In this document: piece by piece, positions 1 to 64,000 of the stretch
Numbering within the stretch: the first letter of the stretch is position 1
How the letters are laid out: each line of letters opens with the position of its first letter
DNA from: Planctomycetales bacterium
GTDB lineage: Bacteria > Planctomycetota > Planctomycetia > Planctomycetales > Planctomycetaceae
Assembly (NCBI GenBank): GCA_040877365.1
Contig: JBBDNU010000153.1
Coordinates: forward strand, 5,049-69,048
Direction: 5' to 3'
DNA length: 64,000 nucleotides
Program-made: the position numbers and the translations under genes
Notes under the pieces: generated by a model
What the model was told of the DNA's origin: nothing
Database searches by the model: none
What the model saw: the letters and a program-made list of their open reading frames with translations, nothing else

Positions 1-48
1 GGTTGTTATCCTAATGATACTGCCTGCCGCGCGCGCTGCCCTCATTCG

Positions 49-2100
49 ATGACAGCCACATCCGAACGGATGGCGCGCCGGGCGACTCGCCGTGTCTCCT
101 TGAACCGCACGAGGCGTCTCATGCCCGCCCCTTGGACGAGTTGGGCCGATTCCGGTTGGCAGTCGAAGTCGGAGACGCTGTCGCTGGCGGTGCCGGTCGG
201 ACTGGCGATCCTCGACGGCCTTTCCGAGTGTCGCAGTGCCGCGACGCTATTGAAAGGTCGTCTCCCCGAGATTGCCGCCGAGTTCGGAGCCCAATGGGCG
301 GCCGTCGTCGAGCGGTCGCCCGATTGGACCGTCCTCGCGCAAGCCGGGCGGCAGGGGATCGGAGACCTTCCGACATGGTTCCTCGAGGAGGCGCTCGACC
401 GCGACGCGGCGGGTCTGACGAAGCTCGCCGCGCCGGACGGCTGGTCGCTCGTCGCCGCTCCCTTTCCCGGGAGGACGTCCCCGCCGCGGCTGCTCGCGCT
501 CGCGGGACGCGGCATGACCGTCGAAGCCGTCCCCGCCGCGCTGGTCGTGGCCCGCGTACTGGCGCGCGGCATGGAGGTGTGCGCGGACCGCGAGCGGAAC
601 GATCGGCGGCTCGACCGCTTCAAGGGGACGCTGGCGATCGCCGCCTCGATCGCCGGCGTCCACGAGACGCAGCCGCTGCTCGAGCGGATCGCCGAGGAGG
701 CGACGCGGCTGCTCGATTGCGACCGGGCGAGCATCTTCATCCGCGACAAGAGGCGTGGGCAGCTCGTGGCCTGTCCCGCCCTCGGGGTCGCGGGGAACAC
801 GCTTCGCCTGCCGGACGACGCAGGCATCGTGGGGAACGTGATCCGTTCCGGCCAGACGGTCCGCGTCGACGCCGCCTACCAGGACCCGCGGTTCAACCCG
901 GCGGTGGACAAGCAAAGCGGCTACACGACCCGGAACCTGCTCTGCGTGGCGCTGCGGAACGGCAACGGCGAAATCATCGGCGCCTTCGAGGTGATCAACC
1001 GGCACGCCGGGCCGTTCCGCGAAGAGGACGAAGAGACGCTCGAGCTGCTCGCGGGGCAGGCGGCGATCGCGATCCAGAACACGCGCGAGCGCGAGCAGCT
1101 CGTCCGCAGCCGCGAGCAGTTGGCCGAGCAGGTGACGCGCGGCGTGCGGATCATCGGCGAAAGCCCGGCGATCGTCGCCTTGCGGAAGACGATCGAGCGG
1201 CTGGCCGGGACCGATCTGCCGGTGCTCGTGCTGGGGGAGAGCGGCACGGGAAAGGAAGTCGTCAGCCAGGCGCTGCACTATCAGGGAGCGCGGGCCGAAC
1301 ACCCCTTCATCGCCGTGAACTGCGCCGCGATTCCGGAAACGCTCCTGGAAAGCGAGCTGTTCGGTCACGAGAAGGGGGCCTTCACCGACGCCCGCGAGAT
1401 GCGGCCGGGCAAGTTCGAGTTGGCGGAAGGGGGGACGCTGTTCCTCGACGAGATCGGCGACATGAGCCTCGGCGGGCAGGCGAAGCTGCTGCGGGTGCTC
1501 GAGCAGAAGGTCATCACCCGCGTCGGCGGGTCGCAGGCGATCCCGATCGACGTCCGCGTGATCGCCGCGACGAACTCGGTCCTGTCGGACCGGGTCCGTG
1601 AGAAGCAGTTCCGCGAGGACCTGTTCTACCGGCTGAGCGTGGTCACGCTCGATCTGCCGCCGTTGCGGAAGCGGCCGCAGGACATCCTGCCGCTGGCGGA
1701 ACATTTCCTGGCGCAGTTTTCGACGCAGGCCAACCGTCCGCCGCTGGAGATTTCGGACGAGGCGCGGCGGCGGCTCTTGGCGCACGAGTGGCCGGGGAAC
1801 GTCCGCGAGCTGCGGAACCTGATGGAGCGGATCGCGTTCCTCGCGCCGGGGGAGCGGGTCGAGGCGGACGACCTGGCGTTCATCCTCAGTCCGGCGGCGC
1901 CGTCGCCGTTCGAGCCGTCGCTCGACCTCGGGCTGATGGAAGCGACCCAGCGGTTCCAGACGGAGTTCATCCGCCGCGCCGTGCAGCGGGTGGGTGGGAA
2001 CATGAGCGAGGCCGCCCGCCTGATGGGCCTGCACCGCTCGAACCTGTACCGCAAGCTGCGGCAGCTGGGAATGCCCGCGCCGGAGGAGGCGCGGGAGTGA
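49..2100 (+). CDS. sigma-54-dependent transcriptional activator (unknown N-terminal sensor region + GAF + AAA+ + Fis-type HTH)
   Basis: 683-aa ORF with Walker A GESGTGKE, ELFGHEKGAFTDA loop, Walker B LFLDEIGD, WPGNVRELRN and a C-terminal HTH GGNMSEAARLMGLHRSNLYRKL. The true start may be an internal Met. Confidence 0.9.
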   Translation: MTATSERMARRATRRVSLNRTRRLMPAPWTSWADSGWQSKSETLSLAVPVGLAILDGLSECRSAATLLKGRLPEIAAEFGAQWAAVVERSPDWTVLAQAGRQGIGDLPTWFLEEALDRDAAGLTKLAAPDGWSLVAAPFPGRTSPPRLLALAGRGMTVEAVPAALVVARVLARGMEVCADRERNDRRLDRFKGTLAIAASIAGVHETQPLLERIAEEATRLLDCDRASIFIRDKRRGQLVACPALGVAGNTLRLPDDAGIVGNVIRSGQTVRVDAAYQDPRFNPAVDKQSGYTTRNLLCVALRNGNGEIIGAFEVINRHAGPFREEDEETLELLAGQAAIAIQNTREREQLVRSREQLAEQVTRGVRIIGESPAIVALRKTIERLAGTDLPVLVLGESGTGKEVVSQALHYQGARAEHPFIAVNCAAIPETLLESELFGHEKGAFTDAREMRPGKFELAEGGTLFLDEIGDMSLGGQAKLLRVLEQKVITRVGGSQAIPIDVRVIAATNSVLSDRVREKQFREDLFYRLSVVTLDLPPLRKRPQDILPLAEHFLAQFSTQANRPPLEISDEARRRLLAHEWPGNVRELRNLMERIAFLAPGERVEADDLAFILSPAAPSPFEPSLDLGLMEATQRFQTEFIRRAVQRVGGNMSEAARLMGLHRSNLYRKLRQLGMPAPEEARE

Positions 2101-2236
2101 GCGATCACGGAGTCTGTTCGAACTCAGACCCGGAGGGCATGACGCGCACTGACGCCCGTCATTCGCGTGAGGGCGGGGAATCGGACTTGCCGTGCCAGCG
2201 GAAGTCTTGCGACTTCCGCTACCGCTTCGCACCCTT

Positions 2237-3421
2237 CTACTCCGGCTTCTCCCCCCCTCGCGCCGGCCGCGCCGCGAAGTACAGCAACTGCAACAGCAGG
2301 AACAGGAACACCGGCAGGAAGACGAGCGCACGCAGGACGTTCTTCACCAGCGGCGGGAACCGGAAGCCCGCGTCGACGACCGCCAGCAGGATCACGCCGA
2401 CCAGCGTGAGGAACAGCACCCCACACCCCATCGCCGTCATCTGCGTCTTGAACACCGTCTGTTCGGAGTGCGTGCCTGAATAGAGGTCGATCGTCCGCCG
2501 CCGGCGGAGCGAGTCGCGTGCGGCGTCGACGGTTTCGCCGGCGCGGATCAGGTCTTCCCAGATGGCGTCGGTCGTCTCCCGCGGGCGGAGGCCGCGGAAG
2601 GCAGCCAACACTTGCGCCGCGTGTCCGACCTCCGAGAGCGGGCCCGCCGGTTGCAGCTCGCCCTGGATCGTCAGCCGCGCGGCGGGCGCGGCGGCGGATT
2701 TTTCCAGGACCGCCGCGCCGGCATCGCCGGCGATGGTCAGTCTCCAACCGGGCGCGGCGGCGACGGGTCGGATGGTCCACGTGGCTTCCGGCGCGCCCTT
2801 CCCGGCGAGCGTGACGAGCGCCCGCAGGCATCCCTCGGCGGTCTCGCCGGTGCGGAGGGCCGTGACCTGCGAGTAATGTCCGGCGAGAAACCGCAGCAGG
2901 TCGGCGTCGTTCACGAGCGCCCCGTCGATCTCCTCGACCGAGAGCCGGGGAGGATCCTGCCGGGTCGAGATCACGAGCCGCTCCATCTCGAGCGCTCGCG
3001 GCGGCCCGATCCGCCCCTCCGCGAGCGCCTCGCGCAATCGCCGCACGCCCGCGTCTTCTCGATGGGGAAAATACGGCATGAGGACCGCCCGCGCGTCCGC
3101 CTGCTGCAGCGCGAGCTCGTACATCCACGACGTGTCCTGCGCGGGGTGTGGCACGACGAGCAGTGGCCTTCCCGCGGCAAACAGGTGCTTGGCCGCCGTC
3201 CGCGTCGCGTCATCGCCGCCGGCGACGATCACCGCGTCGACCGCGCCGGGCGCGAGCAGATCGGCCCAGTCGTCGAGCCGCCGCACTCCCGGCGCCGCTT
3301 CGAACACGGCGGCCGGCAGCGACTCGCCGTACGCGCTCGCGAGGCGGCAGGCGGTGTCCGCGGCGATCGCCTGGAGGAGAGGGAGCGCCGCGGGCTGATG
3401 ACCGAGCAGGGCGAAATTCAT
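2237..3421 (-). CDS. Gfo/Idh/MocA-like (Rossmann-type) domain protein with C-terminal transmembrane anchor
   Basis: This is the last 394 aa of the 1180-aa ORF, starting at MNFALLGHQ. The N-terminal pattern (...VDAVIVAGG...AAKHLFAAGRPLLVVPHP) resembles the oxidoreductase N-domain but lacks a clean GxGxxG. Two hydrophobic helices sit at the C-terminus (GVLFLTLVGVILLAVV, LVFLPVFLFLLLQLLYF). The rest of the long ORF is antisense to the plus-strand genes at 3680-5599. Confidence 0.55.
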   Translation of the reverse strand: MNFALLGHQPAALPLLQAIAADTACRLASAYGESLPAAVFEAAPGVRRLDDWADLLAPGAVDAVIVAGGDDATRTAAKHLFAAGRPLLVVPHPAQDTSWMYELALQQADARAVLMPYFPHREDAGVRRLREALAEGRIGPPRALEMERLVISTRQDPPRLSVEEIDGALVNDADLLRFLAGHYSQVTALRTGETAEGCLRALVTLAGKGAPEATWTIRPVAAAPGWRLTIAGDAGAAVLEKSAAAPAARLTIQGELQPAGPLSEVGHAAQVLAAFRGLRPRETTDAIWEDLIRAGETVDAARDSLRRRRTIDLYSGTHSEQTVFKTQMTAMGCGVLFLTLVGVILLAVVDAGFRFPPLVKNVLRALVFLPVFLFLLLQLLYFAARPARGGEKPE

Positions 3422-3679
3422 GGGAATCGCGCGGCATTCTTTCCCGAAGGGACGCGAGGATGTCGCATCGCGACAAGGACTGTCGTAGCGAATCGGGCGC
3501 GCCTGCTCAAGCGTCGTCGGAGACCCTCGAGAAGTCTGCTGGTCGATCCGGCCGTTGAAATCGTCGCCGGCGGCGGCGTAGACTGAACGCGCGCCTCGAA
3601 ACAGCGCCCCGAATCGCTCTTGCGGGCCGGCGGCAAAACCGCTATCAACCCGCCTCTCTCTCGAACCCTTCCTTTCCCC

Positions 3680-4129
3680 ATGTCGTTTCGTCCCGGAGCG
3701 CAGGGATACCCGCTCGATCGGCGGGGCCGGATCGCGCTGCTCGTGTGGAGCCTGTGCCTCGTCGCCGGATTCGGCGTGGCCTGGTCCATCGATCCCGACC
3801 CCCGCGGGTTCGGGACGCACGAGCGGCTCGGCCTGCCTCCCTGCTCGTTCCAGACGATGTTCGCCATTCCCTGTCCGAGTTGCGGCATGACCACCAGTTT
3901 CTCGAATTTCGTGCGCGGCCGGTTCGTCGCCGCCTGCGAGGCGAACCTGGCGGGCTTCCTGCTCGCGGCGGCCTGCGCGATCCAGGTGCCGTGGGCGTGG
4001 TGGAGCGTGCGCCGCGGTCGGCTGTGGCAGGTCTCGCGGCCCGATCGGGCGGTGTTGTGGCTGCTGACGGTGGTGTGCGCGGTCGCCCTCTTGCAATGGC
4101 TGGTCCGACTGATGGCGGGTAACGAGTAA
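3680..4129 (+). CDS. DUF2752-like small membrane protein
   Basis: Start taken at the internal Met MSFRPG. It has the motif CSFQTMFAIPCPSCGMTTS (C-x-x-C/CPxCG type) followed by hydrophobic helices. The family name is my recollection only. Confidence 0.6.
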   Translation: MSFRPGAQGYPLDRRGRIALLVWSLCLVAGFGVAWSIDPDPRGFGTHERLGLPPCSFQTMFAIPCPSCGMTTSFSNFVRGRFVAACEANLAGFLLAAACAIQVPWAWWSVRRGRLWQVSRPDRAVLWLLTVVCAVALLQWLVRLMAGNE

Positions 4130-4195
4130 CGAGTTGCGAGTAACGAGTAACGAGTAACGAGCGATTCTCGTCACTCGCAACGCGTCACTCGTCAC
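4119..4195. repeat. heptamer array: 6 x GTAACGA-type units, then 7-nt spacer, then 4 inverted GTGACGA-type units
   Basis: Read directly: GTAACGA GTAACGA GTTGCGA GTAACGA GTAACGA GTAACGA gcgattc TCGTCAC TCGCAAC GCGTCAC TCGTCAC. It overlaps the stop codon (4127-4129) of the preceding gene. Confidence 0.85.
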
Positions 4196-4210
4196 TTCCT
4201 GGAGCGTGTC

Positions 4211-4882
4211 ATGGATGACCGCAGGCGACGATTCGCGGCCGGGCTGCTGGCCATATGCCTCCTGGCCGCCTCGCAGACGGGCTGCGCCCTGTTCGTGATG
4301 GCCGGCAAGATGTTCTTCGGCGATCCCGTCATGCCCTCGGCCTTCGAGAAGCGGACGAAGGTGAACCTCGCCAAGTCGGGCAAGAAGGTGCTCGTGATCT
4401 GCACCACGCCCCAGATCGTCAAGTCCGAGCTTCCCGCCGTCGACCACGACCTGATGGACGGCGTCTCCCGCCGGTTGCGGTGGCACGGCATCTCCGTCGT
4501 CGACCGCGATCAAGTGAGATCCTGGCTCGACGACAACGGCGGCGACTGGGGACCGCCCGAAGAGATCGCCAACCGCTGCGACGCGGACTACATCGTCCAC
4601 ATCGACCTCGAAAGCTTCGCCTTCCAGGACCGCAACAGCCCCGGTCTGATGCAGGGCCGGGTGACCGGCGTCGTGCGGGCCTACGAAGTCGAGACGATCG
4701 ACGGCGGCAAGGTCGCCACCGAAGTCTTCGAAGAGGCGATCCAGTCGACCTATCCGCAGCACAACCCGGTGTCGCAGGACCAGATATCGCCGCGGGCGTT
4801 CCAGCAGAAGTTCATGGACCGCCTCACGACGCAACTGGGGCAGATGCTGCACTCCTACCAGTACAGCGAAACCATCGAGTAA
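4211..4882 (+). CDS. lipoprotein, unknown function (paralogue of 4898-5599)
   Basis: Signal peptide with lipobox LAASQTGC. Clear similarity to the next ORF (V.V.C..P...RL..H.I.V....VR.WLD...DW..PEEI....Y....D...F). Confidence 0.75.
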   Translation: MDDRRRRFAAGLLAICLLAASQTGCALFVMAGKMFFGDPVMPSAFEKRTKVNLAKSGKKVLVICTTPQIVKSELPAVDHDLMDGVSRRLRWHGISVVDRDQVRSWLDDNGGDWGPPEEIANRCDADYIVHIDLESFAFQDRNSPGLMQGRVTGVVRAYEVETIDGGKVATEVFEEAIQSTYPQHNPVSQDQISPRAFQQKFMDRLTTQLGQMLHSYQYSETIE

Positions 4883-4897
4883 GGGGAAGGACCCGTC

Positions 4898-5599
4898 ATG
4901 GACCGCCAGACATCGAATCGGGACGACATCCGCACGGGCCGCCGCAGCTTTCTCCGCGGGACGCTCGCCGCCGCGCTGCTCCCGCTGGCCGCCGGCTGCC
5001 AGTACGTCGTGCTCGGGGGTTATCTCCTCGGCGGACGGCCGTCCTACGAGCCCCGCTTCGACGCCGAGACGAAGCGGTCGATGACCGACAAGGACGTCAC
5101 CGTCGCGGTCGTCTGCTACTTGCCCAAGGAGCACAAGTGGGATTTCCCCGGCATCGACGACGAAATCACGAAGCACGTCTGCCATCGGCTGAAGGACCAC
5201 CAGATCCAGGTGATCCGGCCCGAACACGTCCGCGCCTGGCTCGACGAGCACCCCGACTGGGACCGCCCGGAGGAGATCGGCGAAGCGTTCGGCGCGACGT
5301 ACGTGATCTATCTCGACGTGCTCGACTTCAGCCTGTACGAAGCCGGCCGCTCGAACCTCTACCGCGGGCGGTCCGAGGTCGCCGTGAAGGTGACCGCGAT
5401 GGACCCGCGCCACAAGGGGGAAGGAGAGGAAATTTACACCGCGAACCTCATCTCGAAGTATCCGCTGGAAATTCCCCGCGACACGCACGACGTGACCTAC
5501 GAGCGGTTCAAGCTCGAATACCTCGCCCGGCTGAGCGAAGAGATCGGCCGCAACTTCTATGAGCACTACGCCGGCGACGACATGTCGGACGCGACCTGA
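4898..5599 (+). CDS. lipoprotein, unknown function (paralogue of 4211-4882), Tat-like signal
   Basis: N-terminus has RRSFLRG followed by lipobox LAAGC. It is homologous to the preceding ORF over the central 100 aa. Confidence 0.75.
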   Translation: MDRQTSNRDDIRTGRRSFLRGTLAAALLPLAAGCQYVVLGGYLLGGRPSYEPRFDAETKRSMTDKDVTVAVVCYLPKEHKWDFPGIDDEITKHVCHRLKDHQIQVIRPEHVRAWLDEHPDWDRPEEIGEAFGATYVIYLDVLDFSLYEAGRSNLYRGRSEVAVKVTAMDPRHKGEGEEIYTANLISKYPLEIPRDTHDVTYERFKLEYLARLSEEIGRNFYEHYAGDDMSDAT

Positions 5600-5606
5600 G
5601 CTGGGA

Positions 5607-5634
5607 GTGACGAGTCGCGAGTGACGAGTGACGA
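5607..5634. repeat. heptamer array GTGACGA GTCGCGA GTGACGA GTGACGA
   Basis: Same 7-nt unit family as 4119-4195. It begins 8 nt after the stop codon of the second lipoprotein gene. Confidence 0.8.
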
Positions 5635-5768
5635 GCCGGCGGCGGTCCATCTTGCCGTGCGACTCGGGAGGCGGGCAGGATCGCCTCCCGGTTTGACCGA
5701 TGGATCGAGGTGCCGCATCGAAGGATCCGGCTTGCGTCCGCGGCACCAGACACCTAGACTCATTCGTG

Positions 5769-6158
5769 ATGGTTCGCACGTTTCACATTCTGCTGCTCGT
5801 CGCGGCGGTCGCCACGTGCCCGTTCCGGTGCCTCGCTCAGCCAAGGGCCGCAGGCGCGGAGGCAGGCAGTCCGCGAGGCTGCGCGTGCTGCCCTCACGAG
5901 CGGGAACAATCGCCGGCGACGCCGCAACCAGTCGATGACTGCGGTTGCCCCGATTGTCTCTGCCGCGGCGCGATCGTGGAGGAGGCGGCCGGCCTGCTGG
6001 ATGCCCGTCAGGACGTCCCGGATTTCACGTTCGTCCCGGTGCAGGTTGCCGGCGATCTCCACTGGCCGGCCCGTCGCGTCGAGGCGTCGCCGTCGCCGTT
6101 GTTCCTCATGAGTTCCGGTTGGCTGGTTCGCGTGGCGATCCAGTCGTTCCTGCTCTGA
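5769..6158 (+). CDS. small cysteine-rich protein with N-terminal hydrophobic signal-like segment
   Basis: Start taken at the internal Met MVRTFHILLLVAAVATCPFRC. Contains the cysteine clusters CACCPH and CGCPDCLCRG. No family recognised, and coding status is not certain. Confidence 0.45.
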   Translation: MVRTFHILLLVAAVATCPFRCLAQPRAAGAEAGSPRGCACCPHEREQSPATPQPVDDCGCPDCLCRGAIVEEAAGLLDARQDVPDFTFVPVQVAGDLHWPARRVEASPSPLFLMSSGWLVRVAIQSFLL

Positions 6159-6355
6159 GTTCCGCGTGGCCGGGACTGCGTTCCGGCGGCGTCTGATCCG
6201 GCGTTTGGTCGACTCCCGTCCGCGGAGTCGCGTCGAGCCGGCTTGACGCGCTCGACGACGCACGTCATCCACGGCCACTCTCCTGCGTCGAGCCGGATCG
6301 CCGGCCCGCATCGACTCTTCGATGTCTCGCGCCTCTTGGAAGGTAACGACGGTTG

Positions 6356-7525
6356 ATGTTCCAGTTTCGCCCGCTGCCCTGGGAATACGGGGTCCGCAAC
6401 CTGCTGCGGCGGCCGTCGCGGAGCGCGCTGACATTGGGAGCGCTGGCGACCGTGGTGCTGCTCGTGTTCGTCGTCGTGGGATTCATTCGCGGACTGGAAA
6501 GGTCTCTCGCCGTGAGCGGCGATCCCTCGGTGATGCTGGTTTACTCGCTGGCGGCGGAGGAGAGCATCGAGAACTCATCGATCGCCGCGCGGACCAGCGG
6601 ACTCATTTCCGCGAGTCTCGATGGAATTCAGAAGCGATTCGGCGTGACGCACGTCTCGCCGGAGCTGTATCTCGGCACCCGCGTGGCCGCCGGCGATCAG
6701 CAGCACGGCGCCCTGGGACTGGTCCGCGGCGTCACGGACGCCGTACCGCTCGTGCGGCGGCAGGTCCGGCTGGTCGATGGAACATGGCCCGGACCGGGGG
6801 AGGTTCTCGTGGGAAATCTGGCCCCGGCGAAACTCGGCTACGACCCCGAGGAATTGGCGGTGGGAAATACAGTCGCGTTCGAGGGCCGGACCTGGCCGAT
6901 CAGCGGGCGGTTCGTGGCCGGCGGCTCGGCGCTGGAATCGGAAATCTGGTGCCGCCTGCCCGACTTCCAGCAGGCGCTCAAGCGGCAGGATCTCAGCGTC
7001 GTCGCTCTGCTGCTGAAGGACGGGGCGGCCCCCGCCGAGGTGGAACTGTTCTGTGCGCGACATCGAGACCTGGGACTCAGGGCGGTCGGTGAAACTGCTT
7101 ACTACGATTCGTTGCAGAAACACTATCTGCCCGTGCGGATGGTGGCGTGGCTGGTGGTGTTTCTCGTGGCCGGGGCCGGGGTCTTCGCGGGGCTGAACAT
7201 GATGTACGGCGCGGTCGCCGGGCGCATCCGCGAGGTCGCCACGCTCCAGGCGGTCGGCTATCGCCGGCGGGCGATCCTGTTGAGCCTGATTCAAGAGGGG
7301 GCGCTGCTCTCCGCGGCGGCCTCGCTGCTGGCCGGGGTGGCCGCCCTCTGGCTGCTCAACGGCATGGCGGTCCGGTTCACGATGGGAGCATTCACGCTGC
7401 GCGTCGACAGTGCGGCGTTGTTGATCGGTTGCGGCACGGGGCTGCTGCTGGGAGTCCTGGGGGCGATCCCGCCCGCGATCAAGGCGCTCCGCCTCCCCGT
7501 GGCGGAAAGTCTGAAAGCGATTTGA
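6356..7525 (+). CDS. ABC transporter permease, FtsX/MacB type
   Basis: N-terminal TM helix, large periplasmic loop and a C-terminal 3-TM FtsX-like block ([20 protein letters not shown]...). ATG at 6356 is preceded by GGAAGG. Confidence 0.85.
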
Positions 7526-7586
7526 CGTGAGCGTCCTGCTTTCGGGACAGGTTTCGAAACCCATTTTCGACGAAGGAGTGCGGAAG

Positions 7587-8102
7587 ATGAGCGTGAAATC
7601 GTGGGGAATGATGTTGCTGACGGCGACGGCGGCGATCGGCTGCGGCGAGGCGGACCGCCAGACCGCGACGACGCCGGCCAATGGTTCCGGATCTCCGGAT
7701 GCCGCCTACGTGTTGACGGCCGAACCGACCGGTTCACTCGGCGTGGGCGAGGTGCGGAGCTCCGCTGCCGAGGACGTGACGGTCGTCGGCCGCATCGGCG
7801 GTTCGGCGCAACCGTTCGTCAACGGACTGGCGGTGTTCACGATCGTCGATCCGGCGGTCCCGTACTGCGCGGACGACGAAGGTTGCCCCACGCCCTGGGA
7901 TTACTGCTGCGCGCAGAACCAGGTCAAGGAGAACATCGCCACGGTGGAGATCGTCGATGACCGGGGTCAGCCGGTGGCGAAGGACGCGAAAGCGCTGCTG
8001 GGGGTGAAAGAACTGTCCACGGTCGTGGTGCACGGCAAGGCCCGCCGCGACGAGCAAGGCAATCTGACCGTGCTGGCCAGCAAGGTGTACGTGAAAAAAT
8101 GA
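7587..8102 (+). CDS. lipoprotein with CPTPWDYCC motif, unknown function
   Basis: GAAGGAG RBS lies 9 nt upstream of the ATG. Lipobox LTATAAIGC is present and the body looks beta-rich. The gene is embedded between the permease and HlyD genes. Confidence 0.7.
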
Positions 8103-8111
8103 CGGACTCTC

Positions 8112-9674
8112 ATGACGACTGAACTCGACCTGCGACAATTGGCGATCGATCGCCGAGAGCCGCCGAAAGCGAAGCGGCGACGCCGGCGCCTCGTCTCCCG
8201 ATACGTGCTGCCGGGAGGCATCGTGCTCGGCTTTCTGGGGATGCTCGGCTGGGCGGCCCGCGATCGGTTTCTGCCGATCAAGTCGGTGACGGTGGTGCCG
8301 GTCGTCGTCGCGCGGGCCGAGGTGCGGCGGGGGGGCGCCCCGCTGTTCCAGGCGGCCGGCTGGATCGAGCCGCGACCGACTCCGGTCCTCGTCTCGGCGC
8401 TGGCGGAAGGGGTCGTCCGGGAACTGCTGGTCGTCGAGGGCCAGGAGGTTCAGGCAGGGGAGCCGATCGCACGGCTGATCGACGTCGACGCCCGGCTGGC
8501 TCTCCAACAGGCGGAGTCCGACCTGGCCCTCCGCGCGGCGGAACTGGCCAGCGCCCAAGCCGACCTGCAGGCCGGACGATTGCGCCTGGAGCACCCCGTC
8601 CACCTGGAAGCGGCGCTGGCCGAGGCGGAATCGCGGCTCGCAAGGACCGAGACGGAACTGGCCGGAATCCCGTTCCTGATCCAAGCGGGGGCGGCGCGGG
8701 TGGCTTACGCTCGTCAAAACCTGGAAGGGAAACGGTCCGCAGGCTCGGCCGTCGCCGGGCGGCTGATTCAGCAGGCCCAAAGCGAGTACGACGGCGCCCT
8801 GGCCGAACTGAAGGAACTCGAACAGCGGCAGCCTCGTTTGCAGCGCGAAGTCGACGCGCTGCAGCGCAAGCAGCGGGCGCTCGCCGAACAGTTGCGACTG
8901 CTGATCGAGGAGAATCGGACGGTCGCCGATGGCCAGGCGCGAGTGCAGGCCGCCGAGGCCCGCCTGCGCCAGGCCCGGTTGGCGGTGGACAAGGCGCAGC
9001 TCCAATTGGAGCGGATGGTCGTCGAAGCTCCCACCTCCGGAAAAGTGCTGCAACTGATCGCCCGACCGGGCACGCGCGTGATGGGACTGGCGCCGGCTTC
9101 CGGCCAGGATGCGACCAGCGTCGTGAGTCTCTACGACCCGCACGTGCTCCAGGTGCGGGCCGACGTCCGCCTCGAAGACGTTCCCCTGCTGCAACCCGGC
9201 CAGCCGGTGCGGATCGAGACGGCCTCGTCCAGGGAGCCGCTCACGGGCAAGGTATTGTTCGCGACCTCTTCCGCCAACATTCAGAAGAACACCTTGGAAG
9301 TGAAGGTCGCCATCGACTCGCCGCCGGCAACCGTCCGGCCGGAGATGCTCGTGACGGCGACGTTCTTCGCGCCGTCTCGGCCGGAGAGCGATCCCGGCGG
9401 TTCCGAGCAGCAGCGGCTCCTGATTCCGCGGCGGCTCGCCGAGTCCGCCGGAGAGGGACACACGGTCTGGATCGCCGATGCGAGCGGCCTCGCGCGTCGA
9501 CGAAGTGTGCGGCTCGGGAAAGCCGGCACCGAGGAACTGGTGGAAGTCGTCGAAGGGCTCAGCCCGACCGACAAACTGATTTCCGGCGGCCGCGAAGGCC
9601 TGACCGACGGCGACCGGATTGCGATCGCCGGTGAAGACGCCTCGCTCGGACTGACCGCCCTGCGCGGCGGGTGA
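8112..9674 (+). CDS. HlyD-family periplasmic adaptor (membrane fusion protein)
   Basis: N-terminal TM helix, lipoyl-like hairpin ([23 protein letters not shown]), long coiled coil and C-terminal beta-barrel segments. Confidence 0.85.
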
Positions 9675-9709
9675 ATCCTCGAACCACGAAGCATGACCGG
9701 GAGACGATC

Positions 9710-10432
9710 ATGGCGCTCGTCGAAATCCGCAACCTGACGAAGAGCTTTCGCAAGGGAGACGAAGTCATCACGCCGCTCGACGATGTCGATCTGGACATCG
9801 AGCAGGGGGACTTCGTTTCGCTGATGGGCCCCAGCGGCACGGGCAAGAGCACGCTCCTGAACCTCGTGGCCGGCATCGATCGTCCCGATTCGGGCACGAT
9901 CACTGTCGCCGGAACGGAAGTGACCCGGCTGTCCCGCGGCCGGCTCGCGGACTGGCGGGCGGCGCACATCGGTTACATCTTCCAGACCCACAACCTCATT
10001 CCCGTGCTCACGGCCTACGAGAACGTGGAGCTTCCGACCCTGCTGTTGCCGATGTCGGGCGCCGAGCGCCGGAAGCGGGTCGAGGTCGCCTTGGAGGCCG
10101 TGAGCCTTACCGACCGGGCCGATCACTACCCGCGGCAACTCTCCGGGGGACAGGAACAGCGGGTCGGCATCGCGCGGTCGATCGTCGCCAATCCCACGGT
10201 CGTCGTGGCCGACGAGCCGACCGGCAGCCTCGATGCCGAGACCAGCGAACAGATCCAGGTGCTGCTCGGCCGGCTCAACCGGGAATTGAACATGACGATG
10301 CTGATGGTGACCCACGACGAGCAGGTGGCCGCGATCGCCGGCCGGCAACTGCGGCTGGACCGGGGGCGCGTCATCGATGCGAACTCGTCGTCCAACGGTC
10401 AGAAGCAGCGGCTGCTCGCCGAACGCGGGTAG
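9710..10432 (+). CDS. ABC transporter ATP-binding protein (MacB/LolD-like)
   Basis: Walker [10 protein letters not shown], signature LSGGQEQR, Walker [13 protein letters not shown] and H-loop MVTHD. Confidence 0.95.
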
Positions 10433-10447
10433 GAAAGGGAAATCGGC

Positions 10448-11590
10448 ATGTTTCGATTCGCTCCATACGTTTTCAAGTGCCTCTGGCGGCACCGCGCGCG
10501 GACGCTGCTGACGGTCAGCGGCTCGGCCGTGGCGCTGTTCGTGTTCTGCTTCGTCGGCTCGGTGCAGGACGGGCTCGAGCGCTTGACCGAAAACGAGGAC
10601 GCCCAGCGGACGCTGATCGTGTTCCAGGAAAACCGCTTCTGCCCCACCAGCAGCCGCCTGCCGGAAGATTACGCCGGCCGAATCCAGAAGCTCTCCGGCG
10701 TGAAGGACGTCATGCCCGTGCAGGTGTGGACGAACAACTGCCGGGCCAGCCTCGACGTGATCGTCTTCAACGGCGCTGCGGCCCAGAAGCTCCAGACCGC
10801 GCGCGACCTGAAACTGACGGCCGGGAACTGGGCCGGCTTCGAATCGCGCCGGGACGCGGCCCTGGTGGGCCGGAACGTCGCCCAACGGCGGAGCTTGTCC
10901 GTCGGCGACCAATTTTCGATCGGCGAGTTGTCCGTGAAGGTGGTGGGCATCTTCCAGTCGCCGGTTCCCGCCGAGGAGAACCTGATCTACACGAACCTGC
11001 AGTTCCTGCAATACACGCAAGGGTTGGATTCGGCGGGCGTGGTGACGCAGCACGAAGTGCATCTGACGGACGACGCCGATCCGGACGCGGTGGCCCGCGC
11101 CATCGACGAAGCGCTGCGGGCCGGCCCGGTGGCGACCACGACCCGCCGCAAGGGGGCCTTTCAAGCGAGCACGCTGGCCGACCTGGTCGATCTGATCGGC
11201 TTTGCCCACTGGCTGGGTTACGCTTGCGTGGGCCTGGTCCTGTCGCTCGTGGCCACGACCACCGTGATGGCGGTGCAGGACCGCATTCGCGAGCACGCGG
11301 TGTTGCAGACGCTGGGATTGCGGCCGGCGCGCATCTTCCGGCTGGTGATCGCCGAGAGCCTGCTGATGTGCCTGGTCGGCGGATCGATCGGGACCGGTCT
11401 GGCCCTGGCCGTACTCGGCTGGAGCGGGATGTCCGTGGGGGCCGAAGGAGCGACGATCGCCTTTCGGCCGTCCCTGGAGCTGGGCGTGGCCGGAATGCTC
11501 GTCTCGCTCGTCGTCGGAGCGCTCGCGGGCGTCGTCCCCGCCTGGCAGGCGGCCCGCGCGCAGATCGTCGCGGCCTTGAGGCAGGGATAG
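10448..11590 (+). CDS. ABC transporter permease, FtsX/MacB type (second copy)
   Basis: Same architecture as 6356-7525. C-terminal FtsX block ([22 protein letters not shown]...). Confidence 0.85.
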
Positions 11591-11626
11591 CCGCCTTGTC
11601 CAAGATCGAGTTGATGGGGTTGCCCA

Positions 11627-11682
11627 TAGCGGAATTCGCAAGAATTCGACTCGACGCGTCGGAATTCTTGCGAATTCCGCTA
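11627..11682. repeat. REP-like inverted repeat built from two copies of a 24-nt unit (TAGCGGAATTCGCAAGAATTC / GAATTCTTGCGAATTCCGCTA)
   Basis: 21-bp perfect arms (11627-11647 and 11662-11682). Each arm is itself a GGAATTC-loop-GAATTC(C) hairpin (7 bp in the right arm, 6 bp in the left). It lies 37 nt after the permease stop. The same unit recurs at 44660-44726. Confidence 0.9.
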
Positions 11683-11799
11683 CCCGCCATTTCGAGACGA
11701 CCTCTCGAAGCTCGCCCTGGGGCCGGGAAGTTCGGCATTGCCGTTGGCCGCGAGTGCTCGTATCATTTCGCAATGGCCCCGATTTCATAGATCTTGACC

Positions 11800-12351
11800 A
11801 TGGATCGCTGGTTGAAACGATCGGCTGTGCTTGGTTTGTCGGCCGCGGTGGCGATGGCGGCCGTCATGCCGCCCGCCGTCGGGCATTCGCATGCGGACGG
11901 AGATCGGCCGCACGATCATCGGATTGCTGGAGCGGGGCACAGCCATCCCCGGGCTGCCACGGCGAAGCACCACCATCGACACGAGGATGGTCGCGAACAC
12001 TCGCATGCTCCGGAGGAGCAAGGCGGGACCGTCGAGGCCCCGACCGTTCCACATCGGCACGCCTGGTTCCTGTTCGTGGATTGGACCGTCCCGGCGCGCG
12101 GCTCGCACGATCCCGCGCCATTCGGCCCGGAGTGGTCCGAGGTGATTCAGCTCGCCCGCCTCTGGGAGCCGGGTGCGGTGCTCGCAGGCGCGGGGGCGGA
12201 TGTGTCGCGGCTTGCGCAGCCTTCTGCCCTCGCTGGCCGAATTCCGGATCCAGCGATCGAGGAGGCCCGGCATCGTGGCGACTGGGCCCGCGAGTCCATT
12301 CCTCTGTGTGACGCTGCGCGCCATGCGTGCGCCGGTGTGCTGCTGATCTAA
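11800..12351 (+). CDS. histidine-rich secreted protein, putative metal-binding
   Basis: Signal-like N-terminus followed by HSHADGDRPHDHRIAGAGHSHPRAATAKHHHRHEDGREHSHAP. It is the first gene of the RND metal-efflux cluster. Confidence 0.55.
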   Translation: MDRWLKRSAVLGLSAAVAMAAVMPPAVGHSHADGDRPHDHRIAGAGHSHPRAATAKHHHRHEDGREHSHAPEEQGGTVEAPTVPHRHAWFLFVDWTVPARGSHDPAPFGPEWSEVIQLARLWEPGAVLAGAGADVSRLAQPSALAGRIPDPAIEEARHRGDWARESIPLCDAARHACAGVLLI

Positions 12352-12489
12352 GCGGCAGCTTCGCGTCACTGCTTCGCTCCGCTGCGTCCACATCGCGGCG
12401 CAGCGTCCCCGCGACTTCTCCGTCCGGCGTTGCGCTCGAACGCAGCGCCACCTCGCGCTTTCCGCTTTCCCTTCATGAGGAGATGAGCC

Positions 12490-13038
12490 ATGTTGACCCG
12501 CATTCCGATGATTGCCTGGCTTCTGCCGATGGCCGCCGGGGCGGCGTTCCTGGCCGGTTGCGGAGACGATTCCGCGACGACCGGCGACGGCAAGAACGCG
12601 ACGACGAACTCGACGACGACGGGCACGCCCGACGAGCATGCCGACCCGCACGACGTGCCGATGACCGAGGCCGAGATCGAGCAGTTGCGGCAGGAGACCG
12701 CGACCTGGGACGCCGCGATCCAGCACGTCCAGACGTTTCGGGACACGATCCGGACGGAGACGACCGGCGGCGTCCCGGCCAAGGCGCACCGGTCGCTCGA
12801 CAAGCTGGATTACGTGTTGCGGTGGCTGCCGGAGATCGCCCAGCAGAGCCAGGTCCCCAGGGACCAGTGGCAGACGGTCGGCGAAAACGCGCAGCAGCTC
12901 CGCGACCTGTTCGACCGCGTCCACACCAACATCGACGCAGGCAAGAAGCCGGACTACGAGGCCGTCGCCGAGGAGATCGACCGGAACATCGCCGCATTGG
13001 CGAAGATCGAAGCGAAGCCGGCCGCCCCGTCGAACTGA
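12490..13038 (+). CDS. helical lipoprotein, unknown function
   Basis: GAGGAG RBS, lipobox FLAGC, a Thr/Asp-rich linker and then a helical body. Confidence 0.65.
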   Translation: MLTRIPMIAWLLPMAAGAAFLAGCGDDSATTGDGKNATTNSTTTGTPDEHADPHDVPMTEAEIEQLRQETATWDAAIQHVQTFRDTIRTETTGGVPAKAHRSLDKLDYVLRWLPEIAQQSQVPRDQWQTVGENAQQLRDLFDRVHTNIDAGKKPDYEAVAEEIDRNIAALAKIEAKPAAPSN

Positions 13039-13086
13039 CGGCAGCAAGTTCCACCCATAGTCATGCTGAACGGGAGGCAGGGAATC

Positions 13087-15216
13087 ATGTCTCATCGACA
13101 CGCGCGCAAGGAGGGCACGAATCGCGTGCCCGCCGAATTCATCCGGACCGCGCTCGCGGCAGCCGTCGCGGGGGCGATGCTGCTGTTGCCCGCCTCCCGT
13201 TCGGCGTCGGGCCACGAGGGGCACGCGGCCCTCCCCTCGACCGGCGCGACCGTCGACGGGGATCAACTGCTGCTGTCGCCCTCGGCGATCCGGGCGGTTG
13301 GAATGGAAACTGCCAAGATCGGACTCCGCGAGGTGCGGGAGGAACTGCGCGTCAACGCCCGGTTGGAACTGCCCTGGAACCAGCAGGCGAAGGTGGCCAC
13401 GCAGTTGTCGGGAAAAGTCGCCCAGGTGCTCGTGAAGCCGGGCGAAACGGTCCGGGCGGGACAGGAGTTGGCGCAAATCGAGAGCCTCGACTTGGAGTCG
13501 ATCCAGTCGGAACTGCTCGAATCGGCCGCCCGAGCCGAATTGCTGCGCCGCCTCGTCGAGCAGCGCGCCGCTCTCGCCGAGCGCGGCGGGATTCCTGGCA
13601 AAGCCCTGCTCGAGACGCAGGCCGAGCTGAGAGAGATCACGGCCCGGCAGCGGATCGCGTGGCTCAAGCTGCAAGGCTACGGCATCGACGGCGGACGAAT
13701 CGATGAAGTCCTTCGCAGCGGCCGGCCGGTCGATTCGGTCCTCGTCACGTCCCCGATCGCAGGCGTCGTCCGGCATGCCGACGTGCGGCCCGGGCAACTC
13801 GTCGAGGCCAGTGAGCACCTGTTCGACATCGTCGACTCGTCGCGGCTGTACGCGGTCGGTGATGTGCCGGAGACCGATGCGCATCGGCTCGCGGTGGGAT
13901 TGCCGGTCACGATCGAGCTGGCGGGCCTCCCCGGCCGCGCATGGGACGGACGCGTCGAGCGAATCGCACCGAAGCTGAGCGCGCCGCATCGCATGCTGCA
14001 AGTCGTCGCTTCGGTCGAAAACCCGGAGGGGCGCCTGCGGCCGGGCATGTTCGGCCGAATGACGGTTCGCGTCTTCGCGGCCGCCGATCAGATCGTCTGC
14101 CCGCTGACGGCGCTCGTCGAGACGGGTTCGGGGACGTTCGTGTTGCGTCGGGACGGCGAGGGGAAGTACCGCCGGCAGCCGGTGCGGGTGTCGCTGCGCT
14201 CGCATGACATCGCCGTGGTCGAGTCCGGCCTCTTCCCCGGCCAGGAAGTCGTCGTGCGGGGGACGCACCTGTTGGCGGCCATGTTCGATCGTCCGACGTC
14301 CGCCACGGGCGACGGGGCGAAGTCCGCGGCCGGCGACGCCCGGATTGCGGGACCGATCCGACCTTCGGCGGACGCCCCCTTCGACCTTGCGATCGCCGCC
14401 CGCGCCGCGGTCGAACTGCCGACGTCGCAGACTGCGTCCGTCACTTCGCTGATCGAGGGGCGTGTCGCCGAGATCCTCGTCGAGCCTGGACAGCAGGTCG
14501 CCGCGGGGGACGTCGTGGCCCGGCTGGCGAGCCAGGAACTGCGGAACATGCAGCTCGAACTACTGGAAACGCAGGCCAAGCTCGACTGGGGCCGGAACCA
14601 GGTGGAGCGGCTGCGGCCGCTGGCCGAAACCGGGATGGCCGCGGCGCGGGAACTGTGGGAGCGCGAGACCGAAGCGCAGATGCTGACCCACCGGGTCGAG
14701 AGCCTGTCCCGCAAGCTCCGCCTCGTCGGACTGACGGAAGCGCAGGTGGACGCCGTTCGCCGCACCGATCTCGATGCTCCGGCCAATGCAGTTGCGGACG
14801 GGATGTCGATCGTCGACGCCGTCCCGGTTCGCGCCCCGCTCGACGGCCGGATCACCGAGTTCGACCTCGTGCTGGGGCAACTCGTCCACTCGCACGACCG
14901 GCTGTTCGAGATCCAGGATCTGAAAACCGTGTGGGTGCGGGCCTGGTTCTTCGAGCGGGACGCCGTCCGCGTCCAGCCGGGACAGACGGCGATCTTGACG
15001 TTTCCCGCCGATCCCGGACTGCGGGTCGAGGGCCGGGTGCTCCGCAGCGGTCCGATGCTCGACTCGGCCGAGCGCGTCCTGCCCGTCTGGATCGAAGTCT
15101 CCAACCCGCAGGAGTTCCTCAAGGAGAGGATGCTGGCCAAAGTCGTCGTGCAGGTTCCGCGTGTGAACCCCGGATTGCTCGTGACCACGCCGGATGAAGC
15201 CGGCAACGACGAATAG
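13087..15216 (+). CDS. efflux RND periplasmic adaptor (CusB/CzcB-like) with two tandem adaptor modules
   Basis: GGGAGG lies upstream of the ATG at 13087 (an alternative ATG is at 13063). There are two lipoyl/hairpin units: SGKVAQVLVKPGETVRAGQELAQIES and EGRVAEILVEPGQQVAAGDVVARLAS. Each is followed by a coiled coil and beta-barrel segments. Confidence 0.85.
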   Translation: MSHRHARKEGTNRVPAEFIRTALAAAVAGAMLLLPASRSASGHEGHAALPSTGATVDGDQLLLSPSAIRAVGMETAKIGLREVREELRVNARLELPWNQQAKVATQLSGKVAQVLVKPGETVRAGQELAQIESLDLESIQSELLESAARAELLRRLVEQRAALAERGGIPGKALLETQAELREITARQRIAWLKLQGYGIDGGRIDEVLRSGRPVDSVLVTSPIAGVVRHADVRPGQLVEASEHLFDIVDSSRLYAVGDVPETDAHRLAVGLPVTIELAGLPGRAWDGRVERIAPKLSAPHRMLQVVASVENPEGRLRPGMFGRMTVRVFAAADQIVCPLTALVETGSGTFVLRRDGEGKYRRQPVRVSLRSHDIAVVESGLFPGQEVVVRGTHLLAAMFDRPTSATGDGAKSAAGDARIAGPIRPSADAPFDLAIAARAAVELPTSQTASVTSLIEGRVAEILVEPGQQVAAGDVVARLASQELRNMQLELLETQAKLDWGRNQVERLRPLAETGMAAARELWERETEAQMLTHRVESLSRKLRLVGLTEAQVDAVRRTDLDAPANAVADGMSIVDAVPVRAPLDGRITEFDLVLGQLVHSHDRLFEIQDLKTVWVRAWFFERDAVRVQPGQTAILTFPADPGLRVEGRVLRSGPMLDSAERVLPVWIEVSNPQEFLKERMLAKVVVQVPRVNPGLLVTTPDEAGNDE

Positions 15217-15242
15217 CGCCTCCTCGAAGTGGACCGCAGCCG

Positions 15243-18200
15243 ATGCTCAACCGCGTCATCGCCTTCTCGCTCAAGAACCGGGTGTTCATCCTCGCCGGGG
15301 TCGTGGTGCTCGTGCTGTTCGGGGGCTACCAGGCCGCGCAACTTTCGATCGACGTCTTCCCCGACCTGAACCGCCCCACGGTCACGATCATGACCGAGTC
15401 CCACGGTCTGGCCCCGGAAGAGGTCGAGACGCTGGTGACGTTCCCGATCGAATCGGCGATGAATGGGGCCCACGGCGTCCAGCGGGTCCGCTCGTCGTCC
15501 GGCATCGGCATCTCGATCGTGTACGTCGAGTTCGACTGGGGGACCGACATCCACCGCGCCCGCCAGATCGTCTCCGAACGCCTGCAACTGACCGTCGCCC
15601 AGCTTCCCGAGGACGTGACCCCCGCCATGACGCCCATCACGTCGATCATGGGGGAGATCATGCTGATCGGCGTGCAGCCGGCGGGGGAGACGACGCAGCT
15701 CGAAACGCGGACGATCGCCGACTGGGTGATCCGTCGCCGTCTGCTCGGGGTGAGCGGCGTGGCGCAGGTCACCGTAATGGGAGGCGAGCTGAAGCAGTAC
15801 CAGGTGCTCACCTCGCCCGAGCGGCTGGCCGCCTACGACGTCACGATCGACGAGCTGTCGAGGGCCGTGGAGCAGTCGAACGCGGTCTCGGGCGGCGGGT
15901 TCCTGCTCGACCAGGAGCGCGAGAAGCTGATCCGCATCGTGGGCCGGGCGACCAGCCTGGACGACATCCGCAACACGGTCGTCAAGCTGGGCGAGGCCGT
16001 GCCGATTACGATCGCCCAGGTGGCCGACGTCCGCTTCGCCGGGCCGGTGAAGCGCGGGGACGGCAGCATCGGCGGCGAGCCGGCCGTGATCCTCTCGGTC
16101 CAGAAGCAGCCCGGGGCCGACACGATCGAGTTGACGGAGACGATCCTGGCCGAGCTGGATCGCATCCAGAAACAGCAGCCGGGAGTGAAGATCGCCTCGA
16201 ACATCTTCAAGCAGGCCGATTTCATCCGCGTGGCGATCCGCAACGTCGAGGAAGCGATCCGCGACGGGGCGATCTGGGTGGTGGTCGTGCTGTTCCTCTT
16301 CCTGTGGAACTTCCGCACGAGCGCGATCACACTCACCGCGATCCCGCTATCGGTGCTGATCACCGCGCTCGTGTTCCGCTGGTTCGGCCTGTCGATCAAT
16401 ACGATGACTCTCGGCGGGCTGGCCGTCGCGGTGGGGGAGCTCGTCGACGACTCGATCGTCGACATCGAGAACATCTACCGCCGCCTGAAGGAGAACCGGC
16501 ACAAGCCGCGGCCGGACAACCCGCTCAAGGTGATCTTCCTGGCGTCGGCCGAAATCCGGAACAGCATCGTGTACGCCACGCTGATCGTGGTGCTGGTCGT
16601 GTTCCCCCTGTTCTCGTTGGCCGGTCTCGAAGGGCGGATGTTCGCACCCCTGGGATTGTCGTACCTGATCACGCTCCTGGCGTCGCTGGCCGTGTCGCTG
16701 ACGGTGACGCCGGTGCTGGCCTCGTTCCTGCTGCCGAAGGCCCGCTTCCTCGAGCAGGAGAGGGATTCCCTGCTGGTCCGCGGGCTGAAGTGGGCCGACA
16801 CGCACCTGCTGCGGTTCGTCCTTCGCCACAGCCTGGCGGTCCTGGCGGCGGTCGTCCTGATCGTCGCCGCTTCGGTCGCGAGCATCTTCTGGATGGGGGG
16901 CGAGTTCCTGCCCGACTTCAACGAGGGGACGCTCACGATCGGGATGACGACCCCCGCCGGCACCAACCTGGCGGAGTCGAACCGGCTCGCGACCCGCGTC
17001 GAACGGATCCTGATGGAAGTCCCCGAGGTCACGCACGTCTCGCGGCGGACCGGCCGCGCGGAGCTGGACGAGCATGCCGAAAACGTGAACTTCTCCGAAG
17101 TCGATGTCGGCCTCCTCGACCCCGAAGTCCCGAAGCCCGGCTTTCACAATGCGGTGCTGCGGGCGATTCCCGGATTGCACGGTTTCGGCGTGGAGGCGGC
17201 CGGCCGGCCGCGGGAGGTCGTGCTGGAGGACATCCGCGAGCGCCTGGCGGCCTTTCCGCGCACGGTCGTGTTCAACGTGGGGCAGCCCATTTCGCACCGG
17301 CTCGATCACATCATGTCGGGCATCCGGGCCCAGATCGCCGTGAAGATCTTCGGCGAGGACCTGCACCTGCTCCGCGAGCAGGCTGAAACGGTCCGCGAGC
17401 TGATGGCGGAGGTCCCCGGCGTCGTCGATCTCCAGGTCGAGCAGCAGGTCGAGATCGAGCAGGTCCGCGTGACCGTGCTTCGCGACGAAGCGGTCCGTTA
17501 CGGCCTCTCTCCCGCGACGGTCGCCGAGGCGCTCGAGACCGCCTTCCAGGGGCGGACGGTCTCCCAAGTGCTGGAGGGGCAGCGGACTTTCGACCTCGTC
17601 GTCTGGTTCGACGCGGAGTCGCGGGGCGACATCGACGCGATCCGCAACACGATGCTCAACACCCCCTCCGGCGCGCGGGTGAAGCTGGGGACCGTCGCCG
17701 CCATCGAGGAGCGGAGCGGTCCCAACACGATCAACCGCGAATCCGTGATGCGGCGGATCGTCGTGCAGTGCAACACCGCCGATCGTGACCTCGTCAGCGT
17801 CGTCGAGGAGATCCAGTCGGCGGTGAACGAGCGGGTGATCGCGGCCGGGAAGCTGCCGGAGGGCTACTTCATCGAGCACGGCGGGCAGTTCGAGGCGCAG
17901 CGCGACGCGAATTTCCGGCTGCTGGTGCTGGCGTCGTTCTCCTTGGCCGGGATCTTCCTGCTGCTCTACAAGTGCCTCGGCTCGTGGCGGGCGGCCCTGC
18001 AGGTGATGGTCAACATTCCGCTGGCCGCGATCGGCTCGGTGATCGCGCTCCTCTTGGCGAGCTGGCCGGGGACTGCGGCCTTCGCCGGTCTGGCCTGGTG
18101 GGAATGGCTGGGCGTCTGGCTGCGGGGGACGACGCTCTCGGTGGCGCACTGGGTGGGCTTCATCACGCTGATCGGCATCGTCAGCCGCAACGGCATTATG

Positions 18201-18554
18201 ATGATCTCCCACTACCTGCACCTCATGAAGTTCGAGGGGGAGCAGTTCACCGAGCGGATGATCATCCGCGGCAGCCTGGAGCGGCTGGTCCCCGTGCTGA
18301 TGACGGCCCTGACGACGATCATCGGGCTGATCCCGCTGGCGCTGGGCGCGGACCAGACGGGCAAGGAGATCCTGCACCCGCTGGCGATCGTCGTCATCGG
18401 CGGACTGCTGAGTTCGACGCTGCTCGACCAGATCGTGACGCCGGCCCTGTTCTGGCGGTTCGGCCGCAGGATTTCCGCCGAGCAGGGACTCGGCGAAGGG
18501 GGCGCGGCGGTCGAGGAATCCGACCTGCACCGGCTCGCCGCCAAATTCGACTGA
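15243..18554 (+). CDS. CusA/CzcA-family heavy-metal efflux RND transporter
   Basis: 1103 aa. Typical N-terminus MLNRVIAFSLKNRVFIL...DVFPDLNRPTVTIMTE. 12-TM RND architecture with two large periplasmic loops. Confidence 0.95.
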   Translation: MLNRVIAFSLKNRVFILAGVVVLVLFGGYQAAQLSIDVFPDLNRPTVTIMTESHGLAPEEVETLVTFPIESAMNGAHGVQRVRSSSGIGISIVYVEFDWGTDIHRARQIVSERLQLTVAQLPEDVTPAMTPITSIMGEIMLIGVQPAGETTQLETRTIADWVIRRRLLGVSGVAQVTVMGGELKQYQVLTSPERLAAYDVTIDELSRAVEQSNAVSGGGFLLDQEREKLIRIVGRATSLDDIRNTVVKLGEAVPITIAQVADVRFAGPVKRGDGSIGGEPAVILSVQKQPGADTIELTETILAELDRIQKQQPGVKIASNIFKQADFIRVAIRNVEEAIRDGAIWVVVVLFLFLWNFRTSAITLTAIPLSVLITALVFRWFGLSINTMTLGGLAVAVGELVDDSIVDIENIYRRLKENRHKPRPDNPLKVIFLASAEIRNSIVYATLIVVLVVFPLFSLAGLEGRMFAPLGLSYLITLLASLAVSLTVTPVLASFLLPKARFLEQERDSLLVRGLKWADTHLLRFVLRHSLAVLAAVVLIVAASVASIFWMGGEFLPDFNEGTLTIGMTTPAGTNLAESNRLATRVERILMEVPEVTHVSRRTGRAELDEHAENVNFSEVDVGLLDPEVPKPGFHNAVLRAIPGLHGFGVEAAGRPREVVLEDIRERLAAFPRTVVFNVGQPISHRLDHIMSGIRAQIAVKIFGEDLHLLREQAETVRELMAEVPGVVDLQVEQQVEIEQVRVTVLRDEAVRYGLSPATVAEALETAFQGRTVSQVLEGQRTFDLVVWFDAESRGDIDAIRNTMLNTPSGARVKLGTVAAIEERSGPNTINRESVMRRIVVQCNTADRDLVSVVEEIQSAVNERVIAAGKLPEGYFIEHGGQFEAQRDANFRLLVLASFSLAGIFLLLYKCLGSWRAALQVMVNIPLAAIGSVIALLLASWPGTAAFAGLAWWEWLGVWLRGTTLSVAHWVGFITLIGIVSRNGIMMISHYLHLMKFEGEQFTERMIIRGSLERLVPVLMTALTTIIGLIPLALGADQTGKEILHPLAIVVIGGLLSSTLLDQIVTPALFWRFGRRISAEQGLGEGGAAVEESDLHRLAAKFD

Positions 18555-18599
18555 TGCGATCGACAATCCCTTCTCCGGCCAGTGACCGGGAGCGAACTG

Positions 18600-18941
18600 A
18601 TGTGGCAGACCATTCTTCGCGGCGTGATCGCGGCCCTCGTCGTGATCGGCGTGACGGAACTCGGCAAGCGCTTGCCCCGGGCGGGCGCGCTCCTGCTCAC
18701 GCTGCCGCTGGTGAGCGTCATCGCATTCGTTTCCGCCTGGACGAAATACCGCGACCTGCCGCCGATCGCCCGCCTGGCGCGGGAAACGCTGGTGCTCGTC
18801 CCGCTCGGCCTGCCGTTCTTCCTGCCGCTGGCGTTCGCGGAGCGCTGGGGACTCGGCTTCTGGACGGCGTGCGGGCTGGGCCTCGTGCTGGCGTCGGCGA
18901 CGATCGCCCTCTGGTTCTGGCTGGGACCGCCGGATCTGTGA
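18600..18941 (+). CDS. small 4-TM membrane protein (DUF3147-like)
   Basis: 113 aa, four hydrophobic helices, directly downstream of the RND pump. Its 3' two-thirds overlap the open tail of the convergent SOD ORF. Confidence 0.55.
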   Translation: MWQTILRGVIAALVVIGVTELGKRLPRAGALLLTLPLVSVIAFVSAWTKYRDLPPIARLARETLVLVPLGLPFFLPLAFAERWGLGFWTACGLGLVLASATIALWFWLGPPDL

Positions 18942-19671
18942 GCCGCCATTTCGACGCGGCGCGATAGCGGGCGTTCGCCTCGGTCCAGTCGATGTGCTCC
19001 ATGAACTTCTCGACGTATTCCGCCTTGCGATTGTGGTAGTCGATGTAGAAGGCGTGCTCGTAGGTGTCGATCACGACCAGCGGCGCGGCCATCCACAGCA
19101 CGCCCTGCGCGTGCTCGTCGCTGACCACGTTGTAGAGCTTGCCGTTGACCGGATGCAGGACGAGCATCGCCCAACCCGCCGCCTCCTTCGCCGAGGCGGT
19201 GAAGTCCGCCCCCCACTTCTCCAGCGATCCGAATCGCTGCTCGATCGCCCGGCGGAGGTCCTGCTGCGGATCGGGAGCTTCCGCGGCCATCCCGTCGAAG
19301 TACAGTTCGTGCAGGACGACGCTGTTCCCCCGGCTGTTGATCGTCCGCTTGAGCGCCCCGAAGGCCGCCGCGTCGAGCGGCGTGCCGCTTTGGACGCTCT
19401 CTTCCAGCCGCTTGTCGGCGGCCAGATAGCCGTTGAGCGCCCCGCCGTAGTGCGCCGTGTGGTGCGGGGCGATCTGGGCGGCGCTCAGGAAGCCGGGGAT
19501 CGACTGCTGCTTGAGCGGCTTCGGCTTTCCCGTCACGAGGCCGCTGCCCGAACGAGACGGACCGCGATCTCCGGGTTCGTCTCCGGCCGCCGCCAGCCCG
19601 GAGACCAGAAGGTTGCCCGCCGCCGCGCCGGACGACAGCAACACGAAATCGCGACGCGAGATTCCGCTCAT
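18718..19671 (-). CDS. Fe/Mn-family superoxide dismutase with Tat signal
   Basis: Tat motif SRRDFVL. SOD motifs APHHTAHYGGALNGY and DTYEHAFYIDYHNRKAEYV. The conserved domain ends near 18952, but the frame stays open for a further 78 Arg/Pro/Ala-rich codons down to 18718. Confidence 0.85.
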   Translation of the reverse strand: MSGISRRDFVLLSSGAAAGNLLVSGLAAAGDEPGDRGPSRSGSGLVTGKPKPLKQQSIPGFLSAAQIAPHHTAHYGGALNGYLAADKRLEESVQSGTPLDAAAFGALKRTINSRGNSVVLHELYFDGMAAEAPDPQQDLRRAIEQRFGSLEKWGADFTASAKEAAGWAMLVLHPVNGKLYNVVSDEHAQGVLWMAAPLVVIDTYEHAFYIDYHNRKAEYVEKFMEHIDWTEANARYRAASKWRLTDPAVPARTRGRSSPTPARGPARTPSRSRVPSAPRTPAAGRTAGRAGRAPAFPAPGGRSAAGRGISSRRKRMR

Positions 19672-19867
19672 GACGGTCTCCTTTCAGCGGCCTTTCTGAC
19701 AAGCATGACGCCACACGAGAATTCATCGACACCAGCCGCGGGTTCGTTCGCACATGCCGCCAGTATACCCGCGACGGTGCCGACCGGCGCCTTTCCCGCG
19801 AGGGCCCCTCGGCTGGGGCCCCGGAGCATCCATACGTCCTCGGGAGTGTGCCGGATTCGCTCGCGCC

Positions 19868-22828
19868 TCAGTTCCCGCTGCGGCGCATCGCGGCCCGGGC
19901 GCGGAGCCCGCCTTCCTCGAAAGTCAGTCCGAAATCGAACGACTCCACGTCCCGCAGCAGTTGCGGCAGGCCCGGGCCGGGCTGCGGCGCGCCGGGATGG
20001 CCGAAGGCGGTCGACTCCATCGTCCGGAACTCTTCGTTCCAGATGTAGCTTCCGCCGCCGGGGCAGGTGAGCTTCGTCTGCCAGAAGCGGAGGTGGACCG
20101 CGAGCGGATCCTGCTGCGGATAGCGGCGCTTCCACTCGTTGAGGATCGCCAGGTTCGCCCACGAGCGGTTCTGCATCTCGCGGCGATAGGTGTTGCCTTC
20201 CAGAGGCCCGGTCAGTTCGATGAACTTCCGGTCGAAGGTCACTCCCACGCTGTCGCCGAGCCACGCCCGCGGCTCGGCCGGCGGTTCGGAGGCGTCGGGT
20301 TGCGCGGCGGCGGCGACCGGCCCCGCTTGGGCCTGCTTGCGTCGCTCCGCCTCGCGGTCGAGCGACCGCTTGAGCAGCTCCTCGTCGAGCGTCACGACGA
20401 GCGACGCGGGGGTGGGGGCGTAATAGATCGCCCAGTTCCTCGCGCCGAACAGCGGATCGCGCACTTCGCCGGCGGAGCTGATCTTCACGTACGAGAAGTC
20501 GCCGTGCTCGATCGTCTCCCACCGCGTGAGGTTCGGGGCCGATTGCATCACCGTCGTGCGCACGCCCGCCAGGAACACGGCAAGCTTGAGACTGTCGGAG
20601 ACTTCGGCCCGCAGGGCGATTGGTATCCGGTGAACATTGTCCTCGAGGAACCGCCTTTTGTCCTCGGCGTCGGCTTCCTCCTTCCAGAAAGGGGAGTCGT
20701 CGAGGTAGATGGAAACCGAGTCCCCCAGCCAGGAAAGCGGGTTGATCTTCACGTCGGAAAGGTTTCCCTTCACCATGTCGCCCACCCAGTTGACCATCGG
20801 CGACTTCCTGTCGATCGCCAGGACCGCGTGGACGAGCGAGCCGGCGTGCCGGTCTCCCGACCGCACCCCGATCTTCGAGCCTCCCGCGATGTCCACGAGC
20901 CAACGGTAATCGGTGTTGTCGATCAGCGGCATCACCGTCACGTCGGCCGCCAGCCGGTCCGGTCGCGCGTCGATGCTGACGGCGATCGGGTCGAAGTAGT
21001 TGCTCCAGTTCTGCTGATAGCCCCGCCGCCAGCGCTCGTAGGTCTGCGCCTCGGCCGGCGTGACGCGCGTGAACTCGAGCTCGCTGATCGGCGTGAGGAA
21101 CTCGAGCGTGTTGTAGGTGGCCGAAGTCACGCCGGCAGGGGCGAGGTGCACCGAACCCAGGTCGGGCACGTGCAGCTTCGTATCGAGCAACTGCCGGTCG
21201 GGCTTGCCCCGCACGAGTTCGTCGAGATGCGCCGCCTGCAACTGGGCGAGCACCGCCGCGGCCCGCGTCCGCCGGGAGGTGGCGATCCGCCACTTCGGCC
21301 CGCACCACTTGCGAATGGCGGCGTCGGTGATGACCAGGAAGCCGGTCTCGTCCTTCCGGTCGCGCGGATAGCGGGTGCGGAAGAAGTGGTATTCGGGGAG
21401 CTTCGCCAGCGAGTTCGCTTCCGTCTGCGACGCCGTCACGATCGAGTGCATCTGCGCCAGCGAGTTCGTGACGGCGATGCACCCCGGCAGCTCGAACACG
21501 TAGGAGCTGACCGAGCGGTCCGCGCTCGCGACCCCTTGATACGCCACCCCTGCGATTTCACCCTGCACCCGCTGCGCCTGGCGGTGTTTTTGCGCCGCGG
21601 CCTGCTGGCGGGCCACGATGTACTCCATGAGCGGCCGGGGCGTCTTCGGCTCGAACAGCACGGCGAGATCGGTCCCCGTGCGGAGGTACGGATCGGACCC
21701 GGTGACCGCCACGCTCTGGACCACTTGGTTCCCCAGCAGCCGCGAGATCGCGCTCACCGACAGGCACAACTGCTCCTGGTACCGCTCCTTGACGCGGGCG
21801 TCCTCGACGCGGGACTGGACGAGGTTGAGCACCGGCGTCCCCCCCGCGTCCGCTTCGTCGATCAGCTTGACCATCGCATTGAACGTGGGGAAGAACAACG
21901 CGTACTGATCGTGCGGAACGACCTTCGCCAGCGGGTCGAGCTCCGGCTCTTTCCCCTTCAGCCGCGACGCCCAGTCGAACTCGCGGACGGTGATCCCTTG
22001 CAACGATGCCAGCTCGACGGTCGGGTGGTCGGCGGCGGTCTCGGGGAGCAGCCGGTCGAGCTGCAGGTTCTCGCTCACCGCCCGGCCGCCGGAGAGAAGC
22101 TGGAACGTGGCCTCGAAATGGTCGCTCGTGCGCGGCGTGCCGGTGTTCGCCGCGGTCAGGCCGAGCACGGCTTCCAAGCTCTTCCCTTCGAGCGCCGCGC
22201 GGGCGGCGCGCTGCTCGTGGCGGAACCACGCCGCGCCGGGACTGGCCTGTTCGAGCAGCGCCGCGTAGTGCGCCTCCTTCATCTGGTGGAACTGCCGGCG
22301 GACGAGCGGAGCGGTCTTCTGCCCGGTTTTCTGCGCCGGGACCGTGAAGCGGACCTTCGTCATGCCGGCCGGTTCGCGCGTGGGGATATACAACGTCCCG
22401 ACGACGTCCTTCTCCGCCGGAGCGCGGATGACGATGGGAGGGACCGACCGCGGCGCGGGATCCCGCGGCCCGTCGGCGTCGCCGTCAGCGGGGGCCGGCG
22501 CGGGGGCAGGCTCGCCGCGGTCGATTTGTCGCAGTTCCCATGCCTGCTGTTCCCAGTGCGGGACGCTCGCCCAGCCTCCGAGTGAGGCGGAGATGTAGAT
22601 CTCCCCTTCGCCGTCGAGCACCGCGTAGGTCCGCGTCCAGGGATGACTCCACCGATCGGCGGCGACGTGAAACGGCTCCGGCAGCTTTCCTTCGATGATC
22701 TGCAACTGATTCGGGCGGAGCGCGTAGAAGGCGTCCTCCGCGGCCTCTTCCGCGAGAACGGGCGACGCGAGGACCAGCAGCGACGCCGCGGCCCACAGGG
22801 GCCGCATCCAGCGGTTGCGCGACGACAT
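19868..22828 (-). CDS. large secreted protein, unknown function
   Basis: 986 aa from MSSRNRWMRPLWAAASLLVLASPVLA (signal peptide). AAGGAG RBS upstream. Composition is non-biased and coding-like throughout. No family recognised. Confidence 0.8.
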   Translation of the reverse strand: MSSRNRWMRPLWAAASLLVLASPVLAEEAAEDAFYALRPNQLQIIEGKLPEPFHVAADRWSHPWTRTYAVLDGEGEIYISASLGGWASVPHWEQQAWELRQIDRGEPAPAPAPADGDADGPRDPAPRSVPPIVIRAPAEKDVVGTLYIPTREPAGMTKVRFTVPAQKTGQKTAPLVRRQFHQMKEAHYAALLEQASPGAAWFRHEQRAARAALEGKSLEAVLGLTAANTGTPRTSDHFEATFQLLSGGRAVSENLQLDRLLPETAADHPTVELASLQGITVREFDWASRLKGKEPELDPLAKVVPHDQYALFFPTFNAMVKLIDEADAGGTPVLNLVQSRVEDARVKERYQEQLCLSVSAISRLLGNQVVQSVAVTGSDPYLRTGTDLAVLFEPKTPRPLMEYIVARQQAAAQKHRQAQRVQGEIAGVAYQGVASADRSVSSYVFELPGCIAVTNSLAQMHSIVTASQTEANSLAKLPEYHFFRTRYPRDRKDETGFLVITDAAIRKWCGPKWRIATSRRTRAAAVLAQLQAAHLDELVRGKPDRQLLDTKLHVPDLGSVHLAPAGVTSATYNTLEFLTPISELEFTRVTPAEAQTYERWRRGYQQNWSNYFDPIAVSIDARPDRLAADVTVMPLIDNTDYRWLVDIAGGSKIGVRSGDRHAGSLVHAVLAIDRKSPMVNWVGDMVKGNLSDVKINPLSWLGDSVSIYLDDSPFWKEEADAEDKRRFLEDNVHRIPIALRAEVSDSLKLAVFLAGVRTTVMQSAPNLTRWETIEHGDFSYVKISSAGEVRDPLFGARNWAIYYAPTPASLVVTLDEELLKRSLDREAERRKQAQAGPVAAAAQPDASEPPAEPRAWLGDSVGVTFDRKFIELTGPLEGNTYRREMQNRSWANLAILNEWKRRYPQQDPLAVHLRFWQTKLTCPGGGSYIWNEEFRTMESTAFGHPGAPQPGPGLPQLLRDVESFDFGLTFEEGGLRARAAMRRSGN

Positions 22829-23053
22829 GGCGAATCTCCTTGCGGGAACGTGACTTCGATCGATCCGGCACACACCGCCCGACGGGCGCACTCGGCCATC
22901 GATCACGCAGGCGGCGGCCGGAGAGCGGATATCACGCGCAAATTCGGGAAATTCGGAAAGTCGTCGTCCGCCCTACGGGGATCGACGGGCTGCTGCGGAT
23001 CTTGTACATATCACTTGGTCTTTGCCATGCACTCCGGACCCGAGGAGCCGACG

Positions 23054-24268
23054 ATGCATATCGCACGCCCTGCGGCGCGGCTGTCCGCCTTCCTCGCATG
23101 CATGCTGATCGCCGTGATTCCAGAGGGCGCAGAGGCCACCAGCTATCAGCTGACGCACTCCGAGTTGGCCGCGGAGTCGGTCGTCGTTCTCGCGGAGTGG
23201 GTCGACGGGGAACCGCCGCGGACCGTGATCGACAAGCGGCCGGGGTGCGACGACGTAGTGGAAGAGTCCGTCGGCCGCGCGACGTTCCGGATCGTCCGCA
23301 CGCGCGAAGGAGCGAGCGACGTCGCCGTGGGGCAGGAGATTGCTTACCCCCGTCATGTCGATGCGAAGAAGGGTGACCGCTTCCTGTTGGTGCGAGACAC
23401 GATCGACGATCCTCGCGTGCCATATTGGTCCGCCTCGGGCGGACTGTCGGATGCCGGCTTTGATTACATCGCGAAACTCCCCGCCCTGGACGAACCGGCT
23501 GCCAGGCGCCTCGAATACTTCGTGCGGTTCCTCGAATTCAACGATCCCCAGGTCGCCGCGGATGCATTCACCGAATTCGAGAGGGCGTCGTACGCTGATA
23601 TCGTGGCAATCACCGACAAACTGCCGCGACACAAGCTCCGCAAGTGGGTCGCGGCGATGGACCCGCGGAAGGACCGCCAACTGGAGTTGTACGGCGGCCT
23701 GTGCGGCGACGCGAGCGACGCCGAGCTGCTGCGGAAGCGGATCGTGGATGAGCCTCGCGCCTCCGACAAAGCGGATTTCCGCGTGGGAATCGGGGGAATG
23801 ATGGACGGCTACCTGCTGCTCGCCGGCGAAAAAGGTCTGGCGGTGCTGGAGCGCGAGTTCCTCTCGAATCGCCACGTTCACCTTTCCGAGACCTACGCCG
23901 CGATGCAGGCGGTCCACTTCATGTGGGAGCATGGCGGCGGAAAGATCGGCAAGGAGAGGCTCCGCGAGTCGATGCGGCTATTGCTGGATCATCCCGATCT
24001 GGTCGATTTCGCCATCGCTTATTTGACGCGCTGGAAGGATTGGAGCGTGCGGGACCATGTGCTGAAGCTGTACGGCGCCGCCGAATTCGACATCCCGCCG
24101 GTGAAGCGGGCAATCATCCGCTATTTCCTCCTGTGCGCGCGCGACGTGTCGGCCGACGCGAAAACCAATCCGCCGCACGTGGCCGAGGCGAAACGGCGCC
24201 TCGAAGATTTCCGCCGCCGCGATCCGCAGTTGGTGGCCGACGTCGAGCGGTTACTCGATCTCGAATGA
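23054..24268 (+). CDS. secreted protein, unknown function (helical C-terminal half)
   Basis: GAGGAG RBS and signal-like MHIARPAARLSAFLACMLIAVIPEGAEA. Transcribed divergently from 19868-22828. Confidence 0.7.
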   Translation: MHIARPAARLSAFLACMLIAVIPEGAEATSYQLTHSELAAESVVVLAEWVDGEPPRTVIDKRPGCDDVVEESVGRATFRIVRTREGASDVAVGQEIAYPRHVDAKKGDRFLLVRDTIDDPRVPYWSASGGLSDAGFDYIAKLPALDEPAARRLEYFVRFLEFNDPQVAADAFTEFERASYADIVAITDKLPRHKLRKWVAAMDPRKDRQLELYGGLCGDASDAELLRKRIVDEPRASDKADFRVGIGGMMDGYLLLAGEKGLAVLEREFLSNRHVHLSETYAAMQAVHFMWEHGGGKIGKERLRESMRLLLDHPDLVDFAIAYLTRWKDWSVRDHVLKLYGAAEFDIPPVKRAIIRYFLLCARDVSADAKTNPPHVAEAKRRLEDFRRRDPQLVADVERLLDLE

Positions 24269-24464
24269 TTCCTGTCGAACGTCCGGCCGTTCGCGAGAGG
24301 AAGCGGTCGCTGCGATGACGTCCCCGGCCGAAGTTCCACGGGGTCGCGCTCGATCGGGCGCGTTCGTGCGGCGGATCGACCGGCCTTGACGCTGGATCCG
24401 ACCCGACGAGGATCCTCGCCCGTCCATGAGCATCAAGCCCGACTTTTTCCGATATCTCGAGCGA

Positions 24465-24548
24465 GTAGGGTGCGTCAACGCTCTGCGCAGACGCACCGCG
24501 GAGATGGCCGGGATTGGTGCGTCCGCGCAAAGCCTTGACGCACCCTAC
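24465..24548. repeat. nested palindromic REP-like element between convergent genes
   Basis: Outer arms are GTAGGGTGCGTCAA and TTGACGCACCCTAC (14 bp, perfect). Inner arms are CGCTCTGCGCAGACGCACC and GGTGCGTCCGCGCAAAGCC (imperfect). It ends 2 nt before the stop codon of the minus-strand oxidoreductase. Confidence 0.85.
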
Positions 24549-24550
24549 GG

Positions 24551-25963
24551 CTACAACACCCTCGTCACCCCCGGCACCGCCACCGGATACTCTCCCGCGG
24601 CGTTCGGCAGGACCGGCGGGAGGGCGTTCCAGTCGTAGCTCTGCGGCATGATGCTCAACTCGCTGGCGAGCGCGTCCGCCAACTGCACTTCCTTGCCGGA
24701 GTACGTCGCCATCCGGCCGAAGATCGCCGTCATCGTCGAGAGGGCGCCGTTCTCCCCTTCGTTGTAGGGACGGTCGCTGCGGATGGCGGCGAACAGGTCG
24801 TCGTGCTCGGTCTGGTACGGGTCGTTCTTCGGGCCGCGGTAGCGCCACGCGACTCCCCTCCCTTCCAGGGAGGGGTTGGGGGAGGGTCCGCCTGCGGCGT
24901 TCGTTCCGGCCACCCTCCCCCTGCCCCCTCCCTGAGAGGGAGGGGAATAGATCGCCGAGCCGCTGATGTCCGCCGTGCCTTTCGTGCCCTGCGCGTGCTC
25001 CGAGACGCTGTTCCAGCAGCCGCGGATGTGCCGGCACTGGCTGTACATCCGCGTGCCGTCGGCATAGACGTATTCGACCGCGTGATGGTCGAAGATGTCG
25101 CCGTAGCGGGCGTCGGTGCGGACTTCGCGGCCCCCCATGCCGTAGGCGGTGACGGGATAGCTCCCCTTGAGCCAGTTGCCCACGTCGAGGTTGTGGATGT
25201 GCTGCTCGACGATGTGATCGCCGCAGAGCCAGTTGTAGTAGTACCAGTTGCGCATCTGGTACTCCATCTCGGTCTTCGTCTGCTCGCGGGTGCGGCGGGG
25301 CTCCCACACCCCGCTGCCGTTCCAGTAGCAGCGGAGGGCGACGATCTCGCCGATCGCCCCGTCGTGGAGCTGCTTCATCGTCTCGAGGTAGCTGTTCTGA
25401 TGGTGCCGCTGCAAGCCGACGCCGACCTTGAGGTTCTTCTCCTTGGCGACCTTCACCGCCTCGAGGAACTTCCGCACGCCGGGGGCGTCGGTAGCGACCG
25501 GCTTCTCGGCGAAGACGTGCTTGCCGGCCCGGACGGCGGCCTCGAAATGGATCGGCCGGAACCCGGGGGGCGTGGCGAGGATCACCAAGTCGACGCCGCT
25601 GGCGATCACCCCCTGATAGGCGTCGAACCCGGAGAAAACGTGCTCGTCGATCACCTGCACCCGCTCGGCGGCCCGCTCGCCGAGCGCCCCCTGGATCCGC
25701 CGCAGCGCCCCGCGGGCCTGGTCCTCGAAGGCGTCCCCCACCGCGACGAGTTTGACGGGACCATCGGTGGAAAGCGCCTGCACGGCCGCCCCGCTCCCGC
25801 GGCCGCCGCAGCCGATCAGCCCGACCTTGATCGTCGAGTCCTGCCCGGCATAGGCCCGCGCCGGCAGCGCGAGGCCGCCGAGCAACCCGGCCCCGACGGC
25901 GGCCTTGGTGGAGGTCGAGAGGAACTCGCGGCGGGAGGGACGAGCGGCGGGCGAATCGGACAT
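24551..25963 (-). CDS. Gfo/Idh/MocA-family oxidoreductase with Tat signal
   Basis: Tat signal SRREFLSTSTKAAVGAG. Rossmann motif IKVGLIGCGGRGSGAA and EKPVATD motif. It carries an in-frame palindromic insertion at 24855-24945. Confidence 0.9.
   Translation of the reverse strand: MSDSPAARPSRREFLSTSTKAAVGAGLLGGLALPARAYAGQDSTIKVGLIGCGGRGSGAAVQALSTDGPVKLVAVGDAFEDQARGALRRIQGALGERAAERVQVIDEHVFSGFDAYQGVIASGVDLVILATPPGFRPIHFEAAVRAGKHVFAEKPVATDAPGVRKFLEAVKVAKEKNLKVGVGLQRHHQNSYLETMKQLHDGAIGEIVALRCYWNGSGVWEPRRTREQTKTEMEYQMRNWYYYNWLCGDHIVEQHIHNLDVGNWLKGSYPVTAYGMGGREVRTDARYGDIFDHHAVEYVYADGTRMYSQCRHIRGCWNSVSEHAQGTKGTADISGSAIYSPPSQGGGRGRVAGTNAAGGPSPNPSLEGRGVAWRYRGPKNDPYQTEHDDLFAAIRSDRPYNEGENGALSTMTAIFGRMATYSGKEVQLADALASELSIMPQSYDWNALPPVLPNAAGEYPVAVPGVTRVL
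24855..24945. repeat. three consecutive GC-rich hairpins inside the oxidoreductase CDS (in-frame palindromic element)
   Basis: H1 is CCCCTCCC/GGGAGGGG (24855-24875). H2 is GGGGGAGGGT/ACCCTCCCCC (24878-24921). H3 is CCCCTCCCT/AGGGAGGGG (24925-24945). The encoded segment is ...SQGGGRGRVAGTNAAGGPSPNPSLEGRG... Confidence 0.8.
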
Positions 25964-26179
25964 CGCGGCTTCCTTCGTGCGGGAGGGACGTTACGCGAGC
26001 AAACGCACCCGCCGACGATAAACGCCCCGCGGAGGAAAGGCAACGGCGAAGTCGATTCGCCGATCCGCCCTTGTGACGCGCGGACGGACGATGGACGACT
26101 GGAGAGAGGCCAGGTTTCGATGGACTCGCCATCGGCGCGGCGACGGGCGAAGTCCGGGCATGGCCGCGGTCGACCGGGG

Positions 26180-27511
26180 CTACTTCTTCTTGTACCGGTA
26201 AGCCCAGATCGTGCCGCCGTCCCCGCTGTCGCCGGCGAAGTGGCAGTAGAACGCGTTCGTCGCGGGGTCGAAGCCGCCGTGGCTGCCGTCGCGCGTGGCG
26301 CCGATGACTTCGGCGGGCAACGGCAGCGGATCCTCCCAAGTGTTCGTTTCCGGATGGTAGGCGTATACCGAGGGCTGCGAGCCTTGGCCCCCCTTCCAGC
26401 GAAGGATCACGAGACGGTCGTTGGCGGCATCGAACTGGAAGATCGACTCGTAGGCGGTCGAAGGGGAAGGGGCGGGGCCTTTCGTCTGCGGCCGGCTCCA
26501 CTCGTTCTTCCGCATGTCGTAGATCAGGAAGCCGTTGCCGGCGTTCCCTTCCCCGCGGGCGTGATAGTAGGCGCGGTCCCGTTTGGGATCGTAGGCGACG
26601 CAGTGGTCGATGCCGGTGGGGGGCGTCCCCTGTGGCTTCGCATCGACCCAGGTCCGCTTGTCCTGATCGAGGAACCAGACGCCGTCCGTCCCGCCGTACC
26701 AGAACTGCCTTTTGCTATCGACATAGGTCATCACGTTCGCGCCATAAGGCTGGCCGCCCGGAGCGAGATCGACGGGATAGACCTCCCATTTCCCGGTCGC
26801 CACATCGTAGAAAAACGGCGAGAGCGGTTTCGTCCCCTTGCCGCGGCGCTGCTCCTGGAACAGCCGGTTCGCCTCGGCGAACACGCCCCGCTCGCCGATG
26901 GTGAAGTAATTGGCGAACTGGCCGCCGAATGTGAGGAACTTCTTGCGTTCGGGGTCGTAGCCGAGGTAACCGTAAGCGTGGATCAACAGCGGCGGGACCG
27001 GCTCGCCCTCCGCGTCGACGAGGACGCCGTCGCCGTTGACCGTCAGTTCCTTGTCGCGGATCCGTCGCGTGATGGCCCGCGTGTCGATGCCGGGATACAC
27101 GCAAATCCAGCGATGGGCGTTGATGTCATAGAAGAAAAGGTCGTTCATGTAGTGCCCATCGGGCTTGACGAACGCGTGGACCCCTTCGGCGAAGATGAAC
27201 ATGCCGCCGAGGTTCGACGCGACCGGTTGAGTGGAGCTCCACGAGCGGCCGCGGGCGGCGCCCCACTTGGGATCGGCGGCGGGGGCGCCGAGCGCGACCC
27301 ACTCGTTGCTCCCCAGCGCCTTGATCTTCGCCATGTGCGGCCCGGGTGGCGAAGGCAGCTCCGCCAGAGGCCCTTTGGCGGTCGATCGCGGCTCGTGCGC
27401 GCCGGCCTCTTGTGCGGAGGCGGAACCGCCGCCCAGCAACGCGACGCTCAAGAGCCATGCCGGGATCAGGCGCGTGGCGACGCGGGCGGTTGCGAACTCG
27501 GCGATGCGCAT
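26180..27511 (-). CDS. secreted Kelch-like beta-propeller protein (paralogue family, copy 1)
   Basis: Signal peptide. Repeated ...Y(D/V)....W... blade-like segments. C-terminal WAYRYKKK is shared in type with 32037-33422 and 62800-63984. AAAGGAG RBS. Confidence 0.75.
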   Translation of the reverse strand: MRIAEFATARVATRLIPAWLLSVALLGGGSASAQEAGAHEPRSTAKGPLAELPSPPGPHMAKIKALGSNEWVALGAPAADPKWGAARGRSWSSTQPVASNLGGMFIFAEGVHAFVKPDGHYMNDLFFYDINAHRWICVYPGIDTRAITRRIRDKELTVNGDGVLVDAEGEPVPPLLIHAYGYLGYDPERKKFLTFGGQFANYFTIGERGVFAEANRLFQEQRRGKGTKPLSPFFYDVATGKWEVYPVDLAPGGQPYGANVMTYVDSKRQFWYGGTDGVWFLDQDKRTWVDAKPQGTPPTGIDHCVAYDPKRDRAYYHARGEGNAGNGFLIYDMRKNEWSRPQTKGPAPSPSTAYESIFQFDAANDRLVILRWKGGQGSQPSVYAYHPETNTWEDPLPLPAEVIGATRDGSHGGFDPATNAFYCHFAGDSGDGGTIWAYRYKKK

Positions 27512-27789
27512 GGCTGTTGCTCCTTTTCGAGGCGGGTTTGGATTGTTCGTGGTTGCAGATCTCTCTCTGTGCTGCGAGGAAGAGAACTATGACAAGATCT
27601 ACTATGTGGATTCGGACCGCGGCCGGCGGTCTGCTGCTCCGCAGCACGAGCAGCGGGGAACGATGGTGCGTTTTCCTCCGCGCGGAGAAAGCGTTCGATC
27701 CTTCGTCGAGGGAAACTCCACGTGATGCTCGACCTCGCCCAGCCACGCATCCCCACGGACGCACTCCAGATCGAAGCAGGCGCCGCCGT

Positions 27790-28332
27790 TCATCCACTTG
27801 CCTCTTGACCAAATTCAGCAGCCGAGACCCCGACGGCGCCGAGTCGGGCGGAATGCAGATACGGGGTTTCCAAGTCGTCGAGGCGAGTGTCGGGGAAATC
27901 GGCCGCGACGGAAATCCGGAGCTTCCAACCGTCGTGAGGGGCCGAGATCACGATTTCGCTGAATTCCGGCGTTTCCCAGTGCGCGGCACCGACGTAGATC
28001 GACTCGATCCACAGTTCGCGTTGAAGTCGCTCCAGATCAGCGGCTTCCCACCGAACCGACACCACCGGACTGATCGTCAACCGCGACTTCGCGACGTGCA
28101 TGTCGAGTGCTCCGCCCCCTTCGGTGTATCCAAGTTCCCAACAGTCGCGCTCCAGCACGATCGCGACCTTCTTTCCGCGGCGCGTTACCGCCTCCGGTAA
28201 GAACCGGGCGTCGTGCAGATAGCTGCAGAGGAACTGCACGTCGTGAACGAAATTCGGATCGCAGCGCGCCCGGAAGCGCAGCGGGCGGACTTTATCGCGA
28301 CGGAAGAGGGCGGAATAGTCGGGGAGGTTCAA
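27790..28332 (-). CDS. hypothetical protein (about 180 aa)
   Basis: Coding-like composition from NLPDYSALFRRDK onward. The nearest in-frame start is TTG at 28332. The upstream part of the 238-aa ORF is the palindromic element 28426-28506. No family recognised. Confidence 0.5.
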   Translation of the reverse strand: MNLPDYSALFRRDKVRPLRFRARCDPNFVHDVQFLCSYLHDARFLPEAVTRRGKKVAIVLERDCWELGYTEGGGALDMHVAKSRLTISPVVSVRWEAADLERLQRELWIESIYVGAAHWETPEFSEIVISAPHDGWKLRISVAADFPDTRLDDLETPYLHSARLGAVGVSAAEFGQEASG

Positions 28333-28425
28333 TAGCAGGATAGTCCGTCTAGCGTTGGACGGAACGCACCGGCCGGCGGACGCCGGCCGCTCGCTTTCAC
28401 TTGGCGTTGTTCTCGGTGCGGGAAC

Positions 28426-28506
28426 GTGGGGCAGGCTTTCCAGCCTGCCGGGATTCACTCGCGGGGCCGCGATCACGGGGGCGGCAGACAAGGATGTCTG
28501 CCCCAC
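28426..28506. repeat. MITE/REP-like element with termini GTGGGGCAG...CTGCCCCAC (copy A)
   Basis: Contains hairpins GGCAGGC-tttcca-GCCTGCC and GGCAGACA-agg-ATGTCTGCC. It sits 1 nt from the stop codon of the FGE-type gene. A second copy is at 30338-30431. Confidence 0.85.
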
Positions 28507-28507
28507 T

Positions 28508-29602
28508 TCACTTGGCGTTGGTCTTCGTCCGCGCGTGCTGGGGGATCACCGGGTCGAGCTTGAGCTTGGCGCGCTCTTCCGCCGTCGGGGGGACGAGCGG
28601 GCGGACGATCCGGAAGCCGACGAAGTCGGCGTCGGTGTGGTACCACACGCTCTTCGGAAGCTGCGGATCCTGCACCTTCCACGATTCGTCCGACTTCTCG
28701 CGGGCGGCGCTGCGCAGTTTGTCCGCGTCGTCGAACCACGAGCCGCCGCGGGCCACGTGCGGATACTCCTTCGTCGCCACGCACAGCGGGTTGAGCGACG
28801 CGCCGTTCTTGCCGCAGAGCTGGTAAAATCCGGGATCGTGCTGGTCGAGGCACCACTCGGCGACATTGCCGTGCATGTCGTAGAGGCCCCACGGGTTCGG
28901 CTTCTTCAGGCCGACCTTCTGGTACTTCTCGCCGCTGTTGTCGTAATGCCAGGCGTAGTCGTCGAGCTTGCCGGGACCGTCGCCGAAGGAATACGCGCCG
29001 GTCGTGCCGGCCCGGCAGGCGTATTCCCATTCCGCCTCGGTCGGCAAGCGGTAGAAATGCCCCGTCTTCGCGGAAAGCCATTGGCAATAGACCTGCGCGG
29101 CGAGGTGCGTCATGCAGATCGCGGGATAGCCATCGTGACCCATCCCGAAGGTCATGTCGGTGTAAGGGGCGGTGGGGCGGGTGACGGCGTCCGCGAGCTT
29201 GTCGAGATCGGACGATTCCGCCCCGACGAGCATGCGCCGCTGGATGTCGAGGTCGAAATTCCAGACGTCGTACTCGTCCCAGGTGACCTCATGCTTGCCC
29301 ATCCAGAAGGGGGCGATGCGCACCTTGTGCTGCGGCCGCTCGTCGTCCGCGCCGTTCGCTTCGTCGGCCGGGCTGCCCATCAGGAACTCGCCGCCGGGAA
29401 TCGGGACCATCTCGAAGGACACGTCGGTCCCGGCGATCCGCTGCCGATACGGCTTCATCGCGGACTCGCTCTCCGCGACCGCGGCCTCTGGAGCGTCCAC
29501 GGCATCGGCCGCGATCGCCGCCCGCGCAGAAACCACGATGCAACTCGCGACGAGGCAGAGAACGAGCGTCGTGGCGGAACGAAATCGTGCAAACGAGATC
29601 AT
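28508..29602 (-). CDS. formylglycine-generating enzyme (SUMF1/FGE) family protein, secreted
   Basis: Signal peptide [24 protein letters not shown]-sulfatase motifs [39 protein letters not shown] and HGNVAEWC. Confidence 0.9.
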
Positions 29603-29697
29603 GCTGGAATTCGTTCGACGCGAAGGCGCGAAGACGCACAGGAGCGCAAAGCAGGCAGAAAGCATTTCAGATCATCTTTCTGTTGGAAATGTACCGA

Positions 29698-29787
29698 CCA
29701 CGGATGAACACGGATATTCCTTCTTCATCAGTGCCCATCAGTGGAATCCGTGGTTTCCGACCGTTTGCGTCTTTGGGTCTTTGCGTC
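29698..29787. repeat. composite repeat in divergent intergenic region (CCACGGAT...ATCCGTGG inverted repeat, CATCAGTG x2, GTCTTTG x2)
   Basis: Read directly from the sequence. It lies between the FGE-type gene start (29602, minus) and the apbE start (29840, plus). The motif type resembles 49121-49140 (ATCCGTGGATGTGGATGAAT). Confidence 0.5.
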
Positions 29788-29839
29788 GAGAATGGATGAA
29801 GTCGGTGGATGGTCCGGAGCGAAATCGAAAGGTCGAGCG

Positions 29840-30988
29840 ATGAGGATGATGGCGTGTCTGCTGCTGGCGGGAGCGTGCGGTGCGTTGCCGTGTGATGCGG
29901 AACCGGCCGACGCCCCGGTTGTCGAACCGGCCGCGGAGCCGGAACTCCAGCGGTTCGAGTACTTGAAGCCGCACATGGGGGTGGCGTTCGTCATTCGATT
30001 GTACGCCGCCGACGAAGCGGCGGCAAACCAGGCCGCCGAGGCCGCTTTCGCCCGGATCGCGGAACTGGACGGCATCCTCAGCGACTACGATCCCGACAGC
30101 GAGCTGATGCGATTGTGCCGCGACTCCGGACCCGGCAAACCGGTCCAGGTGAGCGAGGAGCTGGCGTACGTCCTGTCGCGGGCGCTGACGCTGGCGGAGC
30201 GGACGGACGGGGCGTTCGACGTGACGGTGGGACCGGTGGTGCGGCTGTGGCGCCGCGCGCGCCGCCGCCGCGAAATGCCCGACGCTGCCGCGCTCGCCGA
30301 GGCCCGCGCGCTCGTCGGCTGGAAGAACGTCAGGCTCGTGGGGCAGGCTTTCCAGCCTGCCGTCGGGGAAAGCTCGGGCAACCGCGCCAGGCAGACAAGC
30401 CACACAAGGCAGACAGTAATGTCTGCCCCACGGGTCGAGCTGCTCAAACCAGGGATGCGGCTCGACCTGGGAGGGATCGCCAAGGGCTACGCCGGGGACG
30501 AGGCGCTCCGCGTGCTTCGCGCGCACGGCATTGGCCGCGCCCTCATCGACGGCGGCGGCGACATCGTCGTGGGAGATCCGCCTCCCGGCCGCGAGGGCTG
30601 GCGGATCGGCGTTGCCCCGCTCGAGAAGCCGGATGGCCCCCCGAGCCGGCATCTCATCCTCGCCAACCAGTCGGTCGCCACGTCGGGGGACGCCTTTCAA
30701 CACGTCGAGATCGCCGGCACGCGATACTCGCACATCGTCGATCCGAAGACGGGCCTCGGCCTCACGAGCCGCTCGAGCGTGACGGTGATCGCCCCGGCCG
30801 GCATCGACGCCGACGCCCTCGCCTCCGCGGTGAGCGTGCTCGGGCCGGAAAAGGGCATCGCGCTCATCGACGCCACGCCCGGCGCGGCGGCGCTCGTCGT
30901 CCAGGTGGAAGAGGGAAAGCCGCGGACGTTCGCGTCGAAGAAGCTGTCGCGGTTCGAGGAATCGACGGATGAGGAAAACGGGCGATGA
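29840..30988 (+). CDS. apbE: FAD:protein FMN transferase (ApbE family)
   Basis: Signal/lipoprotein-like N-terminus. ApbE motifs FDVTVGP and LDLGGIAKGYAGD. An in-frame element is inserted just before the LDLGGIAKGY block. Confidence 0.9.
   Translation: MRMMACLLLAGACGALPCDAEPADAPVVEPAAEPELQRFEYLKPHMGVAFVIRLYAADEAAANQAAEAAFARIAELDGILSDYDPDSELMRLCRDSGPGKPVQVSEELAYVLSRALTLAERTDGAFDVTVGPVVRLWRRARRRREMPDAAALAEARALVGWKNVRLVGQAFQPAVGESSGNRARQTSHTRQTVMSAPRVELLKPGMRLDLGGIAKGYAGDEALRVLRAHGIGRALIDGGGDIVVGDPPPGREGWRIGVAPLEKPDGPPSRHLILANQSVATSGDAFQHVEIAGTRYSHIVDPKTGLGLTSRSSVTVIAPAGIDADALASAVSVLGPEKGIALIDATPGAAALVVQVEEGKPRTFASKKLSRFEESTDEENGR
30338..30431. repeat. MITE/REP-like element GTGGGGCAG...CTGCCCCAC (copy B) inside the apbE CDS
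   Basis: Same termini and hairpins as 28426-28506 (GGCAGGC-tttcca-GCCTGCC and GGCAGAC-agtaat-GTCTGCC). It encodes VGQAFQPAVGESSGNRARQTSHTRQTVMSAP. Confidence 0.85.
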
Positions 30989-31036
30989 ACGCCGTATAAT
31001 GCGCCAAGCCTGCAATACCATTCGAGGAGTCGCGAC

Positions 31037-31282
31037 ATGAATGTCAACGTCGAACCGGAGCTGGAGGACTTCGTTCGCGAACTGCTCAGCGACGGCACGT
31101 TTCGTGACGAATCCGAAGTCGTCAACGCCGCATTGCGGCTTCTTGGGAGGCGCGCCGGACTTCGTGAGGAACTGGCAACCGCACTGGCACAGTGCGAGCG
31201 CGGAGAGCTGATCGAAGAGGACGTGCTGTTCGCGGAGCTGCGCAAGCGCGTCTTAAGCCGTGGGGTCGATCGGGAAGCCTGA
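31037..31282 (+). CDS. parD: ParD-family ribbon-helix-helix antitoxin
   Basis: 81 aa. MNVNVEPELEDFVRELLSDGTFRDESEVVNAALRLLGRR matches the ParD/COG3609 N-terminal pattern as I recall it. The stop overlaps the next start (TGATG). Confidence 0.8.
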   Translation: MNVNVEPELEDFVRELLSDGTFRDESEVVNAALRLLGRRAGLREELATALAQCERGELIEEDVLFAELRKRVLSRGVDREA

Positions 31283-32040
31283 TGGTGCCCGATCGTCGCT
31301 CTCATCGCGGGCAGCATCCCGAGGACGCGGCGGCCTTCGCGCCCGCCGCACGGCCCGCGCTGCGGCGGGCGGCGGGCGATCTGTGCTGGCTGCTCGACCG
31401 CGGGTACGCTATCCCCTCGTCGCTGAAGCTCGTCGGCGACCGTTTCGGCCTCACGCAGCGGCAGCGGATCGCCGTCAATCGCTGCGCCTGTTCCGGGAAA
31501 CAACTGGAACGCCGCCTCGCGACGCGCGTCGAACCGGCGACGCTCGCGAACAGTTACGTGCTCATCGACGGCTACAACCTGCTGACGACGATCGAGGCGG
31601 CGCTGGCCGGCGGAATCGTGCTCGCCGGCCGCGACGGTTGCTATCGCGACATGGCGAGCATGCACGGCAGCTACCGCAAGGTGGCCGAAACGCTCCCGGC
31701 GATCCGGCTCATCGGCGAGGTTCTCGCGGAAGTCCGCCCGCGGGAGTGCCGCTGGCTGCTCGACCGTCCCGTGTCGAACAGCGGCCGGCTCAAGACCCTG
31801 CTGCGCGAATCGGCAGTCGAGGCCGGTTGGAATTGGGCGATCGACCTCGTCGCCGATCCCGACGCGCTGCTTGCGAGCGCCGCCGACCCGATCGTCGTCA
31901 CCGCGGACAGCGGGATCCTCGACCGTTGCGGCGCGTGGTTGAACCTCGCGCGGCTTGCAATCGACGCGCGAATTCCGGACGCTGTGGTCGTCGATCTGGC
32001 GCCCGATCCTCCAGGGACCCGCCACTCCGCCGGAGAATGA
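31282..32040 (+). CDS. DUF434-like N-domain + NYN/YacP-like (PIN-like) predicted nuclease domain
   Basis: 252 aa. LLDRGYAIPSSLKLVGDRFGLTQRQRIAVNR resembles DUF434. YVLIDGYNLL plus VVTADSGILD resemble the YacP/NYN DGYN...TSD pattern. Both family assignments are from memory. Confidence 0.65.
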   Translation: MVPDRRSHRGQHPEDAAAFAPAARPALRRAAGDLCWLLDRGYAIPSSLKLVGDRFGLTQRQRIAVNRCACSGKQLERRLATRVEPATLANSYVLIDGYNLLTTIEAALAGGIVLAGRDGCYRDMASMHGSYRKVAETLPAIRLIGEVLAEVRPRECRWLLDRPVSNSGRLKTLLRESAVEAGWNWAIDLVADPDALLASAADPIVVTADSGILDRCGAWLNLARLAIDARIPDAVVVDLAPDPPGTRHSAGE

Positions 32041-33422
32041 CCATGGCCTCGTCCGATTTCCATCGCGATTCCACGCTCGCGCGCGTCGCGTTGCGAGTCA
32101 CCGTCGCGCTCGCCGCGACGCTTGCGGTTTCGCGGCCCTCGATCGCCGCCGACGACTCCAGGATCGAACCCGCGCTCGGGCCCGATCCGGCGGTGACGAA
32201 GCTCATCGACGGCCTGGGCGCGAAGTCGTCCGTCGAGCTGCCCCCCATTCGCACGGTGGGCGAGTGGAACGCCGTCACGAAGGAATACGGCATGGAGCGG
32301 ACCGGCCCGCAGGGACGCGACTACACCATCAAGGCGGTGTGGATGCCGGACCGCCGGCGGGCCTTCTTCTGCGGGGCGAACCACGGCTCCCCGCACCGCC
32401 TGAACGACGCCTGGGAGTACGACCTTCCCGCGAACACGTGGGTGATGCTGTTCGCCCCCGATCCGAACAACGCCCGCGGAGTGATGGAGGTCGTCGAGAA
32501 GGAGATTCCCCCCTTCGACCCGCCGCAGAAGAAGGAAGGTGAGAAGCCGCCCCCGGGCGGGACCGGGCCGCAGCCCGCGAAGAAGGTGCTCATTGTCCAG
32601 ACCAAGCGCGGCGGGCCAACGCACTACGGCCACACGTGGTGGGGGCTGGCCTACGATCCCAAAATGAAGGCGGCGCTGTGGATGAACGCCGCGATCGGCG
32701 AAAGTCCGCAGGCGTACGTGGCGCAACAAAAGCTGCCGGGCGAGGTCTACGGCGGCCCGCCGCTATGGGCGTTCGATCCGGCGCAGAAGAAGTGGGACCA
32801 CGTGCTGACCCACGAGCCGCGACCGAAGTCCGGCGTGGGGGCGATGGAGTATGTTCCGGAACTCGGCGGCGTGTTCTGGTATCAGGCCAACTGGTTCGCC
32901 GAGGGAATGTGGGTCTACCACCCGTCACAGAACGCCTGGAAGAACCTCGAACCCAACGGCGGCGAGAACCTGTACTTCCACAAGGAGACGCCGAAGGCCT
33001 CGGCCGTGATGGCCTACGACCGCGATCGAAAGACCGTGGTCGCCATTCTGGGACGGACGACGCACCACTACGACGTCGCGAAAAATGCGTGGTCGCTCGT
33101 GCTCGATGAGAGCGATCAGGTCGAAGCCACGTTCAACGCCCGCGAGTCCGTCACGCCGTTTCATTACGATCCGATCGGCAAGGTCTGCCTGCTGTATTCC
33201 CCGACCACCCCCGATTCCGTCTGGTCCTACAGCGCCGGCGAGAAGAAGTGGACGCGAAACCGCGTCGCGGGCGCCGCCGGCCCACGCGGCGGAAAATTCA
33301 TCGCCTACTTCGATGAGGCCCGCAACGCGCTCGTGGTCAACACTGGGGCGAACACCTGGCTGTATCGGCACGAGCCTCAACGAGTTTCGCCGACAGGCGC
33401 GCCGCGCGACCGCGGCGAATGA
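32037..33422 (+). CDS. secreted Kelch-like beta-propeller protein (paralogue family, copy 2)
   Basis: The start ATGA overlaps the previous stop, with GGAG upstream. Signal-like LARVALRVTVALAATLAVSRPSIAA. Blade-like repeats and a C-terminal TWLYRHE. Confidence 0.8.
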   Translation: MTMASSDFHRDSTLARVALRVTVALAATLAVSRPSIAADDSRIEPALGPDPAVTKLIDGLGAKSSVELPPIRTVGEWNAVTKEYGMERTGPQGRDYTIKAVWMPDRRRAFFCGANHGSPHRLNDAWEYDLPANTWVMLFAPDPNNARGVMEVVEKEIPPFDPPQKKEGEKPPPGGTGPQPAKKVLIVQTKRGGPTHYGHTWWGLAYDPKMKAALWMNAAIGESPQAYVAQQKLPGEVYGGPPLWAFDPAQKKWDHVLTHEPRPKSGVGAMEYVPELGGVFWYQANWFAEGMWVYHPSQNAWKNLEPNGGENLYFHKETPKASAVMAYDRDRKTVVAILGRTTHHYDVAKNAWSLVLDESDQVEATFNARESVTPFHYDPIGKVCLLYSPTTPDSVWSYSAGEKKWTRNRVAGAAGPRGGKFIAYFDEARNALVVNTGANTWLYRHEPQRVSPTGAPRDRGE

Positions 33423-33564
33423 TTCAGACTCGCTCTGCGACAGCGACGTTTTCCTCTCCCGTCACCATGAAGCGGCCGATCCGCCGGCGGGAGACTTTGC
33501 CGCCGACTGATCGGCGCGGATGTCGGCCGCGGTCCAATGAACCCGGCTTGCCAGGACCAACGAG

Positions 33565-34275
33565 ATGAGACTTCGCATCCTGTTCGTGTTGATTTCGGCG
33601 ATGGTTCCAGCCGCGGACGGTCGCTCGGCGGAACGTCCGCACGATTTCGCCCGCTGGGAGCGCGCGATCGCGCGGTTCGAAGAGCAGGATCGCATCTCCG
33701 CGCCTCCGAAAGAGGGCGTGGTGTTCGTCGGGAGCTCGAGCGTTCGCCTGTGGGATCTGGCGAGGTCTTTCCCGGACCATGCGACGATCAACCGCGGCTT
33801 CGGCGGTTCGGAGATCGTCGACTCGACGCATTTCGCCGAGCGGCTGATCGTCCCGCACGAGCCGCGGGTCGTCGTCCTTTACGCCGGAGACAACGACTTG
33901 GCACGTGGGCGGCTCGCGGAAGAGGTCGCGGGAGACTTTCGCGAGTTCGTCCGCGCGGTGCGGGCGCGGCTCCCGAAGTCGAGGATCGTGTTCATCGGCA
34001 TCAAGCCGAGCATCGCCCGCTGGAAACAGTGGGAGACGATGCAGCGGACGAACCAGTTGATCCGGTCCGATTGCGCGAAGGACGAGTCGCTGGCGTTCGT
34101 CGACGTCGCGCCCGCGATGCTCGGGGACGACGGCTTGCCGCGGCCGGAGTTGTTCGCCAGCGACGGCCTGCACCTGAGCGGAATGGGCTATGCGGTGTGG
34201 GCCGAACGGGTCGGCCCGCATCTCGGCCGGCCGGTGCAGGCGCCCGCGCCCCGCCCGAGCGAGGGCGTCGATTGA
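33565..34275 (+). CDS. SGNH/GDSL-family hydrolase
   Basis: Signal peptide. Block I VFVGSSSV, block II GFGGS, block III YAGDND. The C-terminal D..H block was not confirmed. Confidence 0.85.
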   Translation: MRLRILFVLISAMVPAADGRSAERPHDFARWERAIARFEEQDRISAPPKEGVVFVGSSSVRLWDLARSFPDHATINRGFGGSEIVDSTHFAERLIVPHEPRVVVLYAGDNDLARGRLAEEVAGDFREFVRAVRARLPKSRIVFIGIKPSIARWKQWETMQRTNQLIRSDCAKDESLAFVDVAPAMLGDDGLPRPELFASDGLHLSGMGYAVWAERVGPHLGRPVQAPAPRPSEGVD

Positions 34276-34300
34276 CGGCGACGCCGTCGTCGCGGAGCCG

Positions 34301-34891
34301 CTACGTCCGGTCGCGCTCGGGAGTTCGCGGTTCGGCGGTCGCGGCGGCCATCGCGCGCGGCTCGCCATTCGTCTCGACCGGGGGCGAGGACTTACGGAAG
34401 CCCGCCAGCAGCCAGCGCATCAGCGGATAGGTCGCGGCGGCGCTCGCCGTCGCGACCACGAGCGACCCGATCAACAGCGGCCAGCCGAGCTCGAGCGTCA
34501 GCCCGCCGACCGTGCGGCACCATTCGCGGAACCCATCGTACTCGAGGATCTCGCCGAACCGCTCCCGCGTGACGTTCCCCTCGACGAACAGCGTCCCCAC
34601 CTTGTAGTCCATCCAGTACAGCGGGACCATCGTCAGCGGGTTCGAGATGTACACGGTCAACAGCGCGGCGACCCGGTTGAACCGGAAGAACGGCCCGAGC
34701 AGGAGCGCGGCGACCATCACCAGAATCATCTGGATGCCCACGGTCGGCGTCATGCCGATGAACATCCCGATCGTCGTGCCGAGCGCGATCGAGTGCGGCG
34801 TGTCGTCGAGCATCAACACCTGGCGGAGCACGGCGCGGGGGCTGCTCCACCACTGGTGCGGCTTGGCCGGCTGAGGAACAGGATGGTCCAT
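34301..34891 (-). CDS. DUF2062-like membrane protein
   Basis: Start taken at MDHPVPQP. DTPHSIALGTTIGMFIGMTPTVGIQM and NPLTMVPLYW match the DUF2062 pattern as I recall it. Confidence 0.75.
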   Translation of the reverse strand: MDHPVPQPAKPHQWWSSPRAVLRQVLMLDDTPHSIALGTTIGMFIGMTPTVGIQMILVMVAALLLGPFFRFNRVAALLTVYISNPLTMVPLYWMDYKVGTLFVEGNVTRERFGEILEYDGFREWCRTVGGLTLELGWPLLIGSLVVATASAAATYPLMRWLLAGFRKSSPPVETNGEPRAMAAATAEPRTPERDRT

Positions 34892-35108
34892 GCGCGACGG
34901 CCCCCGGGGGAGAGTGCGATCCGCCCGGATTGTCGCCGCGCGGCGAATCCGACGCAATCGCGAGTTCCCGCCGCGGCGTCCTGCGCGGCATGCTCGGTCC
35001 TTCGATTCGAGCGGATTCGGGCGCATTGGAGATCGTGCATTGATGGTTCATCAATCGAAGGGACGGAACTTGCCATCGGCTGACGGGGCGACACCGGGTC
35101 GCGGCTGA

Positions 35109-35684
35109 CTAACCGCGACCCGCGGTGAGCGCCAGCACTCCCAGGATCGCCAGCCAGACCGCGCCCAGGGCGTGCCAGAACCATGCGCAGCAGACCACCC
35201 CCCAGTAGTATTCGTGGTCGTAGCGGTCCGCGAACGCCTGCAGCGTCACGAACACCAGGAACAGCAGCGCCAGCGTGAAGTGCAGGCCGTGCAGCGCCGC
35301 GGCCGTGAACACGAACTCGATCGCGCTGGTGGCGGCGTGTTCGGGATCTCCTTGCCGCAGCAGGTTCCACAGGCCGTAGCTCTGCACGCCGACGAACAGC
35401 ACCCCCGCCGCCAGCCCGGCGACGAGCGTGCGGCGGAAGCGCGGCTGCCGCTCCCGCCGCACGTGATGCACCGCGCGGTGCAGCGCGGCGCTCCCCCCGA
35501 ACAAGAGCAGCGTGCTCAACTGGAAGGCAATGGGCATCCGGCTGGCGGTGTCGGCCGGTCCCGCCAGGCGGATGATCAGCACCGCCAGCCCCGCCGCCAG
35601 CGCCAGCACCGCCGCGGCCACACCGATGAACCGCGCGGCGAAGGCCGCCCGCACCTGCCGATCGTCGTCGAGCACGGAAGGCAT
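35109..35684 (-). CDS. heme-copper oxidase subunit III-like membrane protein
   Basis: 191 aa with 5 TM helices. C-terminal HGLHFTLALLFL...YWGVVCCAWFWHALGAVW is typical of subunit III-like proteins. No subunit I or II gene is adjacent. Confidence 0.65.
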   Translation of the reverse strand: MPSVLDDDRQVRAAFAARFIGVAAAVLALAAGLAVLIIRLAGPADTASRMPIAFQLSTLLLFGGSAALHRAVHHVRRERQPRFRRTLVAGLAAGVLFVGVQSYGLWNLLRQGDPEHAATSAIEFVFTAAALHGLHFTLALLFLVFVTLQAFADRYDHEYYWGVVCCAWFWHALGAVWLAILGVLALTAGRG

Positions 35685-35690
35685 GACGTC

Positions 35691-37076
35691 TCAGGAATGA
35701 ATCGCCCGGCCGTCCACGGCCAGCGCCGCCTCGCGGAACGCCTCGGCCAGCGTGGGATGCGCGTGGCAGGTGCGGGCAATGTCCTCGGCCGAAGCGCCGA
35801 ACTCCATCGCGGTCGCCGCCTCCGCGATCAAATCTCCCGCCCGCGGCCCGATGATGTGCACGCCGAGCACGCGGTCGGTCTGCCTGTCGGCGAGCACCTT
35901 CACGAAGCCCTCCGTCTCGCCGAGGGCCCGCGCCCGGCCGTTGGCGCGGAACGCGAAGGCGCCTGTGCGGTACTCGACGCCGGATTCCTGAAGTTGCTCC
36001 TCGGTACGGCCGACGGCGGCGATCTCCGGGTGCGTGTAGACGACGGAGGGGATCGCGTCGTAGTTGACGTGGCCATGCCCGGTGACGATCCGCTCGACGC
36101 AGGCGACTCCCTCGTCTTCCGCCTTGTGGGCCAGCATCGGCCCGCGGATCACGTCGCCGATCGCGTAGATCCCCTCGGCCGACGCGCGGAACGCCTCGTC
36201 CACCTCGATCCGCCCCTTGCCGTCGGTCTTCACGCCGACCTCTTCCAGGCCGAGGCCGTCCGTGTGCGGCGCGCGGCCGACGGCGACCAGCACGCGGTCG
36301 CATTCGAGCGGCTCCTGCCCCTCGCATTCGACGACGCACTTCTTCTGGCGGGCCTCCGCGGCGGTCACGCGGCTCCTCAAGCGGAACTCGAGCCCCTGCT
36401 TCTCGAACAGTTTTTTCGCCTCGGCGGCGACCTCAGCGTCGGTGCCGGGAAGGATGCGGTCGAGATACTCGAGCACCGTGACCTTCGCCCCGAGCCTCCG
36501 CCAGACGGTCCCCATCTCCAGCCCGATGTAACCGCCGCCGATCACGACGAGATGCCGCGGGACTTCTTCGTAGGACAGCGCCTCGGTGCTCGTGCCGATG
36601 CGGTCGCCGTCCAGCTCGACGCCGGGGAGGCTCGCGGCGCGGCTGCCGGTGGCGATGAGGATGTGCCGGGCATCGAGCTGCTGCTCGCCCTCCTTGCCGG
36701 CAACGATCACGCGGCCGGGCTTCGCGATTCGCGCGGTCCCTTCATAGCGGGCGACCTTGTTCTTCTTGAACAGCGATTCGATGCCTTTAGTGAGCGTCTG
36801 CACGACGCGGTCCTTGCGGGCGAGCATCTGCGCGAGGTCGAGGGCGGCCGATTCGATTTCGATCCCATGCTCGGCGAGGCCGTCTTGCGCGCGTTCCCAC
36901 AGCTCGCTCGATTCGAGGAGCGCCTTGCTGGGGATACAGCCGATCCGCAGGCACGTCCCGCCGAGGGCCGGGGCCTTCTCGACGCAGGCGACGTCGAGGC
37001 CGAGCTGGACGGCGCGGATGGCGGCGACGTACCCGCCCGGTCCGGCGCCGATGACGATCAGATCGTGTTGCGGCAT
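35691..37076 (-). CDS. lpdA: dihydrolipoyl dehydrogenase
   Basis: FAD motif GAGPGGYVAA, redox-active disulfide GGTCLRIGCIPSK, NAD motif and C-terminal HAHPTLAEA. Confidence 0.95.
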   Translation of the reverse strand: MPQHDLIVIGAGPGGYVAAIRAVQLGLDVACVEKAPALGGTCLRIGCIPSKALLESSELWERAQDGLAEHGIEIESAALDLAQMLARKDRVVQTLTKGIESLFKKNKVARYEGTARIAKPGRVIVAGKEGEQQLDARHILIATGSRAASLPGVELDGDRIGTSTEALSYEEVPRHLVVIGGGYIGLEMGTVWRRLGAKVTVLEYLDRILPGTDAEVAAEAKKLFEKQGLEFRLRSRVTAAEARQKKCVVECEGQEPLECDRVLVAVGRAPHTDGLGLEEVGVKTDGKGRIEVDEAFRASAEGIYAIGDVIRGPMLAHKAEDEGVACVERIVTGHGHVNYDAIPSVVYTHPEIAAVGRTEEQLQESGVEYRTGAFAFRANGRARALGETEGFVKVLADRQTDRVLGVHIIGPRAGDLIAEAATAMEFGASAEDIARTCHAHPTLAEAFREAALAVDGRAIHS

Positions 37077-37285
37077 GGCGAAGTTCGTGGCGGATGTCGT
37101 CGAACAGCAGGTCCGCTTTCCTCCAGCAGGTTATCACCCCGTCCCCGGAGGATGAAGTCCGTCCGATCCACAATCGGTCGAACGGCCTCCAGTGGCGGCC
37201 GCCGCGGCACAATCCCGTCCTCCGCGCCGCCTGTCGGGCGATCTTCGATGGGAGCGGAGAGATCGGGTCACGCGGACCGCGGGAG

Positions 37286-37315
37286 GCAGGTCCGTTCCGC
37301 CCGGAACGGACCTGC
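37286..37315. repeat. perfect 14-bp inverted repeat GCAGGTCCGTTCCG cc CGGAACGGACCTGC
   Basis: Read directly from the sequence. It lies in the 400-bp divergent region between lpdA and the DUF62 gene. Confidence 0.8.
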
Positions 37316-37475
37316 GCGGGGAAGCGTTGCGCCACAGCGCGCGGCTCCCGTAAGAACATGGCCCATGGGCCGGCTCCTCTCCGAGCACCCCCGCCGGAGA
37401 CACGAACCCGCCGAAACGAAATCCCCGGCGGGCGGAACCTACTGCGAACGCCGGATTGCGGGTAGAGTGGATCCC

Positions 37476-38273
37476 ATGTCGGGGATCATCGCGCTCACCA
37501 CCGATTTCGGGACGGCGGACAGCTACGTCGCCCAGATGAAGGGGGTCATTCTGGGAGTGGCGCCGGACGCGCGGATCGTCGACGTGACGCACGCCGTGCC
37601 GCCGCAGGATGTCGCGACCGCCGCGCTCCTCCTCGCCGAATGCGCACCGGCGTTTCCCGCGGGAACGGTGCACCTGGTCGTGGTCGATCCCGGCGTGGGA
37701 ACGGATCGGCGGATGGTGGCCGCCGAGATCGGCGACTGGCGGTTCGTCGCCCCGGACAACGGCGTCCTCACCGCGGTCGCGCGGCGCCACGAAGTGCGGC
37801 GCGTCGTCGAAGCGACCGTCCATCGCTGGTGGCGAGCTGACGTTTCCTCGACCTTCCACGGGCGCGACGTGATGGCCCCGATCGCCGCGCACTGGGCGGC
37901 GGGGATCGACGCCGCCGAGTTCGGCCCGCCCATTGCCGACGGGCTGCGGGAGCTGTCGCTCGAGGAGCCGAGGCGGTCGGGCGCAGCGATCATCGGCAAG
38001 GTGGTGCGGTGCGATGCGTTCGGCAATCTGATCACCAACGTTCCCGGCTGGTGGCTCGCGGAGGACGGCCCGCGGATGTTCGTCACGGTCTGCGGACGGA
38101 CGTCGTCCGGTCCGCGAAGGACGTACGCCGAGGGGGCGCCGGGCGAACTCCTGGCGCTCGTGGGGAGCCACGGCTTTATCGAGATCGCGGTGAACCAGGG
38201 GGACGCGCGGGGCGAACTCGGCGCGCGGATCGGGACGGAGGTCCGCATCGAGCGCGCGGGAGACGGCGGATGA
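37476..38273 (+). CDS. SAM hydroxide adenosyltransferase / chlorinase-fluorinase family (DUF62) protein
   Basis: N-terminus IALTTDFGTADSYVAQMKGVI, VVDPGVG, FHGRDVMAP and C-terminal barrel segment. Confidence 0.85.
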   Translation: MSGIIALTTDFGTADSYVAQMKGVILGVAPDARIVDVTHAVPPQDVATAALLLAECAPAFPAGTVHLVVVDPGVGTDRRMVAAEIGDWRFVAPDNGVLTAVARRHEVRRVVEATVHRWWRADVSSTFHGRDVMAPIAAHWAAGIDAAEFGPPIADGLRELSLEEPRRSGAAIIGKVVRCDAFGNLITNVPGWWLAEDGPRMFVTVCGRTSSGPRRTYAEGAPGELLALVGSHGFIEIAVNQGDARGELGARIGTEVRIERAGDGG

Positions 38274-38989
38274 TCGGCCCCCCCGCGGGATTGTTCGTCA
38301 CCGGGACCGACACCGGCGTGGGGAAGACCTACCTGACGGCCCTCGTCGTCCGCGCGCTGCGCGAGGCGGGCGTGCGGGTCGGGGCGTGCAAGCCCGCGTG
38401 CAGCGGCGCGACGATGGACTCGGCGGGCAAGCCGCTCTGGGAAGACATCGCCGCGCTCTCTGACGCGCTCGGCGGCGAATTCTCCGATGAGCTGATCTGC
38501 CCGCAACGGTTCCTCGCGCCGCTCGCTCCGCCGGTGGCGGCGCGCGTGGAGGGGAAGTCGGTGGATGCGCGGCTGCTCCGCGACTGCGTCGCCCGGTGGG
38601 GCGAGCGCGTCGACGTGCTGCTCGTGGAAGGAGTCGGGGGGCTCCTGTGCCCGCTGACCGAGCGGGAGACGGTCGCGGACCTCGCGGCCGATCTCGGGTA
38701 TCCGCTCGTGATCGTCGGCCGCCTCGGTCTGGGGACGATCAACCACACGCTGCTGACGGTGGAAGCGGCCCGCGCGCGGACGCTGCCGATCGCGGGCATC
38801 GTGCTCAGCGAAACCGCGCCGCCGCCGCGCCACGGGACAGCGCCCTCCGCGGAGGAAACCAATCCCGCGGAGATCGCCGCCCGCACCGACGTGCCGGTGC
38901 TCGGCGTGGTGCTCTACGGCGGCCGCGAGTTGCGTCGGCAGGGTGCGCCGGTCAGAATGGACTGGCGCGCAGTTGCGGCCGGACGCTGA
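38270..38989 (+). CDS. bioD: dethiobiotin synthase
   Basis: P-loop GTDTGVGKT, VEGVGGLLCP and GTINHTLL. The start overlaps the previous stop (ATGA). Confidence 0.85.
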   Translation: MIGPPAGLFVTGTDTGVGKTYLTALVVRALREAGVRVGACKPACSGATMDSAGKPLWEDIAALSDALGGEFSDELICPQRFLAPLAPPVAARVEGKSVDARLLRDCVARWGERVDVLLVEGVGGLLCPLTERETVADLAADLGYPLVIVGRLGLGTINHTLLTVEAARARTLPIAGIVLSETAPPPRHGTAPSAEETNPAEIAARTDVPVLGVVLYGGRELRRQGAPVRMDWRAVAAGR

Positions 38990-39048
38990 GTCCGGCCCGT
39001 CTCACCTGGGATGATCTGCATTGTGATTCGTGCCGAGCGGAGTGGCTG

Positions 39049-40299
39049 ATGGCATTCGAAGTGACCTGTGGGAACTGCGGCGGACGGCTGCTGATCGACA
39101 CCCCGGGCGTGACCGTCGCCTGCCCGCACTGCGATGCGCACATCACCGCGGACGACCCAGCGGCAACCCCCGCCGCACCAATCGAGAATGCCGTATTCCC
39201 GAACCTGGCGGCCATGCAAATGTCCGCACAGTCGCCGGCGGCCGGCGGAAGTTCGTTCCGCGCGGCGTCCGCGCCGCCCGTTGCCGGATCTTCGCCGTCA
39301 AGCGAGGCGCGAGCGAACGACGAGCCGCATGCCGGTCCGCCCCCCGCCGATGCCACCACCGCGGTCGAGTTTCCCGACTTCAGTTCGCTGCACGCGCACG
39401 ATGATCCGCCGGCCGCGGGATTTCCGAGCTTCGGCGATGCGGAGGCCGACTTCCCGCCGCGCCAGGCCGCGCCGCAAGCAGCGCCGTCGACCGCCGCCGC
39501 GTGCGCGTCGACCGTGAAGCCGCCGGCCGCGAACGGGCAGGACCACGCCCGGGGCGCGCGCCGCGCGGCGCCCACGGTCCCGCTGGGGTGGTTCATCATC
39601 GTCGCCGGGCTGGCCAGCGCGCTGTTGCTGGCGTGCATCGCGCTCTATTTTCAACTGGCGACGGCGCGGCCTCATCACCTCGAAAGCCTGCCCGACGTCG
39701 CGCCGAAGATGACTCCGAACGGGCAGGTGATGCGCGAACTGTACGATCACATGCCCGAACTTCCGCGCGGGCATACGCTGTCGCTCACGGAGCAGCAGAG
39801 CGCCCGCTTCGGCAACCTGCGGATCCAGCCGCTCCGCGTCACGCGCGAGCCGCTCGAGTTCGTGCACTACCACGGCGACGCAACCGAGTTCACACCGCAG
39901 CCGGTGCTCAAGCTGTGGCTGCGTCTGGAGAACGTCTCGGACGATCAGGCGTTCGTGCCGCTGGACGCGGACCTGCTGTGGGGGCCTTCACAGATCGTCG
40001 AGGGGCAACGCCGCGGGAACACGTTCGTCAGCCGCGTCTCGGAGAAGTCGAAGCCGGGCCGCCACGTGCTGGCCTACCACCATTCGCCCACGATGGACTT
40101 CCAGCCGAAGGACCTGCCGCTCGGCCGCAAGCTGGGACCGGGGCAGGAGATGGAGATTTACGTCCCTTCGGAGGAGGGGATCGACAAGCTGAGCGGCCCG
40201 CTCGTGTGGCGGCTGCACCTGCGGAAGGGTCACGGCCCGAACGGCCGCGGCGTGACGACGCTCGTCGAGATCGCGTTCGACTCATCCGAGATCCGGTGA
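39049..40299 (+). CDS. zinc-ribbon / single-TM protein, unknown function
   Basis: N-terminal CGNCGG...CPHCDAH, a low-complexity Ala/Pro linker, TM helix WFIIVAGLASALLLACIALYF, and a folded-looking C-terminal domain of about 200 aa. Confidence 0.65.
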   Translation: MAFEVTCGNCGGRLLIDTPGVTVACPHCDAHITADDPAATPAAPIENAVFPNLAAMQMSAQSPAAGGSSFRAASAPPVAGSSPSSEARANDEPHAGPPPADATTAVEFPDFSSLHAHDDPPAAGFPSFGDAEADFPPRQAAPQAAPSTAAACASTVKPPAANGQDHARGARRAAPTVPLGWFIIVAGLASALLLACIALYFQLATARPHHLESLPDVAPKMTPNGQVMRELYDHMPELPRGHTLSLTEQQSARFGNLRIQPLRVTREPLEFVHYHGDATEFTPQPVLKLWLRLENVSDDQAFVPLDADLLWGPSQIVEGQRRGNTFVSRVSEKSKPGRHVLAYHHSPTMDFQPKDLPLGRKLGPGQEMEIYVPSEEGIDKLSGPLVWRLHLRKGHGPNGRGVTTLVEIAFDSSEIR

Positions 40300-40302
40300 T
40301 GC

Positions 40303-41847
40303 TCACACGCCGTCGCGCGTGTCCTCCGGGTTGGCCCGCGCCCAGATGCGATACCACAGATAAGCGGGCACGCCCAGCGCCGTCAGCACCAGGCCGGTGA
40401 TCGCCTCGCGCGGGTTCCCGAGGAACACGTGGTACAGGAACCATCCGTAGAACGCGAGGTACAGCAGCGGGACCAGCGGATAGCCGTGCGTGCGATAGGG
40501 GCGCTCCCACTCGGGCCGGCGGACGCGGAGCACGATCACCGCGGCGACCGTCGCCATGTAGAACAGGCTCGCCGAGAAGACGATGAAATTGGACAGGATC
40601 GTGAAAACCTCCTCCATGCCCTTCAGCGACCCCGCCTTCGCGCGTAAGTGGAACGGCGATGCCACGTAAGCCGCCGTGCCGACCACGATCGCGACGGACA
40701 TCGCCGCTTGCACGACGATCGCCACGACCGGCGTGCGATAAACGGCGTGGACGCGTCCCAGTCCGCGGAAGAAGACGTCGTCCCTTCCCATGGCGAACGA
40801 GATCCGCGGGCCGTTGAGCATGTTGCTGTTGATCGCCCCCAGCGTGCTGCACATGATGACCGCCGAGACCGCCGCCACGGCGAACCGCGTCAGTCCGCCG
40901 CTCGTGTCCGAAGTCAGCTTGCGGACCATTTCCTGGGCGGCGTTGGTGTCGGCCCGGCTGATTTCTTCCATCGTGAGCACGCCGTGATAGGCGCAGTTCG
41001 CCCCGACGTACAGCACGATCAGCAGCCCCAGGCCCCCGAACATCGCCAGCGGAATGTTCCGCCCCGGGTCGCGGATCTCTTCGGCGACGGGCGTCACGCC
41101 GTGCCAGCCGTTGTAGGCCCACATCACGCCGAGCATCGCCGCGGCGAACTGCGTGGCCCAGTTCGCCCCTTTGGGCAGCGGGAGCGTGGATGAGAAGTTG
41201 CCCGCCGACACGCCGTCCCCTCCGAACAGCGAGACCGCGAAGGGCAGCACGGCGATCAGACCGAGGAACCCCGCCTTGACCAGCGTGGTCAATGCCTGCA
41301 CGCGGCCTCCCCAGATCACGCCGATCACGTTCACCCACGCCATTCCCAGAATCAGCACCAGCGCGAGCGCCATGCCGGCGACGATGTCGAACTCCATGTC
41401 GATCGCCACGCCGAACGCCAGGATGAACGCCACGGAGAGCACGCCGACCGACGCGGGGCGGCCGAACACGAACTCGGTCCAGCCGGAGAGGAACGCCACC
41501 GGCCTCCCGTATGCCTCGCGAAGGTAGACGTACAGCCCGCCCGCGCGAGGCAGCATCGCCGCCAACTCGGCGAAGCACAGCGCCCCCAGCGCGCAGATCA
41601 CGCCCCCCACGACCCAGGTGGCGATGATCAGCGGAAAGTTGCCGAGGCTGTTGGCGATTGCGCCGGGCTTGTAGAAAATGCCGGAGCCGATCACGTTCCC
41701 CACGACCAGCGCGATCGCCATTCCGAGTCCGAGCGCCCGGAGCAGCCCCGGCCGGCTCTCGACGCCGGGGGCGAGCGGGTCGGGCAGCGCGCGGGACGCC
41801 TGGCCGGGCGCCGGCGGTGTTCCGCGCGTGCCTGTTCGCTGATCCAT
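40303..41847 (-). CDS. APC-family amino acid permease
   Basis: 514 aa with about 12 TM helices. N-terminal GLGMAIALVVGNVIGSGIF motif. Confidence 0.9.
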   Translation of the reverse strand: MDQRTGTRGTPPAPGQASRALPDPLAPGVESRPGLLRALGLGMAIALVVGNVIGSGIFYKPGAIANSLGNFPLIIATWVVGGVICALGALCFAELAAMLPRAGGLYVYLREAYGRPVAFLSGWTEFVFGRPASVGVLSVAFILAFGVAIDMEFDIVAGMALALVLILGMAWVNVIGVIWGGRVQALTTLVKAGFLGLIAVLPFAVSLFGGDGVSAGNFSSTLPLPKGANWATQFAAAMLGVMWAYNGWHGVTPVAEEIRDPGRNIPLAMFGGLGLLIVLYVGANCAYHGVLTMEEISRADTNAAQEMVRKLTSDTSGGLTRFAVAAVSAVIMCSTLGAINSNMLNGPRISFAMGRDDVFFRGLGRVHAVYRTPVVAIVVQAAMSVAIVVGTAAYVASPFHLRAKAGSLKGMEEVFTILSNFIVFSASLFYMATVAAVIVLRVRRPEWERPYRTHGYPLVPLLYLAFYGWFLYHVFLGNPREAITGLVLTALGVPAYLWYRIWARANPEDTRDGV

Positions 41848-41932
41848 GTGCGTTGCTCGTTCGGCCGTTGTTTCAGCGTGCGGAGTCCGTCACGCTCCGC
41901 AGCCCTGCGCGCTCGATGATCGATGCCCGTCG

Positions 41933-42142
41933 CTACTCGTCCGGTCGCTTCGGTTTCGCCTCCGCCGGCGGCACGGCCTGCGCGGCCGGGGCCGCCGCGG
42001 ACCATTCGCGCCGCGTCGCCTCGATCCGCTCGTCATAAATCTCGGCCCCGCAACCCGCGGCGCAGACCGCCGCGAGAAGCCACGGCGCCCGCCGCCGCGA
42101 CGCAGCGCGAACGGTTCGGCCACGGGCGCGGATGCGGCTCAT
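41933..42142 (-). CDS. small putative lipoprotein
   Basis: 69 aa from MSRIRARG with lipobox-like AAVCAAGC. Weak call because the ORF is short and biased in composition. Confidence 0.3.
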   Translation of the reverse strand: MSRIRARGRTVRAASRRRAPWLLAAVCAAGCGAEIYDERIEATRREWSAAAPAAQAVPPAEAKPKRPDE

Positions 42143-42314
42143 CGGCGGCTTGTTGTGCGGGGAGATGGGCGGAGCGAGGCACCGATTGTCGGCCCGCCGT
42201 CGCCGCACGTCAATCGCGACCGGCCTTGACCGCAGAAGTCGTTATCTTCTATAGGTCCCCCGCTTTGCCTCCACGTTTTTCCCGGTCTCGAGCCGGTGAG
42301 GAGTTGCGTCCCGG

Positions 42315-43505
42315 ATGTGGTCGCCGTTTCCGATCCTCCAGCGGTACATCGCCTGGGAGTTGGTGCGCGTCTTCCTCGGATTGGTGACGGCGCTGACGAT
42401 CCTGCTGGTGTTCGTGGGGGTCGTCGGCGAGGCGAAGGAGAACGGCCTGGGACCGCTGCAGATTCTTCAGATCCTGCCGTATCTCGTCCCCAGCCTGCTC
42501 CCCTTCACGATTCCCGCCACGCTGCTGTTGACCGTGTGCATCGTCTACGGGCGGATGGCCGGAAGCCTGGAGGTGACGGCGGCCAAGGCGGCCGGGATCA
42601 ACGTGCTGTCGCTGTTGTGGCCCGCCTTCCTCCTCAGCGGCGTGTTGAGCCTGTGCTCGATGCTCCTGGCCGACCAGATGATCCCGTGGGCGGTCGCCAA
42701 CATTCAGCGGACGATCACGGCCGCCATGGAGGACATTCTGCTCGACACGCTGCGGACGAAGCACCAGATGACGGACAACACGCGCGGGATCGCCATCACG
42801 GTGATGGGGGTCGAGGACCGCACGCTGATCATGCCGACCTTCCGCTACGCGCCGGCCGGGAACCCGCCCGTCACGGTCCAGGCGCAGGAAGCGACGCTGG
42901 AGTTCGACAGCGACCACAGCCACGTCATCCTGCACCTCGTGCGGGGGCACGTGGACATCCCCGGACAGCGGCGGGTGTGGTTCGAGCGCGAGGACCGCCC
43001 GTTTCCGATGCCCAGCGACATCGCCCAGCCCAAGGCCCGCCATATGCCGATCCGCACGATTCGCGAGAAGCTCGCCGAGGCGACCGAGCGACTCGCGCGG
43101 ACGCGGGACCAGCGGGACATCGGCCTCGCGTTCGCGCTCGCCCGGGGCGACTTCGACGCCTTGACCGCCGCCGACTTCGACCGCTACGACTACCACGTCT
43201 CCAGGGACCTCCAGGCCTGCGCGCGGTTCCGCACCGAGATGCACAGCCGCGTCGCCCTCGCGATGAGCTGCTTCTTCTTCGTGCTCGTCGGCGCGCCGGT
43301 CTCGATCCTTCAGGCCCGCCGGCAGTTCCTGACGACGTTCATCTTCTGCTTCTTCCCGATCCTGATCGGCTACTACCCGGTCGTGCTGTTGATGATGAAC
43401 CTCGCCAAGAACGGGCGAATCGCGCCCGACTGGTCCATGTGGCTCGCCAACGCGGCCTTGCTGGTCGTCGGCGCCGTGCTGATGCGGAAGGTGCTGCGGC
43501 ACTGA
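42315..43505 (+). CDS. LptF/LptG (YjgP/YjgQ) family permease
   Basis: N-terminus ILQRYIAWELVRVF, 6 TM helices and a central periplasmic domain. Confidence 0.85.
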   Translation: MWSPFPILQRYIAWELVRVFLGLVTALTILLVFVGVVGEAKENGLGPLQILQILPYLVPSLLPFTIPATLLLTVCIVYGRMAGSLEVTAAKAAGINVLSLLWPAFLLSGVLSLCSMLLADQMIPWAVANIQRTITAAMEDILLDTLRTKHQMTDNTRGIAITVMGVEDRTLIMPTFRYAPAGNPPVTVQAQEATLEFDSDHSHVILHLVRGHVDIPGQRRVWFEREDRPFPMPSDIAQPKARHMPIRTIREKLAEATERLARTRDQRDIGLAFALARGDFDALTAADFDRYDYHVSRDLQACARFRTEMHSRVALAMSCFFFVLVGAPVSILQARRQFLTTFIFCFFPILIGYYPVVLLMMNLAKNGRIAPDWSMWLANAALLVVGAVLMRKVLRH

Positions 43506-43692
43506 AGGCGGCGGACCGCCCGCGGCTGAACTCGAGGCCGACGCGGCCGGCCGGTCCCTGCGCCGCACTGCGGTCGCGGCCCGAGCGACGATTTCCCGAT
43601 GCGCCGCCGGCGGATGTTCCTGGTCGAGGCCGCGTGCTAGAATGCACCCGTCGTCGCGGTCTGTCCGACTCCTCTTCCGGCGTCTGTTCCTC

Positions 43693-44631
43693 ATGCACAT
43701 TCTTCTCGCGAACCCGCGCGGCTTCTGCGCCGGCGTGAACATGGCCATCGAATGCCTGGAGCGGGCGATCGAGATGTTCGGGCCGGAGATCTACGTCTAC
43801 CATGAGATCGTACACAACAAGTACGTCGTGGAGCGGTTCACGAAAGAAGGGGTGACGTTCGTCGACGCGGTGGCCGAGATCCCGGACAAGGCGATCCTGC
43901 TCTACAGCGCGCACGGCGTCTCGCCCGAGATTCGGGAACAGGCGCGGGACCGCGGGCTGCACACCATCGACGCCACCTGCCCGCTCGTCACCAAGGTCCA
44001 CCTGGAGGCGATCCGCTTCGCCCGCGATGGATACCACATCGTGCTGATCGGCCACGAGGGGCACGACGAAGTCATCGGCACGATGGGCGAGGCGCCGGAG
44101 AGCATCACGCTCGTCGAGACCCCGGAAGAGGTCGACGCGCTCCCCTTCGCGCCGCACGACAAGATCGCCTACCTCACGCAGACCACGCTCAGCGTCGACG
44201 AAGCCAACCGCGTGATCGACCGCCTCAAGGAACGATTTCCGCGGATCGCCTCGCCTCCCAAGGAAGACATCTGCTACGCCACGACGAACCGTCAGGAAGC
44301 TGTCCGGCTGCTCGTCCCGCGGGCGGACGTGGTGCTCGTCCTCGGCAGCCAGAACAGCTCGAACAGCCGCCGCTTGCAGGAGCTGGGTCAATCGACGGGC
44401 AAGCCGGCCTACTTGATCGACGGCGCGGGCGAGCTCGAGGCGGTCCGCTTCAGCGGGAACGAGACGGTGCTCATCACAGCCGGGGCGAGCGCGCCGGAGG
44501 TCGTCGTCGAGGAGTGCGTCGAGTACCTTCGCCGCCGGTACGGCGCGACCTGCGAAGCGGTCACGGTGCGGGAGGAGCACGTGCACTTCCCGCTGCCGCG
44601 CGAGCTGCGAACCGAGCTCGCAAAGGCGTGA
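43693..44631 (+). CDS. ispH: 4-hydroxy-3-methylbut-2-enyl diphosphate reductase
   Basis: ANPRGFCAGVNMAI, SAHGVSP, DATCPLVTKVH and CYATTNRQ motifs. Confidence 0.95.
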   Translation: MHILLANPRGFCAGVNMAIECLERAIEMFGPEIYVYHEIVHNKYVVERFTKEGVTFVDAVAEIPDKAILLYSAHGVSPEIREQARDRGLHTIDATCPLVTKVHLEAIRFARDGYHIVLIGHEGHDEVIGTMGEAPESITLVETPEEVDALPFAPHDKIAYLTQTTLSVDEANRVIDRLKERFPRIASPPKEDICYATTNRQEAVRLLVPRADVVLVLGSQNSSNSRRLQELGQSTGKPAYLIDGAGELEAVRFSGNETVLITAGASAPEVVVEECVEYLRRRYGATCEAVTVREEHVHFPLPRELRTELAKA

Positions 44632-44659
44632 GAGGATTCGAGAGAGCGCCTTCGAATTC

Positions 44660-44726
44660 GTAGCGGAAGTCGCAAGACTTCCGATCGCACGCAACACAGT
44701 GTCGGAATTCTTGCGAATTCCGCTAC
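44660..44726. repeat. REP-like pair: GTAGCGGAAGTCGCAAGACTTCCG ... CGGAATTCTTGCGAATTCCGCTAC
   Basis: Second locus of the 24-nt unit seen at 11627-11682. It starts 29 nt after the ispH stop. The left copy carries the T>G and A>C pair that keeps the GGAAGTC-GCAA-GACTTCC hairpin. Confidence 0.9.
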
Positions 44727-44799
44727 CACTACCACGAAGTTCCCTGGAAGGCCGCCTTCGCGGGAAATGCCGACGCCGGCAGCGTCGGCTACGGTCGAT

Positions 44800-46242
44800 T
44801 CACGAACTCCAAGCGCGTCCGGCGGCGAAATCCGCGACCAGTTCCGCGAACCGGCGGCCGCGTTCCGTGTAGTCGCGGAACAGGCCGTAACTCGCGCAGC
44901 CGGGGGAAAGCAGCACCACGTCGCCGGGAGCGGACTGCTCGACGGCGAAGCGGAACGCCTCGCCGAACGACTCGCAGACGCGGAGCACGGCGTCGGCCCG
45001 CTCGCGTCGAATCGACTCCGCGAGACGTGCGGCCGTCCGGCCCATCAGGGCCGTCGCCGTCGCTCGGCGCGCGATGGCGCGCGCGAACGGCGCGAGATCC
45101 ACGCCTTTGTCCGAGCCTCCCGCGAGCAACACGATCGGCTCCGTGAACGCGGCCAGAGCGGCACAGGCCGCCTCGGGCGTCGTCGCCTTCGAGTCGTCGA
45201 AGAACCGCCGCCCCGCGTGCTCACCGATGATCTGCAGCCGGTGCGGCAGCCCCTGGAACGCTCCCAGTCCCGCGCGGATCGCCACGGGGCCGATCCCGGC
45301 GGCGGTCGCGGCGCACGCGGCGGCGAGCGCGTTGCGGCGCATGTGCTCGCCGGGAATGCGGAACTCATCGAGGAGCGGCAGCCGGAGTTCTCGGCCCGCG
45401 TGCCGCACGACGCATTCGCCGCCGAGCCCGTACACGCCCTCGCCGCCGCGATCGCCCGCGCCGAAGCCGAGACGCCGGCCCTCCGCGGGCCACGCCGCCA
45501 CGTCCGCGTCATCGGCGTTGAGCACCGCGACGCCTCCCGCGCGCCGGCTGCGGAGGATCGCCTGCTTCGCGGCGCGATAGGCGGCGAGCGTGCCGTGACG
45601 ATCGAGGTGGTTCGGCTGAAAGTTCGTCACGACGGCGATGTCCGGCCCGCAGCCGGGGCGGTCGAGCCATTCCAGTTGGAAGCTGCTGAGCTCGAGCACG
45701 GTCCAATCGTCGCGGTGGATTTCATCGACCTGCGGGAGCAGGCTGATGCCGATGTTGCCGCCCAGCCGCGATGAACACCCGGCCGACCGAAGGATCGAGT
45801 GGATCAGCGAAGCGGTCGTCGATTTGCCGGTGCTCCCCGTGACGCCGATGATCCGGCCGCGGGCATGCCGCAGGAACAGGTCGATCTCCGTCGTGAGCCG
45901 CGCCCCGGCGCGCCGGGCGATTTCGACGAAGCGGTCGTCGCGGGGCACGGCGGGGCTGACGACGACGAGATCCGCGTCGTGGAAGTCCGCTTCGCGATGG
46001 CCGCCCAGGTGCAGCGCGGCGAGCGGGCAGTCGGCGATGTCCGCGAGCGAGGGGGCGAGTTCATCCTCGCTGGCGAGATCGGTCACGGTGACGCGGGCGC
46101 CGCGCGCGGCGAGGAAGCGGACCGCGCCCGCGCCGCCGCCGAACCTCCCCAGCCCCAGCACCGTGGCGCGGAGGCCGCGATAGTCGATGGGCGGTTCCAA
46201 TGACCAAGTTCCAATGACCAACAGACGAAGGCCGAATCTCAC
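44800..46242 (-). CDS. murD: UDP-N-acetylmuramoylalanine--D-glutamate ligase
   Basis: VLGLGRFGGGAGAVRFL, P-loop GVTGSTGKSTT and typical Mur ligase middle and C-terminal domains. The start is uncertain (GTG 46242 or in-frame TTG 46200). Confidence 0.9.
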   Translation of the reverse strand: MRFGLRLLVIGTWSLEPPIDYRGLRATVLGLGRFGGGAGAVRFLAARGARVTVTDLASEDELAPSLADIADCPLAALHLGGHREADFHDADLVVVSPAVPRDDRFVEIARRAGARLTTEIDLFLRHARGRIIGVTGSTGKSTTASLIHSILRSAGCSSRLGGNIGISLLPQVDEIHRDDWTVLELSSFQLEWLDRPGCGPDIAVVTNFQPNHLDRHGTLAAYRAAKQAILRSRRAGGVAVLNADDADVAAWPAEGRRLGFGAGDRGGEGVYGLGGECVVRHAGRELRLPLLDEFRIPGEHMRRNALAAACAATAAGIGPVAIRAGLGAFQGLPHRLQIIGEHAGRRFFDDSKATTPEAACAALAAFTEPIVLLAGGSDKGVDLAPFARAIARRATATALMGRTAARLAESIRRERADAVLRVCESFGEAFRFAVEQSAPGDVVLLSPGCASYGLFRDYTERGRRFAELVADFAAGRAWSS

Positions 46243-46243
46243 T

Positions 46244-46366
46244 CAGTACTTCCAAGTTCGCGACGGCGGGTCATGCCCGCGAAGGCGGGCATCCAGCGGC
46301 GGCGCGAAGGGCAGGCTGGATTCCCGCCCGCGCGGGAATGACGGAGTCTCGTTCTTGGAAGTACTG
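46244..46366. repeat. MITE-like 123-bp element with perfect 13-bp terminal inverted repeats CAGTACTTCCAAG / CTTGGAAGTACTG
   Basis: Internal hairpins are ATGCCCGC-gaag-GCGGGCAT and ATTCCCGC-ccgc-GCGGGAAT. It starts 2 nt upstream of the annotated murD start. Confidence 0.8.
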
Positions 46367-46545
46367 TCACTCGTGGCCGACGCTGATAGCACTTTGCGAA
46401 CGCTGCGAAAAGAGCAAACCGCGGCGCTCCGCAAGCGGGGGCGATTGCAACGGCCGGCGGCCGCCTGTAGTCTGAGACGCGCGGTTTTGCGCCGGATCCC
46501 GGCGGACCGCCGGCTGCTTCTTCGCTCGCAACGAGGCTGGGACGA

Positions 46546-48897
46546 ATGATCTTCGCACAAGCGAAATGGCTGGGTCTGCAAACGGCCGATTGGGTCGTGT
46601 TGGCGATCTACTTCGTCTTGATCGTCGGGATCGGGGTGTGGTCGATCACCAAAGTGAAGGACATGGCGGACTTCTTCATGGGAGGCCGCCGGTTCGGAAA
46701 AGTCTTCATGATGTTCTTCGCCTTCGGGGCGGGGACCAGCAGCGACCAGGCGATCACGGTCGTCGCGGGAACCTGGCGGGCGGGACTGGCCGGCATCTGG
46801 TGGCAGTTCCTGTGGCTGTGGGCCACGCCGTTCTACTGGATCGTCGCCCCGGTCCTGCGGCGGATGCGGGCCCTGACCACCGCCGACTTCTTCGAGCACC
46901 GCTTCCATCCCAGCACGGCCCTGTTGTACTCCGTCTACGGGATGATCATGGCGGTCGTGTTCATCTCCAGCGGCTTGTACGTCAGCGGGAAGATGGTCAC
47001 GGCGCTCACCGGCGGGGAGTTGGACCGCGTCGCCGACCGGCTGGACATCAGCGTGCCCAAACGAGCCTGGATCTCCGAGGAAAGTCGGCTGGGGACCGGG
47101 GTCCTGTTTCAATCCATCTCGGAGGACGTCGTCGCGGACATCGTCGCCGATCTCGACAAGGGAACCCTACCGGAACCCTTCGTGCCGCGGTTCGCCGACG
47201 CCAAGCGGCGGCTGAGCGACTCCGCCGCCGTCCAAGTCGTTTCCGCCGGCCAGGAATGGAAGGTCGTCGATGACGCGCGCGGCGAAACGTTCCGGATCCG
47301 GCAGGTCCAGGTCGAGCAGAAGAAGCAGCCGGTCGTCATCGATCCCGGCACCGGCCAGGAGGAAACGGAAATGGTCGATCGGATCCGCGTCTACGGCTCC
47401 GGCTGGCGGCAAGTGGAAGGTTACGAGCTGGCCATCCTCGCGATGACCGTGTTGTTCGTGCTCTACGGAATGGCCGGGGGGCTGGGGGCGGCGATCATCA
47501 CCGACTTCATTCAGGGCATCCTGACGATCGCCTTCTCGTTCCTGCTGTTGCCGTTCGTGTTCTATCGCATCAGCGGGTTCGGGGCCCTCAACGAGAACTC
47601 CGGGCTGAAGCAGGGAATGCTCGACCTCGTCGCGTCTCCGAAAATCGCCGCGATCCTCGACGCCGATCCGATCACGATCCCCTACGTGTTCATGCTGTCG
47701 CTCACGGCGTTGGCCGGGATCGTCGTCCAGCCGCACATCATGGGTGTCTGCGGGGCGGGCAAGACGGAGTTCGAGGGGCGGTTCGGCTTCACCGTTGGGA
47801 ACTTCCTGAAGCGGTTCTGCACGATCGCCTGGACGTTCACCGGACTGGCGGCGCTCGTCTGGTACATGGGGAGCGACAGCCCGCTGCACCACAAGGAACT
47901 CGACGACGCCACGCTGCGGAGCCTCCCCGCCGCCCAACAGGAGAAGGTCTCCCAGGACCGCAAGCTGTTGACGGACCTCCACGCGCGGATTGCCGACGAT
48001 TACAATCAGAAGCCGAAGTCCGAGCGCGAACGCCTGGCGAAGCTCGACAAGGCATTCGCCGATCAACTCTTCGGCAAGGCGGCCTTCGACATCCTGCCGA
48101 CCATCTCGGCCGGGCTGATCGGGCTGCTCCTCGCCTCGCTCCTGGCGGCGATCATGAGCACCGCCGATGCGCAGATGGTCGTCGGCAGCGGCCTGTTCAC
48201 CGAGAACATCTACAGGCGATACTTGTTCCGGGGAAGGTCGCAGAACCACTACTTGCAGGTGGGGCGCGTCGCCGGGCTGTTCATCGTCGTCCTGTCCCTC
48301 GCCCTGCAAAGCACCTTCAGCGACGTGATCGACGCCCTGCAGGTGGTCATCAAGACGCCGGCGGCGATCGGCATCAGCCTGTGGTTCGCCATCGTCTGGC
48401 GGCGATGGAACACCCCGGCCGTGTGGATCTCGACCTTCGTCGCCGCGGCCGCCTGGGCCGTCGTCGCCTATCTGCCGATCCAGCTCCACCAGTGGGGGCG
48501 GAGCTGGGGGCTTCCCGCGGCGGTGCTCGAGTCCGTGTTCAAGGTCAACCCGGACACCGGCAAGATCGAGCGGATGTGGGACGTGTGGCAGATGGCGGCC
48601 TACGTTTTCGCCGGCGTGATCTCCGGGATCATCGTCAGCCTGACCACGCCGCGGCAATCCAAGGAGAAGCTGGACCGCTTCTACCGGCTGCTGCACACGC
48701 CGGTCACGCCGGGCGAGGTCGTTCCCGGCCCGTGTCAGCTACCCGAAAACCCGGCCCAACCCACCCGCAAACTGTTCAATGTCGAATCGCTGGAGTTTCA
48801 GATGCCCACGCTCGTGGGGCTGGGCGGCTTCCTGCTCGCCTGGGTCGGCGTGGCCTTCATCATCGGCCTGACCTATTGGCTGGCGAAGTTCGCCTGA
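46546..48897 (+). CDS. sodium:solute symporter (SSS) family transporter with large soluble insertion
   Basis: N-terminus DWVVLAIYFVLIVGIGVW...FFMGGRRFG and many TM helices. A hydrophilic insert of about 130 aa follows the fifth helix region. Confidence 0.85.
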   Translation: MIFAQAKWLGLQTADWVVLAIYFVLIVGIGVWSITKVKDMADFFMGGRRFGKVFMMFFAFGAGTSSDQAITVVAGTWRAGLAGIWWQFLWLWATPFYWIVAPVLRRMRALTTADFFEHRFHPSTALLYSVYGMIMAVVFISSGLYVSGKMVTALTGGELDRVADRLDISVPKRAWISEESRLGTGVLFQSISEDVVADIVADLDKGTLPEPFVPRFADAKRRLSDSAAVQVVSAGQEWKVVDDARGETFRIRQVQVEQKKQPVVIDPGTGQEETEMVDRIRVYGSGWRQVEGYELAILAMTVLFVLYGMAGGLGAAIITDFIQGILTIAFSFLLLPFVFYRISGFGALNENSGLKQGMLDLVASPKIAAILDADPITIPYVFMLSLTALAGIVVQPHIMGVCGAGKTEFEGRFGFTVGNFLKRFCTIAWTFTGLAALVWYMGSDSPLHHKELDDATLRSLPAAQQEKVSQDRKLLTDLHARIADDYNQKPKSERERLAKLDKAFADQLFGKAAFDILPTISAGLIGLLLASLLAAIMSTADAQMVVGSGLFTENIYRRYLFRGRSQNHYLQVGRVAGLFIVVLSLALQSTFSDVIDALQVVIKTPAAIGISLWFAIVWRRWNTPAVWISTFVAAAAWAVVAYLPIQLHQWGRSWGLPAAVLESVFKVNPDTGKIERMWDVWQMAAYVFAGVISGIIVSLTTPRQSKEKLDRFYRLLHTPVTPGEVVPGPCQLPENPAQPTRKLFNVESLEFQMPTLVGLGGFLLAWVGVAFIIGLTYWLAKFA

Positions 48898-48929
48898 GAA
48901 GAATCCTCGGCGTCGATCGTCTCGCCGCT

Positions 48930-48994
48930 CTTCGCGGCCTTCGCGTCCTTCTGTTCCGCGTCCAGTCGAACAGAAGCACGCGAAGGTCGCGAAG
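48930..48994. repeat. inverted repeat CTTCGCGGCCTTCGCGT ... ACGCGAAGGTCGCGAAG (16/17) with a third direct copy at 49065-49085
   Basis: Read directly from the sequence. It starts 33 nt after the SSS transporter stop. Confidence 0.75.
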
Positions 48995-49167
48995 ACGAGC
49001 GCGTCGTCGCCCGGAGCGCCGCTGGCGTGTCCTGATTTTCTTCGTGCCTTCGAGGTATTCGTCTTCGTCCTTCGCGGCTTCGCGTGATCCCTTGGTTGCG
49101 GCTCCGCCGCGCTGGGCAATCCGTGGATGTGGATGAATCCCGGACAACCGGACCAGACGACGACAAA

Positions 49168-49196
49168 AGCCCGGCTTTCGCGTGGAAAGCCGGGCT
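49168..49196 (-). terminator. rho-independent terminator of the 49232-49762 gene
   Basis: 12-bp perfect stem AGCCCGGCTTTC/GAAAGCCGGGCT with a 5-nt loop. On the minus strand it is followed by TTTTGT. It lies 36 nt downstream of the stop. Confidence 0.65.
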
Positions 49197-49231
49197 GAGG
49201 CAGTTCGGATTGTTCGATCGGCTTGAACGGG

Positions 49232-49762
49232 TCAGTCGTCGTAGTCCACCTTGATGTAGCCCCGCTTGACCTCGATCTCGACCTCGTATTTGCCGTAATC
49301 GTACTTGATCTTGCGGCCGTCCTTCGAGGTCTTCACCCGCTCGCAGGCGCACGGCGGAACGCAGATCTGCACGGCCACGCACTGCGGCCCGCAGCCGTAG
49401 CACGGGTCGGCGCACGGATCGGGGACCATCACGATCCGCGTGATGGCGCATGGGTGCACGTTGTCCAGGTCTTCGTATTTCACGTTATGGTACAGCGGCA
49501 CGCCTTGGGCCGGATACGGCTCCACCGGACCGTAGGCGCCCATCGGCCCGGGCTGTCCGGGGACCGGATAGCTGCCCGGGGCCATCGGGACCGGGCCGGA
49601 CGGGCCGATGTACAGCGGATCGGGGGCCGGCGCCGGGGTCGGCTGCAACTGCACGGTCTGCAGTTGGCCGGGCGCGCGAAACAGCGACCAGTCCGCCGCC
49701 GGGGCCACGGTCGCCGCGCCCAGGACGGCCGCGACGGCCAACATCGTCAACGAACGCTTCAT
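49232..49762 (-). CDS. secreted Pro- and Cys-rich protein, unknown function
   Basis: GGAAGGAGAA RBS. Signal peptide MKRSLTMLAVAAVLGAATVAPA, a Pro-rich middle region, and a Cys cluster HPCAI...DPCADPCYGCGPQCVAVQICVPPCAC. Confidence 0.65.
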   Translation of the reverse strand: MKRSLTMLAVAAVLGAATVAPAADWSLFRAPGQLQTVQLQPTPAPAPDPLYIGPSGPVPMAPGSYPVPGQPGPMGAYGPVEPYPAQGVPLYHNVKYEDLDNVHPCAITRIVMVPDPCADPCYGCGPQCVAVQICVPPCACERVKTSKDGRKIKYDYGKYEVEIEVKRGYIKVDYDD

Positions 49763-50256
49763 CACAGATTCTCCTTCCATGTTTTCGAGGACAAGATCCC
49801 GCGGCGGGGGAATGCGCGGGCCGACTCGAGAGAGGTCCGGTCGTCGCCGCCCAGCGGTCCTGCACCAACAACATAGCAGACGAAACGCTGCGCAACGGTC
49901 GGAAATTCCGCGGCACGCGGTGATTTGCCGATTCGCTTGGACCAACTCTGCCGTCTAGGAATACTGGCGAAAGTGCAGGGACGCAAGGGAGATCCCCGCC
50001 GATTCCGCCCCGTCTCAAGAAAATCCGCAATCGGAAGAGTCGCTCCGGGCCTCCCATCTTGACCGTTGAGGACGAGCGTCGCGGCAAAACAGCGCGGTCG
50101 AATCGCTCTGGACAACCGCCGCGGAGACCGCTGGAATATGGAGTCGGCCGCATCTTCCGGCCGAGGTCCCGCGCCCGCCGTCGCGCGCGGTGTTTCCCTC
50201 CACCTGCCTTCGCTTCGAGAAGGCGGCGGTGTTCGAACTGCGATTCGGGAGCGTCG

Positions 50257-50583
50257 ATGTACACGGCCTCGGGCATCTACCGCATCCGGCAGACCGGCCC
50301 GCGGACCATCGTCGGGTTCGATGAGGCGGAAGTCCCCAACCACTTCTACCACGCCGAATGCCGGGACGATCTGGTGCGGCTGGTCGCCGAGCAGCAGTGC
50401 CGCACGCTCGTGCTCGACCTGACTCACGTTCCAAACCTGCCGAGCGGGCTGCTGGGGCTGATCGCCTCGTTGCAGAAAGACGGGATCGAGGTGCATGTGT
50501 GCAACCCGCCCGAGTGCTTGACGAACGCGGTCACGGTCGCGCATCTCGAGAACGAAGTCGAGATCGAGCCGGCCGACGAATAG
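50257..50583 (+). CDS. STAS-like (anti-sigma-factor-antagonist fold) small protein
   Basis: 108 aa. The pattern ...TLVLDLTHVPNLPSGLLGLIASL... resembles the STAS core. Weak call. Confidence 0.45.
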   Translation: MYTASGIYRIRQTGPRTIVGFDEAEVPNHFYHAECRDDLVRLVAEQQCRTLVLDLTHVPNLPSGLLGLIASLQKDGIEVHVCNPPECLTNAVTVAHLENEVEIEPADE

Positions 50584-50624
50584 CGGCGCCGCGGGATCGG
50601 TTTTCCTCTAGCGCGAGGGATCGG

Positions 50625-50783
50625 CTAGCGGGACGGATCGGCGGCGAGGGCGCAGACCGCGAAGAGTTTGCCGCACTGGCGGCAACGGTGGATGCGGTCG
50701 TTCCGTTCGAGCGGGCGGAGCCACAAGGCGCGTTCGTGCTTCTTTCCGCAGCGCGGGCAGCGGGCGATCCAGCGGTCGTTCAT
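50625..50783 (-). CDS. 52-aa zinc-ribbon protein (not in the supplied ORF track)
   Basis: My own translation is MNDRWIARCPRCGKKHERALWLRPLERNDRIHRCRQCGKLFAVCALAADPSR. It has two CxxC pairs, and AGGAGA lies 8 nt upstream of the ATG. Confidence 0.4.
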   Translation of the reverse strand: MNDRWIARCPRCGKKHERALWLRPLERNDRIHRCRQCGKLFAVCALAADPSR

Positions 50784-51343
50784 GGGCGGCGGGTCTCCTG
50801 ACGAAAGGAGTAGTCGCGGGCAGGACGAATTTGGTCGCGAAATTTCGCACGAATTCGCGATTTCGCGAAGAAAAATCGAGACCCGCCCCCCGCGAAAGGC
50901 TCGCGCAAGTCCCCGCCAGACACCGGCAGCTCAACGACGAGCGGCCTTGCCCCGACCGAAAGGCGGAGAAGGCCGCTCGAAACTCCAAGAGATCTGGACC
51001 GGATGGAACGACGACCTCTGCCGTCGCGAGAAGCGGCACGGCCGCTCCTCATTCCGTCCGGTCGGGTGGATCAGGCATAGGCGTCCCTCCGTTCGACATG
51101 GAGGACGTACCTGGAGCCGGCCGTGTCGAGGCGGCTCCCCGACTTGAGGGGCCCAGGAAGCCGCCCCTCACGCTGCTCTGCCCGGTGGATCGTGCATGTC
51201 GCCCCTCCCTCGAAGTGACGAAAAAGGAAGACAGTCAACCGATCGGTCGACTGTCAGAATATTCTCCCGCGGGAGGGAACGCAAGCGTGAAACCGGAAAC
51301 GGCGGATTCGGCGTGATGCTTTTCGCGCGGGATCCGCGTCGGC

Positions 51344-51349
51344 TATAAT
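51344..51349 (+). promoter_or_regulatory. possible -10 box TATAAT upstream of the transglutaminase-like gene
   Basis: A perfect TATAAT lies 64 nt upstream of the ATG at 51413. The -35 candidate (TTTCGC/TTTTCG) is weak. GGAG RBS at 51401-51404. Confidence 0.25.
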
Positions 51350-51412
51350 CGCTCACGCGCCGGTCCCATCGGGCCGCGCGATTCGATCCACGGACCCTCC
51401 GGAGACGCGCTC

Positions 51413-52930
51413 ATGACCCGCTTCCTGCTGGCGGCCGCCCTTGCCGTGCCGCTCCTCTCGGCCGCTCCCGCTTTCGCCGAAGTCCAAGGCGCGTGGGTGG
51501 CCACCGACCGCACCGTCGATTGTTCGAGCTATGACACGATCCGCCGCGACCTGCTCAAGCCCGACATGACCGACGAGCAGAAGGCGCTCGCCCTGTACGA
51601 CTTCTTCCGGCAGCGGGTCTATCACTACAAGAACCTGCCGGAGACCCGCGAGCCGCTCAAGACCGTGAACATTATCGGCAACACGCTGTGCGGCTCGCAG
51701 GCGACCTGCATGAAGGGCCTGTTGCAGGAGGTCGCGGGCTTGAAGACCCGCGTCGTCTCGCACCCCGGCCACACTTTCTACGAGGTGTACTACGACGGGA
51801 AGTGGCACGGGTTCGACACGATGACCAACTTTTACGTGTTCACCCGCGGCGAAGGCAAGGACCGCTACGTCGCCTCCTTCGCCGAACTGAACAAGGACCC
51901 GTCGCTCATCAAGGAGGCCGTCAAGGAAGGCCGTTCCGTGACCGCCCTTTGCCCCTGCGGCGACGACCCGCTCGCCTTCGCGGACAAAATCCAGATCACC
52001 GACTACGAGCCGGAGCGCAGCGACTGGTCCATCAAGGACTATTCCCTGCGGCAGGGCGAGGAGTTGGTGCGAAGCTGGTGGCCTCACGGCAAGCCGCTCC
52101 CCGGCAGTTTCGACGGCGGCCGCCCCGGACCGGTGCACACCTGCGGCACGCGCGACCGGCAGGCGGAGCCGGAACTGTTCCAGTTCTGGGAGCCGTACGG
52201 CATCCCGAAGTTCGCCCCCTCGACGAGCGTGAGCTATCGCCACTACGCGAACGGCTGGATCGCCTATTCTCCCGATTTGACCAACGCGCACGCCGTGAGC
52301 GACGGCGGGGCGAAGCTGGAGGGCGTGCAGGCGACGAAAAACGGCCTTGCCGGCCAGGGGACGTGGGAATATCGGGTCAAGTCGCCGTATCACATCACGA
52401 GTGCCGAGCTGAGCCTCGACGTGGACCTGGCGAGCGCCGATAGCGCTGTGACCGTGGAAGTCACGGACGCCCGCGGGCAGTGGCAGCCGGTCCCGCTCGA
52501 AGGCCTGGCCAAGGTGCAGACCCTCTCGCTGGACAAGCACGTCGTCCGCGCCAATCGCGGGCGGTACGAATACGGCGTGCGAATCCGGCTCGAGGGACAC
52601 CACACGGCCCTCCGCCGTCAGCACCTCAAGACGTGGTTCCAGCACAACGCGATGGCCGCCCCGCACCTGATGCCGGGCAAGAACCGCGTCACCGTCGAAG
52701 TCGCCGAGGAAGCTGGGCTGAAGGCCGCACCGCTCACGGTCGTCTACCGCTACAAGGACGCCCCGAAGTGGGATGGGGCGGTGAAGTCCGTCGAGCAGAC
52801 CGTGACCAAGAACGGCCAATCGTTCGACGTCGCGCTCCCCGAGACCGACAAGCTCCCCCAGATGCAGGACCTGACGATCCGCTACGGTGCGCTCGCCTGG
52901 CGGCCCGAGCCGGTCAAGCAGGGCGAATGA
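51413..52930 (+). CDS. secreted transglutaminase-like (Cys-His-Asp) domain protein
   Basis: Signal peptide. Core NTLCGSQATC...HPGHTFYEVYYDGKWHGFD with candidate triad residues. Confidence 0.8.
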   Translation: MTRFLLAAALAVPLLSAAPAFAEVQGAWVATDRTVDCSSYDTIRRDLLKPDMTDEQKALALYDFFRQRVYHYKNLPETREPLKTVNIIGNTLCGSQATCMKGLLQEVAGLKTRVVSHPGHTFYEVYYDGKWHGFDTMTNFYVFTRGEGKDRYVASFAELNKDPSLIKEAVKEGRSVTALCPCGDDPLAFADKIQITDYEPERSDWSIKDYSLRQGEELVRSWWPHGKPLPGSFDGGRPGPVHTCGTRDRQAEPELFQFWEPYGIPKFAPSTSVSYRHYANGWIAYSPDLTNAHAVSDGGAKLEGVQATKNGLAGQGTWEYRVKSPYHITSAELSLDVDLASADSAVTVEVTDARGQWQPVPLEGLAKVQTLSLDKHVVRANRGRYEYGVRIRLEGHHTALRRQHLKTWFQHNAMAAPHLMPGKNRVTVEVAEEAGLKAAPLTVVYRYKDAPKWDGAVKSVEQTVTKNGQSFDVALPETDKLPQMQDLTIRYGALAWRPEPVKQGE

Positions 52931-52933
52931 CGC

Positions 52934-53185
52934 ATGTCTCGACAATTGACGTTGGATCTACCGGAGGAAGTCGATCGGGCCTTGCGCGCCGAAGCCGCGC
53001 GGAGGGGGAAGTCGCCCGCGCAGGTTGCGATCGAGTGGATCGAATCGCGCGTCGCGGCTCCACGGCGCGGGAGCGCGGAAGCCCTGATGGCATCCCACGG
53101 GACGTGGTCGATGACGCCACAGGAGCGGATCATGATCGAGCGAATGATCGAGGAAGAGCGGCTGCTGGAAGATGACGAGCAGTGA
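52934..53185 (+). CDS. RHH-type antitoxin (VapB-like)
   Basis: 83 aa. LTLDLPEEVDRALRAEAARRGKSPAQVAIEWIE is a ribbon-helix-helix pattern. It overlaps the vapC start by 4 nt (GTGA). Confidence 0.75.
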   Translation: MSRQLTLDLPEEVDRALRAEAARRGKSPAQVAIEWIESRVAAPRRGSAEALMASHGTWSMTPQERIMIERMIEEERLLEDDEQ

Positions 53186-53583
53186 CCTTCTTGCTCGATA
53201 CGAATCACGTCATCGCGCATCTGAACGGCGATCCGCGAATGGCGAACCACGTCGTCTTACATCGAGCGACGGGAGACGTCTTCGCGATCAATACCACGGT
53301 GCTGGGAGAGTTGTATTTCGGTGCGTACGCGAGTCGGCGGCCCACCGAAAACCTCGGCGGCGTCAATTCCTTTCTTGACGAGGTGGATCTCTTCGAATTC
53401 GATCGCGCCGCAGCGGAGGAGTTTGGGAGGATCAAGGCCGAGCAGCGGGCCAAAGGAAGGCCGATACCGACTGCGGACGCTCAAATCGCCGCGGTGGCCC
53501 GATTGCGCGGCCTGACAGTGCTTACGAATGACGCTCATTTTCAATCGGTCCATGCGTTGAAGACTGACAACTGGCTGGCATGA
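53182..53583 (+). CDS. vapC: PIN-domain toxin VapC
   Basis: 133 aa with FLLDTNHVI, GELYFGA, DAQIAAVA and LTNDAHF, which include the acidic PIN residues. GTG start. Confidence 0.9.
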   Translation: MTFLLDTNHVIAHLNGDPRMANHVVLHRATGDVFAINTTVLGELYFGAYASRRPTENLGGVNSFLDEVDLFEFDRAAAEEFGRIKAEQRAKGRPIPTADAQIAAVARLRGLTVLTNDAHFQSVHALKTDNWLA

Positions 53584-53610
53584 CAGTCCAGGCGGACTAC
53601 CAAGAGACGC

Positions 53611-55167
53611 ATGATGGGCAAGCCCACCGGGTTCAAGGAGTTCGCGCGGCAGCAGCCGGGTGAGCGCGATCCGCGATTGCGGGTTCTCGATTGGAACGAG
53701 TTCCACGAGCATCTGCCCGTGGAGGATCTCCGCGCGCAAGGGGCGCGGTGCATGGATTGCGGCGTGCCGTTCTGTCACACCGGCGATCTGATGGCCAACA
53801 TGGCCGCCGGCTGCCCGCTGCACAATCTGATCCCCGAGTGGAACGACCTCGTCTACCGCGACCGCTGGCGCGAGGCGCTCGACCGGCTGCATAAGACGAA
53901 TAATTTCCCCGAGTTCACCGGCCGCGTCTGCCCCGCTCCGTGCGAAGGCTCCTGCGTCCTGGGGATCATCGAGCCGCCGGTGGCGATCAAGACGATCGAA
54001 GCCGCCATCGCCGACCGCGGCTTCGAGGAAGGCTGGATCGCGCCGCAGCCGCCGGAGCGGCGCACGGGAAAGAAGGTCGCGGTCGTCGGCAGCGGGCCGG
54101 CGGGACTCGCCGCCGCGGCCCAGCTCAACGCGGCGGGGCATTTCGTCACCGTGTACGAGCGGTCGGACCGCATCGGCGGGTTGCTGATGTACGGGATCCC
54201 GAACATGAAGCTCGACAAGTCCCTCGTCCAAAGGCGGGTCGATCTGCTCGCCGGGGAGGGGGTCGAATTCATGACCAATTCGGCCATCGGCGCGGACCTG
54301 CCGGTGGAGCGGCTCCAGCGCGAGTTCGACGCGATCGTCCTGTGCACGGGGGCGACGCGGCCCCGCGACCTTCCGCTCCCCGGCCGCGACCTCGCCGGCG
54401 TGCGTTTCGCGATGGAGTTCCTCCACGCGAACACGAAGCGGCTCCTTGACGTAGGGTGGGCTGCGCCCACCAACGGCGAAAACGCTGGCGATGACGCTTC
54501 AGCGACCCGGACGCTCGAAGCGTCCGGGTCGCTTGGCCCGTTCATCTCCGCGAAGGACAAGGACGTGATCGTCATCGGCGGGGGCGATACCGGGACCGAC
54601 TGCCTCGGCACGTCGCTGCGGCACGGCTGCCGGAGCCTCGTCAATTTCGAGATCGTCCCCCGCCCGCCGGACGAGCGGGCCGCGAACAACCCGTGGCCGC
54701 AGTGGCCTCGCGTGTTCCGCGTCGATTACGGCCACGAGGAGGCGCGGGCGAAATTCGGCGACGACCCGCGCGAGTTCTGCGTCGAGACGCTCGAGTTCCT
54801 CGACGACGGCAGCGGCCGCGTGTGCGGCGTGAAGACCTGCGAGGTGGACTGGAACCGCGTGACCGAGGGCGGCCCTCCCTTCACCCGCCTGCCCGGGACC
54901 GAGCGGATCTGGCCGGCCGATCTCGTGCTCCTGGCGATGGGCTTCCTCGGCCCGGAGCCGGCCGTGGCGGAGCAACTCGGCCTCCAACTCGACCTGCGGA
55001 GCAACTACGCCGCGGAGTACGGTCGCTACGCGACGAACGTGCCGGGCGTGTTCGCGGCCGGGGACTGCCGCCGCGGCCAAAGCCTCGTCGTGTGGGCGAT
55101 CCACGAAGGCCGCGAAGCGGCCCGCGAGTGCGACCGTTATCTGATGGGCGCGACGCGGCTGCCCTGA
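53611..55167 (+). CDS. gltD: glutamate synthase small subunit (NADPH)
   Basis: [33 protein letters not shown] and [11 protein letters not shown]. It carries an in-frame palindromic insertion at 54451-54540. Confidence 0.95.
54451..54540. repeat. palindromic element inside the gltD CDS
   Basis: Hairpins GGTGGGC-tgc-GCCCACC (54455-54471) and GCGACCCGGACGCT-cga-AGCGTCCGGGTCGC (54502-54532, 14-bp perfect stem). It encodes [30 protein letters not shown]. Confidence 0.8.
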
Positions 55168-55169
55168 TC

Positions 55170-55188
55170 CGCGCCGATAGCCGGCGCG
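55170..55188 (+). terminator. weak hairpin after gltD
   Basis: CGCGCCG-atagc-CGGCGCG lies 3 nt after the stop. There is no clear T-tract. Confidence 0.25.
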
Positions 55189-55390
55189 TAATACCCGCCG
55201 CCCGCGTCATGTTCGTTCACGCGCCGAGCGGGTCGTTCGCATGGGGTTATGGGCAATTCGGAAGTTCTGGGCAAATGGCCCAACCAGTTGCTCGGAAAAT
55301 CGCTGGCTCCGCAAGAATTTTGTTTGCGATGCCGCAGCTGGATACGGTACAGTATGCGGGTTCGATGATCCCTCCACTTGGAGCGGCGTC

Positions 55391-56791
55391 ATGGCTGAAC
55401 AAGTTCCTTCGCTGGCCGAGTTCATCGGGCTGCCGACCTCCGAGGTCGAGCAATACGATATCGCCTTGCTGAATCTGTGTGCCGCTCGCGGGCTGCCGGG
55501 AACCGAGAATCTCGACATTCCCGAGTTGCTCGACCGGCTCGATGAGTGGGCGCAGCGGGTGCGGATCGAAATCTGCCGCCACCTCTACCGCTTCGATCCG
55601 TTCGCCGCTCGAGAGCCGACCGAATACTCGTGCGGCAATTCGCTGGGGCGGTTCTTCTGCTGGTACACGCTCCAGGTGCTGCAGGAGGACTGCGGCGTCG
55701 CCTATCATCCCGACCGCAAGTTCAAGCCGGACTTCTGCAAGCCCGAGGACGTGTTCATCCACGGGATCGTGTCGCCAGATGGTCAGGGCGGGACGTGCGC
55801 GTCGATGCCGGTGGTGTACGTTGCGGTCGGCCGCAGGCTCGGACTGCCGGTCCACCTCGCGGCGACGCGCGGGCATCTCTACTTTCGCTGGGACGACCCG
55901 CGCGGCACCACGATCCAATGGCGGCTGCCCGATCTCGATCTCTGGATCGCGCCCGACCGGTTCAACATCGAAGGCTCCGGCGAAGGGATCGCCTTCCATC
56001 CCGACTCGCACTACATCCAGTGGCCGGAACTGTGGACGAAGGAGGATTGCGAGTACGGCCGGTATCTCCGATCGCTTACGGCCAAGGAAGAACTCGCCTC
56101 CTTCCTGATGGAGCGGGGCGAGTGCTTCTGGGATCTCGGAAAGCGCGGCGAGGCGCTCAAGGCGTTCTACTACGCCTGCAAGCTCGTGCCGGACGACAAG
56201 CGTTACGAGCGACATCACGCCTTGCGGACGCGCGACTATGAAGAGCACGAACGGAAGTTCCACGAGCGCTTCCGGGAGCAGGAGCGGGAGCGGTTCGAGC
56301 GACAAGCGCGACGCCGCGCGCTGCCGGGCGTGTGGGGGCATTCGCCGAATTGCTGTTGCGGTCCGTGCGAGCATGCGCGAGACATCGCCGAGACGCGCCC
56401 GCAGCCGCCGCACGGGAGCGCGAGTTGCACCTGCTGGGAATGCACGAAGGCCCGCGCGGCGTTGTCGCGTCTCGCGCCGCCTCATGGAAAATGGTGTCTG
56501 TGTCCAGAGTGCCGGGAGGCGCGCGGGGAACTGGCGCCACCCGGCCCGCCGCATCCGGACTGCTGCACCTGCTGGAATTGCCAGGAGGCCCGAAAGGCGG
56601 CCGAACAACCGCCGAGCGTGCCGGGGCATCCCCCCAACTGCCGATGCGCCGGTTGCGCTGCGTATCGGGTCACGCATCAGCCCATGCATGCGCTGATGAG
56701 CGCCAAACCCTCGCGATCGCTGCCCGGCATCCGGTTCCCCCATCAAACGGCCATCGCCCATCCCGGAGTTCCCTCCCTGCCCGGATTCTGA
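55391..56791 (+). CDS. transglutaminase-fold (SirB1-like) protein with C-terminal 5 x H-x3-C-x-C-x2-C repeats
   Basis: Start taken at MAEQVPS. Core GGTCASMPVVYVAVGRRLGLPVHLAATRGHLYFRWDD, a helical TPR-like middle region, and five Cys/His repeats between aa 366 and 476 of the ORF. Confidence 0.7.
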   Translation: MAEQVPSLAEFIGLPTSEVEQYDIALLNLCAARGLPGTENLDIPELLDRLDEWAQRVRIEICRHLYRFDPFAAREPTEYSCGNSLGRFFCWYTLQVLQEDCGVAYHPDRKFKPDFCKPEDVFIHGIVSPDGQGGTCASMPVVYVAVGRRLGLPVHLAATRGHLYFRWDDPRGTTIQWRLPDLDLWIAPDRFNIEGSGEGIAFHPDSHYIQWPELWTKEDCEYGRYLRSLTAKEELASFLMERGECFWDLGKRGEALKAFYYACKLVPDDKRYERHHALRTRDYEEHERKFHERFREQERERFERQARRRALPGVWGHSPNCCCGPCEHARDIAETRPQPPHGSASCTCWECTKARAALSRLAPPHGKWCLCPECREARGELAPPGPPHPDCCTCWNCQEARKAAEQPPSVPGHPPNCRCAGCAAYRVTHQPMHALMSAKPSRSLPGIRFPHQTAIAHPGVPSLPGF

Positions 56792-56808
56792 GAGGAAGGA
56801 GAATCGCT

Positions 56809-57669
56809 ATGTACATGCCCACACTCGCCCGGTTCACCGCCCGCGACCCGATGCCGCCCGGCGGTTTGGACGTTTTGCCAGGAAGCGCTGCGCTCTATCG
56901 ATACGCCCGAAACTCGCCGGTCGGTCGAGTCGATCCGAGCGGCATGCAGTGCATGAGCTCGGACAGCAAGGTATTCATCGATCCGGTAAGAAATCCTGGT
57001 GATCCGCCAACGGCGCGATTCCCCATGAGCACCGTCGATGCGAAGATCGAGGTGTTGGCGAACCACTGCGACCCAGACATTACGCCGCACTACTCTGTCT
57101 CGGTTGAGATCGACTCGGCCGTTTTGGTCGCGGGGCAAGCGTTCACTTGCGCTCCAACAACGCGCGCAGGATTGACGCACCGAATCATCTTGGCAATGCG
57201 AGCGAGGTTGGGCGAAGGTGCTGGCCTCAGGCCGACGCAATTCATCGGCGAAGAGATCGCTTGTCAACAGCCGACACTTGAGTTCAAGGCGAGCCAACGT
57301 GGCAACGTATTCCCTGGCTTAGGTCCCTGTGCCGCGATGAAGATCGAGTTCAAATGCAATATTCCCTGTCGTTTGCACGGCAGCTCGCAACTCTGCGAGC
57401 GCCCGGACGGCCAGGCGGTCGTGTCATTTCGGGGTCAGGATTTGCGGCCAGGAGGAGCGGATCGTCCGCTTATCGATTACACCGGTCCGGGTCAGCAAAT
57501 CAGGATTCGATGGTCAGTCAACACGCGCGGGACGAGTGCGTGCTGCAGCTTTGAATCGTGTACTCCGACGATTCAGCTTGAACAGTTTCCGTCCGGTTTT
57601 CCTGTCAATCCTCCCGGGCCGCCGGTGCCTCCACCACTCCCTCAAGGGGCAGCCGGCGCTAGCTCTTGA
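56809..57669 (+). CDS. stand-alone Rhs-core C-terminal tail + unknown Cys-rich C-terminal domain (orphan polymorphic-toxin cassette)
   Basis: GGAAGGAGAA RBS. The N-terminus YMPTLARFTARDPMPPGG...ALYRYARNSPVGRVDPSGM matches the conserved end of RHS repeat-associated cores (..RF.s.DP....NlYrYv.NnPv...DPsG). About 240 aa of novel sequence with 12 Cys follow. Confidence 0.7.
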   Translation: MYMPTLARFTARDPMPPGGLDVLPGSAALYRYARNSPVGRVDPSGMQCMSSDSKVFIDPVRNPGDPPTARFPMSTVDAKIEVLANHCDPDITPHYSVSVEIDSAVLVAGQAFTCAPTTRAGLTHRIILAMRARLGEGAGLRPTQFIGEEIACQQPTLEFKASQRGNVFPGLGPCAAMKIEFKCNIPCRLHGSSQLCERPDGQAVVSFRGQDLRPGGADRPLIDYTGPGQQIRIRWSVNTRGTSACCSFESCTPTIQLEQFPSGFPVNPPGPPVPPPLPQGAAGASS

Positions 57670-57731
57670 ATCGTGATCTCGTTTTGAGTGAAAGTGGACG
57701 CTTGCGGTCGACGGCAAGAGGAAATCGATCA

Positions 57732-59081
57732 ATGTCTGCAATCGAAGCTGGCGTGTTGGTGCGTATTCTGGTCCTTCCGGCGGTCCTCTGCTGCCTCGGA
57801 ACACGATCGGCTCGCTCCGCTGAGACCGCGGATGCAGTCATCGAGGCCTTGGACCGCGCTCGAAGCGCCGCGCTGAAAACTGAAGAATACGAGTCCGCCA
57901 TCGATGGCCCACGCCTGTTCGCCGACATCGCCATCGCAGCGATGCGAGTCGGAAACCCGGATCTGGCCGAACGCGCATGGAAGGACGGACTCTCCCTTGA
58001 TCGTCGTGGCGGCGGGATCGCGGCCGCCGGTCTGATTGATATGGCCGCTCGCGCGATTGAATCGCGTCAATACGGGCTTGCGCGGCGTGCATTCGCCGCC
58101 GCACGGGAGTTGGAGCCGCTTGGACCACCCGAAGAGGATGAACGGATCCAGCGGATGGTGCGCGCGCACGATCGGTGGTTCGCAAGTGGCATCGCCGCGA
58201 TGTCCGATGAGCAGCAAGACCGGCTTGCGGCGGCATTGGACACGATTCGTAGGATCGAGGACGCCTCGACCCGAATCGGCTTCCTCCGCCGCGTTGGGCA
58301 GGAACGGCTGCTCCGAGACGATGTGACTGGCGCCATTTCCGTCGCGGATGGTCTCGACGTGAAGCGGCGCGAGCAACTGCTGTGCGATCTGGTGGCGGTC
58401 GCCGTGCGCCGTCACGAACTCGGCCAAGCGGACGTCATCGCATCGAAGATCAGCGAGTCGGAGTTTTCATTGGTGCGGGCGCACGCGATCCTCGGCGCGG
58501 CGCATCACGCTCGAGGGGAGATCAGCGAGGCCCACAAGCGTTTTCGACGAGCGCAGCGCGCCTTGGACGATATCGAACGCGACGAATCCGTGGAGACGAT
58601 CGAACGCGACACGACTCTCTTGGAGGCAATCGAAATTCTCGCGAACGAACTCGCTGCGTCGGCAAGGGTCGAGGATTCGCTGAAAAACGTGAGCCGCATT
58701 CGACGCCTTCAGAGTTTCGACGGCCGATTGGCCGCCGACCTTGTGACCTTCGGCGTATTGCAGACGTGCTGCGCGCGCGGCGATTTCGGTGCGGCAGAGC
58801 GTCTCGCGACTTCGATACGGCCTGGTCCGCACCGATACGAAGCGCTCGGATGGATCTCGAATGCGAAGGCTGCCCGGCGCATTCGAGACGGCAGCGGCGA
58901 GGCTCGTTTCAACGTGTCCGATATCATCGACGCCGGATATTCGATCAACGGGACAGTGGTCGCGGCAATGGCTCGTGCCGGACGAGCCGATCTGGGATTC
59001 CACTGGACAAACCAGAACGAATCGGCCCCGCAGCGGTGCGCCATGTATCTCGCAATCGCCAACGCACTTTCCGAGGGGTAG
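57732..59081 (+). CDS. secreted alpha-helical repeat protein (candidate immunity/partner)
   Basis: Signal-like MSAIEAGVLVRILVLPAVLCCLGTRSARSA with AGAGGA upstream. An alternative TTG start at 57666 overlaps the previous stop. The body is helical and TPR-like. Confidence 0.6.
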   Translation: MSAIEAGVLVRILVLPAVLCCLGTRSARSAETADAVIEALDRARSAALKTEEYESAIDGPRLFADIAIAAMRVGNPDLAERAWKDGLSLDRRGGGIAAAGLIDMAARAIESRQYGLARRAFAAARELEPLGPPEEDERIQRMVRAHDRWFASGIAAMSDEQQDRLAAALDTIRRIEDASTRIGFLRRVGQERLLRDDVTGAISVADGLDVKRREQLLCDLVAVAVRRHELGQADVIASKISESEFSLVRAHAILGAAHHARGEISEAHKRFRRAQRALDDIERDESVETIERDTTLLEAIEILANELAASARVEDSLKNVSRIRRLQSFDGRLAADLVTFGVLQTCCARGDFGAAERLATSIRPGPHRYEALGWISNAKAARRIRDGSGEARFNVSDIIDAGYSINGTVVAAMARAGRADLGFHWTNQNESAPQRCAMYLAIANALSEG

Positions 59082-59082
59082 G

Positions 59083-59328
59083 ATGCGCTTGTTGTTACTG
59101 ACTGTGCTCGCCGGTTATGTATGCTCCTTTGCGGCGCTGTCTCGGGACGCGATTCGGCGGGCCGAAGCCTCGAATACCGAAGGGTACTATTTCAGCGTGG
59201 CGAACGGTGTCGTAAACTGGAAGATCCATGCAACGCTTCGCGTCATCTATTCTCCGCTGATATTCGTGGACAGGTTCGCCGGGTCGGGCAAGAGTCCGGC
59301 ATCCATGCCGCTCGATCAATTGAACTGA
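59083..59328 (+). CDS. small protein with N-terminal hydrophobic helix
   Basis: 81 aa, MRLLLLTVLAGYVCSFAAL. The start is 2 nt after the previous stop. Lower GC than the surroundings. Confidence 0.45.
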   Translation: MRLLLLTVLAGYVCSFAALSRDAIRRAEASNTEGYYFSVANGVVNWKIHATLRVIYSPLIFVDRFAGSGKSPASMPLDQLN

Positions 59329-59349
59329 CCAATCCACTTCGGCACAGCG

Positions 59350-61335
59350 TCAAGGGCCGGACGACGCGACGGCCGGTTCCAGCAGTCCATCGTGGCGGCC
59401 GACTTGCAGGCGGACCATGTCGCGATACCGCCCGCCCGACTCCATCAGCTCCGCGTGCGTGCCGGTCTCGACGATGCGGCCCCCTTCGAGCACGAGGATC
59501 TGGTCGGCGTGGGCGATCGTGCTCAGACGGTGGGCGATGACGAAGCAGGTGCGGTCCCGCATCAGCCGGGCGAGGCTCTCTTGGATAAGCAGCTCGCTCT
59601 CGGTGTCGAGGTTGCTCGTCGCTTCGTCGAGGACCAGGATCCGCGGGTCGGCGAGCACCGCCCGCGCGATCGCGATCCGCTGCCGTTGCCCGCCGCTCAG
59701 CTTCACCCCCCGTTCGCCGATGACCGTGTCGTATCCGTGCGGCAGGCGGCGGATGAACTCGTCGGCATTGGCGACCTCGGCGGCGCGGCGGATCGCGTCG
59801 TCGCTCGCGGCGCGGTCGGCGTAGCCGATGTTTTCGGCGACGGTCCCGTCGAACAGGAACACGTCCTGCTCGACGAGTCCCAACAGACCGCGGTAGTTCT
59901 CGACCTCGATCTCGCGGAGGTCGATCCCGTCGAGCAGGACGCGCCCCGCGGTCGGATCGTAGAAGCGGGCGACCAGGTTGCACAGCGTCGTTTTTCCGGC
60001 GCCGCTGGGACCGACGAGCGCGACGACGCGGCCGGGGGCGGCATCGAGCGAGACTTCTTGCAGCGCGATCTCTCGTCCGCCGGGATACTGGAAGCTCACG
60101 TCCTCGAACGCGATGCGGCCGGTCACGTCCCGCTTGCGGAGGGCCCGCGCGTCGGGCGGGGCGGGCATCTCGCGCGGTTCGACGAGCACCTCCATCACGC
60201 GGTCCAGGGCCGAAAGGCTGTTCTGGAACTGGGCGGCGCTCTCGGCGAGCACGGCGAGCGGCTGCAGGAGCATCAGCAGATAGACGAGGAACATCATCAG
60301 ATCCCCCAGCGTGAGGTTCCCCTCGAGCACTTGCCAGCCGCCGTAGAGCAGCACCCCCGCGCTGGCCAGCGGGATGATCGCCTCCCACACCAGCTCGATG
60401 CCGCGGCCCCACCACCAGACGAGCAGCTCCTGCCGACCCATCAGGTGGTTCTCGCGCATGTACCGCGAGGTCTCGTTCCGCTGGCGGCTGAAGGCGCGGA
60501 CGACGCGCATTCCGCCGAACGATTCGGTCGCCTGGGCGTCGACCCTCTCCCGGCGGTCGCGGACCTCGCGGTACTGCGGACGGATGCGGTTGATCCAGGT
60601 GCGGTGCGTGAAGTAGACGACCGGCAACAGCACGAGCGCGCCGAGGAGCAGCCGCCAGTCCACCCACGCCAGCACGCACAGGCTGCCGACGAGCTGCACG
60701 ACCGCCTGCCACGGGTTGTAGAGCATGCCGAACACGAGGTCGCCGACGCTCCCCGCGTCCTGGCGGAGGATGCTGGCGACGCCGCCGGACTTCATCTCGT
60801 GGACCTTGTGCAGCGGGAGGCGGACGGAGTGCTCGAACAGCCGCTTGCGGACCGCGAGCTGAATCCGCTTGGTCGCCTGCGTGGCGTGCCAGCGGCCCCA
60901 GACGTGGATTCCCAGCCGCACGAACGACACGGCGATCACCGTCCCGACGATCGCCAGGAGCAGTTCGAAGCGATCGCTTGGTAGCGGGACGACGCGGGTG
61001 AGCGCCTCGGGGAGTGGGGCGTTCCCCAGCACGTAATCGACGACGAACTTGGTGGCCGCCGGCGGGAGGAGCGCCAGCGCCGTGGCGATCGTCAGCGCGA
61101 CGAGCGCGAAGACGATCCGTCCCCGCTGCCCGCGGGCTTGTTCGAAAAACGCGACGACCAGTTCCCCGGCGGAGCGCATCCGCGGCCCGCGCTGCCCCGG
61201 CGCGCGAGAGACCGGCGGCTTTTCGCCGTTGACTCGCTCCGAACGCCCGTCAACGCCCGTCTTGCGCCATCGCTGACGAAGCCTGGAACGGTATTCTCGA
61301 AAGCGTTGGCGGCTGGAAAGCGGCAGGCGGGGCAT
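59350..61335 (-). CDS. ABC exporter, fused permease/ATPase (MsbA-like)
   Basis: 6-TM N-terminal domain, Walker A GPSGAGKTT, signature LSGGQRQR and Walker B ILVLDEATS. The start is uncertain because of an Arg-rich N-terminal extension. Confidence 0.9.
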   Translation of the reverse strand: MPRLPLSSRQRFREYRSRLRQRWRKTGVDGRSERVNGEKPPVSRAPGQRGPRMRSAGELVVAFFEQARGQRGRIVFALVALTIATALALLPPAATKFVVDYVLGNAPLPEALTRVVPLPSDRFELLLAIVGTVIAVSFVRLGIHVWGRWHATQATKRIQLAVRKRLFEHSVRLPLHKVHEMKSGGVASILRQDAGSVGDLVFGMLYNPWQAVVQLVGSLCVLAWVDWRLLLGALVLLPVVYFTHRTWINRIRPQYREVRDRRERVDAQATESFGGMRVVRAFSRQRNETSRYMRENHLMGRQELLVWWWGRGIELVWEAIIPLASAGVLLYGGWQVLEGNLTLGDLMMFLVYLLMLLQPLAVLAESAAQFQNSLSALDRVMEVLVEPREMPAPPDARALRKRDVTGRIAFEDVSFQYPGGREIALQEVSLDAAPGRVVALVGPSGAGKTTLCNLVARFYDPTAGRVLLDGIDLREIEVENYRGLLGLVEQDVFLFDGTVAENIGYADRAASDDAIRRAAEVANADEFIRRLPHGYDTVIGERGVKLSGGQRQRIAIARAVLADPRILVLDEATSNLDTESELLIQESLARLMRDRTCFVIAHRLSTIAHADQILVLEGGRIVETGTHAELMESGGRYRDMVRLQVGRHDGLLEPAVASSGP

Positions 61336-61497
61336 GGAGGGGCAGGGCTGGCGACTGGGAAGCAGCGGGCCGATACTCCATAATCTTCGGTGGCCACCAT
61401 CGCCCGGTCAACCCGTCGGTCGGCGGGCGGACACAATCTATCCCGCTGCCGTGCACGAATCGAAGATGCTTACGTCGTATGGCGACATGAATCCGAG

Positions 61498-61742
61498 GTG
61501 GAAGCATTGCCGTCCGTCTATCTCGAAACGACGATCCCAAGCTATCTCGTCGCGCGTCGAAGCCGCGACTTGATCGTCGCGGCTCACCAGCAGATCACAC
61601 AGTGACTTGGAATTGCAGGCACATCGCAAACGGACAAGTGATTCGGCGGCTGAGCATGGTCAATGCAGAGATCGAACGGCCGACTCCCGTGATCGTGACT
61701 CCCGAGGAACTCTTGGCGGAATTTCCTGGAGATGTCGAATGA
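61498..61742 (+). pseudogene. decayed PIN-like (VapC-family) gene: N-terminal and C-terminal remnants in different frames
   Basis: Frame A reads VEALPSVYLETTIPSYLVARRSRDLIVAAHQQITQ then a stop. Frame B, starting 2 nt earlier, reads TWNCRHIANGQVIRRLSMVNAEIERPTPVIVTPEELLAEF. These look like the two ends of a family of about 135 aa, so the middle is missing. Confidence 0.6.
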
Positions 61743-61921
61743 AGGAAGATCCAATCGTCGCGGAAGTCCGCGAGGCCCGTCGACGAATCTTCGAAGCATG
61801 CGGATCGGATCTGGACCGGCTCATCGCACATCTCAAGGACGCGGAGTCGAAGCACAAGGAACGTCTCGTGACGATCGAAGACGTCCAACGACGCAGGCAA
61901 GCGGGCCAGGCCGCGCTTTGA
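61739..61921 (+). CDS. small conserved-looking protein coupled to the PIN remnant
   Basis: 60 aa, MKEDPIVAEVREARRRIFEACGSDLDRLIAHLKDAE. The ATGA overlaps the stop of the remnant's C-terminal frame. Confidence 0.5.
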   Translation: MKEDPIVAEVREARRRIFEACGSDLDRLIAHLKDAESKHKERLVTIEDVQRRRQAGQAAL

Positions 61922-62005
61922 CGCCACGGACAACGTCCGTTCCGAGATTGGCCCTCTCGCCGGATTCGGTTCAGCGTTTCACCCGCAGACGAAGTGAGAG
62001 ATTCT

Positions 62006-62788
62006 TCAGCCTTCGACCGAGTGCCACATCGGCTTGCGCTTCTCCAGAAACGCCGCCGTGCCTTCCTTGGATTGGGCGTCGCCGCAACATTTCCCGAACA
62101 GCTGCGCTTCGCGGGCGAACGCGGCCAGGCCCTCGCCACCTTCCAAGGCATAGATCAGCCGCTTCGCCGTCTGTTGCGCGTGCGGGCCGCGCGACAGCAG
62201 CAGCGCGGTCCGTTCCTCCACCGCGGCGCGGAAATCGTCGTCCGGCGTCACGGAATCGACGATGCCGAGCCGCAATGCGGCCTCGGCGGGAAACAGCTCT
62301 CCCGTGAGGACCATCCGGCGGGCGACGGCGCCGCCGAACAATCGCGTGGCGCGGACGGTCCCGCCCCAGCCGGGAAGCAGTCCCAGCGAGACTTCCGGAA
62401 GGCCGATGCGGGCGGAGGCGGCCGCCATCCGCAGGTCGCAGGCGAGCGCCAGTTCGCAACCCCCGCCGGCGCACGCGGCGTGGACCGCGCAGAGCGTGAC
62501 GGGGCGCAACTCGGCGATCCGCTTCATCAGCGCCTGCCCCTCGCGGGCGACGTGCTCGCCGGTGGCGTAGTTGAGCGTCGCCAACTCGTGAATGTCGGCC
62601 CCGGCGATGAAGGTCCGCCCTTCGGACTGGAACACGACGACGTCGAGATCGTCGCAGTCTTCCAGTTCCGCCAACACGTCGCCCAGCTCCGCCCGCGTTC
62701 CCTGCGAGAAGACGTGCACGCCGTTCTCGGTGACGAACGAGACGCGGGCGACGGGGCCTTCGACGGCGAGTTCGACGCGGGTCGGCAT
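62006..62788 (-). CDS. enoyl-CoA hydratase/isomerase (crotonase) family protein
   Basis: FIAGADI and AVHAACAGGGCELALACDLR oxyanion-hole motifs, with C-terminal KEGTAAFLEKRKP. Confidence 0.9.
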   Translation of the reverse strand: MPTRVELAVEGPVARVSFVTENGVHVFSQGTRAELGDVLAELEDCDDLDVVVFQSEGRTFIAGADIHELATLNYATGEHVAREGQALMKRIAELRPVTLCAVHAACAGGGCELALACDLRMAAASARIGLPEVSLGLLPGWGGTVRATRLFGGAVARRMVLTGELFPAEAALRLGIVDSVTPDDDFRAAVEERTALLLSRGPHAQQTAKRLIYALEGGEGLAAFAREAQLFGKCCGDAQSKEGTAAFLEKRKPMWHSVEG

Positions 62789-62799
62789 GGGGAGCGGAC

Positions 62800-63984
62800 T
62801 CAAGGCTTCGTCGATCGGGAATCGGGCTGCCGCTTGTAGCGGTACATCAGGATTCGCGGGCCGTGCTTCATCACGCAGACGTTGAGGTCGGTGTCGAAGC
62901 ACATCATCGTCTTCTGGCCCGCGCGGGGGGGCATGTCGGGAGACTTCATCTCGCTCCACGCGCGGGTGGCGAAGTCGAACACCCACATGCTATGTTCCTC
63001 CTTGCCCCCGTAAGTGATCAGCACATTGTTGAGCGGATCGTAGGCGTTGCCGTGGCGGTAGCGGGGCGGGCCTTTCTTCTCGGGAGTGAGGTCCTCCCAG
63101 GCGAGCGCGGCCGGGTCGAACGCCCAGATCTCCGCCCCGGTGTGATGGACGAGCCGCTTGTCCCGCGAGTTCCAGACGAGATTGACGTTGTGCGCGCCGG
63201 GGGGCGGGTTCTTGACGTCGAGCCGCTCCCAGCGGTCGGCGTCGCTGCGGTACAGCCAGGTTTCGCTGGCGTCGTACATGCGGACGCTCCCCTCGCTCCG
63301 CATGCGGCCGCCGCGGACGACCTGCACGACGCCGAAGCCCGGGGCGAAGCCCATGCAGTTGTCGCCGCCGGCCTTGGGGTGCGGGTCGCCCAGCCCGGTC
63401 GTCTTCGTCCAGCGGTTGTTCGCCACGTCGAGCTCGAATGTCTGCAAGCCGAAATCGCCCGCGTTCGCGCCGCCGTGATTGACGAGCAGCTTGTGGTCGG
63501 AATCGTAGGCGAGACCCAGCGAGCAGCGCCCGGCGGGGCGGTCCGTGGGGTAGGGGCCGCGGTTAAGCTCCTTCGCCCGGCCCCCCTTGATCCAGTTCGG
63601 CCACATCTGCACCCAGCGGTTGGCGGCGGGGACGTAGAACCACGTGTCGGACGAGTAGCCGGGATCGGTGCAGCCGCAGATGAAGGCGCAGGCCTTGAAG
63701 TCCGGCATGTAGACCAGCGGGACTTCGCCGCGGCCCCCCTCGGGCGCCTCGTCTCCGGCGCGGTCAAGCGCGAGCCACGAGTCGTCGCCGAGCGCCTCGA
63801 TTTTCGCCAGCACCTGCGGATCGGGACGGATCGCGCGGAACTTCTCGAGCTGGCGGGCGGCGAACTCGGCGTCCCAGTCCGCGCCTTCACCGAACACGCT
63901 ACGGCCTGGTTCGGCAACCGCGCGCGGCATGGCGACCCTGAGACAGAGGCCCCACGCCAGGCAGGCCACGGCAATTCGCAACAT
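62800..63984 (-). CDS. secreted Kelch-like beta-propeller protein (paralogue family, copy 3)
   Basis: GGAGGA RBS before the ATG at 63984. Signal peptide MLRIAVACLAWGLCLRVAMPRAVA. Blade-like repeats and C-terminal LMYRYKRQ. It ends 11 nt upstream of the crotonase gene start. Confidence 0.8.
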   Translation of the reverse strand: MLRIAVACLAWGLCLRVAMPRAVAEPGRSVFGEGADWDAEFAARQLEKFRAIRPDPQVLAKIEALGDDSWLALDRAGDEAPEGGRGEVPLVYMPDFKACAFICGCTDPGYSSDTWFYVPAANRWVQMWPNWIKGGRAKELNRGPYPTDRPAGRCSLGLAYDSDHKLLVNHGGANAGDFGLQTFELDVANNRWTKTTGLGDPHPKAGGDNCMGFAPGFGVVQVVRGGRMRSEGSVRMYDASETWLYRSDADRWERLDVKNPPPGAHNVNLVWNSRDKRLVHHTGAEIWAFDPAALAWEDLTPEKKGPPRYRHGNAYDPLNNVLITYGGKEEHSMWVFDFATRAWSEMKSPDMPPRAGQKTMMCFDTDLNVCVMKHGPRILMYRYKRQPDSRSTKP

Positions 63985-64000
63985 GATGTTTTCCTCCACG

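Follow-up and report, generated by a model that had tools for sequence, protein, structure and literature searches.

An in-frame inverted dimer of a 35-nt palindromic unit in a Planctomycetaceae oxidoreductase gene, probably a REP/REPIN-like repeat

Rickettsia palindromic elements (RPEs), reportedly described by Ogata and colleagues in 2000, are said to be about 100 nt long and to lie in frame within functional protein genes. The peptide segment added by an RPE is thought to sit on the protein surface. Among organelle genomes, the mitochondria of fungi have GC clusters and double-hairpin elements, reportedly described by Paquin, Laforest and Lang in 2000, and coding palindromes occur in the mitochondria of Nematomorpha (PMC6649704). 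In bacteria, REPs and REP dimers inside ORFs encode 20-30 aa in many phyla including the PVC superphylum, and the genes they occupy frequently serve replication or repair or encode tRNA synthetases (Di Nocera et al. 2013, BMC Genomics 14:522, PMC3733652). REPINs form a further described class (Bertels & Rainey 2011, PMC3116915), while bacterial MITEs, such as the Correia elements of Neisseria, are DDE-derived and leave target-site duplications (Delihas 2008, PMC2229807; review PMC10969869).

The element considered here lies in the window, i.e. the whole 64,000-nt stretch of DNA that was analysed, which belongs to a free-living Planctomycetaceae MAG of 67% G+C. Its host protein matched the Pfam family PF01408 (GFO_IDH_MocA) and carried SRREFL at its N-terminus, in line with the earlier note, which had proposed a Gfo/Idh/MocA oxidoreductase with a Tat signal. 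The ORF read through the element with its frame intact, and the translation across it (...SGSAIYSPPSQGGGRGRVAGTNAAGGPSPNPSLEGRGVAWRYRGPKNDPY...) was the Gly/Pro/Ser/Arg-rich peptide already quoted there. The features of the locus are collected in Table 1.

Table 1. Positions of the palindromic element, its host gene and the other palindromic elements described in the window.
Feature	Positions	Strand	Description or basis
Host gene, 470-aa Gfo/Idh/MocA oxidoreductase with twin-arginine signal (SRREFL)	24551-25963	-	ORF, Pfam, homologues
Codons of residues ~341-371 (PPSQGGGRGRVAGTNAAGGPSPNPSLEGRGV), extra loop	24851-24943	-	Orthologue gap, DNA alignment, pLDDT, GC3
Whole palindromic element	24853-24947		95 nt: left unit, spacer and right unit; nested palindrome
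Left 35-nt unit	24853-24887	+	CT, hairpin CCCCTCCCT-TCC-AGGGAGGGG (24855-24875), TT, GGGGGAGGGT (24878-24887)
Spacer, 24 nt	24888-24911		Specific to this copy or genome; depth near that of the flanks
Right unit, inverted copy	24912-24947	-	ACCCTCCCCC (24912-24921), TGC, hairpin CCCCTCCCT-GAG-AGGGAGGGG (24925-24945), AA
GTAG-tagged inverted dimer, different family	24465-24548		Directly 3' of the host gene's stop codon; 33-nt arms, 91% complementary
Intergenic sister copy of the ApbE-type element	28426-28506		Just 3' of an FGE-sulfatase gene; inverted repeat I15, same arm sequence
Different palindromic element, in frame in ApbE (FAD:protein FMN transferase, gene 29840-30988)	30337-30432	+	Inverted repeat I13
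Third palindromic element, in frame in GltD (gene 53611-55167)	54451-54540	+	Sequence

The locus had been described as a triple hairpin. The perfect stems at 24855-24945 were present as claimed, but the favoured single-strand fold was one long three-segment hairpin (-82.9 kcal/mol) rather than three separate hairpins (-59.1), and the element corresponds more closely to two inverted copies of a 35-nt unit, CT-CCCCTCCCT-n3-AGGGAGGGG-n2-GGGGGAGGGT, placed around a unique 24-nt spacer. Each unit comprised a hairpin, with a 9-bp perfect CCCCTCCCT/AGGGAGGGG stem, and, next to it, a G-run whose sole pairing partner is the other unit, through the 10-bp perfect stem formed by GGGGGAGGGT and ACCCTCCCCC; the loops of the two dimer arms were mutually complementary. 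The limits of the whole element are family boundaries, wider than the 24855-24945 given earlier: the foot dinucleotides CT...AG/AA were conserved in 31 dimers, and the loose ends of other contigs clustered at 24852, 24887/8, 24912 and 24945/6. The nhmmer search with a model of the unit matched at 24851-24895 (+) and 24910-24953 (-), while no full-length match to the spacer was found in 2.5 Mb of related loci.

The hairpin pattern occurred twice in the window, compared to 0.00 expected (100 shuffles). Folding of 111 nt as RNA (-82.9 kcal/mol) gave a z-score of -6.9, with none of 200 shuffles as good, and folding as DNA gave a z-score of -6.1. Rfam scans, by E-value in the region and at gathering thresholds in the window and six loci, identified no family for the element; the only matches were sub-threshold miRNA-like hairpins and a single tRNA elsewhere. 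The G-rich half contained four G3 tracts with short loops, and a G-quadruplex potential remains in this purine half, weaker than the hairpin. A mirror-repeat or triplex reading of the same half was dropped because its core GGGAGGG is itself symmetric and a direct repeat suffices to explain it.

The search for homologues of the host protein retrieved 8000 sequences, and the best 120 of these measured about 440 aa (~433-463 aa), compared to 470 aa in the host. When 11 homologues were aligned and read residue by residue, 10 were gapped over the entire insert, and the eleventh (P0058) had three residues of its own (PSK) at the insert site, one instance of the length variation seen in this loop region among orthologues. 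The nearest of the listed homologues (P0002, 89% identity) lacked exactly 28 aa, or 84 nt. At the DNA level, 102 nt in the window aligned to 18 nt in the orthologue L001, a net gain of 84 nt. Judged from these alignments, the element is an insertion relative to its orthologues, and the absence of the roughly 30 aa that the earlier note had anticipated was borne out. A gain of only 84 nt from an element of 95 nt shows that insertion did not proceed by clean cut-and-paste.

In the AlphaFold model, the inserted segment formed a coil between two strands with pLDDT values of 47-57, whereas the neighbouring blocks exceeded 90; as had been expected of a surface loop, it was a low-confidence coil within a confident fold, and it is predicted to be disordered and exposed on the protein surface. 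The dN/dS of the host gene against the L001 orthologue was 0.14 (0.12 N-terminal and 0.13 C-terminal of the insert), indicating purifying selection on the host gene either side of the insert. The roughly 30 residues are most likely translated, in which case the predicted tryptic peptide within them is VAGTNAAGGPSPNPSLEGR; a search of RNA runs returned none that contained the gene. The GC3 of the insert was 0.74, compared to 0.92-0.93 for the whole gene; this value has not adjusted to that of the gene, which suggests a recent arrival.

These properties bear on whether the insert is kept for a function, either as an RNA or DNA structure (a hairpin or G-quadruplex slowing ribosomes, stopping transcription or setting mRNA half-life) or as a useful protein loop. 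The stability of the hairpin and the four closely spaced G3 tracts would suit such a role, and most intergenic copies of the unit lie immediately 3' of a gene, a position at which REPs are believed to affect mRNA (PMC3733652). This explanation nevertheless appears unlikely, as the insert is missing in every aligned orthologue, including one at 89% identity, has the GC3 of a recent arrival, is predicted to be disordered and matches no Rfam family, and similar units are found in unrelated genes at unrelated positions. Most likely, the insert is tolerated as a disordered loop and is not selected for function.

Copy number was read from contig depth in two sediment metagenomes from Logan (X1 and X2). 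In X1, the summed contig depth reached 5000-8200 over the arms (5000-7900 for the left unit) compared to ~320 in the flanks, and in X2 the arms reached 2000-4900 compared to ~70, so that arms stood at 10-70 times flank depth. Other contigs at host-like depth also held an arm or a full-length copy (depths of 277, 308 and 322 in X1; 61, 66, 68 and 73 in X2). In runs containing Sphingomonas faeni-like DNA, the unit-to-flank depth ratio was ~7-300. The 35-nt unit is thus multi-copy in the host, as read from contig depth rather than from an assembled genome, and the repeat that the earlier note had proposed to search for was found in the same metagenomes, with further copies on contigs at the depth of the host.

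An assembly artefact, in which a repeat-induced chimera placed the repeat in the gene, would account for the Logan unitigs breaking inside the arms, as expected at repeats. It is nonetheless highly improbable: the identical protein was present on two contigs, one of them in an NCBI MAG, on both sides, unitigs at host depth extended out of the flank and into the arms (X1 records 1 and 4), the spacer was covered by exact unitigs (X2 records 15 and 16), and the reading frame was kept. The sole contig joining the flanks without the element had a depth of 11.8 compared to 310 and was ~89% identical, and therefore belongs to a different organism. Similarly, very little probability attaches to a lineage-specific low-complexity loop grown in place by slippage or duplication, with incidental palindromy. 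The variability of the loop among orthologues would fit such growth, but the multi-copy evidence contradicts it: the same 35-nt arms recur at numerous further positions in these metagenomes, and over 300 loci from other sources carry them with conserved boundaries.

The unit (consensus ctCCCCTCCCTgnaAGGGAGGGGctgGGGGtGGGt) was widely distributed. Matches to the hairpin pattern comprised at least 120 loci in genomes, at least 119 in viral contigs and 78 in metagenomes, and the G-run extension, which was outside the search pattern, was found beside 69% of hairpins compared to 0.5% of random positions. Carriers included Sphingomonadales, Bacteroidales (Prevotella), Planctomycetota, Chloroflexota, Actinomycetota, Desulfobacterota, Gammaproteobacteria and IMG/VR contigs. 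Complete Sphingomonas genomes with the unit include NZ_CP162536.1 and NZ_CP168508.1. A BLAST search of PLSDB plasmids with a Sphingomonas-type element returned no match, which the low-complexity filter probably explains. Among 118 elements at genome loci, 40 were dimers and 78 single units; 34 dimers were oriented as in the window and 6 were opposite, so that both head-to-head and tail-to-tail arrangements were seen. Most copies were intergenic (at least 90% of testable copies were outside a coding frame) and those were mostly located just 3' of genes.

About 13 of ~250 copies (about 5-8%) lay in frame within genuine genes, as comparison with Pfam or PDB confirmed. They sat at unrelated positions in unrelated genes, encoding PriA, MgsA/RarA, M16 peptidase, GlyS, terminase, an AddB-like protein and LeuRS, the last being an insertion confirmed against PDB. 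The unit consists of C/T runs and G/A runs and consequently contains no stop codons outside the loops; in frame it reads as a Gly/Pro/Ser/Arg-rich segment of ~30 residues. Literature searches with the unit sequence CCCCTCCCT/AGGGAGGGG or peptides such as PSLKGRG returned only human promoter and triplex papers and one unrelated paper, and those on REPIN/RAYT with Sphingomonas returned nothing specific. It is possible, though doubtful, that all these units (CT-CCCCTCCCT-n3-AGGGAGGGG-n2-GGGGG[T/A]GGGT) belong to one undescribed pan-bacterial palindromic mobile family that would have spread horizontally, possibly via phages, across at least six phyla, without target-site duplication and moved by an enzyme yet to be linked to it. 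Its G-quadruplex-prone composition, free of stops outside the loops and limited to Pro/Ser/Leu/Gly/Arg/Glu-type residues, would then let essential genes be colonised in frame.

Concerning the mode of movement, no target-site duplication was detected beyond the shuffled control in 31 dimers: the longest flank repeats of 0, 2, 3 and 4 nt occurred at frequencies of 0.13, 0.55, 0.26 and 0.06, compared to 0.17, 0.46, 0.28 and 0.07 after shuffling. This bears on a classical MITE, i.e. a DDE-type insertion sequence that has been shortened by deletion and is moved by the transposase of its parent via the terminal inverted repeats. The arms, ~35 nt long, do resemble terminal inverted repeats that enclose a variable core, in a dispersed, multi-copy family. 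Such an origin is still quite improbable given the missing duplications, the occurrence of both head-to-head and tail-to-tail arrangements and the abundance of single units (78 compared to 40 pairs). Moreover, no longer element with a transposase between the arms was found in the intervals examined: unit pairs 0.2-5 kb apart enclosed ordinary genes (patatin-like, ParB-like, NmrA/HxlR, rplK-rplA).

Searches over the 2.5 Mb surrounding ~400 units revealed neither a RAYT nor any other transposase. The tblastn search of this sequence with two RAYTs (that of L001 and E. coli RayT, the latter an approximate sequence) matched only L001 itself, and the clustered ORFs within 2 kb of units shared only prophage-type (e.g. 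terminase-like) genes. REPIN-RAYT systems do occur in this clade: in the sister MAG, a Y1_Tnp gene flanked by other REP dimers lay beside the orthologous gene. This RAYT orthogroup, the only one examined, was tied to a different REP, which was also present in the flanks of its orthologues P0144 and P0228, where no CCCCTCCCT unit was found. In a comparison on Logan contigs, Sphingomonas relatives had an unrelated 30-nt spacer in place of 157 nt, so that they gave no clean pair of filled and empty sites. As the mover, we tentatively favour a single-strand HUH/Y1 (RAYT-like) enzyme that recognises hairpins and acts in trans, with somewhat less than even confidence in this step.

Overall, the element is probably one copy of a multi-copy, non-autonomous REP/REPIN-like repeat that is tolerated in a surface loop, a reading in which we place good confidence. 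On this reading the copy, perhaps moved by a RAYT-like HUH/Y1 enzyme acting in trans on the hairpins, landed in the C-terminal domain of the periplasmic oxidoreductase, among the codons of a loop that is short and variable. It replaced 11 nt of host sequence, giving the net +84 nt that kept the frame, and the inserted segment is most likely translated and carried as a disordered loop without selected function.

The window held two further cases of the same kind. The in-frame elements of ApbE and GltD, also pointed out earlier, were real insertions relative to solved homologues, with 27 residues in ApbE where PDB 4xdt has 5 and 27 in GltD where PDB 7mfm_I has 4. In total, 3 of ~11 palindromic elements in the 64 kb were in frame inside enzymes.

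Palindromic repeats in frame illustrate that selfish DNA is able to extend a protein while leaving it intact, and they mark insertion-tolerant loops. The present case is a clean further example, from a Planctomycete that is free-living and high in G+C, and it combines filled and empty sites with a structure model and evidence on copy number. Inserts of this type make proteins longer, and in MAG annotation they may be mistaken for lineage-specific domains or assembly errors. The in-frame insertion itself is an already known type of event; the unit common to distant phyla and viral contigs is the unusual and more consequential part. A single pan-bacterial family, if true, would contradict the current view that repeats of the REP type are bound to lineages and inherited vertically, and one mobile family, as opposed to convergence, would raise the questions of which enzyme moves the unit and how such repeats cross lineages.

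Compared with the described systems, the fungal and Nematomorpha mitochondrial elements may serve as an analogy only: they are likewise G+C-rich hairpins that spread in a genome and can be in frame, but they reside in organelle genomes and their sequences are unrelated. Like MITEs, the element is small and non-autonomous, has terminal inverted repeats and belongs to a family found between and inside genes; unlike them, it lacks a target-site duplication, and no parent insertion sequence was found. With RPEs it shares an in-frame palindrome in an intact, constrained ORF and an insert in a predicted surface loop, whereas most members of the 35-nt family are intergenic and the host, a Planctomycetaceae MAG, is free-living rather than an obligate intracellular alphaproteobacterium, so that membership of the RPE sequence family is not expected. 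The suggestion of the earlier note that an RPE-like phenomenon occurs in a distant high-GC lineage is thus supported, but it is not new, because intragenic REPs beyond Rickettsia were already listed in many phyla (PMC3733652).

The closest resemblance is to REPs and REPINs. As in these, a short, G+C-rich palindromic unit is present in high copy number, mostly in intergenic positions near the 3' ends of genes with a minority wholly inside ORFs, and without target-site duplication. The window element repeats the REPIN layout of two inverted units around a short spacer, and the in-frame hosts of the unit (PriA, RarA, AddB-like, LeuRS, GlyS) recall those of intragenic REPs. Unlike classical REPs, the 35-nt unit has no GTAG/CGTC tag, its conserved foot being only CT...AG, whereas GTAG is present in other elements of the window. 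It also combines a hairpin with a G-run restricted to pairing with the partner unit, and no cognate RAYT was found in the 2.5 Mb around ~400 units. Finally, whereas the REPINs described so far are lineage-specific and vertically inherited, the 35-nt unit occurs in several phyla and in viral contigs.

The gene encoding the Gfo/Idh/MocA oxidoreductase (Pfam GFO_IDH_MocA match, with the twin-arginine motif SRREFL at the start) contained a 95-nt palindrome (24853-24947) consisting of two inverted 35-nt units, or arms, and a 24-nt spacer. The reading frame stayed open across it, as the earlier note had claimed, and the bases at 24855-24945 matched its description exactly. Searching 5.8 billion proteins yielded 8000 homologues, the best 120 of which were 433-463 aa long compared to 470 aa in the window. 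In a twelve-sequence alignment, a gap spanned the whole insert in ten sequences, P0058 had three residues of its own (PSK), and the closest homologue (P0002, Planctomycetaceae MAG; 89% identical) lacked exactly 28 residues; the insert was thus absent from orthologues. The Ile and Trp codons were separated by 102 nt in the window and by 18 nt in the orthologue of the sister-MAG locus L001, a net gain of 84 nt. As the repeat is 95 nt long, one junction cost the host 11 nt of codons, so the element was not pasted in cleanly. Only its in-frame outcome is observed.

On sequence evidence, the host protein still comes from a working gene, with a dN/dS of 0.14 against the orthologue (0.12 and 0.13 N-terminal and C-terminal of the insert, respectively). 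GC3 was 0.74 in the insert compared to 0.93 in the gene, indicating that the insert is unadapted to the codon usage of the gene, which would fit a recent arrival. We infer that the insert is translated; among RNA runs, none was found to contain the gene. In an AlphaFold2 model built from 65 sequences (mean pLDDT 84.9, pTM 0.83), most 10-residue blocks scored above 90, and residues 341-370 (pLDDT 47-57, without secondary structure) were predicted as coil in an otherwise confident fold, flanked by strand 337-339 and, at 373, the conserved WRY. The length of the loop at this site also differs in other homologues, e.g. P0058.

The hairpin pattern of the element occurred twice in the window (0.00 expected from shuffles), and the 111-nt stretch folded at -82.9 kcal/mol as RNA (z = -6.9; z = -6.1 as DNA). 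The three stems of the proposed triple hairpin are present (see table), but three separate hairpins (-59.1) are not the preferred fold of the full-length single strand, which favours one three-segment hairpin (-82.9) because the three palindromes are nested.

The window corresponds to contig JBBEEE010000176.1 of MAG GCA_040880955.1 and was also present in two sediment metagenomes (X1 and X2), whose Logan contigs were aligned to the element region for depth and boundaries. Flank depth was ~320 in X1 and ~70 in X2, compared to a summed two-arm depth of 5000-8200 and 2000-4900, respectively, and the spacer was near flank level in both. Loose contig ends clustered at 24852, 24887/8, 24912 and 24945/6, delimiting two units of ~35 nt each. 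The window holds a single copy of the element, whose spacer found no full-length counterpart across 2.5 Mb of related loci. The repeat does recur outside it, as contigs at host-like depth (277, 308 and 322 in X1; 61, 66, 68 and 73 in X2) carried either one arm or the full length in diverged form, and several further copies very probably lie in the host genome itself. The sole contig linking the flanks without the element had a depth of 11.8 and was ~89% identical, and thus came from an L001-type relative rather than from an empty allele; this argues against the in-frame element being an assembly artefact.

The bare hairpin was found at no fewer than 120 loci when one genome per species was scanned and at no fewer than 119 loci in viral contigs, and a stricter Planctomycete-type pattern at 78 metagenome loci. 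A G-run outside the search pattern, n2-GGGG(G)[T/A]GGGT, adjoined 69% of hairpins compared to 0.5% of positions drawn at random from those loci. The unit consensus was ctCCCCTCCCTgnaAGGGAGGGGctgGGGGtGGGt. Units occurred singly or as inverted dimers; 34 dimers had the hairpins outside, like the window element, and 6 (mostly Prevotella) the G-runs. The loop triplets of dimer arms were mutually complementary, making the whole dimer one long palindrome. According to record titles, carriers included many Sphingomonas isolates; MAGs of Prevotella and other Bacteroidales; Phycisphaerae, Planctomycetia, Gemmataceae and Isosphaeraceae; Anaerolineae and Dehalococcoidia; one Actinomycetota MAG; Desulfococcaceae; and Gammaproteobacteria. 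In runs with Sphingomonas faeni-like DNA, arms reached 7 to ~300x flank depth. A contig labelled Acidovorax delafieldii (L099, 640-754) held a dimer of the Sphingomonas subtype, which may reflect contamination or transfer. One 35-nt unit is thus common to several phyla and viral contigs. This cross-phylum sharing is the unexpected part of the finding, and the searchable literature held no description of the unit, though one could still exist. Horizontal spread of one mobile family could account for the sharing; convergence on a stop-codon-free, hairpin-forming sequence could also do so, less plausibly.

Based on an open frame and GC3-GC2 signal on both sides of a copy, the majority of copies lay outside any coding frame, for example in nusG-rplK-rplA spacers (L119) and a DEAD-box helicase 5' leader (L029). 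About 13 of ~250 testable copies were in frame within genes, and the hosts listed in the table were verified by Pfam or PDB alignments. In-frame copies of this family thus recur, the window element being one of them, and the terminase copy places the family also inside phage (or gene-transfer-agent-like) genes. At L070 (6787-6954), a Planctomycetales MAG has a 2339-aa ORF in which three units, all in one orientation and spaced by 62 nt, translate as PPPSQGGxGGGSQPSPVGGLN repeats, which may be a tandem unit array become a repeat-protein segment.

Palindromic features of the window and in-frame unit copies at other loci
Feature	Position or locus	Strand	Remark
Host oxidoreductase ORF, 470 aa	24551-25963	minus	uninterrupted through element
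Perfect 9-bp hairpin, CCCCTCCCT-n3-AGGGAGGGG	24855-24875		sequence
Second perfect 9-bp hairpin, CCCCTCCCT-n3-AGGGAGGGG	24925-24945		sequence
Perfect 10-bp stem, GGGGGAGGGT/ACCCTCCCCC	24878-24887 with 24912-24921		sequence
GTAG-tagged inverted dimer, GTAGGGTGCGTCAA...TTGACGCACCCTAC	24465-24548		33-nt arms, 91% complementary
ApbE element, in frame	30337-30432		27 residues vs 5 in PDB 4xdt
Sister copy of ApbE element, intergenic	28426-28506		just 3' of FGE-sulfatase gene
GltD element, in frame, starts with GTAGGGTGGGC	54451-54540		27 residues vs 4 in 7mfm_I (B. subtilis GltD)
Further intergenic palindromic repeats	2197-2223, 11627-11682, 44637-44749; 4119-4195; 46244-46366; 48918-49006
PriA	L051		Prevotellaceae
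MgsA/RarA	L044		Planctomycetota
M16 peptidase	L013		Prevotellaceae
GlyS	L054		Sphingosinicella
AddB-like	L034		Lacipirellulaceae
Terminase large subunit	L139 2137-2180		IMG/VR viral contig; single unit in linker between N- and C-terminal domains
LeuRS	L057		Sphingomonas; 38 residues vs 8 in PDB 7nua

According to the GC3 gene map, palindromic elements numbered ~11 in the 64 kb and fell into at least five families; three of the elements were in frame in enzymes. The in-frame elements previously proposed in ApbE and GltD are real, both adding residues relative to the PDB structures. The ApbE-type family reads GTGGGGCAGGCTTTCCAGCCTGCC...GGCAGACA..TGTCTGCCCCAC. The GTAG dimer, a repeat family distinct from the in-frame oxidoreductase element, starts 2-3 nt past the host stop codon. 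Among the intergenic repeats, the GTAGCGGAATTCGCAAGAATTC family was represented three times, with a perfect 21-nt inverted repeat at 11627-11682, and another palindrome was composed of GTAACGAG heptamers. Near the ApbE gene, 31276-31812 encodes a protein of 179 aa that combines the domains DUF434 and DUF5616.

Across 31 dimers, no target-site duplication exceeded the shuffled control, and only a CT...AG foot was conserved outside the hairpins. No transposase was detected by tblastn with two RAYTs (E. coli RayT and that of L001) in 2.5 Mb around ~400 units; among ORFs neighbouring the units, clustering recovered no shared genes beyond prophage-type ones (e.g. terminase-like), and intervals between distant units contained ordinary genes. 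REPIN-RAYT systems are present in the host clade: the sister MAG GCA_040877445.1 possessed a Y1_Tnp RAYT gene (L001 11336-12195; 178 aa; 24.7 bits, cut-off 23) directly downstream of the orthologous oxidoreductase, with CGTTCCCAAGC...GCTTGGGAACG / CGAAGCTCCGCTTCG dimers on both sides. Its orthologues in other Planctomycetaceae (L320, L329, L331; 72-77% identity) had the same CGTTCCCAAGC..GCTTGGGAACG REP, the CCCCTCCCT unit was not found at them, and the corresponding window position had no RAYT. The palindromic nature of the unit, its inverted dimers, its high copy number, its bias towards extragenic sites and the lack of duplication argue against a DDE-type MITE; they fit best with a unit that would have been moved by REP/REPIN-type single-strand mobilisation.

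The textbook example of palindromic repeats in frame is that of the Rickettsia palindromic elements (RPEs), and the earlier reading of the element as an RPE-like insertion in a high-GC lineage is supported by its insertion relative to orthologues, its multiple copies and the intact ORF. The element differs from MITEs in showing no target-site duplication, and its unit differs from REPINs in having neither a GTAG/CGTC tag nor lineage specificity. In-frame palindromic repeats are already known beyond RPEs: ORF-internal REPs and dimers code for 20-30 aa in many phyla, including Opitutus (PVC superphylum), with replication, repair and tRNA synthetase genes over-represented as hosts, and Planctomycetes are among the carriers of GTAG repeats (Di Nocera et al. 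2013, PMC3733652). The window element behaves like these ORF-internal REPs.

Follow-up and report, generated by a model that had tools for sequence, protein, structure and literature searches.

Selfish palindromes inserted in frame in the genes of Rickettsia, the RPEs reportedly described by Ogata et al. in 2000, are said to be translated and to be tolerated in surface-exposed regions of the proteins. Among REPs, those with a GTAG tag are palindromes of 20-40 nt with a 5' tetranucleotide tag, according to the passages of Di Nocera et al. (2013, BMC Genomics 14:522, PMC3733652) considered here; the tag is degenerate, and GTGG is found in most GTAG-20 units of Opitutus terrae. In the same passages the units are described as pairing in inverted orientation across spacers of 20-100 nt that are often variable, with most adjoining the 3' ends of ORFs and some lying within genes, where dimers code for 20-30 aa; RPEs are mentioned there as well. 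A RAYT with a REP insertion has been noted by Quentin et al. (PMC6006769).

Here we describe a repeat in the apbE gene of a planctomycete, contained in a 64-kb stretch of DNA that was analysed as a whole and is called the window below. It had been described from the sequence as a MITE/REP-like element, and we consider it quite probable that an inverted GTGG REP dimer was copied into the codons of a turn in ApbE, in frame, and that it is read through and tolerated as selfish DNA.

The repeat in and beside apbE

The window contains the 24-mer GTGGGGCAGGCTTTCCAGCCTGCC exactly twice, on the + strand each time (28426 and 30338), and 100 dinucleotide shuffles gave no match, while GGCAGACAnnnATGTCTGCCCCAC is found at 28483-28506 and 30408-30431. 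These sequences form the ends of two elements (Table 1), one of them ending 1 nt from the FGE-sulfatase stop codon and the other inside apbE, and each end consists of a GTGG tag and a 7-8 bp hairpin, in inverted orientation with the tags outward. When the two copies are aligned, 25/25 positions are identical at the 5' end and 21/24 at the 3' end. Both contain GGCAGGC-TTTCCA-GCCTGCC and GGCAGAC-loop-GTCTGCC, so that the original prediction of shared termini and hairpins holds, as does its claim that one family is represented by an intergenic and an in-frame coding copy. RNA folding of 28426-28506 and 30338-30431 gives -43.2 and -47.7 kcal/mol (z = -3.0 and -4.7 respectively).

Table 1. Features of the apbE locus, and repeat insertions in other loci
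Feature	Position or locus	Strand	Remarks
apbE/ftp (FAD:protein FMN transferase) ORF	29840-30988	+	382 aa, intact; PF02424
REP dimer inside apbE, 94 nt	30338-30431	+	codes V167-P197 and first base of R198
5' REP unit of apbE copy	30338-30361	+	tag GTGG and hairpin GGCAGGC-TTTCCA-GCCTGCC; translated VGQAFQPA
Unique spacer of apbE copy, 46 nt	30362-30407	+	holds partial extra 3' arm GGCAGACAAG at 30390-30399
3' REP unit of apbE copy, inverted	30408-30431	-	GGCAGACA-GTA-ATGTCTGCC and CCAC (complement of GTGG tag); translated RQTVMSAP
Beta-hairpin codons with insert in turn	30329-30445	+	strands N164-L166/V167 and R198-L201
Intergenic REP dimer, 81 nt	28426-28506	+	units 28426-28449 (+) and 28483-28506 (-); 33-nt spacer
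Left copy of exact 14-nt direct repeat TTCACTTGGCGTTG	28396-28409	+	right copy 28507-28520 takes in FGE stop codon
FGE-sulfatase (SUMF1-like), divergent neighbour of apbE	28508-29665	-	conserved pair
Classic GTAG dimer, T[GTAG-GATGGGCACTCTTGCCCGTCC-21 nt-GGACGGGCAAGAGTGCCCATC-CTAC]	L126, L124		ApbE turn insert
Hairpin, stem ~30 bp	L122, L127		ApbE turn insert
GATGGCA-repeat hairpin	L123		ApbE turn insert
RACo, in-frame unit	L009		Pfam-supported
Lhr helicase, in-frame unit	L013		Pfam-supported
GH42-like protein, in-frame unit	L014		Pfam-supported
M1 peptidase, in-frame unit	L018		Pfam-supported
FecR/beta-helix protein, in-frame unit	L095		Pfam-supported
ThiD2-ThiE, in-frame unit	L099		Pfam-supported
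GH3, six units in interdomain linker	L155		Pfam-supported
AMP-binding enzyme, three units	L190		Pfam-supported
S8 peptidase, in-frame unit	L205		Pfam-supported
Two homologous AAA-TPR proteins, in-frame units	L226, L247		Pfam-supported

Between the units the copies are unrelated: an alignment of the 33-nt and 46-nt spacers scores 4.0, and shuffles score 4.4 +/- 1.6 (p = 0.64). The window copies therefore share their REP units alone and are not copies of one replicating doublet, and the absence of a related spacer identifies the element as a dimer of REP units rather than a MITE with a conserved body. The original prediction had named similarity confined to the short hairpins as a point that would tell against it. 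The similarity is indeed confined in this way, present in the terminal REP units and absent from the spacers, yet a REP family is not refuted by it, since such families are defined by the unit of tag and hairpin; this unit has further occurrences in two collections, in more than 120 contigs of each, and RAYT genes are flanked by it.

Four units, beginning at 28426, 28483 (- strand), 30338 and 30408 (- strand), have the tag and G+C-rich palindrome of a REP, with GTGG and a perfect 8-bp stem that includes a G of the tag and encloses a 4-nt loop, and both window copies are dimers of the REP kind, that is, inverted pairs with spacers of 2-100 nt. The spacer common to copies that characterizes a strict REPIN is missing both in the window and in a pair of loci from one MAG (L044 and L080), the spacers of which differ. 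These four are the units of the GTGG-GGCAGRC family in the 64-kb window, a count that refers to the window and not to the source genome beyond it. In a broader scan for GT[AG]G followed by a perfect stem of at least 7 bp, the window yielded 14 units against 1.95 in Markov shuffles, among them those of two further GTAG families, present as dimers with their tags outward at 24465-24548 and 44660-44726. An Rfam scan of 28000-31000 at E <= 1 returned two sub-threshold matches to miRNA models alone and no known RNA family, and a literal search of the literature for the motif returned only coincidences with eukaryotic primers.

The boundaries of the apbE element are fixed independently by the source metagenomes, in which the contigs of other copies part from the window exactly at 30337|30338 and at 30431|30432. 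In the two source sediment metagenomes the 5' unit reaches a word depth of 12x and 25x that of its flanks, and further copies with 5-nt spacers occur there at genome-like depth. An empty-site allele, recognizable by a 30337/30432 joint, was not present among the contigs of these metagenomes, a weak negative since contigs drop rare variants. At the intergenic copy, an exact 14-nt direct repeat encloses the dimer together with 16 nt that lie between the left copy of the repeat and the element; IS200/RAYT chemistry does not predict such a repeat.

The host enzyme and the empty site

The ORF that contains the insert matches PF02424 with 4.3e-74 over profile positions 1-265 of 266, and its full-length domain, conserved motifs and ApbE fold place the product in the ApbE/Ftp family. 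As predicted, the insertion is in frame and precedes the LDLGGIAKGY motif, 11 residues ahead of it, and the 31-aa translation given for it is an exact match; codon 167 begins at 30338. The window protein reads ...GWKNVRL-[VGQ...SAPR]-VELLK..., with 32 aa between L and VELL, and its nearest relatives read ...GWK.VRL-DE(R/C)ART-VELLK.... In these relatives (proteins P0002 and P0003, loci L001 and L002) the segment is missing at both the protein and the DNA level, as the proposed comparison with orthologues anticipated. They come from genomes with an ApbE identity of only 72% by BLASTP (76-77% in MAFFT alignments) and so give no more than an approximation to the pre-insertion sequence.

The empty-site DNA in both relatives is CTC|GACGAGCGCGCCCGCACC|GTCGAG, and the window has CTC|element+GG|GTCGAG. 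The distance from CTC to GTCGAG is thus 18 nt in the relatives and 96 nt in the window, a net gain of 78 nt or 26 codons, and because 16 of the relatives' 18 loop nucleotides are missing from the window this was not a pure insertion. It is this loss, at or after insertion, that keeps the frame, the 94-nt element itself being 1 mod 3, and the G+C-rich element contains no stop codon in the frame used. The gene order of L001 is that of the window, with the FGE-sulfatase gene divergent from apbE and a ParD-like gene following the latter; L002 is a short contig with ApbE and then the ParD-like gene, and matches over that length. The FGE-sulfatase/apbE pair is present in all six orthologous loci with a contig reaching upstream of apbE, and in a seventh (L125) the contig stops ~66 nt short of the FGE-sulfatase gene.

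No target duplication is visible at the apbE copy in comparison with L001 and L002. The likeness of the VRL and VEL flanks was considered as a possible duplication and rejected, as the empty orthologues have VRL/VEL too, and the idea that the spacer keeps ancestral loop codons (NRARQT versus ERART) was dropped, the common CGCGCC hexamer being within chance by our estimate.

An AlphaFold2 model based on 79 orthologues (pLDDT 89.9, pTM 0.86) has target-normalised TM scores of 0.83-0.90 to Ftp/ApbE structures in Foldseek, with 0.88 for Treponema pallidum Ftp and E = 1e-27 to 4ig1/4xdr. The DSSP strands 164-167 and 198-201 flank the insert, in which residues 171-190 have pLDDT values of 49-55. In a phmmer search of the PDB, T. 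pallidum Ftp is matched in two parts, by query residues 46-166 and 194-354, and in 4ifu/4xdt, the structures of that protein, five residues stand opposite query residues 167-193. The model places a loop between two strands and so agrees with the earlier expectation of a surface loop; the insert is probably a low-confidence, disordered surface loop that emerges from the turn of a beta-hairpin.

We infer that the insert-bearing ApbE is translated and retains its activity. The insertion might instead have inactivated apbE, with the ORF looking intact only on account of the recency of the event and the lack of stop codons in the G+C-rich repeat. The close identity of the termini to those of the intergenic copy does suggest a young event, and the insert lies very near to the DLGGIAKG motif. 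Inactivation is nevertheless improbable. All 39 columns that are invariant among the 79 orthologues are kept in the window protein, including D209-L210-G211-G212, G216, S282-G283-D284 and R295-H298 (DLGG, SGD and RYSH), and the fold around the loop is modelled with high confidence. Moreover, 27 other orthologues have inserts of 17-64 aa at this turn with their ORFs intact, and some insert types are common to diverged sequences, which points to long-term tolerance.

Recurrent insertion at the ApbE turn and in other proteins

Inserts of at least 8 aa occur at this turn in 28 of the 120 best planctomycete ApbE orthologues; by alignment 92 of the 120 have a turn of 5-6 aa, and a motif regex finds the basal spacing in 74 of them. 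Elsewhere in the same 120 proteins there are three internal insertions of at least 8 aa, none of them palindromic; the ApbE turn is an unusually frequent landing site for repeats. One planctomycete clade has 26 filled and 7 empty sites, with three insert types mixed among close relatives. The sequenced turn inserts include at least three palindromic families other than that of the window (Table 1), and all the sequenced turn elements start 0-1 nt from the Leu codon that closes strand 1, with part of the loop replaced. The event in the window was an independent one, since it is found in a different clade, with empty sisters, and involves a different repeat family. Types A and C (the latter represented by L126) were not found elsewhere among loci that had been chosen for another family, a negative that for this reason carries no weight. 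Downstream of the FGE-sulfatase gene, the spot in L001 that is orthologous to the intergenic copy is occupied by a different GTAG REP family.

These observations raise the question of whether the turn is a landing pad at the DNA level, beyond being a permissive site in the protein, with REPs homing to existing hairpins or earlier REPs and turning over at fixed sites. The GTGG-GGCAGRC dimer, the GTAG-GATGGGCA dimer, the hairpin with a ~30-bp stem and the GATGGCA-repeat hairpin replace one another among close relatives, and the spot downstream of the FGE-sulfatase gene has the same pattern of different families. We regard such homing as rather unlikely, but the hotspot and the turnover of families at one site provide a tractable case in which target choice by REPs can be set against selection as the sole filter.

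ApbE is not the only protein to have acquired the repeat. Candidates were taken as units with a stop-free frame of at least 80-100 aa on either side and were then checked against Pfam, and in this way at least 11 loci besides the window were found to have in-frame units within or between the domains of Pfam-supported proteins (Table 1). The frame VGQA(F/L)xPA is used in 8/13 validated cases, including the window and L132, for which a binomial estimate against 1/6 gives p ~3e-4, the cases being few and not all independent. We would argue from this bias that the inserts are translated and filtered by selection.

It could also be proposed that the insert was selected for a function, either as a peptide loop (for partner binding, or as a linker) or as a hairpin, in RNA or DNA, by which mRNA stability, translation or supercoiling is adjusted. 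Recurrent occupation of the turn, the frame bias and the strong predicted RNA structure are all compatible with this, and yet the inserts at the turn belong to unrelated families and vary widely in length, filled and empty states alternate among close relatives, and the model has the loop as disordered. The frame bias is explained just as well by purifying selection against frames that are harder to tolerate, and we find selection for a function quite improbable. The insert is most readily understood as selfish DNA that is tolerated, rather than as a functional module.

The repeat family and its relation to described systems

A scan of the GTDB representative genomes (596 Gb) with GTGGGGCAGRCNNNNNNGYCTGCC identified at least 119 stretches. 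By our estimate ~70 chance matches are possible in 596 Gb, so that little weight attaches to singletons; chance does not explain the inverted doublets of 50-90 nt or the presence of several contigs per MAG. Three main stem/loop types are seen among the GTDB matches listed: Bryobacterales and Terriglobia have GGCAGGCGCTTTCGCCTGCC, Planctomycetota and their relatives have GGCAGACATTCCTGTCTGCC, and GGCAGGCTTTCCAGCCTGCC is found in MAGs of Planctomycetia, Acidobacteria and 'delta proteobacterium'. Doublets of the window family are also present in planctomycete MAGs, and L025 has a hybrid pair like that of the window with a 1-nt spacer. The exact 24-mer occurs in at least 120 JGI metagenome contigs, and of the 166 units in the metagenome contigs L128-L247, 69 are paired with an inverted one at a distance of 2-60 nt, and the spacer varies from pair to pair. 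Some spacers of 58 nt contain extra hairpins in which the TTTCCA/TGGAAA loop is kept and the stem is changed, and tandem arrays of units with periods of 30, 31, 36 and 51 nt are also found.

Two of the metagenome contigs link the family to RAYT genes. In L158 a Y1 gene at 1764-2411 scores 102.6 bits on the NCBIfam model REP_Tyr_transpos NF047646 (cutoff 80) and 1.8e-10 on Pfam Y1_Tnp, and one unit (1834-1859) precedes the domain by 75 nt, with an inverted one (2364-2387) over the last codons. In L132 a gene at 1895-2653 scores 77.7 bits on NF047646 (cutoff 80) and is accompanied by a dimer upstream (1821-1932), a degenerate dimer downstream (2667-2760) and one unit in frame within the gene. 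That two RAYT genes adjoin the repeat within 0.62 Mb far exceeds the chance expectation for a single-copy gene. The arrangement of a RAYT between REPs of the same kind, that of a REPtron, is found in these related loci rather than in the window. A crude screen for HUH and Y motifs gave matches in metagenome loci only, with no RAYT in the 64-kb window and none in L001-L127. Two genes situated between REPs, in L025 and L072, were considered as RAYT candidates and rejected, as inspection of the ORFs revealed no Y1 transposase; the bracketed gene of L025 looks, by eye, like a serine hydrolase or beta-lactamase. Mobilisation by a RAYT in the window organism would accordingly be a matter of analogy with L158 and L132, since the search in that organism covered the window, in which no RAYT was seen.

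The association with RAYT genes also bears on the possibility that the element is a classical MITE, derived by deletion from a DDE-type insertion sequence and recognised via its terminal inverted repeats. The termini GTGGGGCAG...CTGCCCCAC are indeed inverted repeats, and the direct repeat around the intergenic copy could be read as a target duplication, although it is separated from the element on one side. No duplication accompanies the apbE copy, none is evident by eye in the 12-nt flanks of ~10 doublets elsewhere (not a systematic survey), and no parent insertion sequence was seen. The body is different in every copy, single units and one-end tandem arrays exist, and the units flank Y1/RAYT genes, all of which make a MITE origin highly improbable. 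Of the two-part label first applied to the repeat, REP-like is appropriate and MITE is not; in other respects that reading was essentially right, and a REP dimer rather than a MITE is supported. An assembly artefact, with contigs misjoined via the repeated hairpin, has a negligible probability, for although the Logan assembly X2 breaks exactly within the 5' REP unit, 30100-30700 is covered by a 1,500-nt contig of run X1 that is identical to the window there and has a uniform depth of 77, and both flanks are collinear apbE in the same frame.

Copying and tolerance of a REP dimer could then have proceeded as follows. The 94-nt segment consists of two inverted REP units, in each of which GTGG, a degenerate form of the GTAG tag, is joined to a G+C-rich hairpin of 7-8 bp with a T/C-rich loop; the tags are outward and a copy-specific spacer lies between the units. 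The family would presumably be moved in trans by a RAYT, an enzyme of the HUH/Y1 class with single-stranded hairpin DNA as its substrate, and one dimer was probably copied into the turn codons of the beta-hairpin that precedes the FAD/Mg-binding DLGGIAKG motif, such that 96 nt replaced 18 nt and added 78 nt with the frame kept and no stop codon introduced. The ribosome would read through the insert, the fold and the conserved residues would be kept, and the surface loop would be ~26 residues longer and probably disordered.

The insertion adds environmental Planctomycetota to the organisms with selfish DNA in coding genes, of which the RPEs of Rickettsia and the REPs within genes of Opitutus are known examples, and its analysis documents an undescribed and very widespread REP family, with a GTGG tag, a GGCAGRC stem and a TTTCCA-type loop, together with a candidate RAYT. 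It also provides a natural tolerance map for ApbE/Ftp, in which the turn between 164-167 and 198-201 takes 17-64 extra residues in many lineages; this has possible use in the protein engineering of flavin transferases, and such segments should not be annotated as novel domains or frameshifts.

With respect to described systems, the window repeat resembles the REPs of Di Nocera et al. in its tag, its inverted dimers, its variable spacers and the position of the intergenic copy near an ORF 3' end. It is unlike them in that the family with the GGCAGRC stem and TTTCCA-type loop, and its peptides, are absent from the tables of PMC3733652; ApbE is not among the hosts of intragenic REPs listed in that paper, and the passages considered here do not describe several families making repeated use of a single orthologous turn. 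A likeness also exists to REPIN-RAYT systems (Bertels and Rainey 2011, PMC3116915; Quentin et al. 2018, PMC6006769), which have two inverted REPs that can fold into one long hairpin, and the REPtron arrangement that is a feature of these systems, in which the RAYT gene lies between its own REPs, is mirrored in L158 and L132. However, a strict REPIN replicates as a whole doublet with a spacer common to its copies, whereas the spacers of the window family differ even within one genome, and REPIN populations are described as lineage-specific, whereas the exact 24-mer of the window family occurs in MAGs of different phyla.

The RPEs are longer and A+T-rich, and belong to an obligate intracellular alphaproteobacterium, whereas the window unit is a short tagged hairpin linked to RAYT genes and is probably unrelated to the RPEs in sequence; judged from composition and host, membership of the window repeat among the RPEs is implausible. 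Bacterial MITEs, such as those of enterobacteria and cyanobacteria (PMC10969869), are small, non-autonomous elements with inverted termini that can be in frame within ORFs, as the apbE copy is, but they have a conserved body, target-site duplications and an origin in DDE insertion sequences, none of which holds for the apbE copy. Intragenic REPs have been known since 2013, and the apbE copy is a further case of a documented kind; the recurrent presence of several repeat families at one ApbE turn is the part that specialists might not expect.

Tandem arrays, composite dimers and the hairpin loop

The 24-nt REP unit also forms tandem arrays, whose periods are 30, 31, 36 and 51 nt and whose coordinates are given in the table; the array of metagenome contig L155 comprises six 30-nt units read in frame as (VGQAFQPAxP)x6, and lies in the linker joining two GH3 domains. 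Composite long-form dimers, with spacers of 58-60 nt, are present on five other metagenome contigs, and each carries two extra hairpins within its spacer. These retain the loop TTTCCA/TGGAAA while their stems vary (GGGCGAC, CCGGGC, GCGGAC), and this suggests that it is the loop that is recognised.

Coordinates of REP arrays, REP families and associated genes (L001, syntenic relative; other L numbers, metagenome contigs)
Feature	Locus	Positions
Tandem array, period 30 nt	L155	3078-3251
Tandem array	L150	7-185
Tandem array	L157	88-183
Tandem array	L183	6463-6588
Composite dimer	L177	1427-1484
Composite dimers	L193, L218, L228, L230	
RAYT gene	L132	1895-2653
REP unit in RAYT gene	L132	2361-2384
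AAA-TPR genes	L226; L247	8443-11172; 320-3205
Direct repeat TTCACTTGGCGTTG	window	28396-28409, 28507-28520
GTAG-GACGGAAT-nnn-ATTCCGTC	L001	6674-6809
GTAG-CGGAAKTC-GCAA-GAMTTCCG	window	2199-2222, 11660-11683, 44660-44726 (dimer)
GTAG-GGTGCGTC...GACGCACC	window	24465-24548 (dimer)
ParD-like ORF	window	31037-31282

The intergenic dimer, its neighbours and other REP families

The intergenic REP dimer lies, together with 16 nt, between the two copies of a 14-nt exact direct repeat, and the right copy includes the FGE-sulfatase stop codon; such a repeat is not predicted by REP/RAYT chemistry. At the orthologous spot in the syntenic relative, immediately 3' of the FGE-sulfatase gene, sits a different REP family. 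Two further families, both with true GTAG tags, are found in the window, and their dimers have outward tags and the same layout as the apbE dimer. Immediately 3' of apbE is a ParD-like antitoxin ORF (Pfam, 3e-4), and the syntenic relative has a ParD-like gene together with ParE in the same place.

Apparent taxonomic spread and further coding sites

The window and seven MAG loci (L025, L028, L050, L074, L095, L106 and L108) share an identical 24-mer REP. These MAGs carry the labels Planctomycetota, Acidobacteria and 'delta proteobacterium', and some of the copies lie on Mb-scale contigs. Such a distribution indicates that the REP/RAYT system has spread horizontally, that constraint is strong, or that the binning is in error. 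Two homologous AAA-TPR proteins contain REP units at the same position, preceding the motif IAALFQS (one unit in L226, several in L247); the position is possibly another coding site that is either shared or recurrent. The RAYT gene of L132, with REP dimers on either side, itself contains a single in-frame unit from its own REP family, which is read as RQAGKPAP and lies after one and before the other of the HUH and Y motifs; REP insertions in RAYT genes have been mentioned previously (Quentin et al., 2018; PMC6006769).

Follow-up and report, generated by a model that had tools for sequence, protein, structure and literature searches.

A repeat-less Rhs-tail gene paired with a transglutaminase-like gene in Planctomycetota: a probable polymorphic toxin module

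In the current picture, an Rhs toxin is a cage around its payload, and the conserved tail is the protease plug belonging to this cage. In MafA-MafB of Neisseria and in LXG toxins with Lap helpers, a conserved helper gene stands directly 5' of the gene for a toxin whose N-terminus is conserved and whose C-terminus varies, and immunity genes and spare cassettes come after the toxin gene. To our knowledge, the interbacterial weapons of Planctomycetota are almost unstudied. In solved Rhs proteins the protease plug comprises about 95 residues and lies inside the barrel (PMC8765631 / PMC8636562), and two Asp residues of the plug have a catalytic role in RhsA and Rhs1 (PMC8765631, PMC8636562). N-terminal inactive transglutaminase domains fused to RHS repeats have been described in polymorphic toxins (Zhang et al. 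2012, PMC3482391). The locus analysed here lies in a 64-kb stretch of Planctomycetales DNA (the window) and encodes the last 45 residues of such a plug as the start of a separate protein, directly behind a gene for a transglutaminase-like protein (Table 1).

Table 1. Features of the module in the window (positions counted from the first letter of the window)
Feature	Position	Strand	Description
Gene 1, conserved partner	55391..56791	+	transglutaminase-like domain, TPR-like helical region, five CxCxxC knuckles, Pro-rich tail
17-nt spacer between gene 1 and ORF A	56792..56808	+	carries Shine-Dalgarno-like GGAAGGAGAA (56794-56803, across the spacer centre)
ORF A, probable toxin gene	56809-57669	+	Rhs-tail stub and variable C-terminal domain
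Rhs-tail stub	56809..56946	+	ORF A residues 1-46; TIGR03696 match
Variable C-terminal domain, presumed toxin	56947..57669	+	240-241 aa, Pro-rich tail, TGA stop
449-aa protein, immunity candidate	57732..59081	+	hydrophobic signal-like N-terminus, helical repeats
81-aa protein, second immunity or accessory candidate	59083..59328	+	one N-terminal hydrophobic helix

An earlier note on this DNA had read ORF A as the C-terminus of an RHS core joined to a new domain, and its translation, beginning MYMPTLARFTARDP...LYRYARNSPVGRVDPSGM, was reproduced. Residues 1-46 aligned to positions 37-76 of the 76 positions of TIGR03696 (E 6.3e-7, 29.8 bits), in agreement with the assignment of the first ~45 aa to the RHS core; the curated cut-off of 32.5 bits was not reached, as ORF A covers no more than half of the model. 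Judged by this alignment, the stub is homologous to the RHS-associated core but truncated. The same model was matched by 90/90 stub homologues, and in a search of PDB sequences the stub-containing profile also matched the plug at the C-terminus of Rhs, TcC and teneurin-like shells of known structure. The DPxG motif was found as described: both Asp-Pro motifs known from the Rhs aspartyl autoprotease are present in the stub, as D13-P14 and D42-P43-S-G45, with little or no variation across sets of 36 and 90 homologues; the invariant stub residues were M1, Y2, P4, D13, P14, Y30, P37, D42, P43 and G45. Cleavage of the stub is predicted at about G45/M46. A single-sequence AF2 model of ORF A reached a pLDDT of 32.

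Several observations bear on whether the stub is translated as a protein in its own right. The ribosome-binding site noted previously was confirmed, GGAAGGAGAA preceding the ATG at 56809; this ATG was invariant in 32/32 leaderless homologues compared, most of which have an AGGAG-like site 5' of it, and the arrangement TGA-N-AAGGAG-N-ATG was kept in four loci (L001-L004). Over the first 14 codons of the stub pS was 0.76 and pN 0.185, i.e. synonymous sites are near saturation while the residues are conserved, and what is preserved in the stub is therefore its protein sequence, not a DNA homology arm. With the conserved ATG, the AGGAG-like site and protein-level selection on the stub, the view of ORF A as a stand-alone, independently translated Rhs-tail protein held. 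The in-frame stretch upstream of ORF A (from GTG 56332) overlaps the gene at 55241-56791 in a different frame, as had been stated, and the longest stop-to-stop ORFs containing a stub span no more than 475 codons, mostly by alternate-frame overlap with gene 1. A read-through fusion of gene 1 and stub was considered and rejected: L001, L003 and L004 have the two in one frame across the TGA, but in the window, with its 17-nt gap, the frames differ, and elsewhere the two overlap in other frames.

Neither ORF A nor the in-frame stretch before it contains YD/RHS repeats, as the earlier note had claimed for the region before the stub, and none occur in the rest of the 64-kb window; the window likewise holds no rhs gene, no second stub and no other copy of the stub DNA. 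YD repeats were also absent beside M-start stubs (stubs opening with their own Met) in 85 loci. A metagenome scan with the motif L[AG]RFTARDP, in which the initial Met was not required and the query represented the closer subset of stubs, returned two separate classes, M-start stubs behind a transglutaminase-like gene and canonical ..YYLRARxYDP.. Rhs cores, with 0 hybrids between them. The protein search with the stub profile was regarded as length-biased, returning only proteins of <=117 aa and missing relatives of 173-251 aa, so that no inference on full-length Rhs proteins was drawn from it.

Gene 1, which the earlier note had treated as unrelated, turned out to be the conserved half of the unit. 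Its start was taken as in NCBI (466 aa; the longest ATG ORF begins at 55241). The product has no signal peptide in the window, and its Pro-rich tail ends in LPGF. At least 355 homologues were found, and all named ones belong to Planctomycetota-type MAGs. Many of them carry a precomputed PF13369 match followed by a TPR-like region, and the gene 1 product in the window matched PF13369 weakly (15.4 bits, gathering score 23.5). Cys136 and His162 were invariant in 113 gene 1 sequences. An AF2 model of the product reached a pLDDT of 86; in a Foldseek search of the PDB no hit fell below E 0.1, the matches being short TPR pieces and, weakly, PNGase, a transglutaminase-fold protein (E 0.39), and a profile search against PDB sequences gave TPR matches only. 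No plasmid match was obtained for gene 1, and no PADLOC match for the module.

For analysis of gene context, 80 species-genome loci were fetched with gene 1 as the sole query; 9 of these end within ~120 nt of gene 1 and could not be judged. A TIGR03696-positive stub ORF was present directly 3' of gene 1 on the same strand in 70/71 evaluable loci, a few of the 70 (L050, L068, L072) resting on weak stub matches (E ~1e-4); in L040, the one exception, the stub gene was found just 5' of gene 1. The contexts of the closest toxin homologues showed the same pairing. Arrays of 2-5 stub genes occurred in seven loci (L071, L083, L077, L044, L018, L020, L060), and a 3' fragment of gene 1 precedes some of the extra cassettes (L019, L020, L060); the window holds a single cassette. 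The module is widespread in Planctomycetota and was present in two cultured strains with complete genomes, Pirellulaceae SH501 (L070) and SH467 (L074). The arrangement of gene 1 with a stub toxin seems to be undescribed so far.

The part of ORF A past the stub had been described as about 240 aa with a Pro-rich tail and 12 Cys. Length and composition were borne out (241 aa; 11 Pro in the last 39 residues), and the Cys count was corrected to 11, of which 8 are conserved in the family. The domain was also confirmed as unassigned, since HMM and profile searches gave no match in Pfam, NCBIfam, PADLOC or the PDB sequences. When 1.84 billion representatives were searched exhaustively with HMMER, only two relatives came back. 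One, P0128, is another M-start stub protein with the tail domain of ORF A; the other, P0127, has YD repeats and an Rhs core ahead of this domain, in a short ORF with stop codons upstream that resembles a classic orphan. The genes 3' of both relatives also start with signal- or lipoprotein-like peptides; these downstream fragments are too short to show homology to the downstream genes of the window. Among the 90 stub proteins the C-termini had no mutual similarity, only the stub columns being conserved (mean column identity 8%), and the median was ~10 Cys per protein. The C-terminal domains recognized were Tlde1 (2), SLT (1), phospholipase A2, DUF6973 and a weak Ntox24, together with matches to AMOP and galaxin-like repeats; a known toxin family was matched by only a handful of the 90 C-termini, the tail of ORF A not being among them.

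Two genes follow ORF A in tight packing, as reported (ATG 57732 and stop 59081 for the 449-aa protein, 59083 for the start of the 81-aa protein, one base after the TAG of the gene before it), and both products have signal-like N-termini. The 449-aa protein gave one weak TPR_2 match (E 1e-4) and the 81-aa protein no family match. No homologue of either was found in any other locus of the set, which for the 449-aa protein fits a toxin-specific partner and is no proof of one; both are candidate immunity proteins by position and signal-like N-termini only. The hand counts of G+C made previously, 31/60 (57721-57780) and 33/60 (59161-59220), were exact, and the lower-GC islet that they suggested was recovered by G+C analysis. 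Positions 56809-59328 had a G+C of 0.612 vs 0.673 for the window and formed its lowest-GC 2.5-kb stretch (sd of same-size windows 0.018; 0/615 sampled at 100-nt steps as low). The drop starts at the junction of stub (0.659) and tail (0.589). GC3 was 0.65-0.70 in ORF A and the two downstream genes, 0.80 in gene 1 and 0.90 in two nearby genes (53611-55167 and 51413-52930). The composition of the islet is foreign. A neighbouring ABC exporter (59350-61335, minus strand) was not counted in the unit, as its orientation is convergent and it is not conserved elsewhere in the set of loci. A PIN/RHH pair lies near the module in the window.

Gene 1 proteins and stub toxins match in location. An unanchored gene 1 product was combined with an M-start stub in 41 loci, and a membrane-anchored one with a stub carrying a Sec signal in 12 loci (16-18 with slightly relaxed cut-offs); this match may go back to one ancient change between two clades instead of repeated co-variation. 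Cys knuckles occurred only in the unanchored class. Across 85 loci, no conserved secretion gene was found at a distance of up to 6 kb from the module; the large clusters proved to be gene 1 read in alternate frames, and one locus, L040, has a neighbour with weak likeness to GspL. With neither a signal peptide nor a conserved secretion gene, there is thus no visible exit for a leaderless 11-Cys protein with a presumed envelope target.

ORF A probably encodes the toxin of a polymorphic toxin module that is derived from Rhs, consists of two genes and lacks both repeats and cage. The constant part would consist of gene 1 (transglutaminase-like with conserved Cys and His, TPR-like, and with Cys knuckles in the clade of the window) and of the first ~45 residues of gene 2, the tail of an Rhs aspartyl-protease plug with both Asp-Pro motifs kept. 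The variable part would be everything past DPSG, i.e. toxin domain and downstream genes, exchanged as a cassette via recombination within the constant part. The gene 1 product may bind the stub as a chaperone, adaptor or processing enzyme, and the stub would be removed at DPSG either by itself or by the gene 1 product; the Cys-rich domain would then act in the envelope of the target cell, and the exported 449-aa and/or 81-aa proteins may protect the producer. This reading brings together the pairing of the two genes, the conserved start and ribosome-binding site, the protein-level selection on the stub, the hypervariable C-termini (some with known envelope-attacking domains), the spare-cassette arrays, the fall of G+C and GC3 at the junction of stub and tail in the window, the matched location of the two proteins, and the use of the ORF A tail domain as a payload behind genuine YD repeats as well. 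The N-terminal fusions of transglutaminase domains to RHS repeats (PMC3482391) are a precedent for it. As in polymorphic toxins, a constant 5' part is followed by hypervariable C-termini in the 90 stub proteins, and spare cassettes in related loci keep a piece of the constant part. A bolder extension is tentative and rather doubtful: the Rhs plug tail could be a cage-free, portable leader or pre-toxin that a transglutaminase-like/TPR protein recognises in trans, in a new pathway of toxin processing, export or presentation in Planctomycetota and their relatives. Its cytoplasmic variant would lack signals and carry Cys knuckles, its periplasmic variant would combine a membrane anchor with a Sec signal, and the tail of ORF A would be a new envelope-acting fold.

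The earlier note had preferred an orphan Rhs-CT/immunity cassette able to recombine into a full-length rhs locus, with an independently expressed toxin as its other option. In the classic orphan view the stub would serve only as a DNA homology arm for recombination into an rhs gene elsewhere in the genome, and the ORF would normally be silent. The stub is indeed a genuine piece of Rhs core, the islet is compositionally foreign, and the orphan-like P0127 carries the ORF A tail domain behind YD repeats; tail domains have therefore moved between both systems. The orphan reading nevertheless became highly improbable for ORF A itself, as the start codon and ribosome-binding site are kept across distant lineages (ATG in 32/32), pS and pN show near-saturated synonymous sites with conserved residues, the stub is linked to gene 1 and not to rhs genes in essentially all loci (70/71), YD repeats are absent from the window and from the surroundings of M-start stubs, and M-start stubs and canonical cores form separate classes without hybrids. 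Confinement of the toxin to its producer, as an intracellular toxin-antitoxin or abortive-infection module, is the least probable reading of all: both proteins in the window are devoid of export signals and a PIN/RHH pair is close by, but the candidate partners downstream have signal-like N-termini, the tail has 11 Cys, both proteins are exported in sister clades, and PADLOC gave no match.

A variant of the preferred module reading is unlikely, though it deserves more weight than those two: the stub would be a catalytically dead leader, cut at DPSG by the gene 1 product acting as a Cys-His peptidase of papain-like/transglutaminase fold, in a manner resembling a double-glycine leader and its C39 peptidase. 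It would account for the invariance of Cys136/His162 in 113 gene 1 homologues (vs the inactive transglutaminase domains on RHS toxins, PMC3482391), for the service of a single gene 1 to arrays of several stub toxins, and for the shared compartment of gene 1 protein and stub toxin. Conservation of both Rhs catalytic Asp residues in the stub, however, points to self-cleavage; in addition, the third triad residue of gene 1 could not be assigned, and gene 1 has no fold match to a known peptidase. The proteins might also not be weapons at all. A transglutaminase fold can cross-link proteins, and the gene 1 product might thus cross-link secreted Cys-rich surface or matrix proteins or anchor them in the envelope, with the Rhs tail as a recognition tag; most C-termini are free of toxin annotation, and the AMOP and galaxin-like matches are of adhesion/matrix type. 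This is very improbable given that hypervariable C-termini, cassette arrays and a variable gene after each are a hallmark of toxin-immunity systems, that Tlde1, SLT and phospholipase A2 domains were found, that the tail domain is common to ORF A and a YD-repeat protein, and that the stub has no conserved Gln or Lys as a cross-linking site.

The Rhs tail alone is under selection in hundreds of loci, where it is paired with one other protein. If the pair is functional, the Rhs tail would have a role independent of the cage, the gene 1 proteins would be a new family of helpers for toxin handling, and Planctomycetota would be a large source of toxin and immunity domains, most of them so far unannotated. 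The cultured strains SH501 and SH467 make the idea directly testable.

Compared with canonical Rhs/YD-repeat toxins (RhsA of P. protegens, Rhs1 of P. laumondii, TcC, WapA), the module has ~45 homologous pre-toxin residues, including both Asp-Pro motifs and the DPxG junction, a hypervariable C-terminal payload followed by a variable gene, and in ORF A a payload domain that also occurs behind real YD repeats. It differs in having no YD repeats, beta-cocoon, N-terminal plug, PAAR or other delivery domain, in retaining only half of the core model, with ORF A starting where the canonical core reads ..YYLRAR/xYDP (slash at the start of ORF A), and in having a separate transglutaminase-like/TPR gene in place of the constant gene body. 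With the orphan Rhs-CT/immunity cassettes of E. coli, Salmonella, Dickeya and Serratia it shares a short core piece, toxin domain and downstream gene in an islet of distinct composition, and in related loci spare cassettes behind the first; unlike an orphan, the copy in the window is the first and looks expressed (conserved ATG and Shine-Dalgarno), and what spare cassettes of this family carry as a homology arm comes from the 3' end of gene 1 and the stub instead of from an rhs gene. In the order of parts, i.e. signal or membrane anchor, transglutaminase domain, Rhs tail and toxin, the module resembles the fusions of Zhang et al. 2012, anchored versions being found in sister clades, but these parts are divided between two proteins without RHS repeats between them (in the window by a stop codon and 17 nt, in different frames), and the Cys and His of gene 1 are invariant instead of lost. 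The likeness to MafA-MafB and LXG-Lap is one of logic only, the protein families being unrelated. Finally, gene 1 homologues resemble SirB1/YchA-type proteins (PF13369 Transglut_core2 plus TPR) in having PF13369 followed by a TPR-like region, whereas the gene 1 product of the window itself falls short of the Pfam cut-off, and only the gene 1 family has the CxCxxC knuckles, the Pro-rich tail and a strict link to a toxin gene.

ORF A, the presumed toxin gene, and its neighbours were present in the sequence as the earlier note had described them, except for the number of cysteines. A strong ribosome-binding site (GGAAGGAGAA at 56794-56803) precedes the ATG, and the N-terminus was read correctly as MYMPTLARFTARDPMPPGGLDVLPGSAALYRYARNSPVGRVDPSGM. 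The proposed Rhs core similarity of the stub (the N-terminal part, ending at DPSG) was borne out by TIGR03696, of which positions 37-76/76 were matched by residues 1-46 (E 6.3e-7); the score of 29.8 bits falls under the cut-off of 32.5 bits solely because half of the model is absent. With the stub-containing profile, solved Rhs, TcC and teneurin-like shells were matched as well, at their C-terminal plug. No YD repeats precede the stub, as claimed, and neither repeats nor a second stub were found in the whole window; lacking repeats, ORF A was not placed in the Rhs family. The NCBI start lies at the third codon (56815, 284 aa) and is probably two codons too short, since the ATG at 56809 is invariant in 32/32 leaderless homologues, most of which have an AGGAG-like site upstream. 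The two genes behind ORF A both encode hydrophobic N-termini, and the hand counts behind the reported lower-GC islet were exact: G+C of 56809-59328 is 0.612 (window 0.673), no window of the same size was as low at a sampling step of 100 nt, and G+C falls from the stub/tail junction onward (stub 0.659, tail 0.589).

Features of the window with their positions
Feature	Position	Strand	Description
Transglutaminase-like protein	51413-52930	+	505 aa, signal peptide, weak classical Transglut_core match (E 5.7e-4); family distinct from gene 1, 2.5 kb upstream of it
VapBC-type pair	52934-53185, 53182-53583	+	overlapping FitA-like ribbon-helix-helix antitoxin and PIN-domain toxin; local G+C dip 0.59-0.61
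Gene 1	55391-56791 (NCBI start)		transglutaminase-like/TPR
ORF A	56809-57669	+	Rhs-tail stub and variable tail
449-aa gene	57732-59081		hydrophobic N-terminus
81-aa gene	59083-59328		hydrophobic N-terminus
Two small adjoining ORFs	61390-61921	+	71 and 104 aa, 0.58 G+C patch between ABC exporter and enoyl-CoA hydratase gene; no Pfam match for either; may be another small mobile pair

Searching with ORF A returned only five proteins besides itself, all short (173-251 aa) and all starting MY[MVT]PTLARF...DPSGL, with unrelated C-termini thereafter. Their genes are located 18 nt downstream of a homologue of gene 1 (longest ATG ORF 55241-56791), with a conserved TGA-AAGGAG-ATG spacer in between. The gene 1 family has at least 355 members, every source-named one being a Planctomycetota-type MAG. 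Eighty species-genome loci were fetched with the gene 1 protein as only query and scanned in six frames with a stub HMM; 9/80 break off within ~120 nt of gene 1 and were excluded from the pairing count. The next same-strand ORF after gene 1 bears a stub in 70 of the 71 evaluable loci, a few of them (L050, L068, L072) by weak matches (E about 1e-4); in the exception, L040, the stub gene is just upstream. TIGR03696 was matched by all 90 stub proteins gathered under an E threshold of 1e-6. In the six-frame scan no stub-bearing stop-to-stop ORF exceeded 475 codons or carried YD repeats, and within 6 kb of the module no further gene family was conserved. L040 (866-5952), the only inverted-order locus, consists of a signal-bearing stub toxin, a small membrane protein and an anchored gene 1, followed by a 449-aa gene whose weak GspL_C match (E 2.8e-4) is all that points towards type II secretion.

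The earlier note had taken ORF A for an orphan rhs cassette able to recombine into a full-length rhs locus, or for an independently expressed toxin; in an orphan cassette the stub would be a DNA homology arm. Metagenomes were scanned for L[AG]RFTARDP, initial Met not required, and 21 loci were returned. The canonical ..YYLRAR[QMY]YDP.. was found in 16, where it either follows long YD-repeat ORFs or forms short orphans of the classic kind, and the M-start form in 5 (3 with gene 1 upstream, 2 at contig ends); there were no M-start/canonical hybrids among the 21. Two classes with zero hybrids imply that the stub begins exactly at RAR/xYDP of the canonical core, and that M-start relatives go with gene 1 rather than with rhs genes. 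In the first 14 stub codons pS is 0.76 (near saturation) and pN 0.185, and M1, Y2, P4, D13, P14, Y30, P37, D42, P43 and G45 are invariant. D13 and D42 are the counterparts of the two aspartates that catalyse Rhs autoproteolysis; in RhsA these are D1324 and D1346, with cleavage four residues past the second (PMC8765631), and in Rhs1 the cleavage site is preceded by two Asp-Pro motifs (PMC8636562). The plug of the RhsA and Rhs1 structures comprises ~95 residues inside the barrel; the stub has 45. Judged by its codons and residues, the stub is a protein feature and not a DNA arm. ORF A was likewise not filed as an orphan cassette, as the stub is kept as protein and its kin go with gene 1.

The tail comprises 241 aa with the Pro-rich end reported earlier and 11 Cys, not 12. 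Two relatives of its domain emerged when 1.84 billion representatives were searched exhaustively with HMMER: P0128, an M-start stub protein, and P0127, a short ORF with Pfam TEN_YD-shell (L086 395-1540, stop codons upstream). In P0127 the domain comes after YD repeats (~130 aa) and a canonical Rhs core, and the ORF resembles the classic orphan type of Rhs-CT cassette. Eight Cys are conserved in window and relatives, conserved motifs include C.IPC, QQ.R..W and C.FESC, and genes after the domain start with a signal or lipoprotein-like peptide in both loci. Its occurrence behind both an M-start stub and YD repeats indicates that the payload moved between genuine Rhs genes and the stub system.

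Beyond the stub the 90 proteins have nothing in common (mean column identity 8%). A small number of C-termini fall into known families: Tlde1 (2), SLT (1), phospholipase A2 and DUF6973, with a weak Ntox24 match and, in addition, AMOP and galaxin-like repeats. Stub proteins are Cys-rich (median about 10). With starts set crudely at the first start codon, a hydrophobic segment opens between about one half and two thirds of the ORFs next after stub genes. At several loci stub genes stand in arrays of 2-5, and a piece of the 3' end of gene 1 lies before some of the spare copies. Stub ORFs of merely 88-89 aa were seen in L034 (7130-7393) and L037 (7031-7297); in L034 the following ORF opens with LPGAHNG.QDA.RHC, the motif of the DUF6973 tail of P0004, which suggests a split or frameshifted toxin. 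Many tiny predicted proteins (P0131-P0183, 39-117 aa) have little besides the stub and may represent truncated gene calls, cassettes in decay or genuine short peptides.

The AF2 model of the gene 1 product was confident (pLDDT 86, pTM 0.72) and had no PDB neighbour at E<0.1. Cys136, which immediately precedes a helix, and His162, which lies on a strand, do not vary across 113 sequences; N192 and D205 are invariant too, and no third catalytic residue was assigned. In an anchored class (Phycisphaerae, Pirellula-type and a few other MAGs) the gene 1 product begins with a membrane anchor and lacks CxCxxC knuckles, and the stub toxin carries a Sec signal whose end lies immediately ahead of YY.P..GRF, whereas in the window's clade both proteins are without signal and gene 1 has 2-5 knuckles. 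Unanchored/signal-less loci numbered 41 and anchored/Sec loci 12 (16-18 when the cut-offs were eased slightly); no locus clearly departed from the pattern. Such matching of location argues for a functional link that is direct, although it may stem from one ancient switch between two clades. The anchored form is present in complete genomes of the cultured Pirellulaceae isolates SH501 (L070, CP197422.1) and SH467 (L074, CP197412.1), so that the module is open to experiment.

The best supported reading is that the ORF A locus is a polymorphic toxin module of Rhs origin that has no repeats. Its constant part would consist of gene 1 and the stub, its exchangeable cassette of the tail domain with the downstream gene(s). 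The gene 1 product would bind the stub, as chaperone/adaptor or processing enzyme, and the stub would be removed at DPSG; the Cys-rich domain may act in the envelope of the target, with the exported downstream proteins as putative immunity. Full-text literature searches gave no description of the pairing of gene 1 with stub toxins. The closest precedent is RHS toxins bearing an N-terminal inactive transglutaminase domain (PMC3482391); in contrast to these, the system in the window is split into two genes, has no repeats and retains Cys and His.
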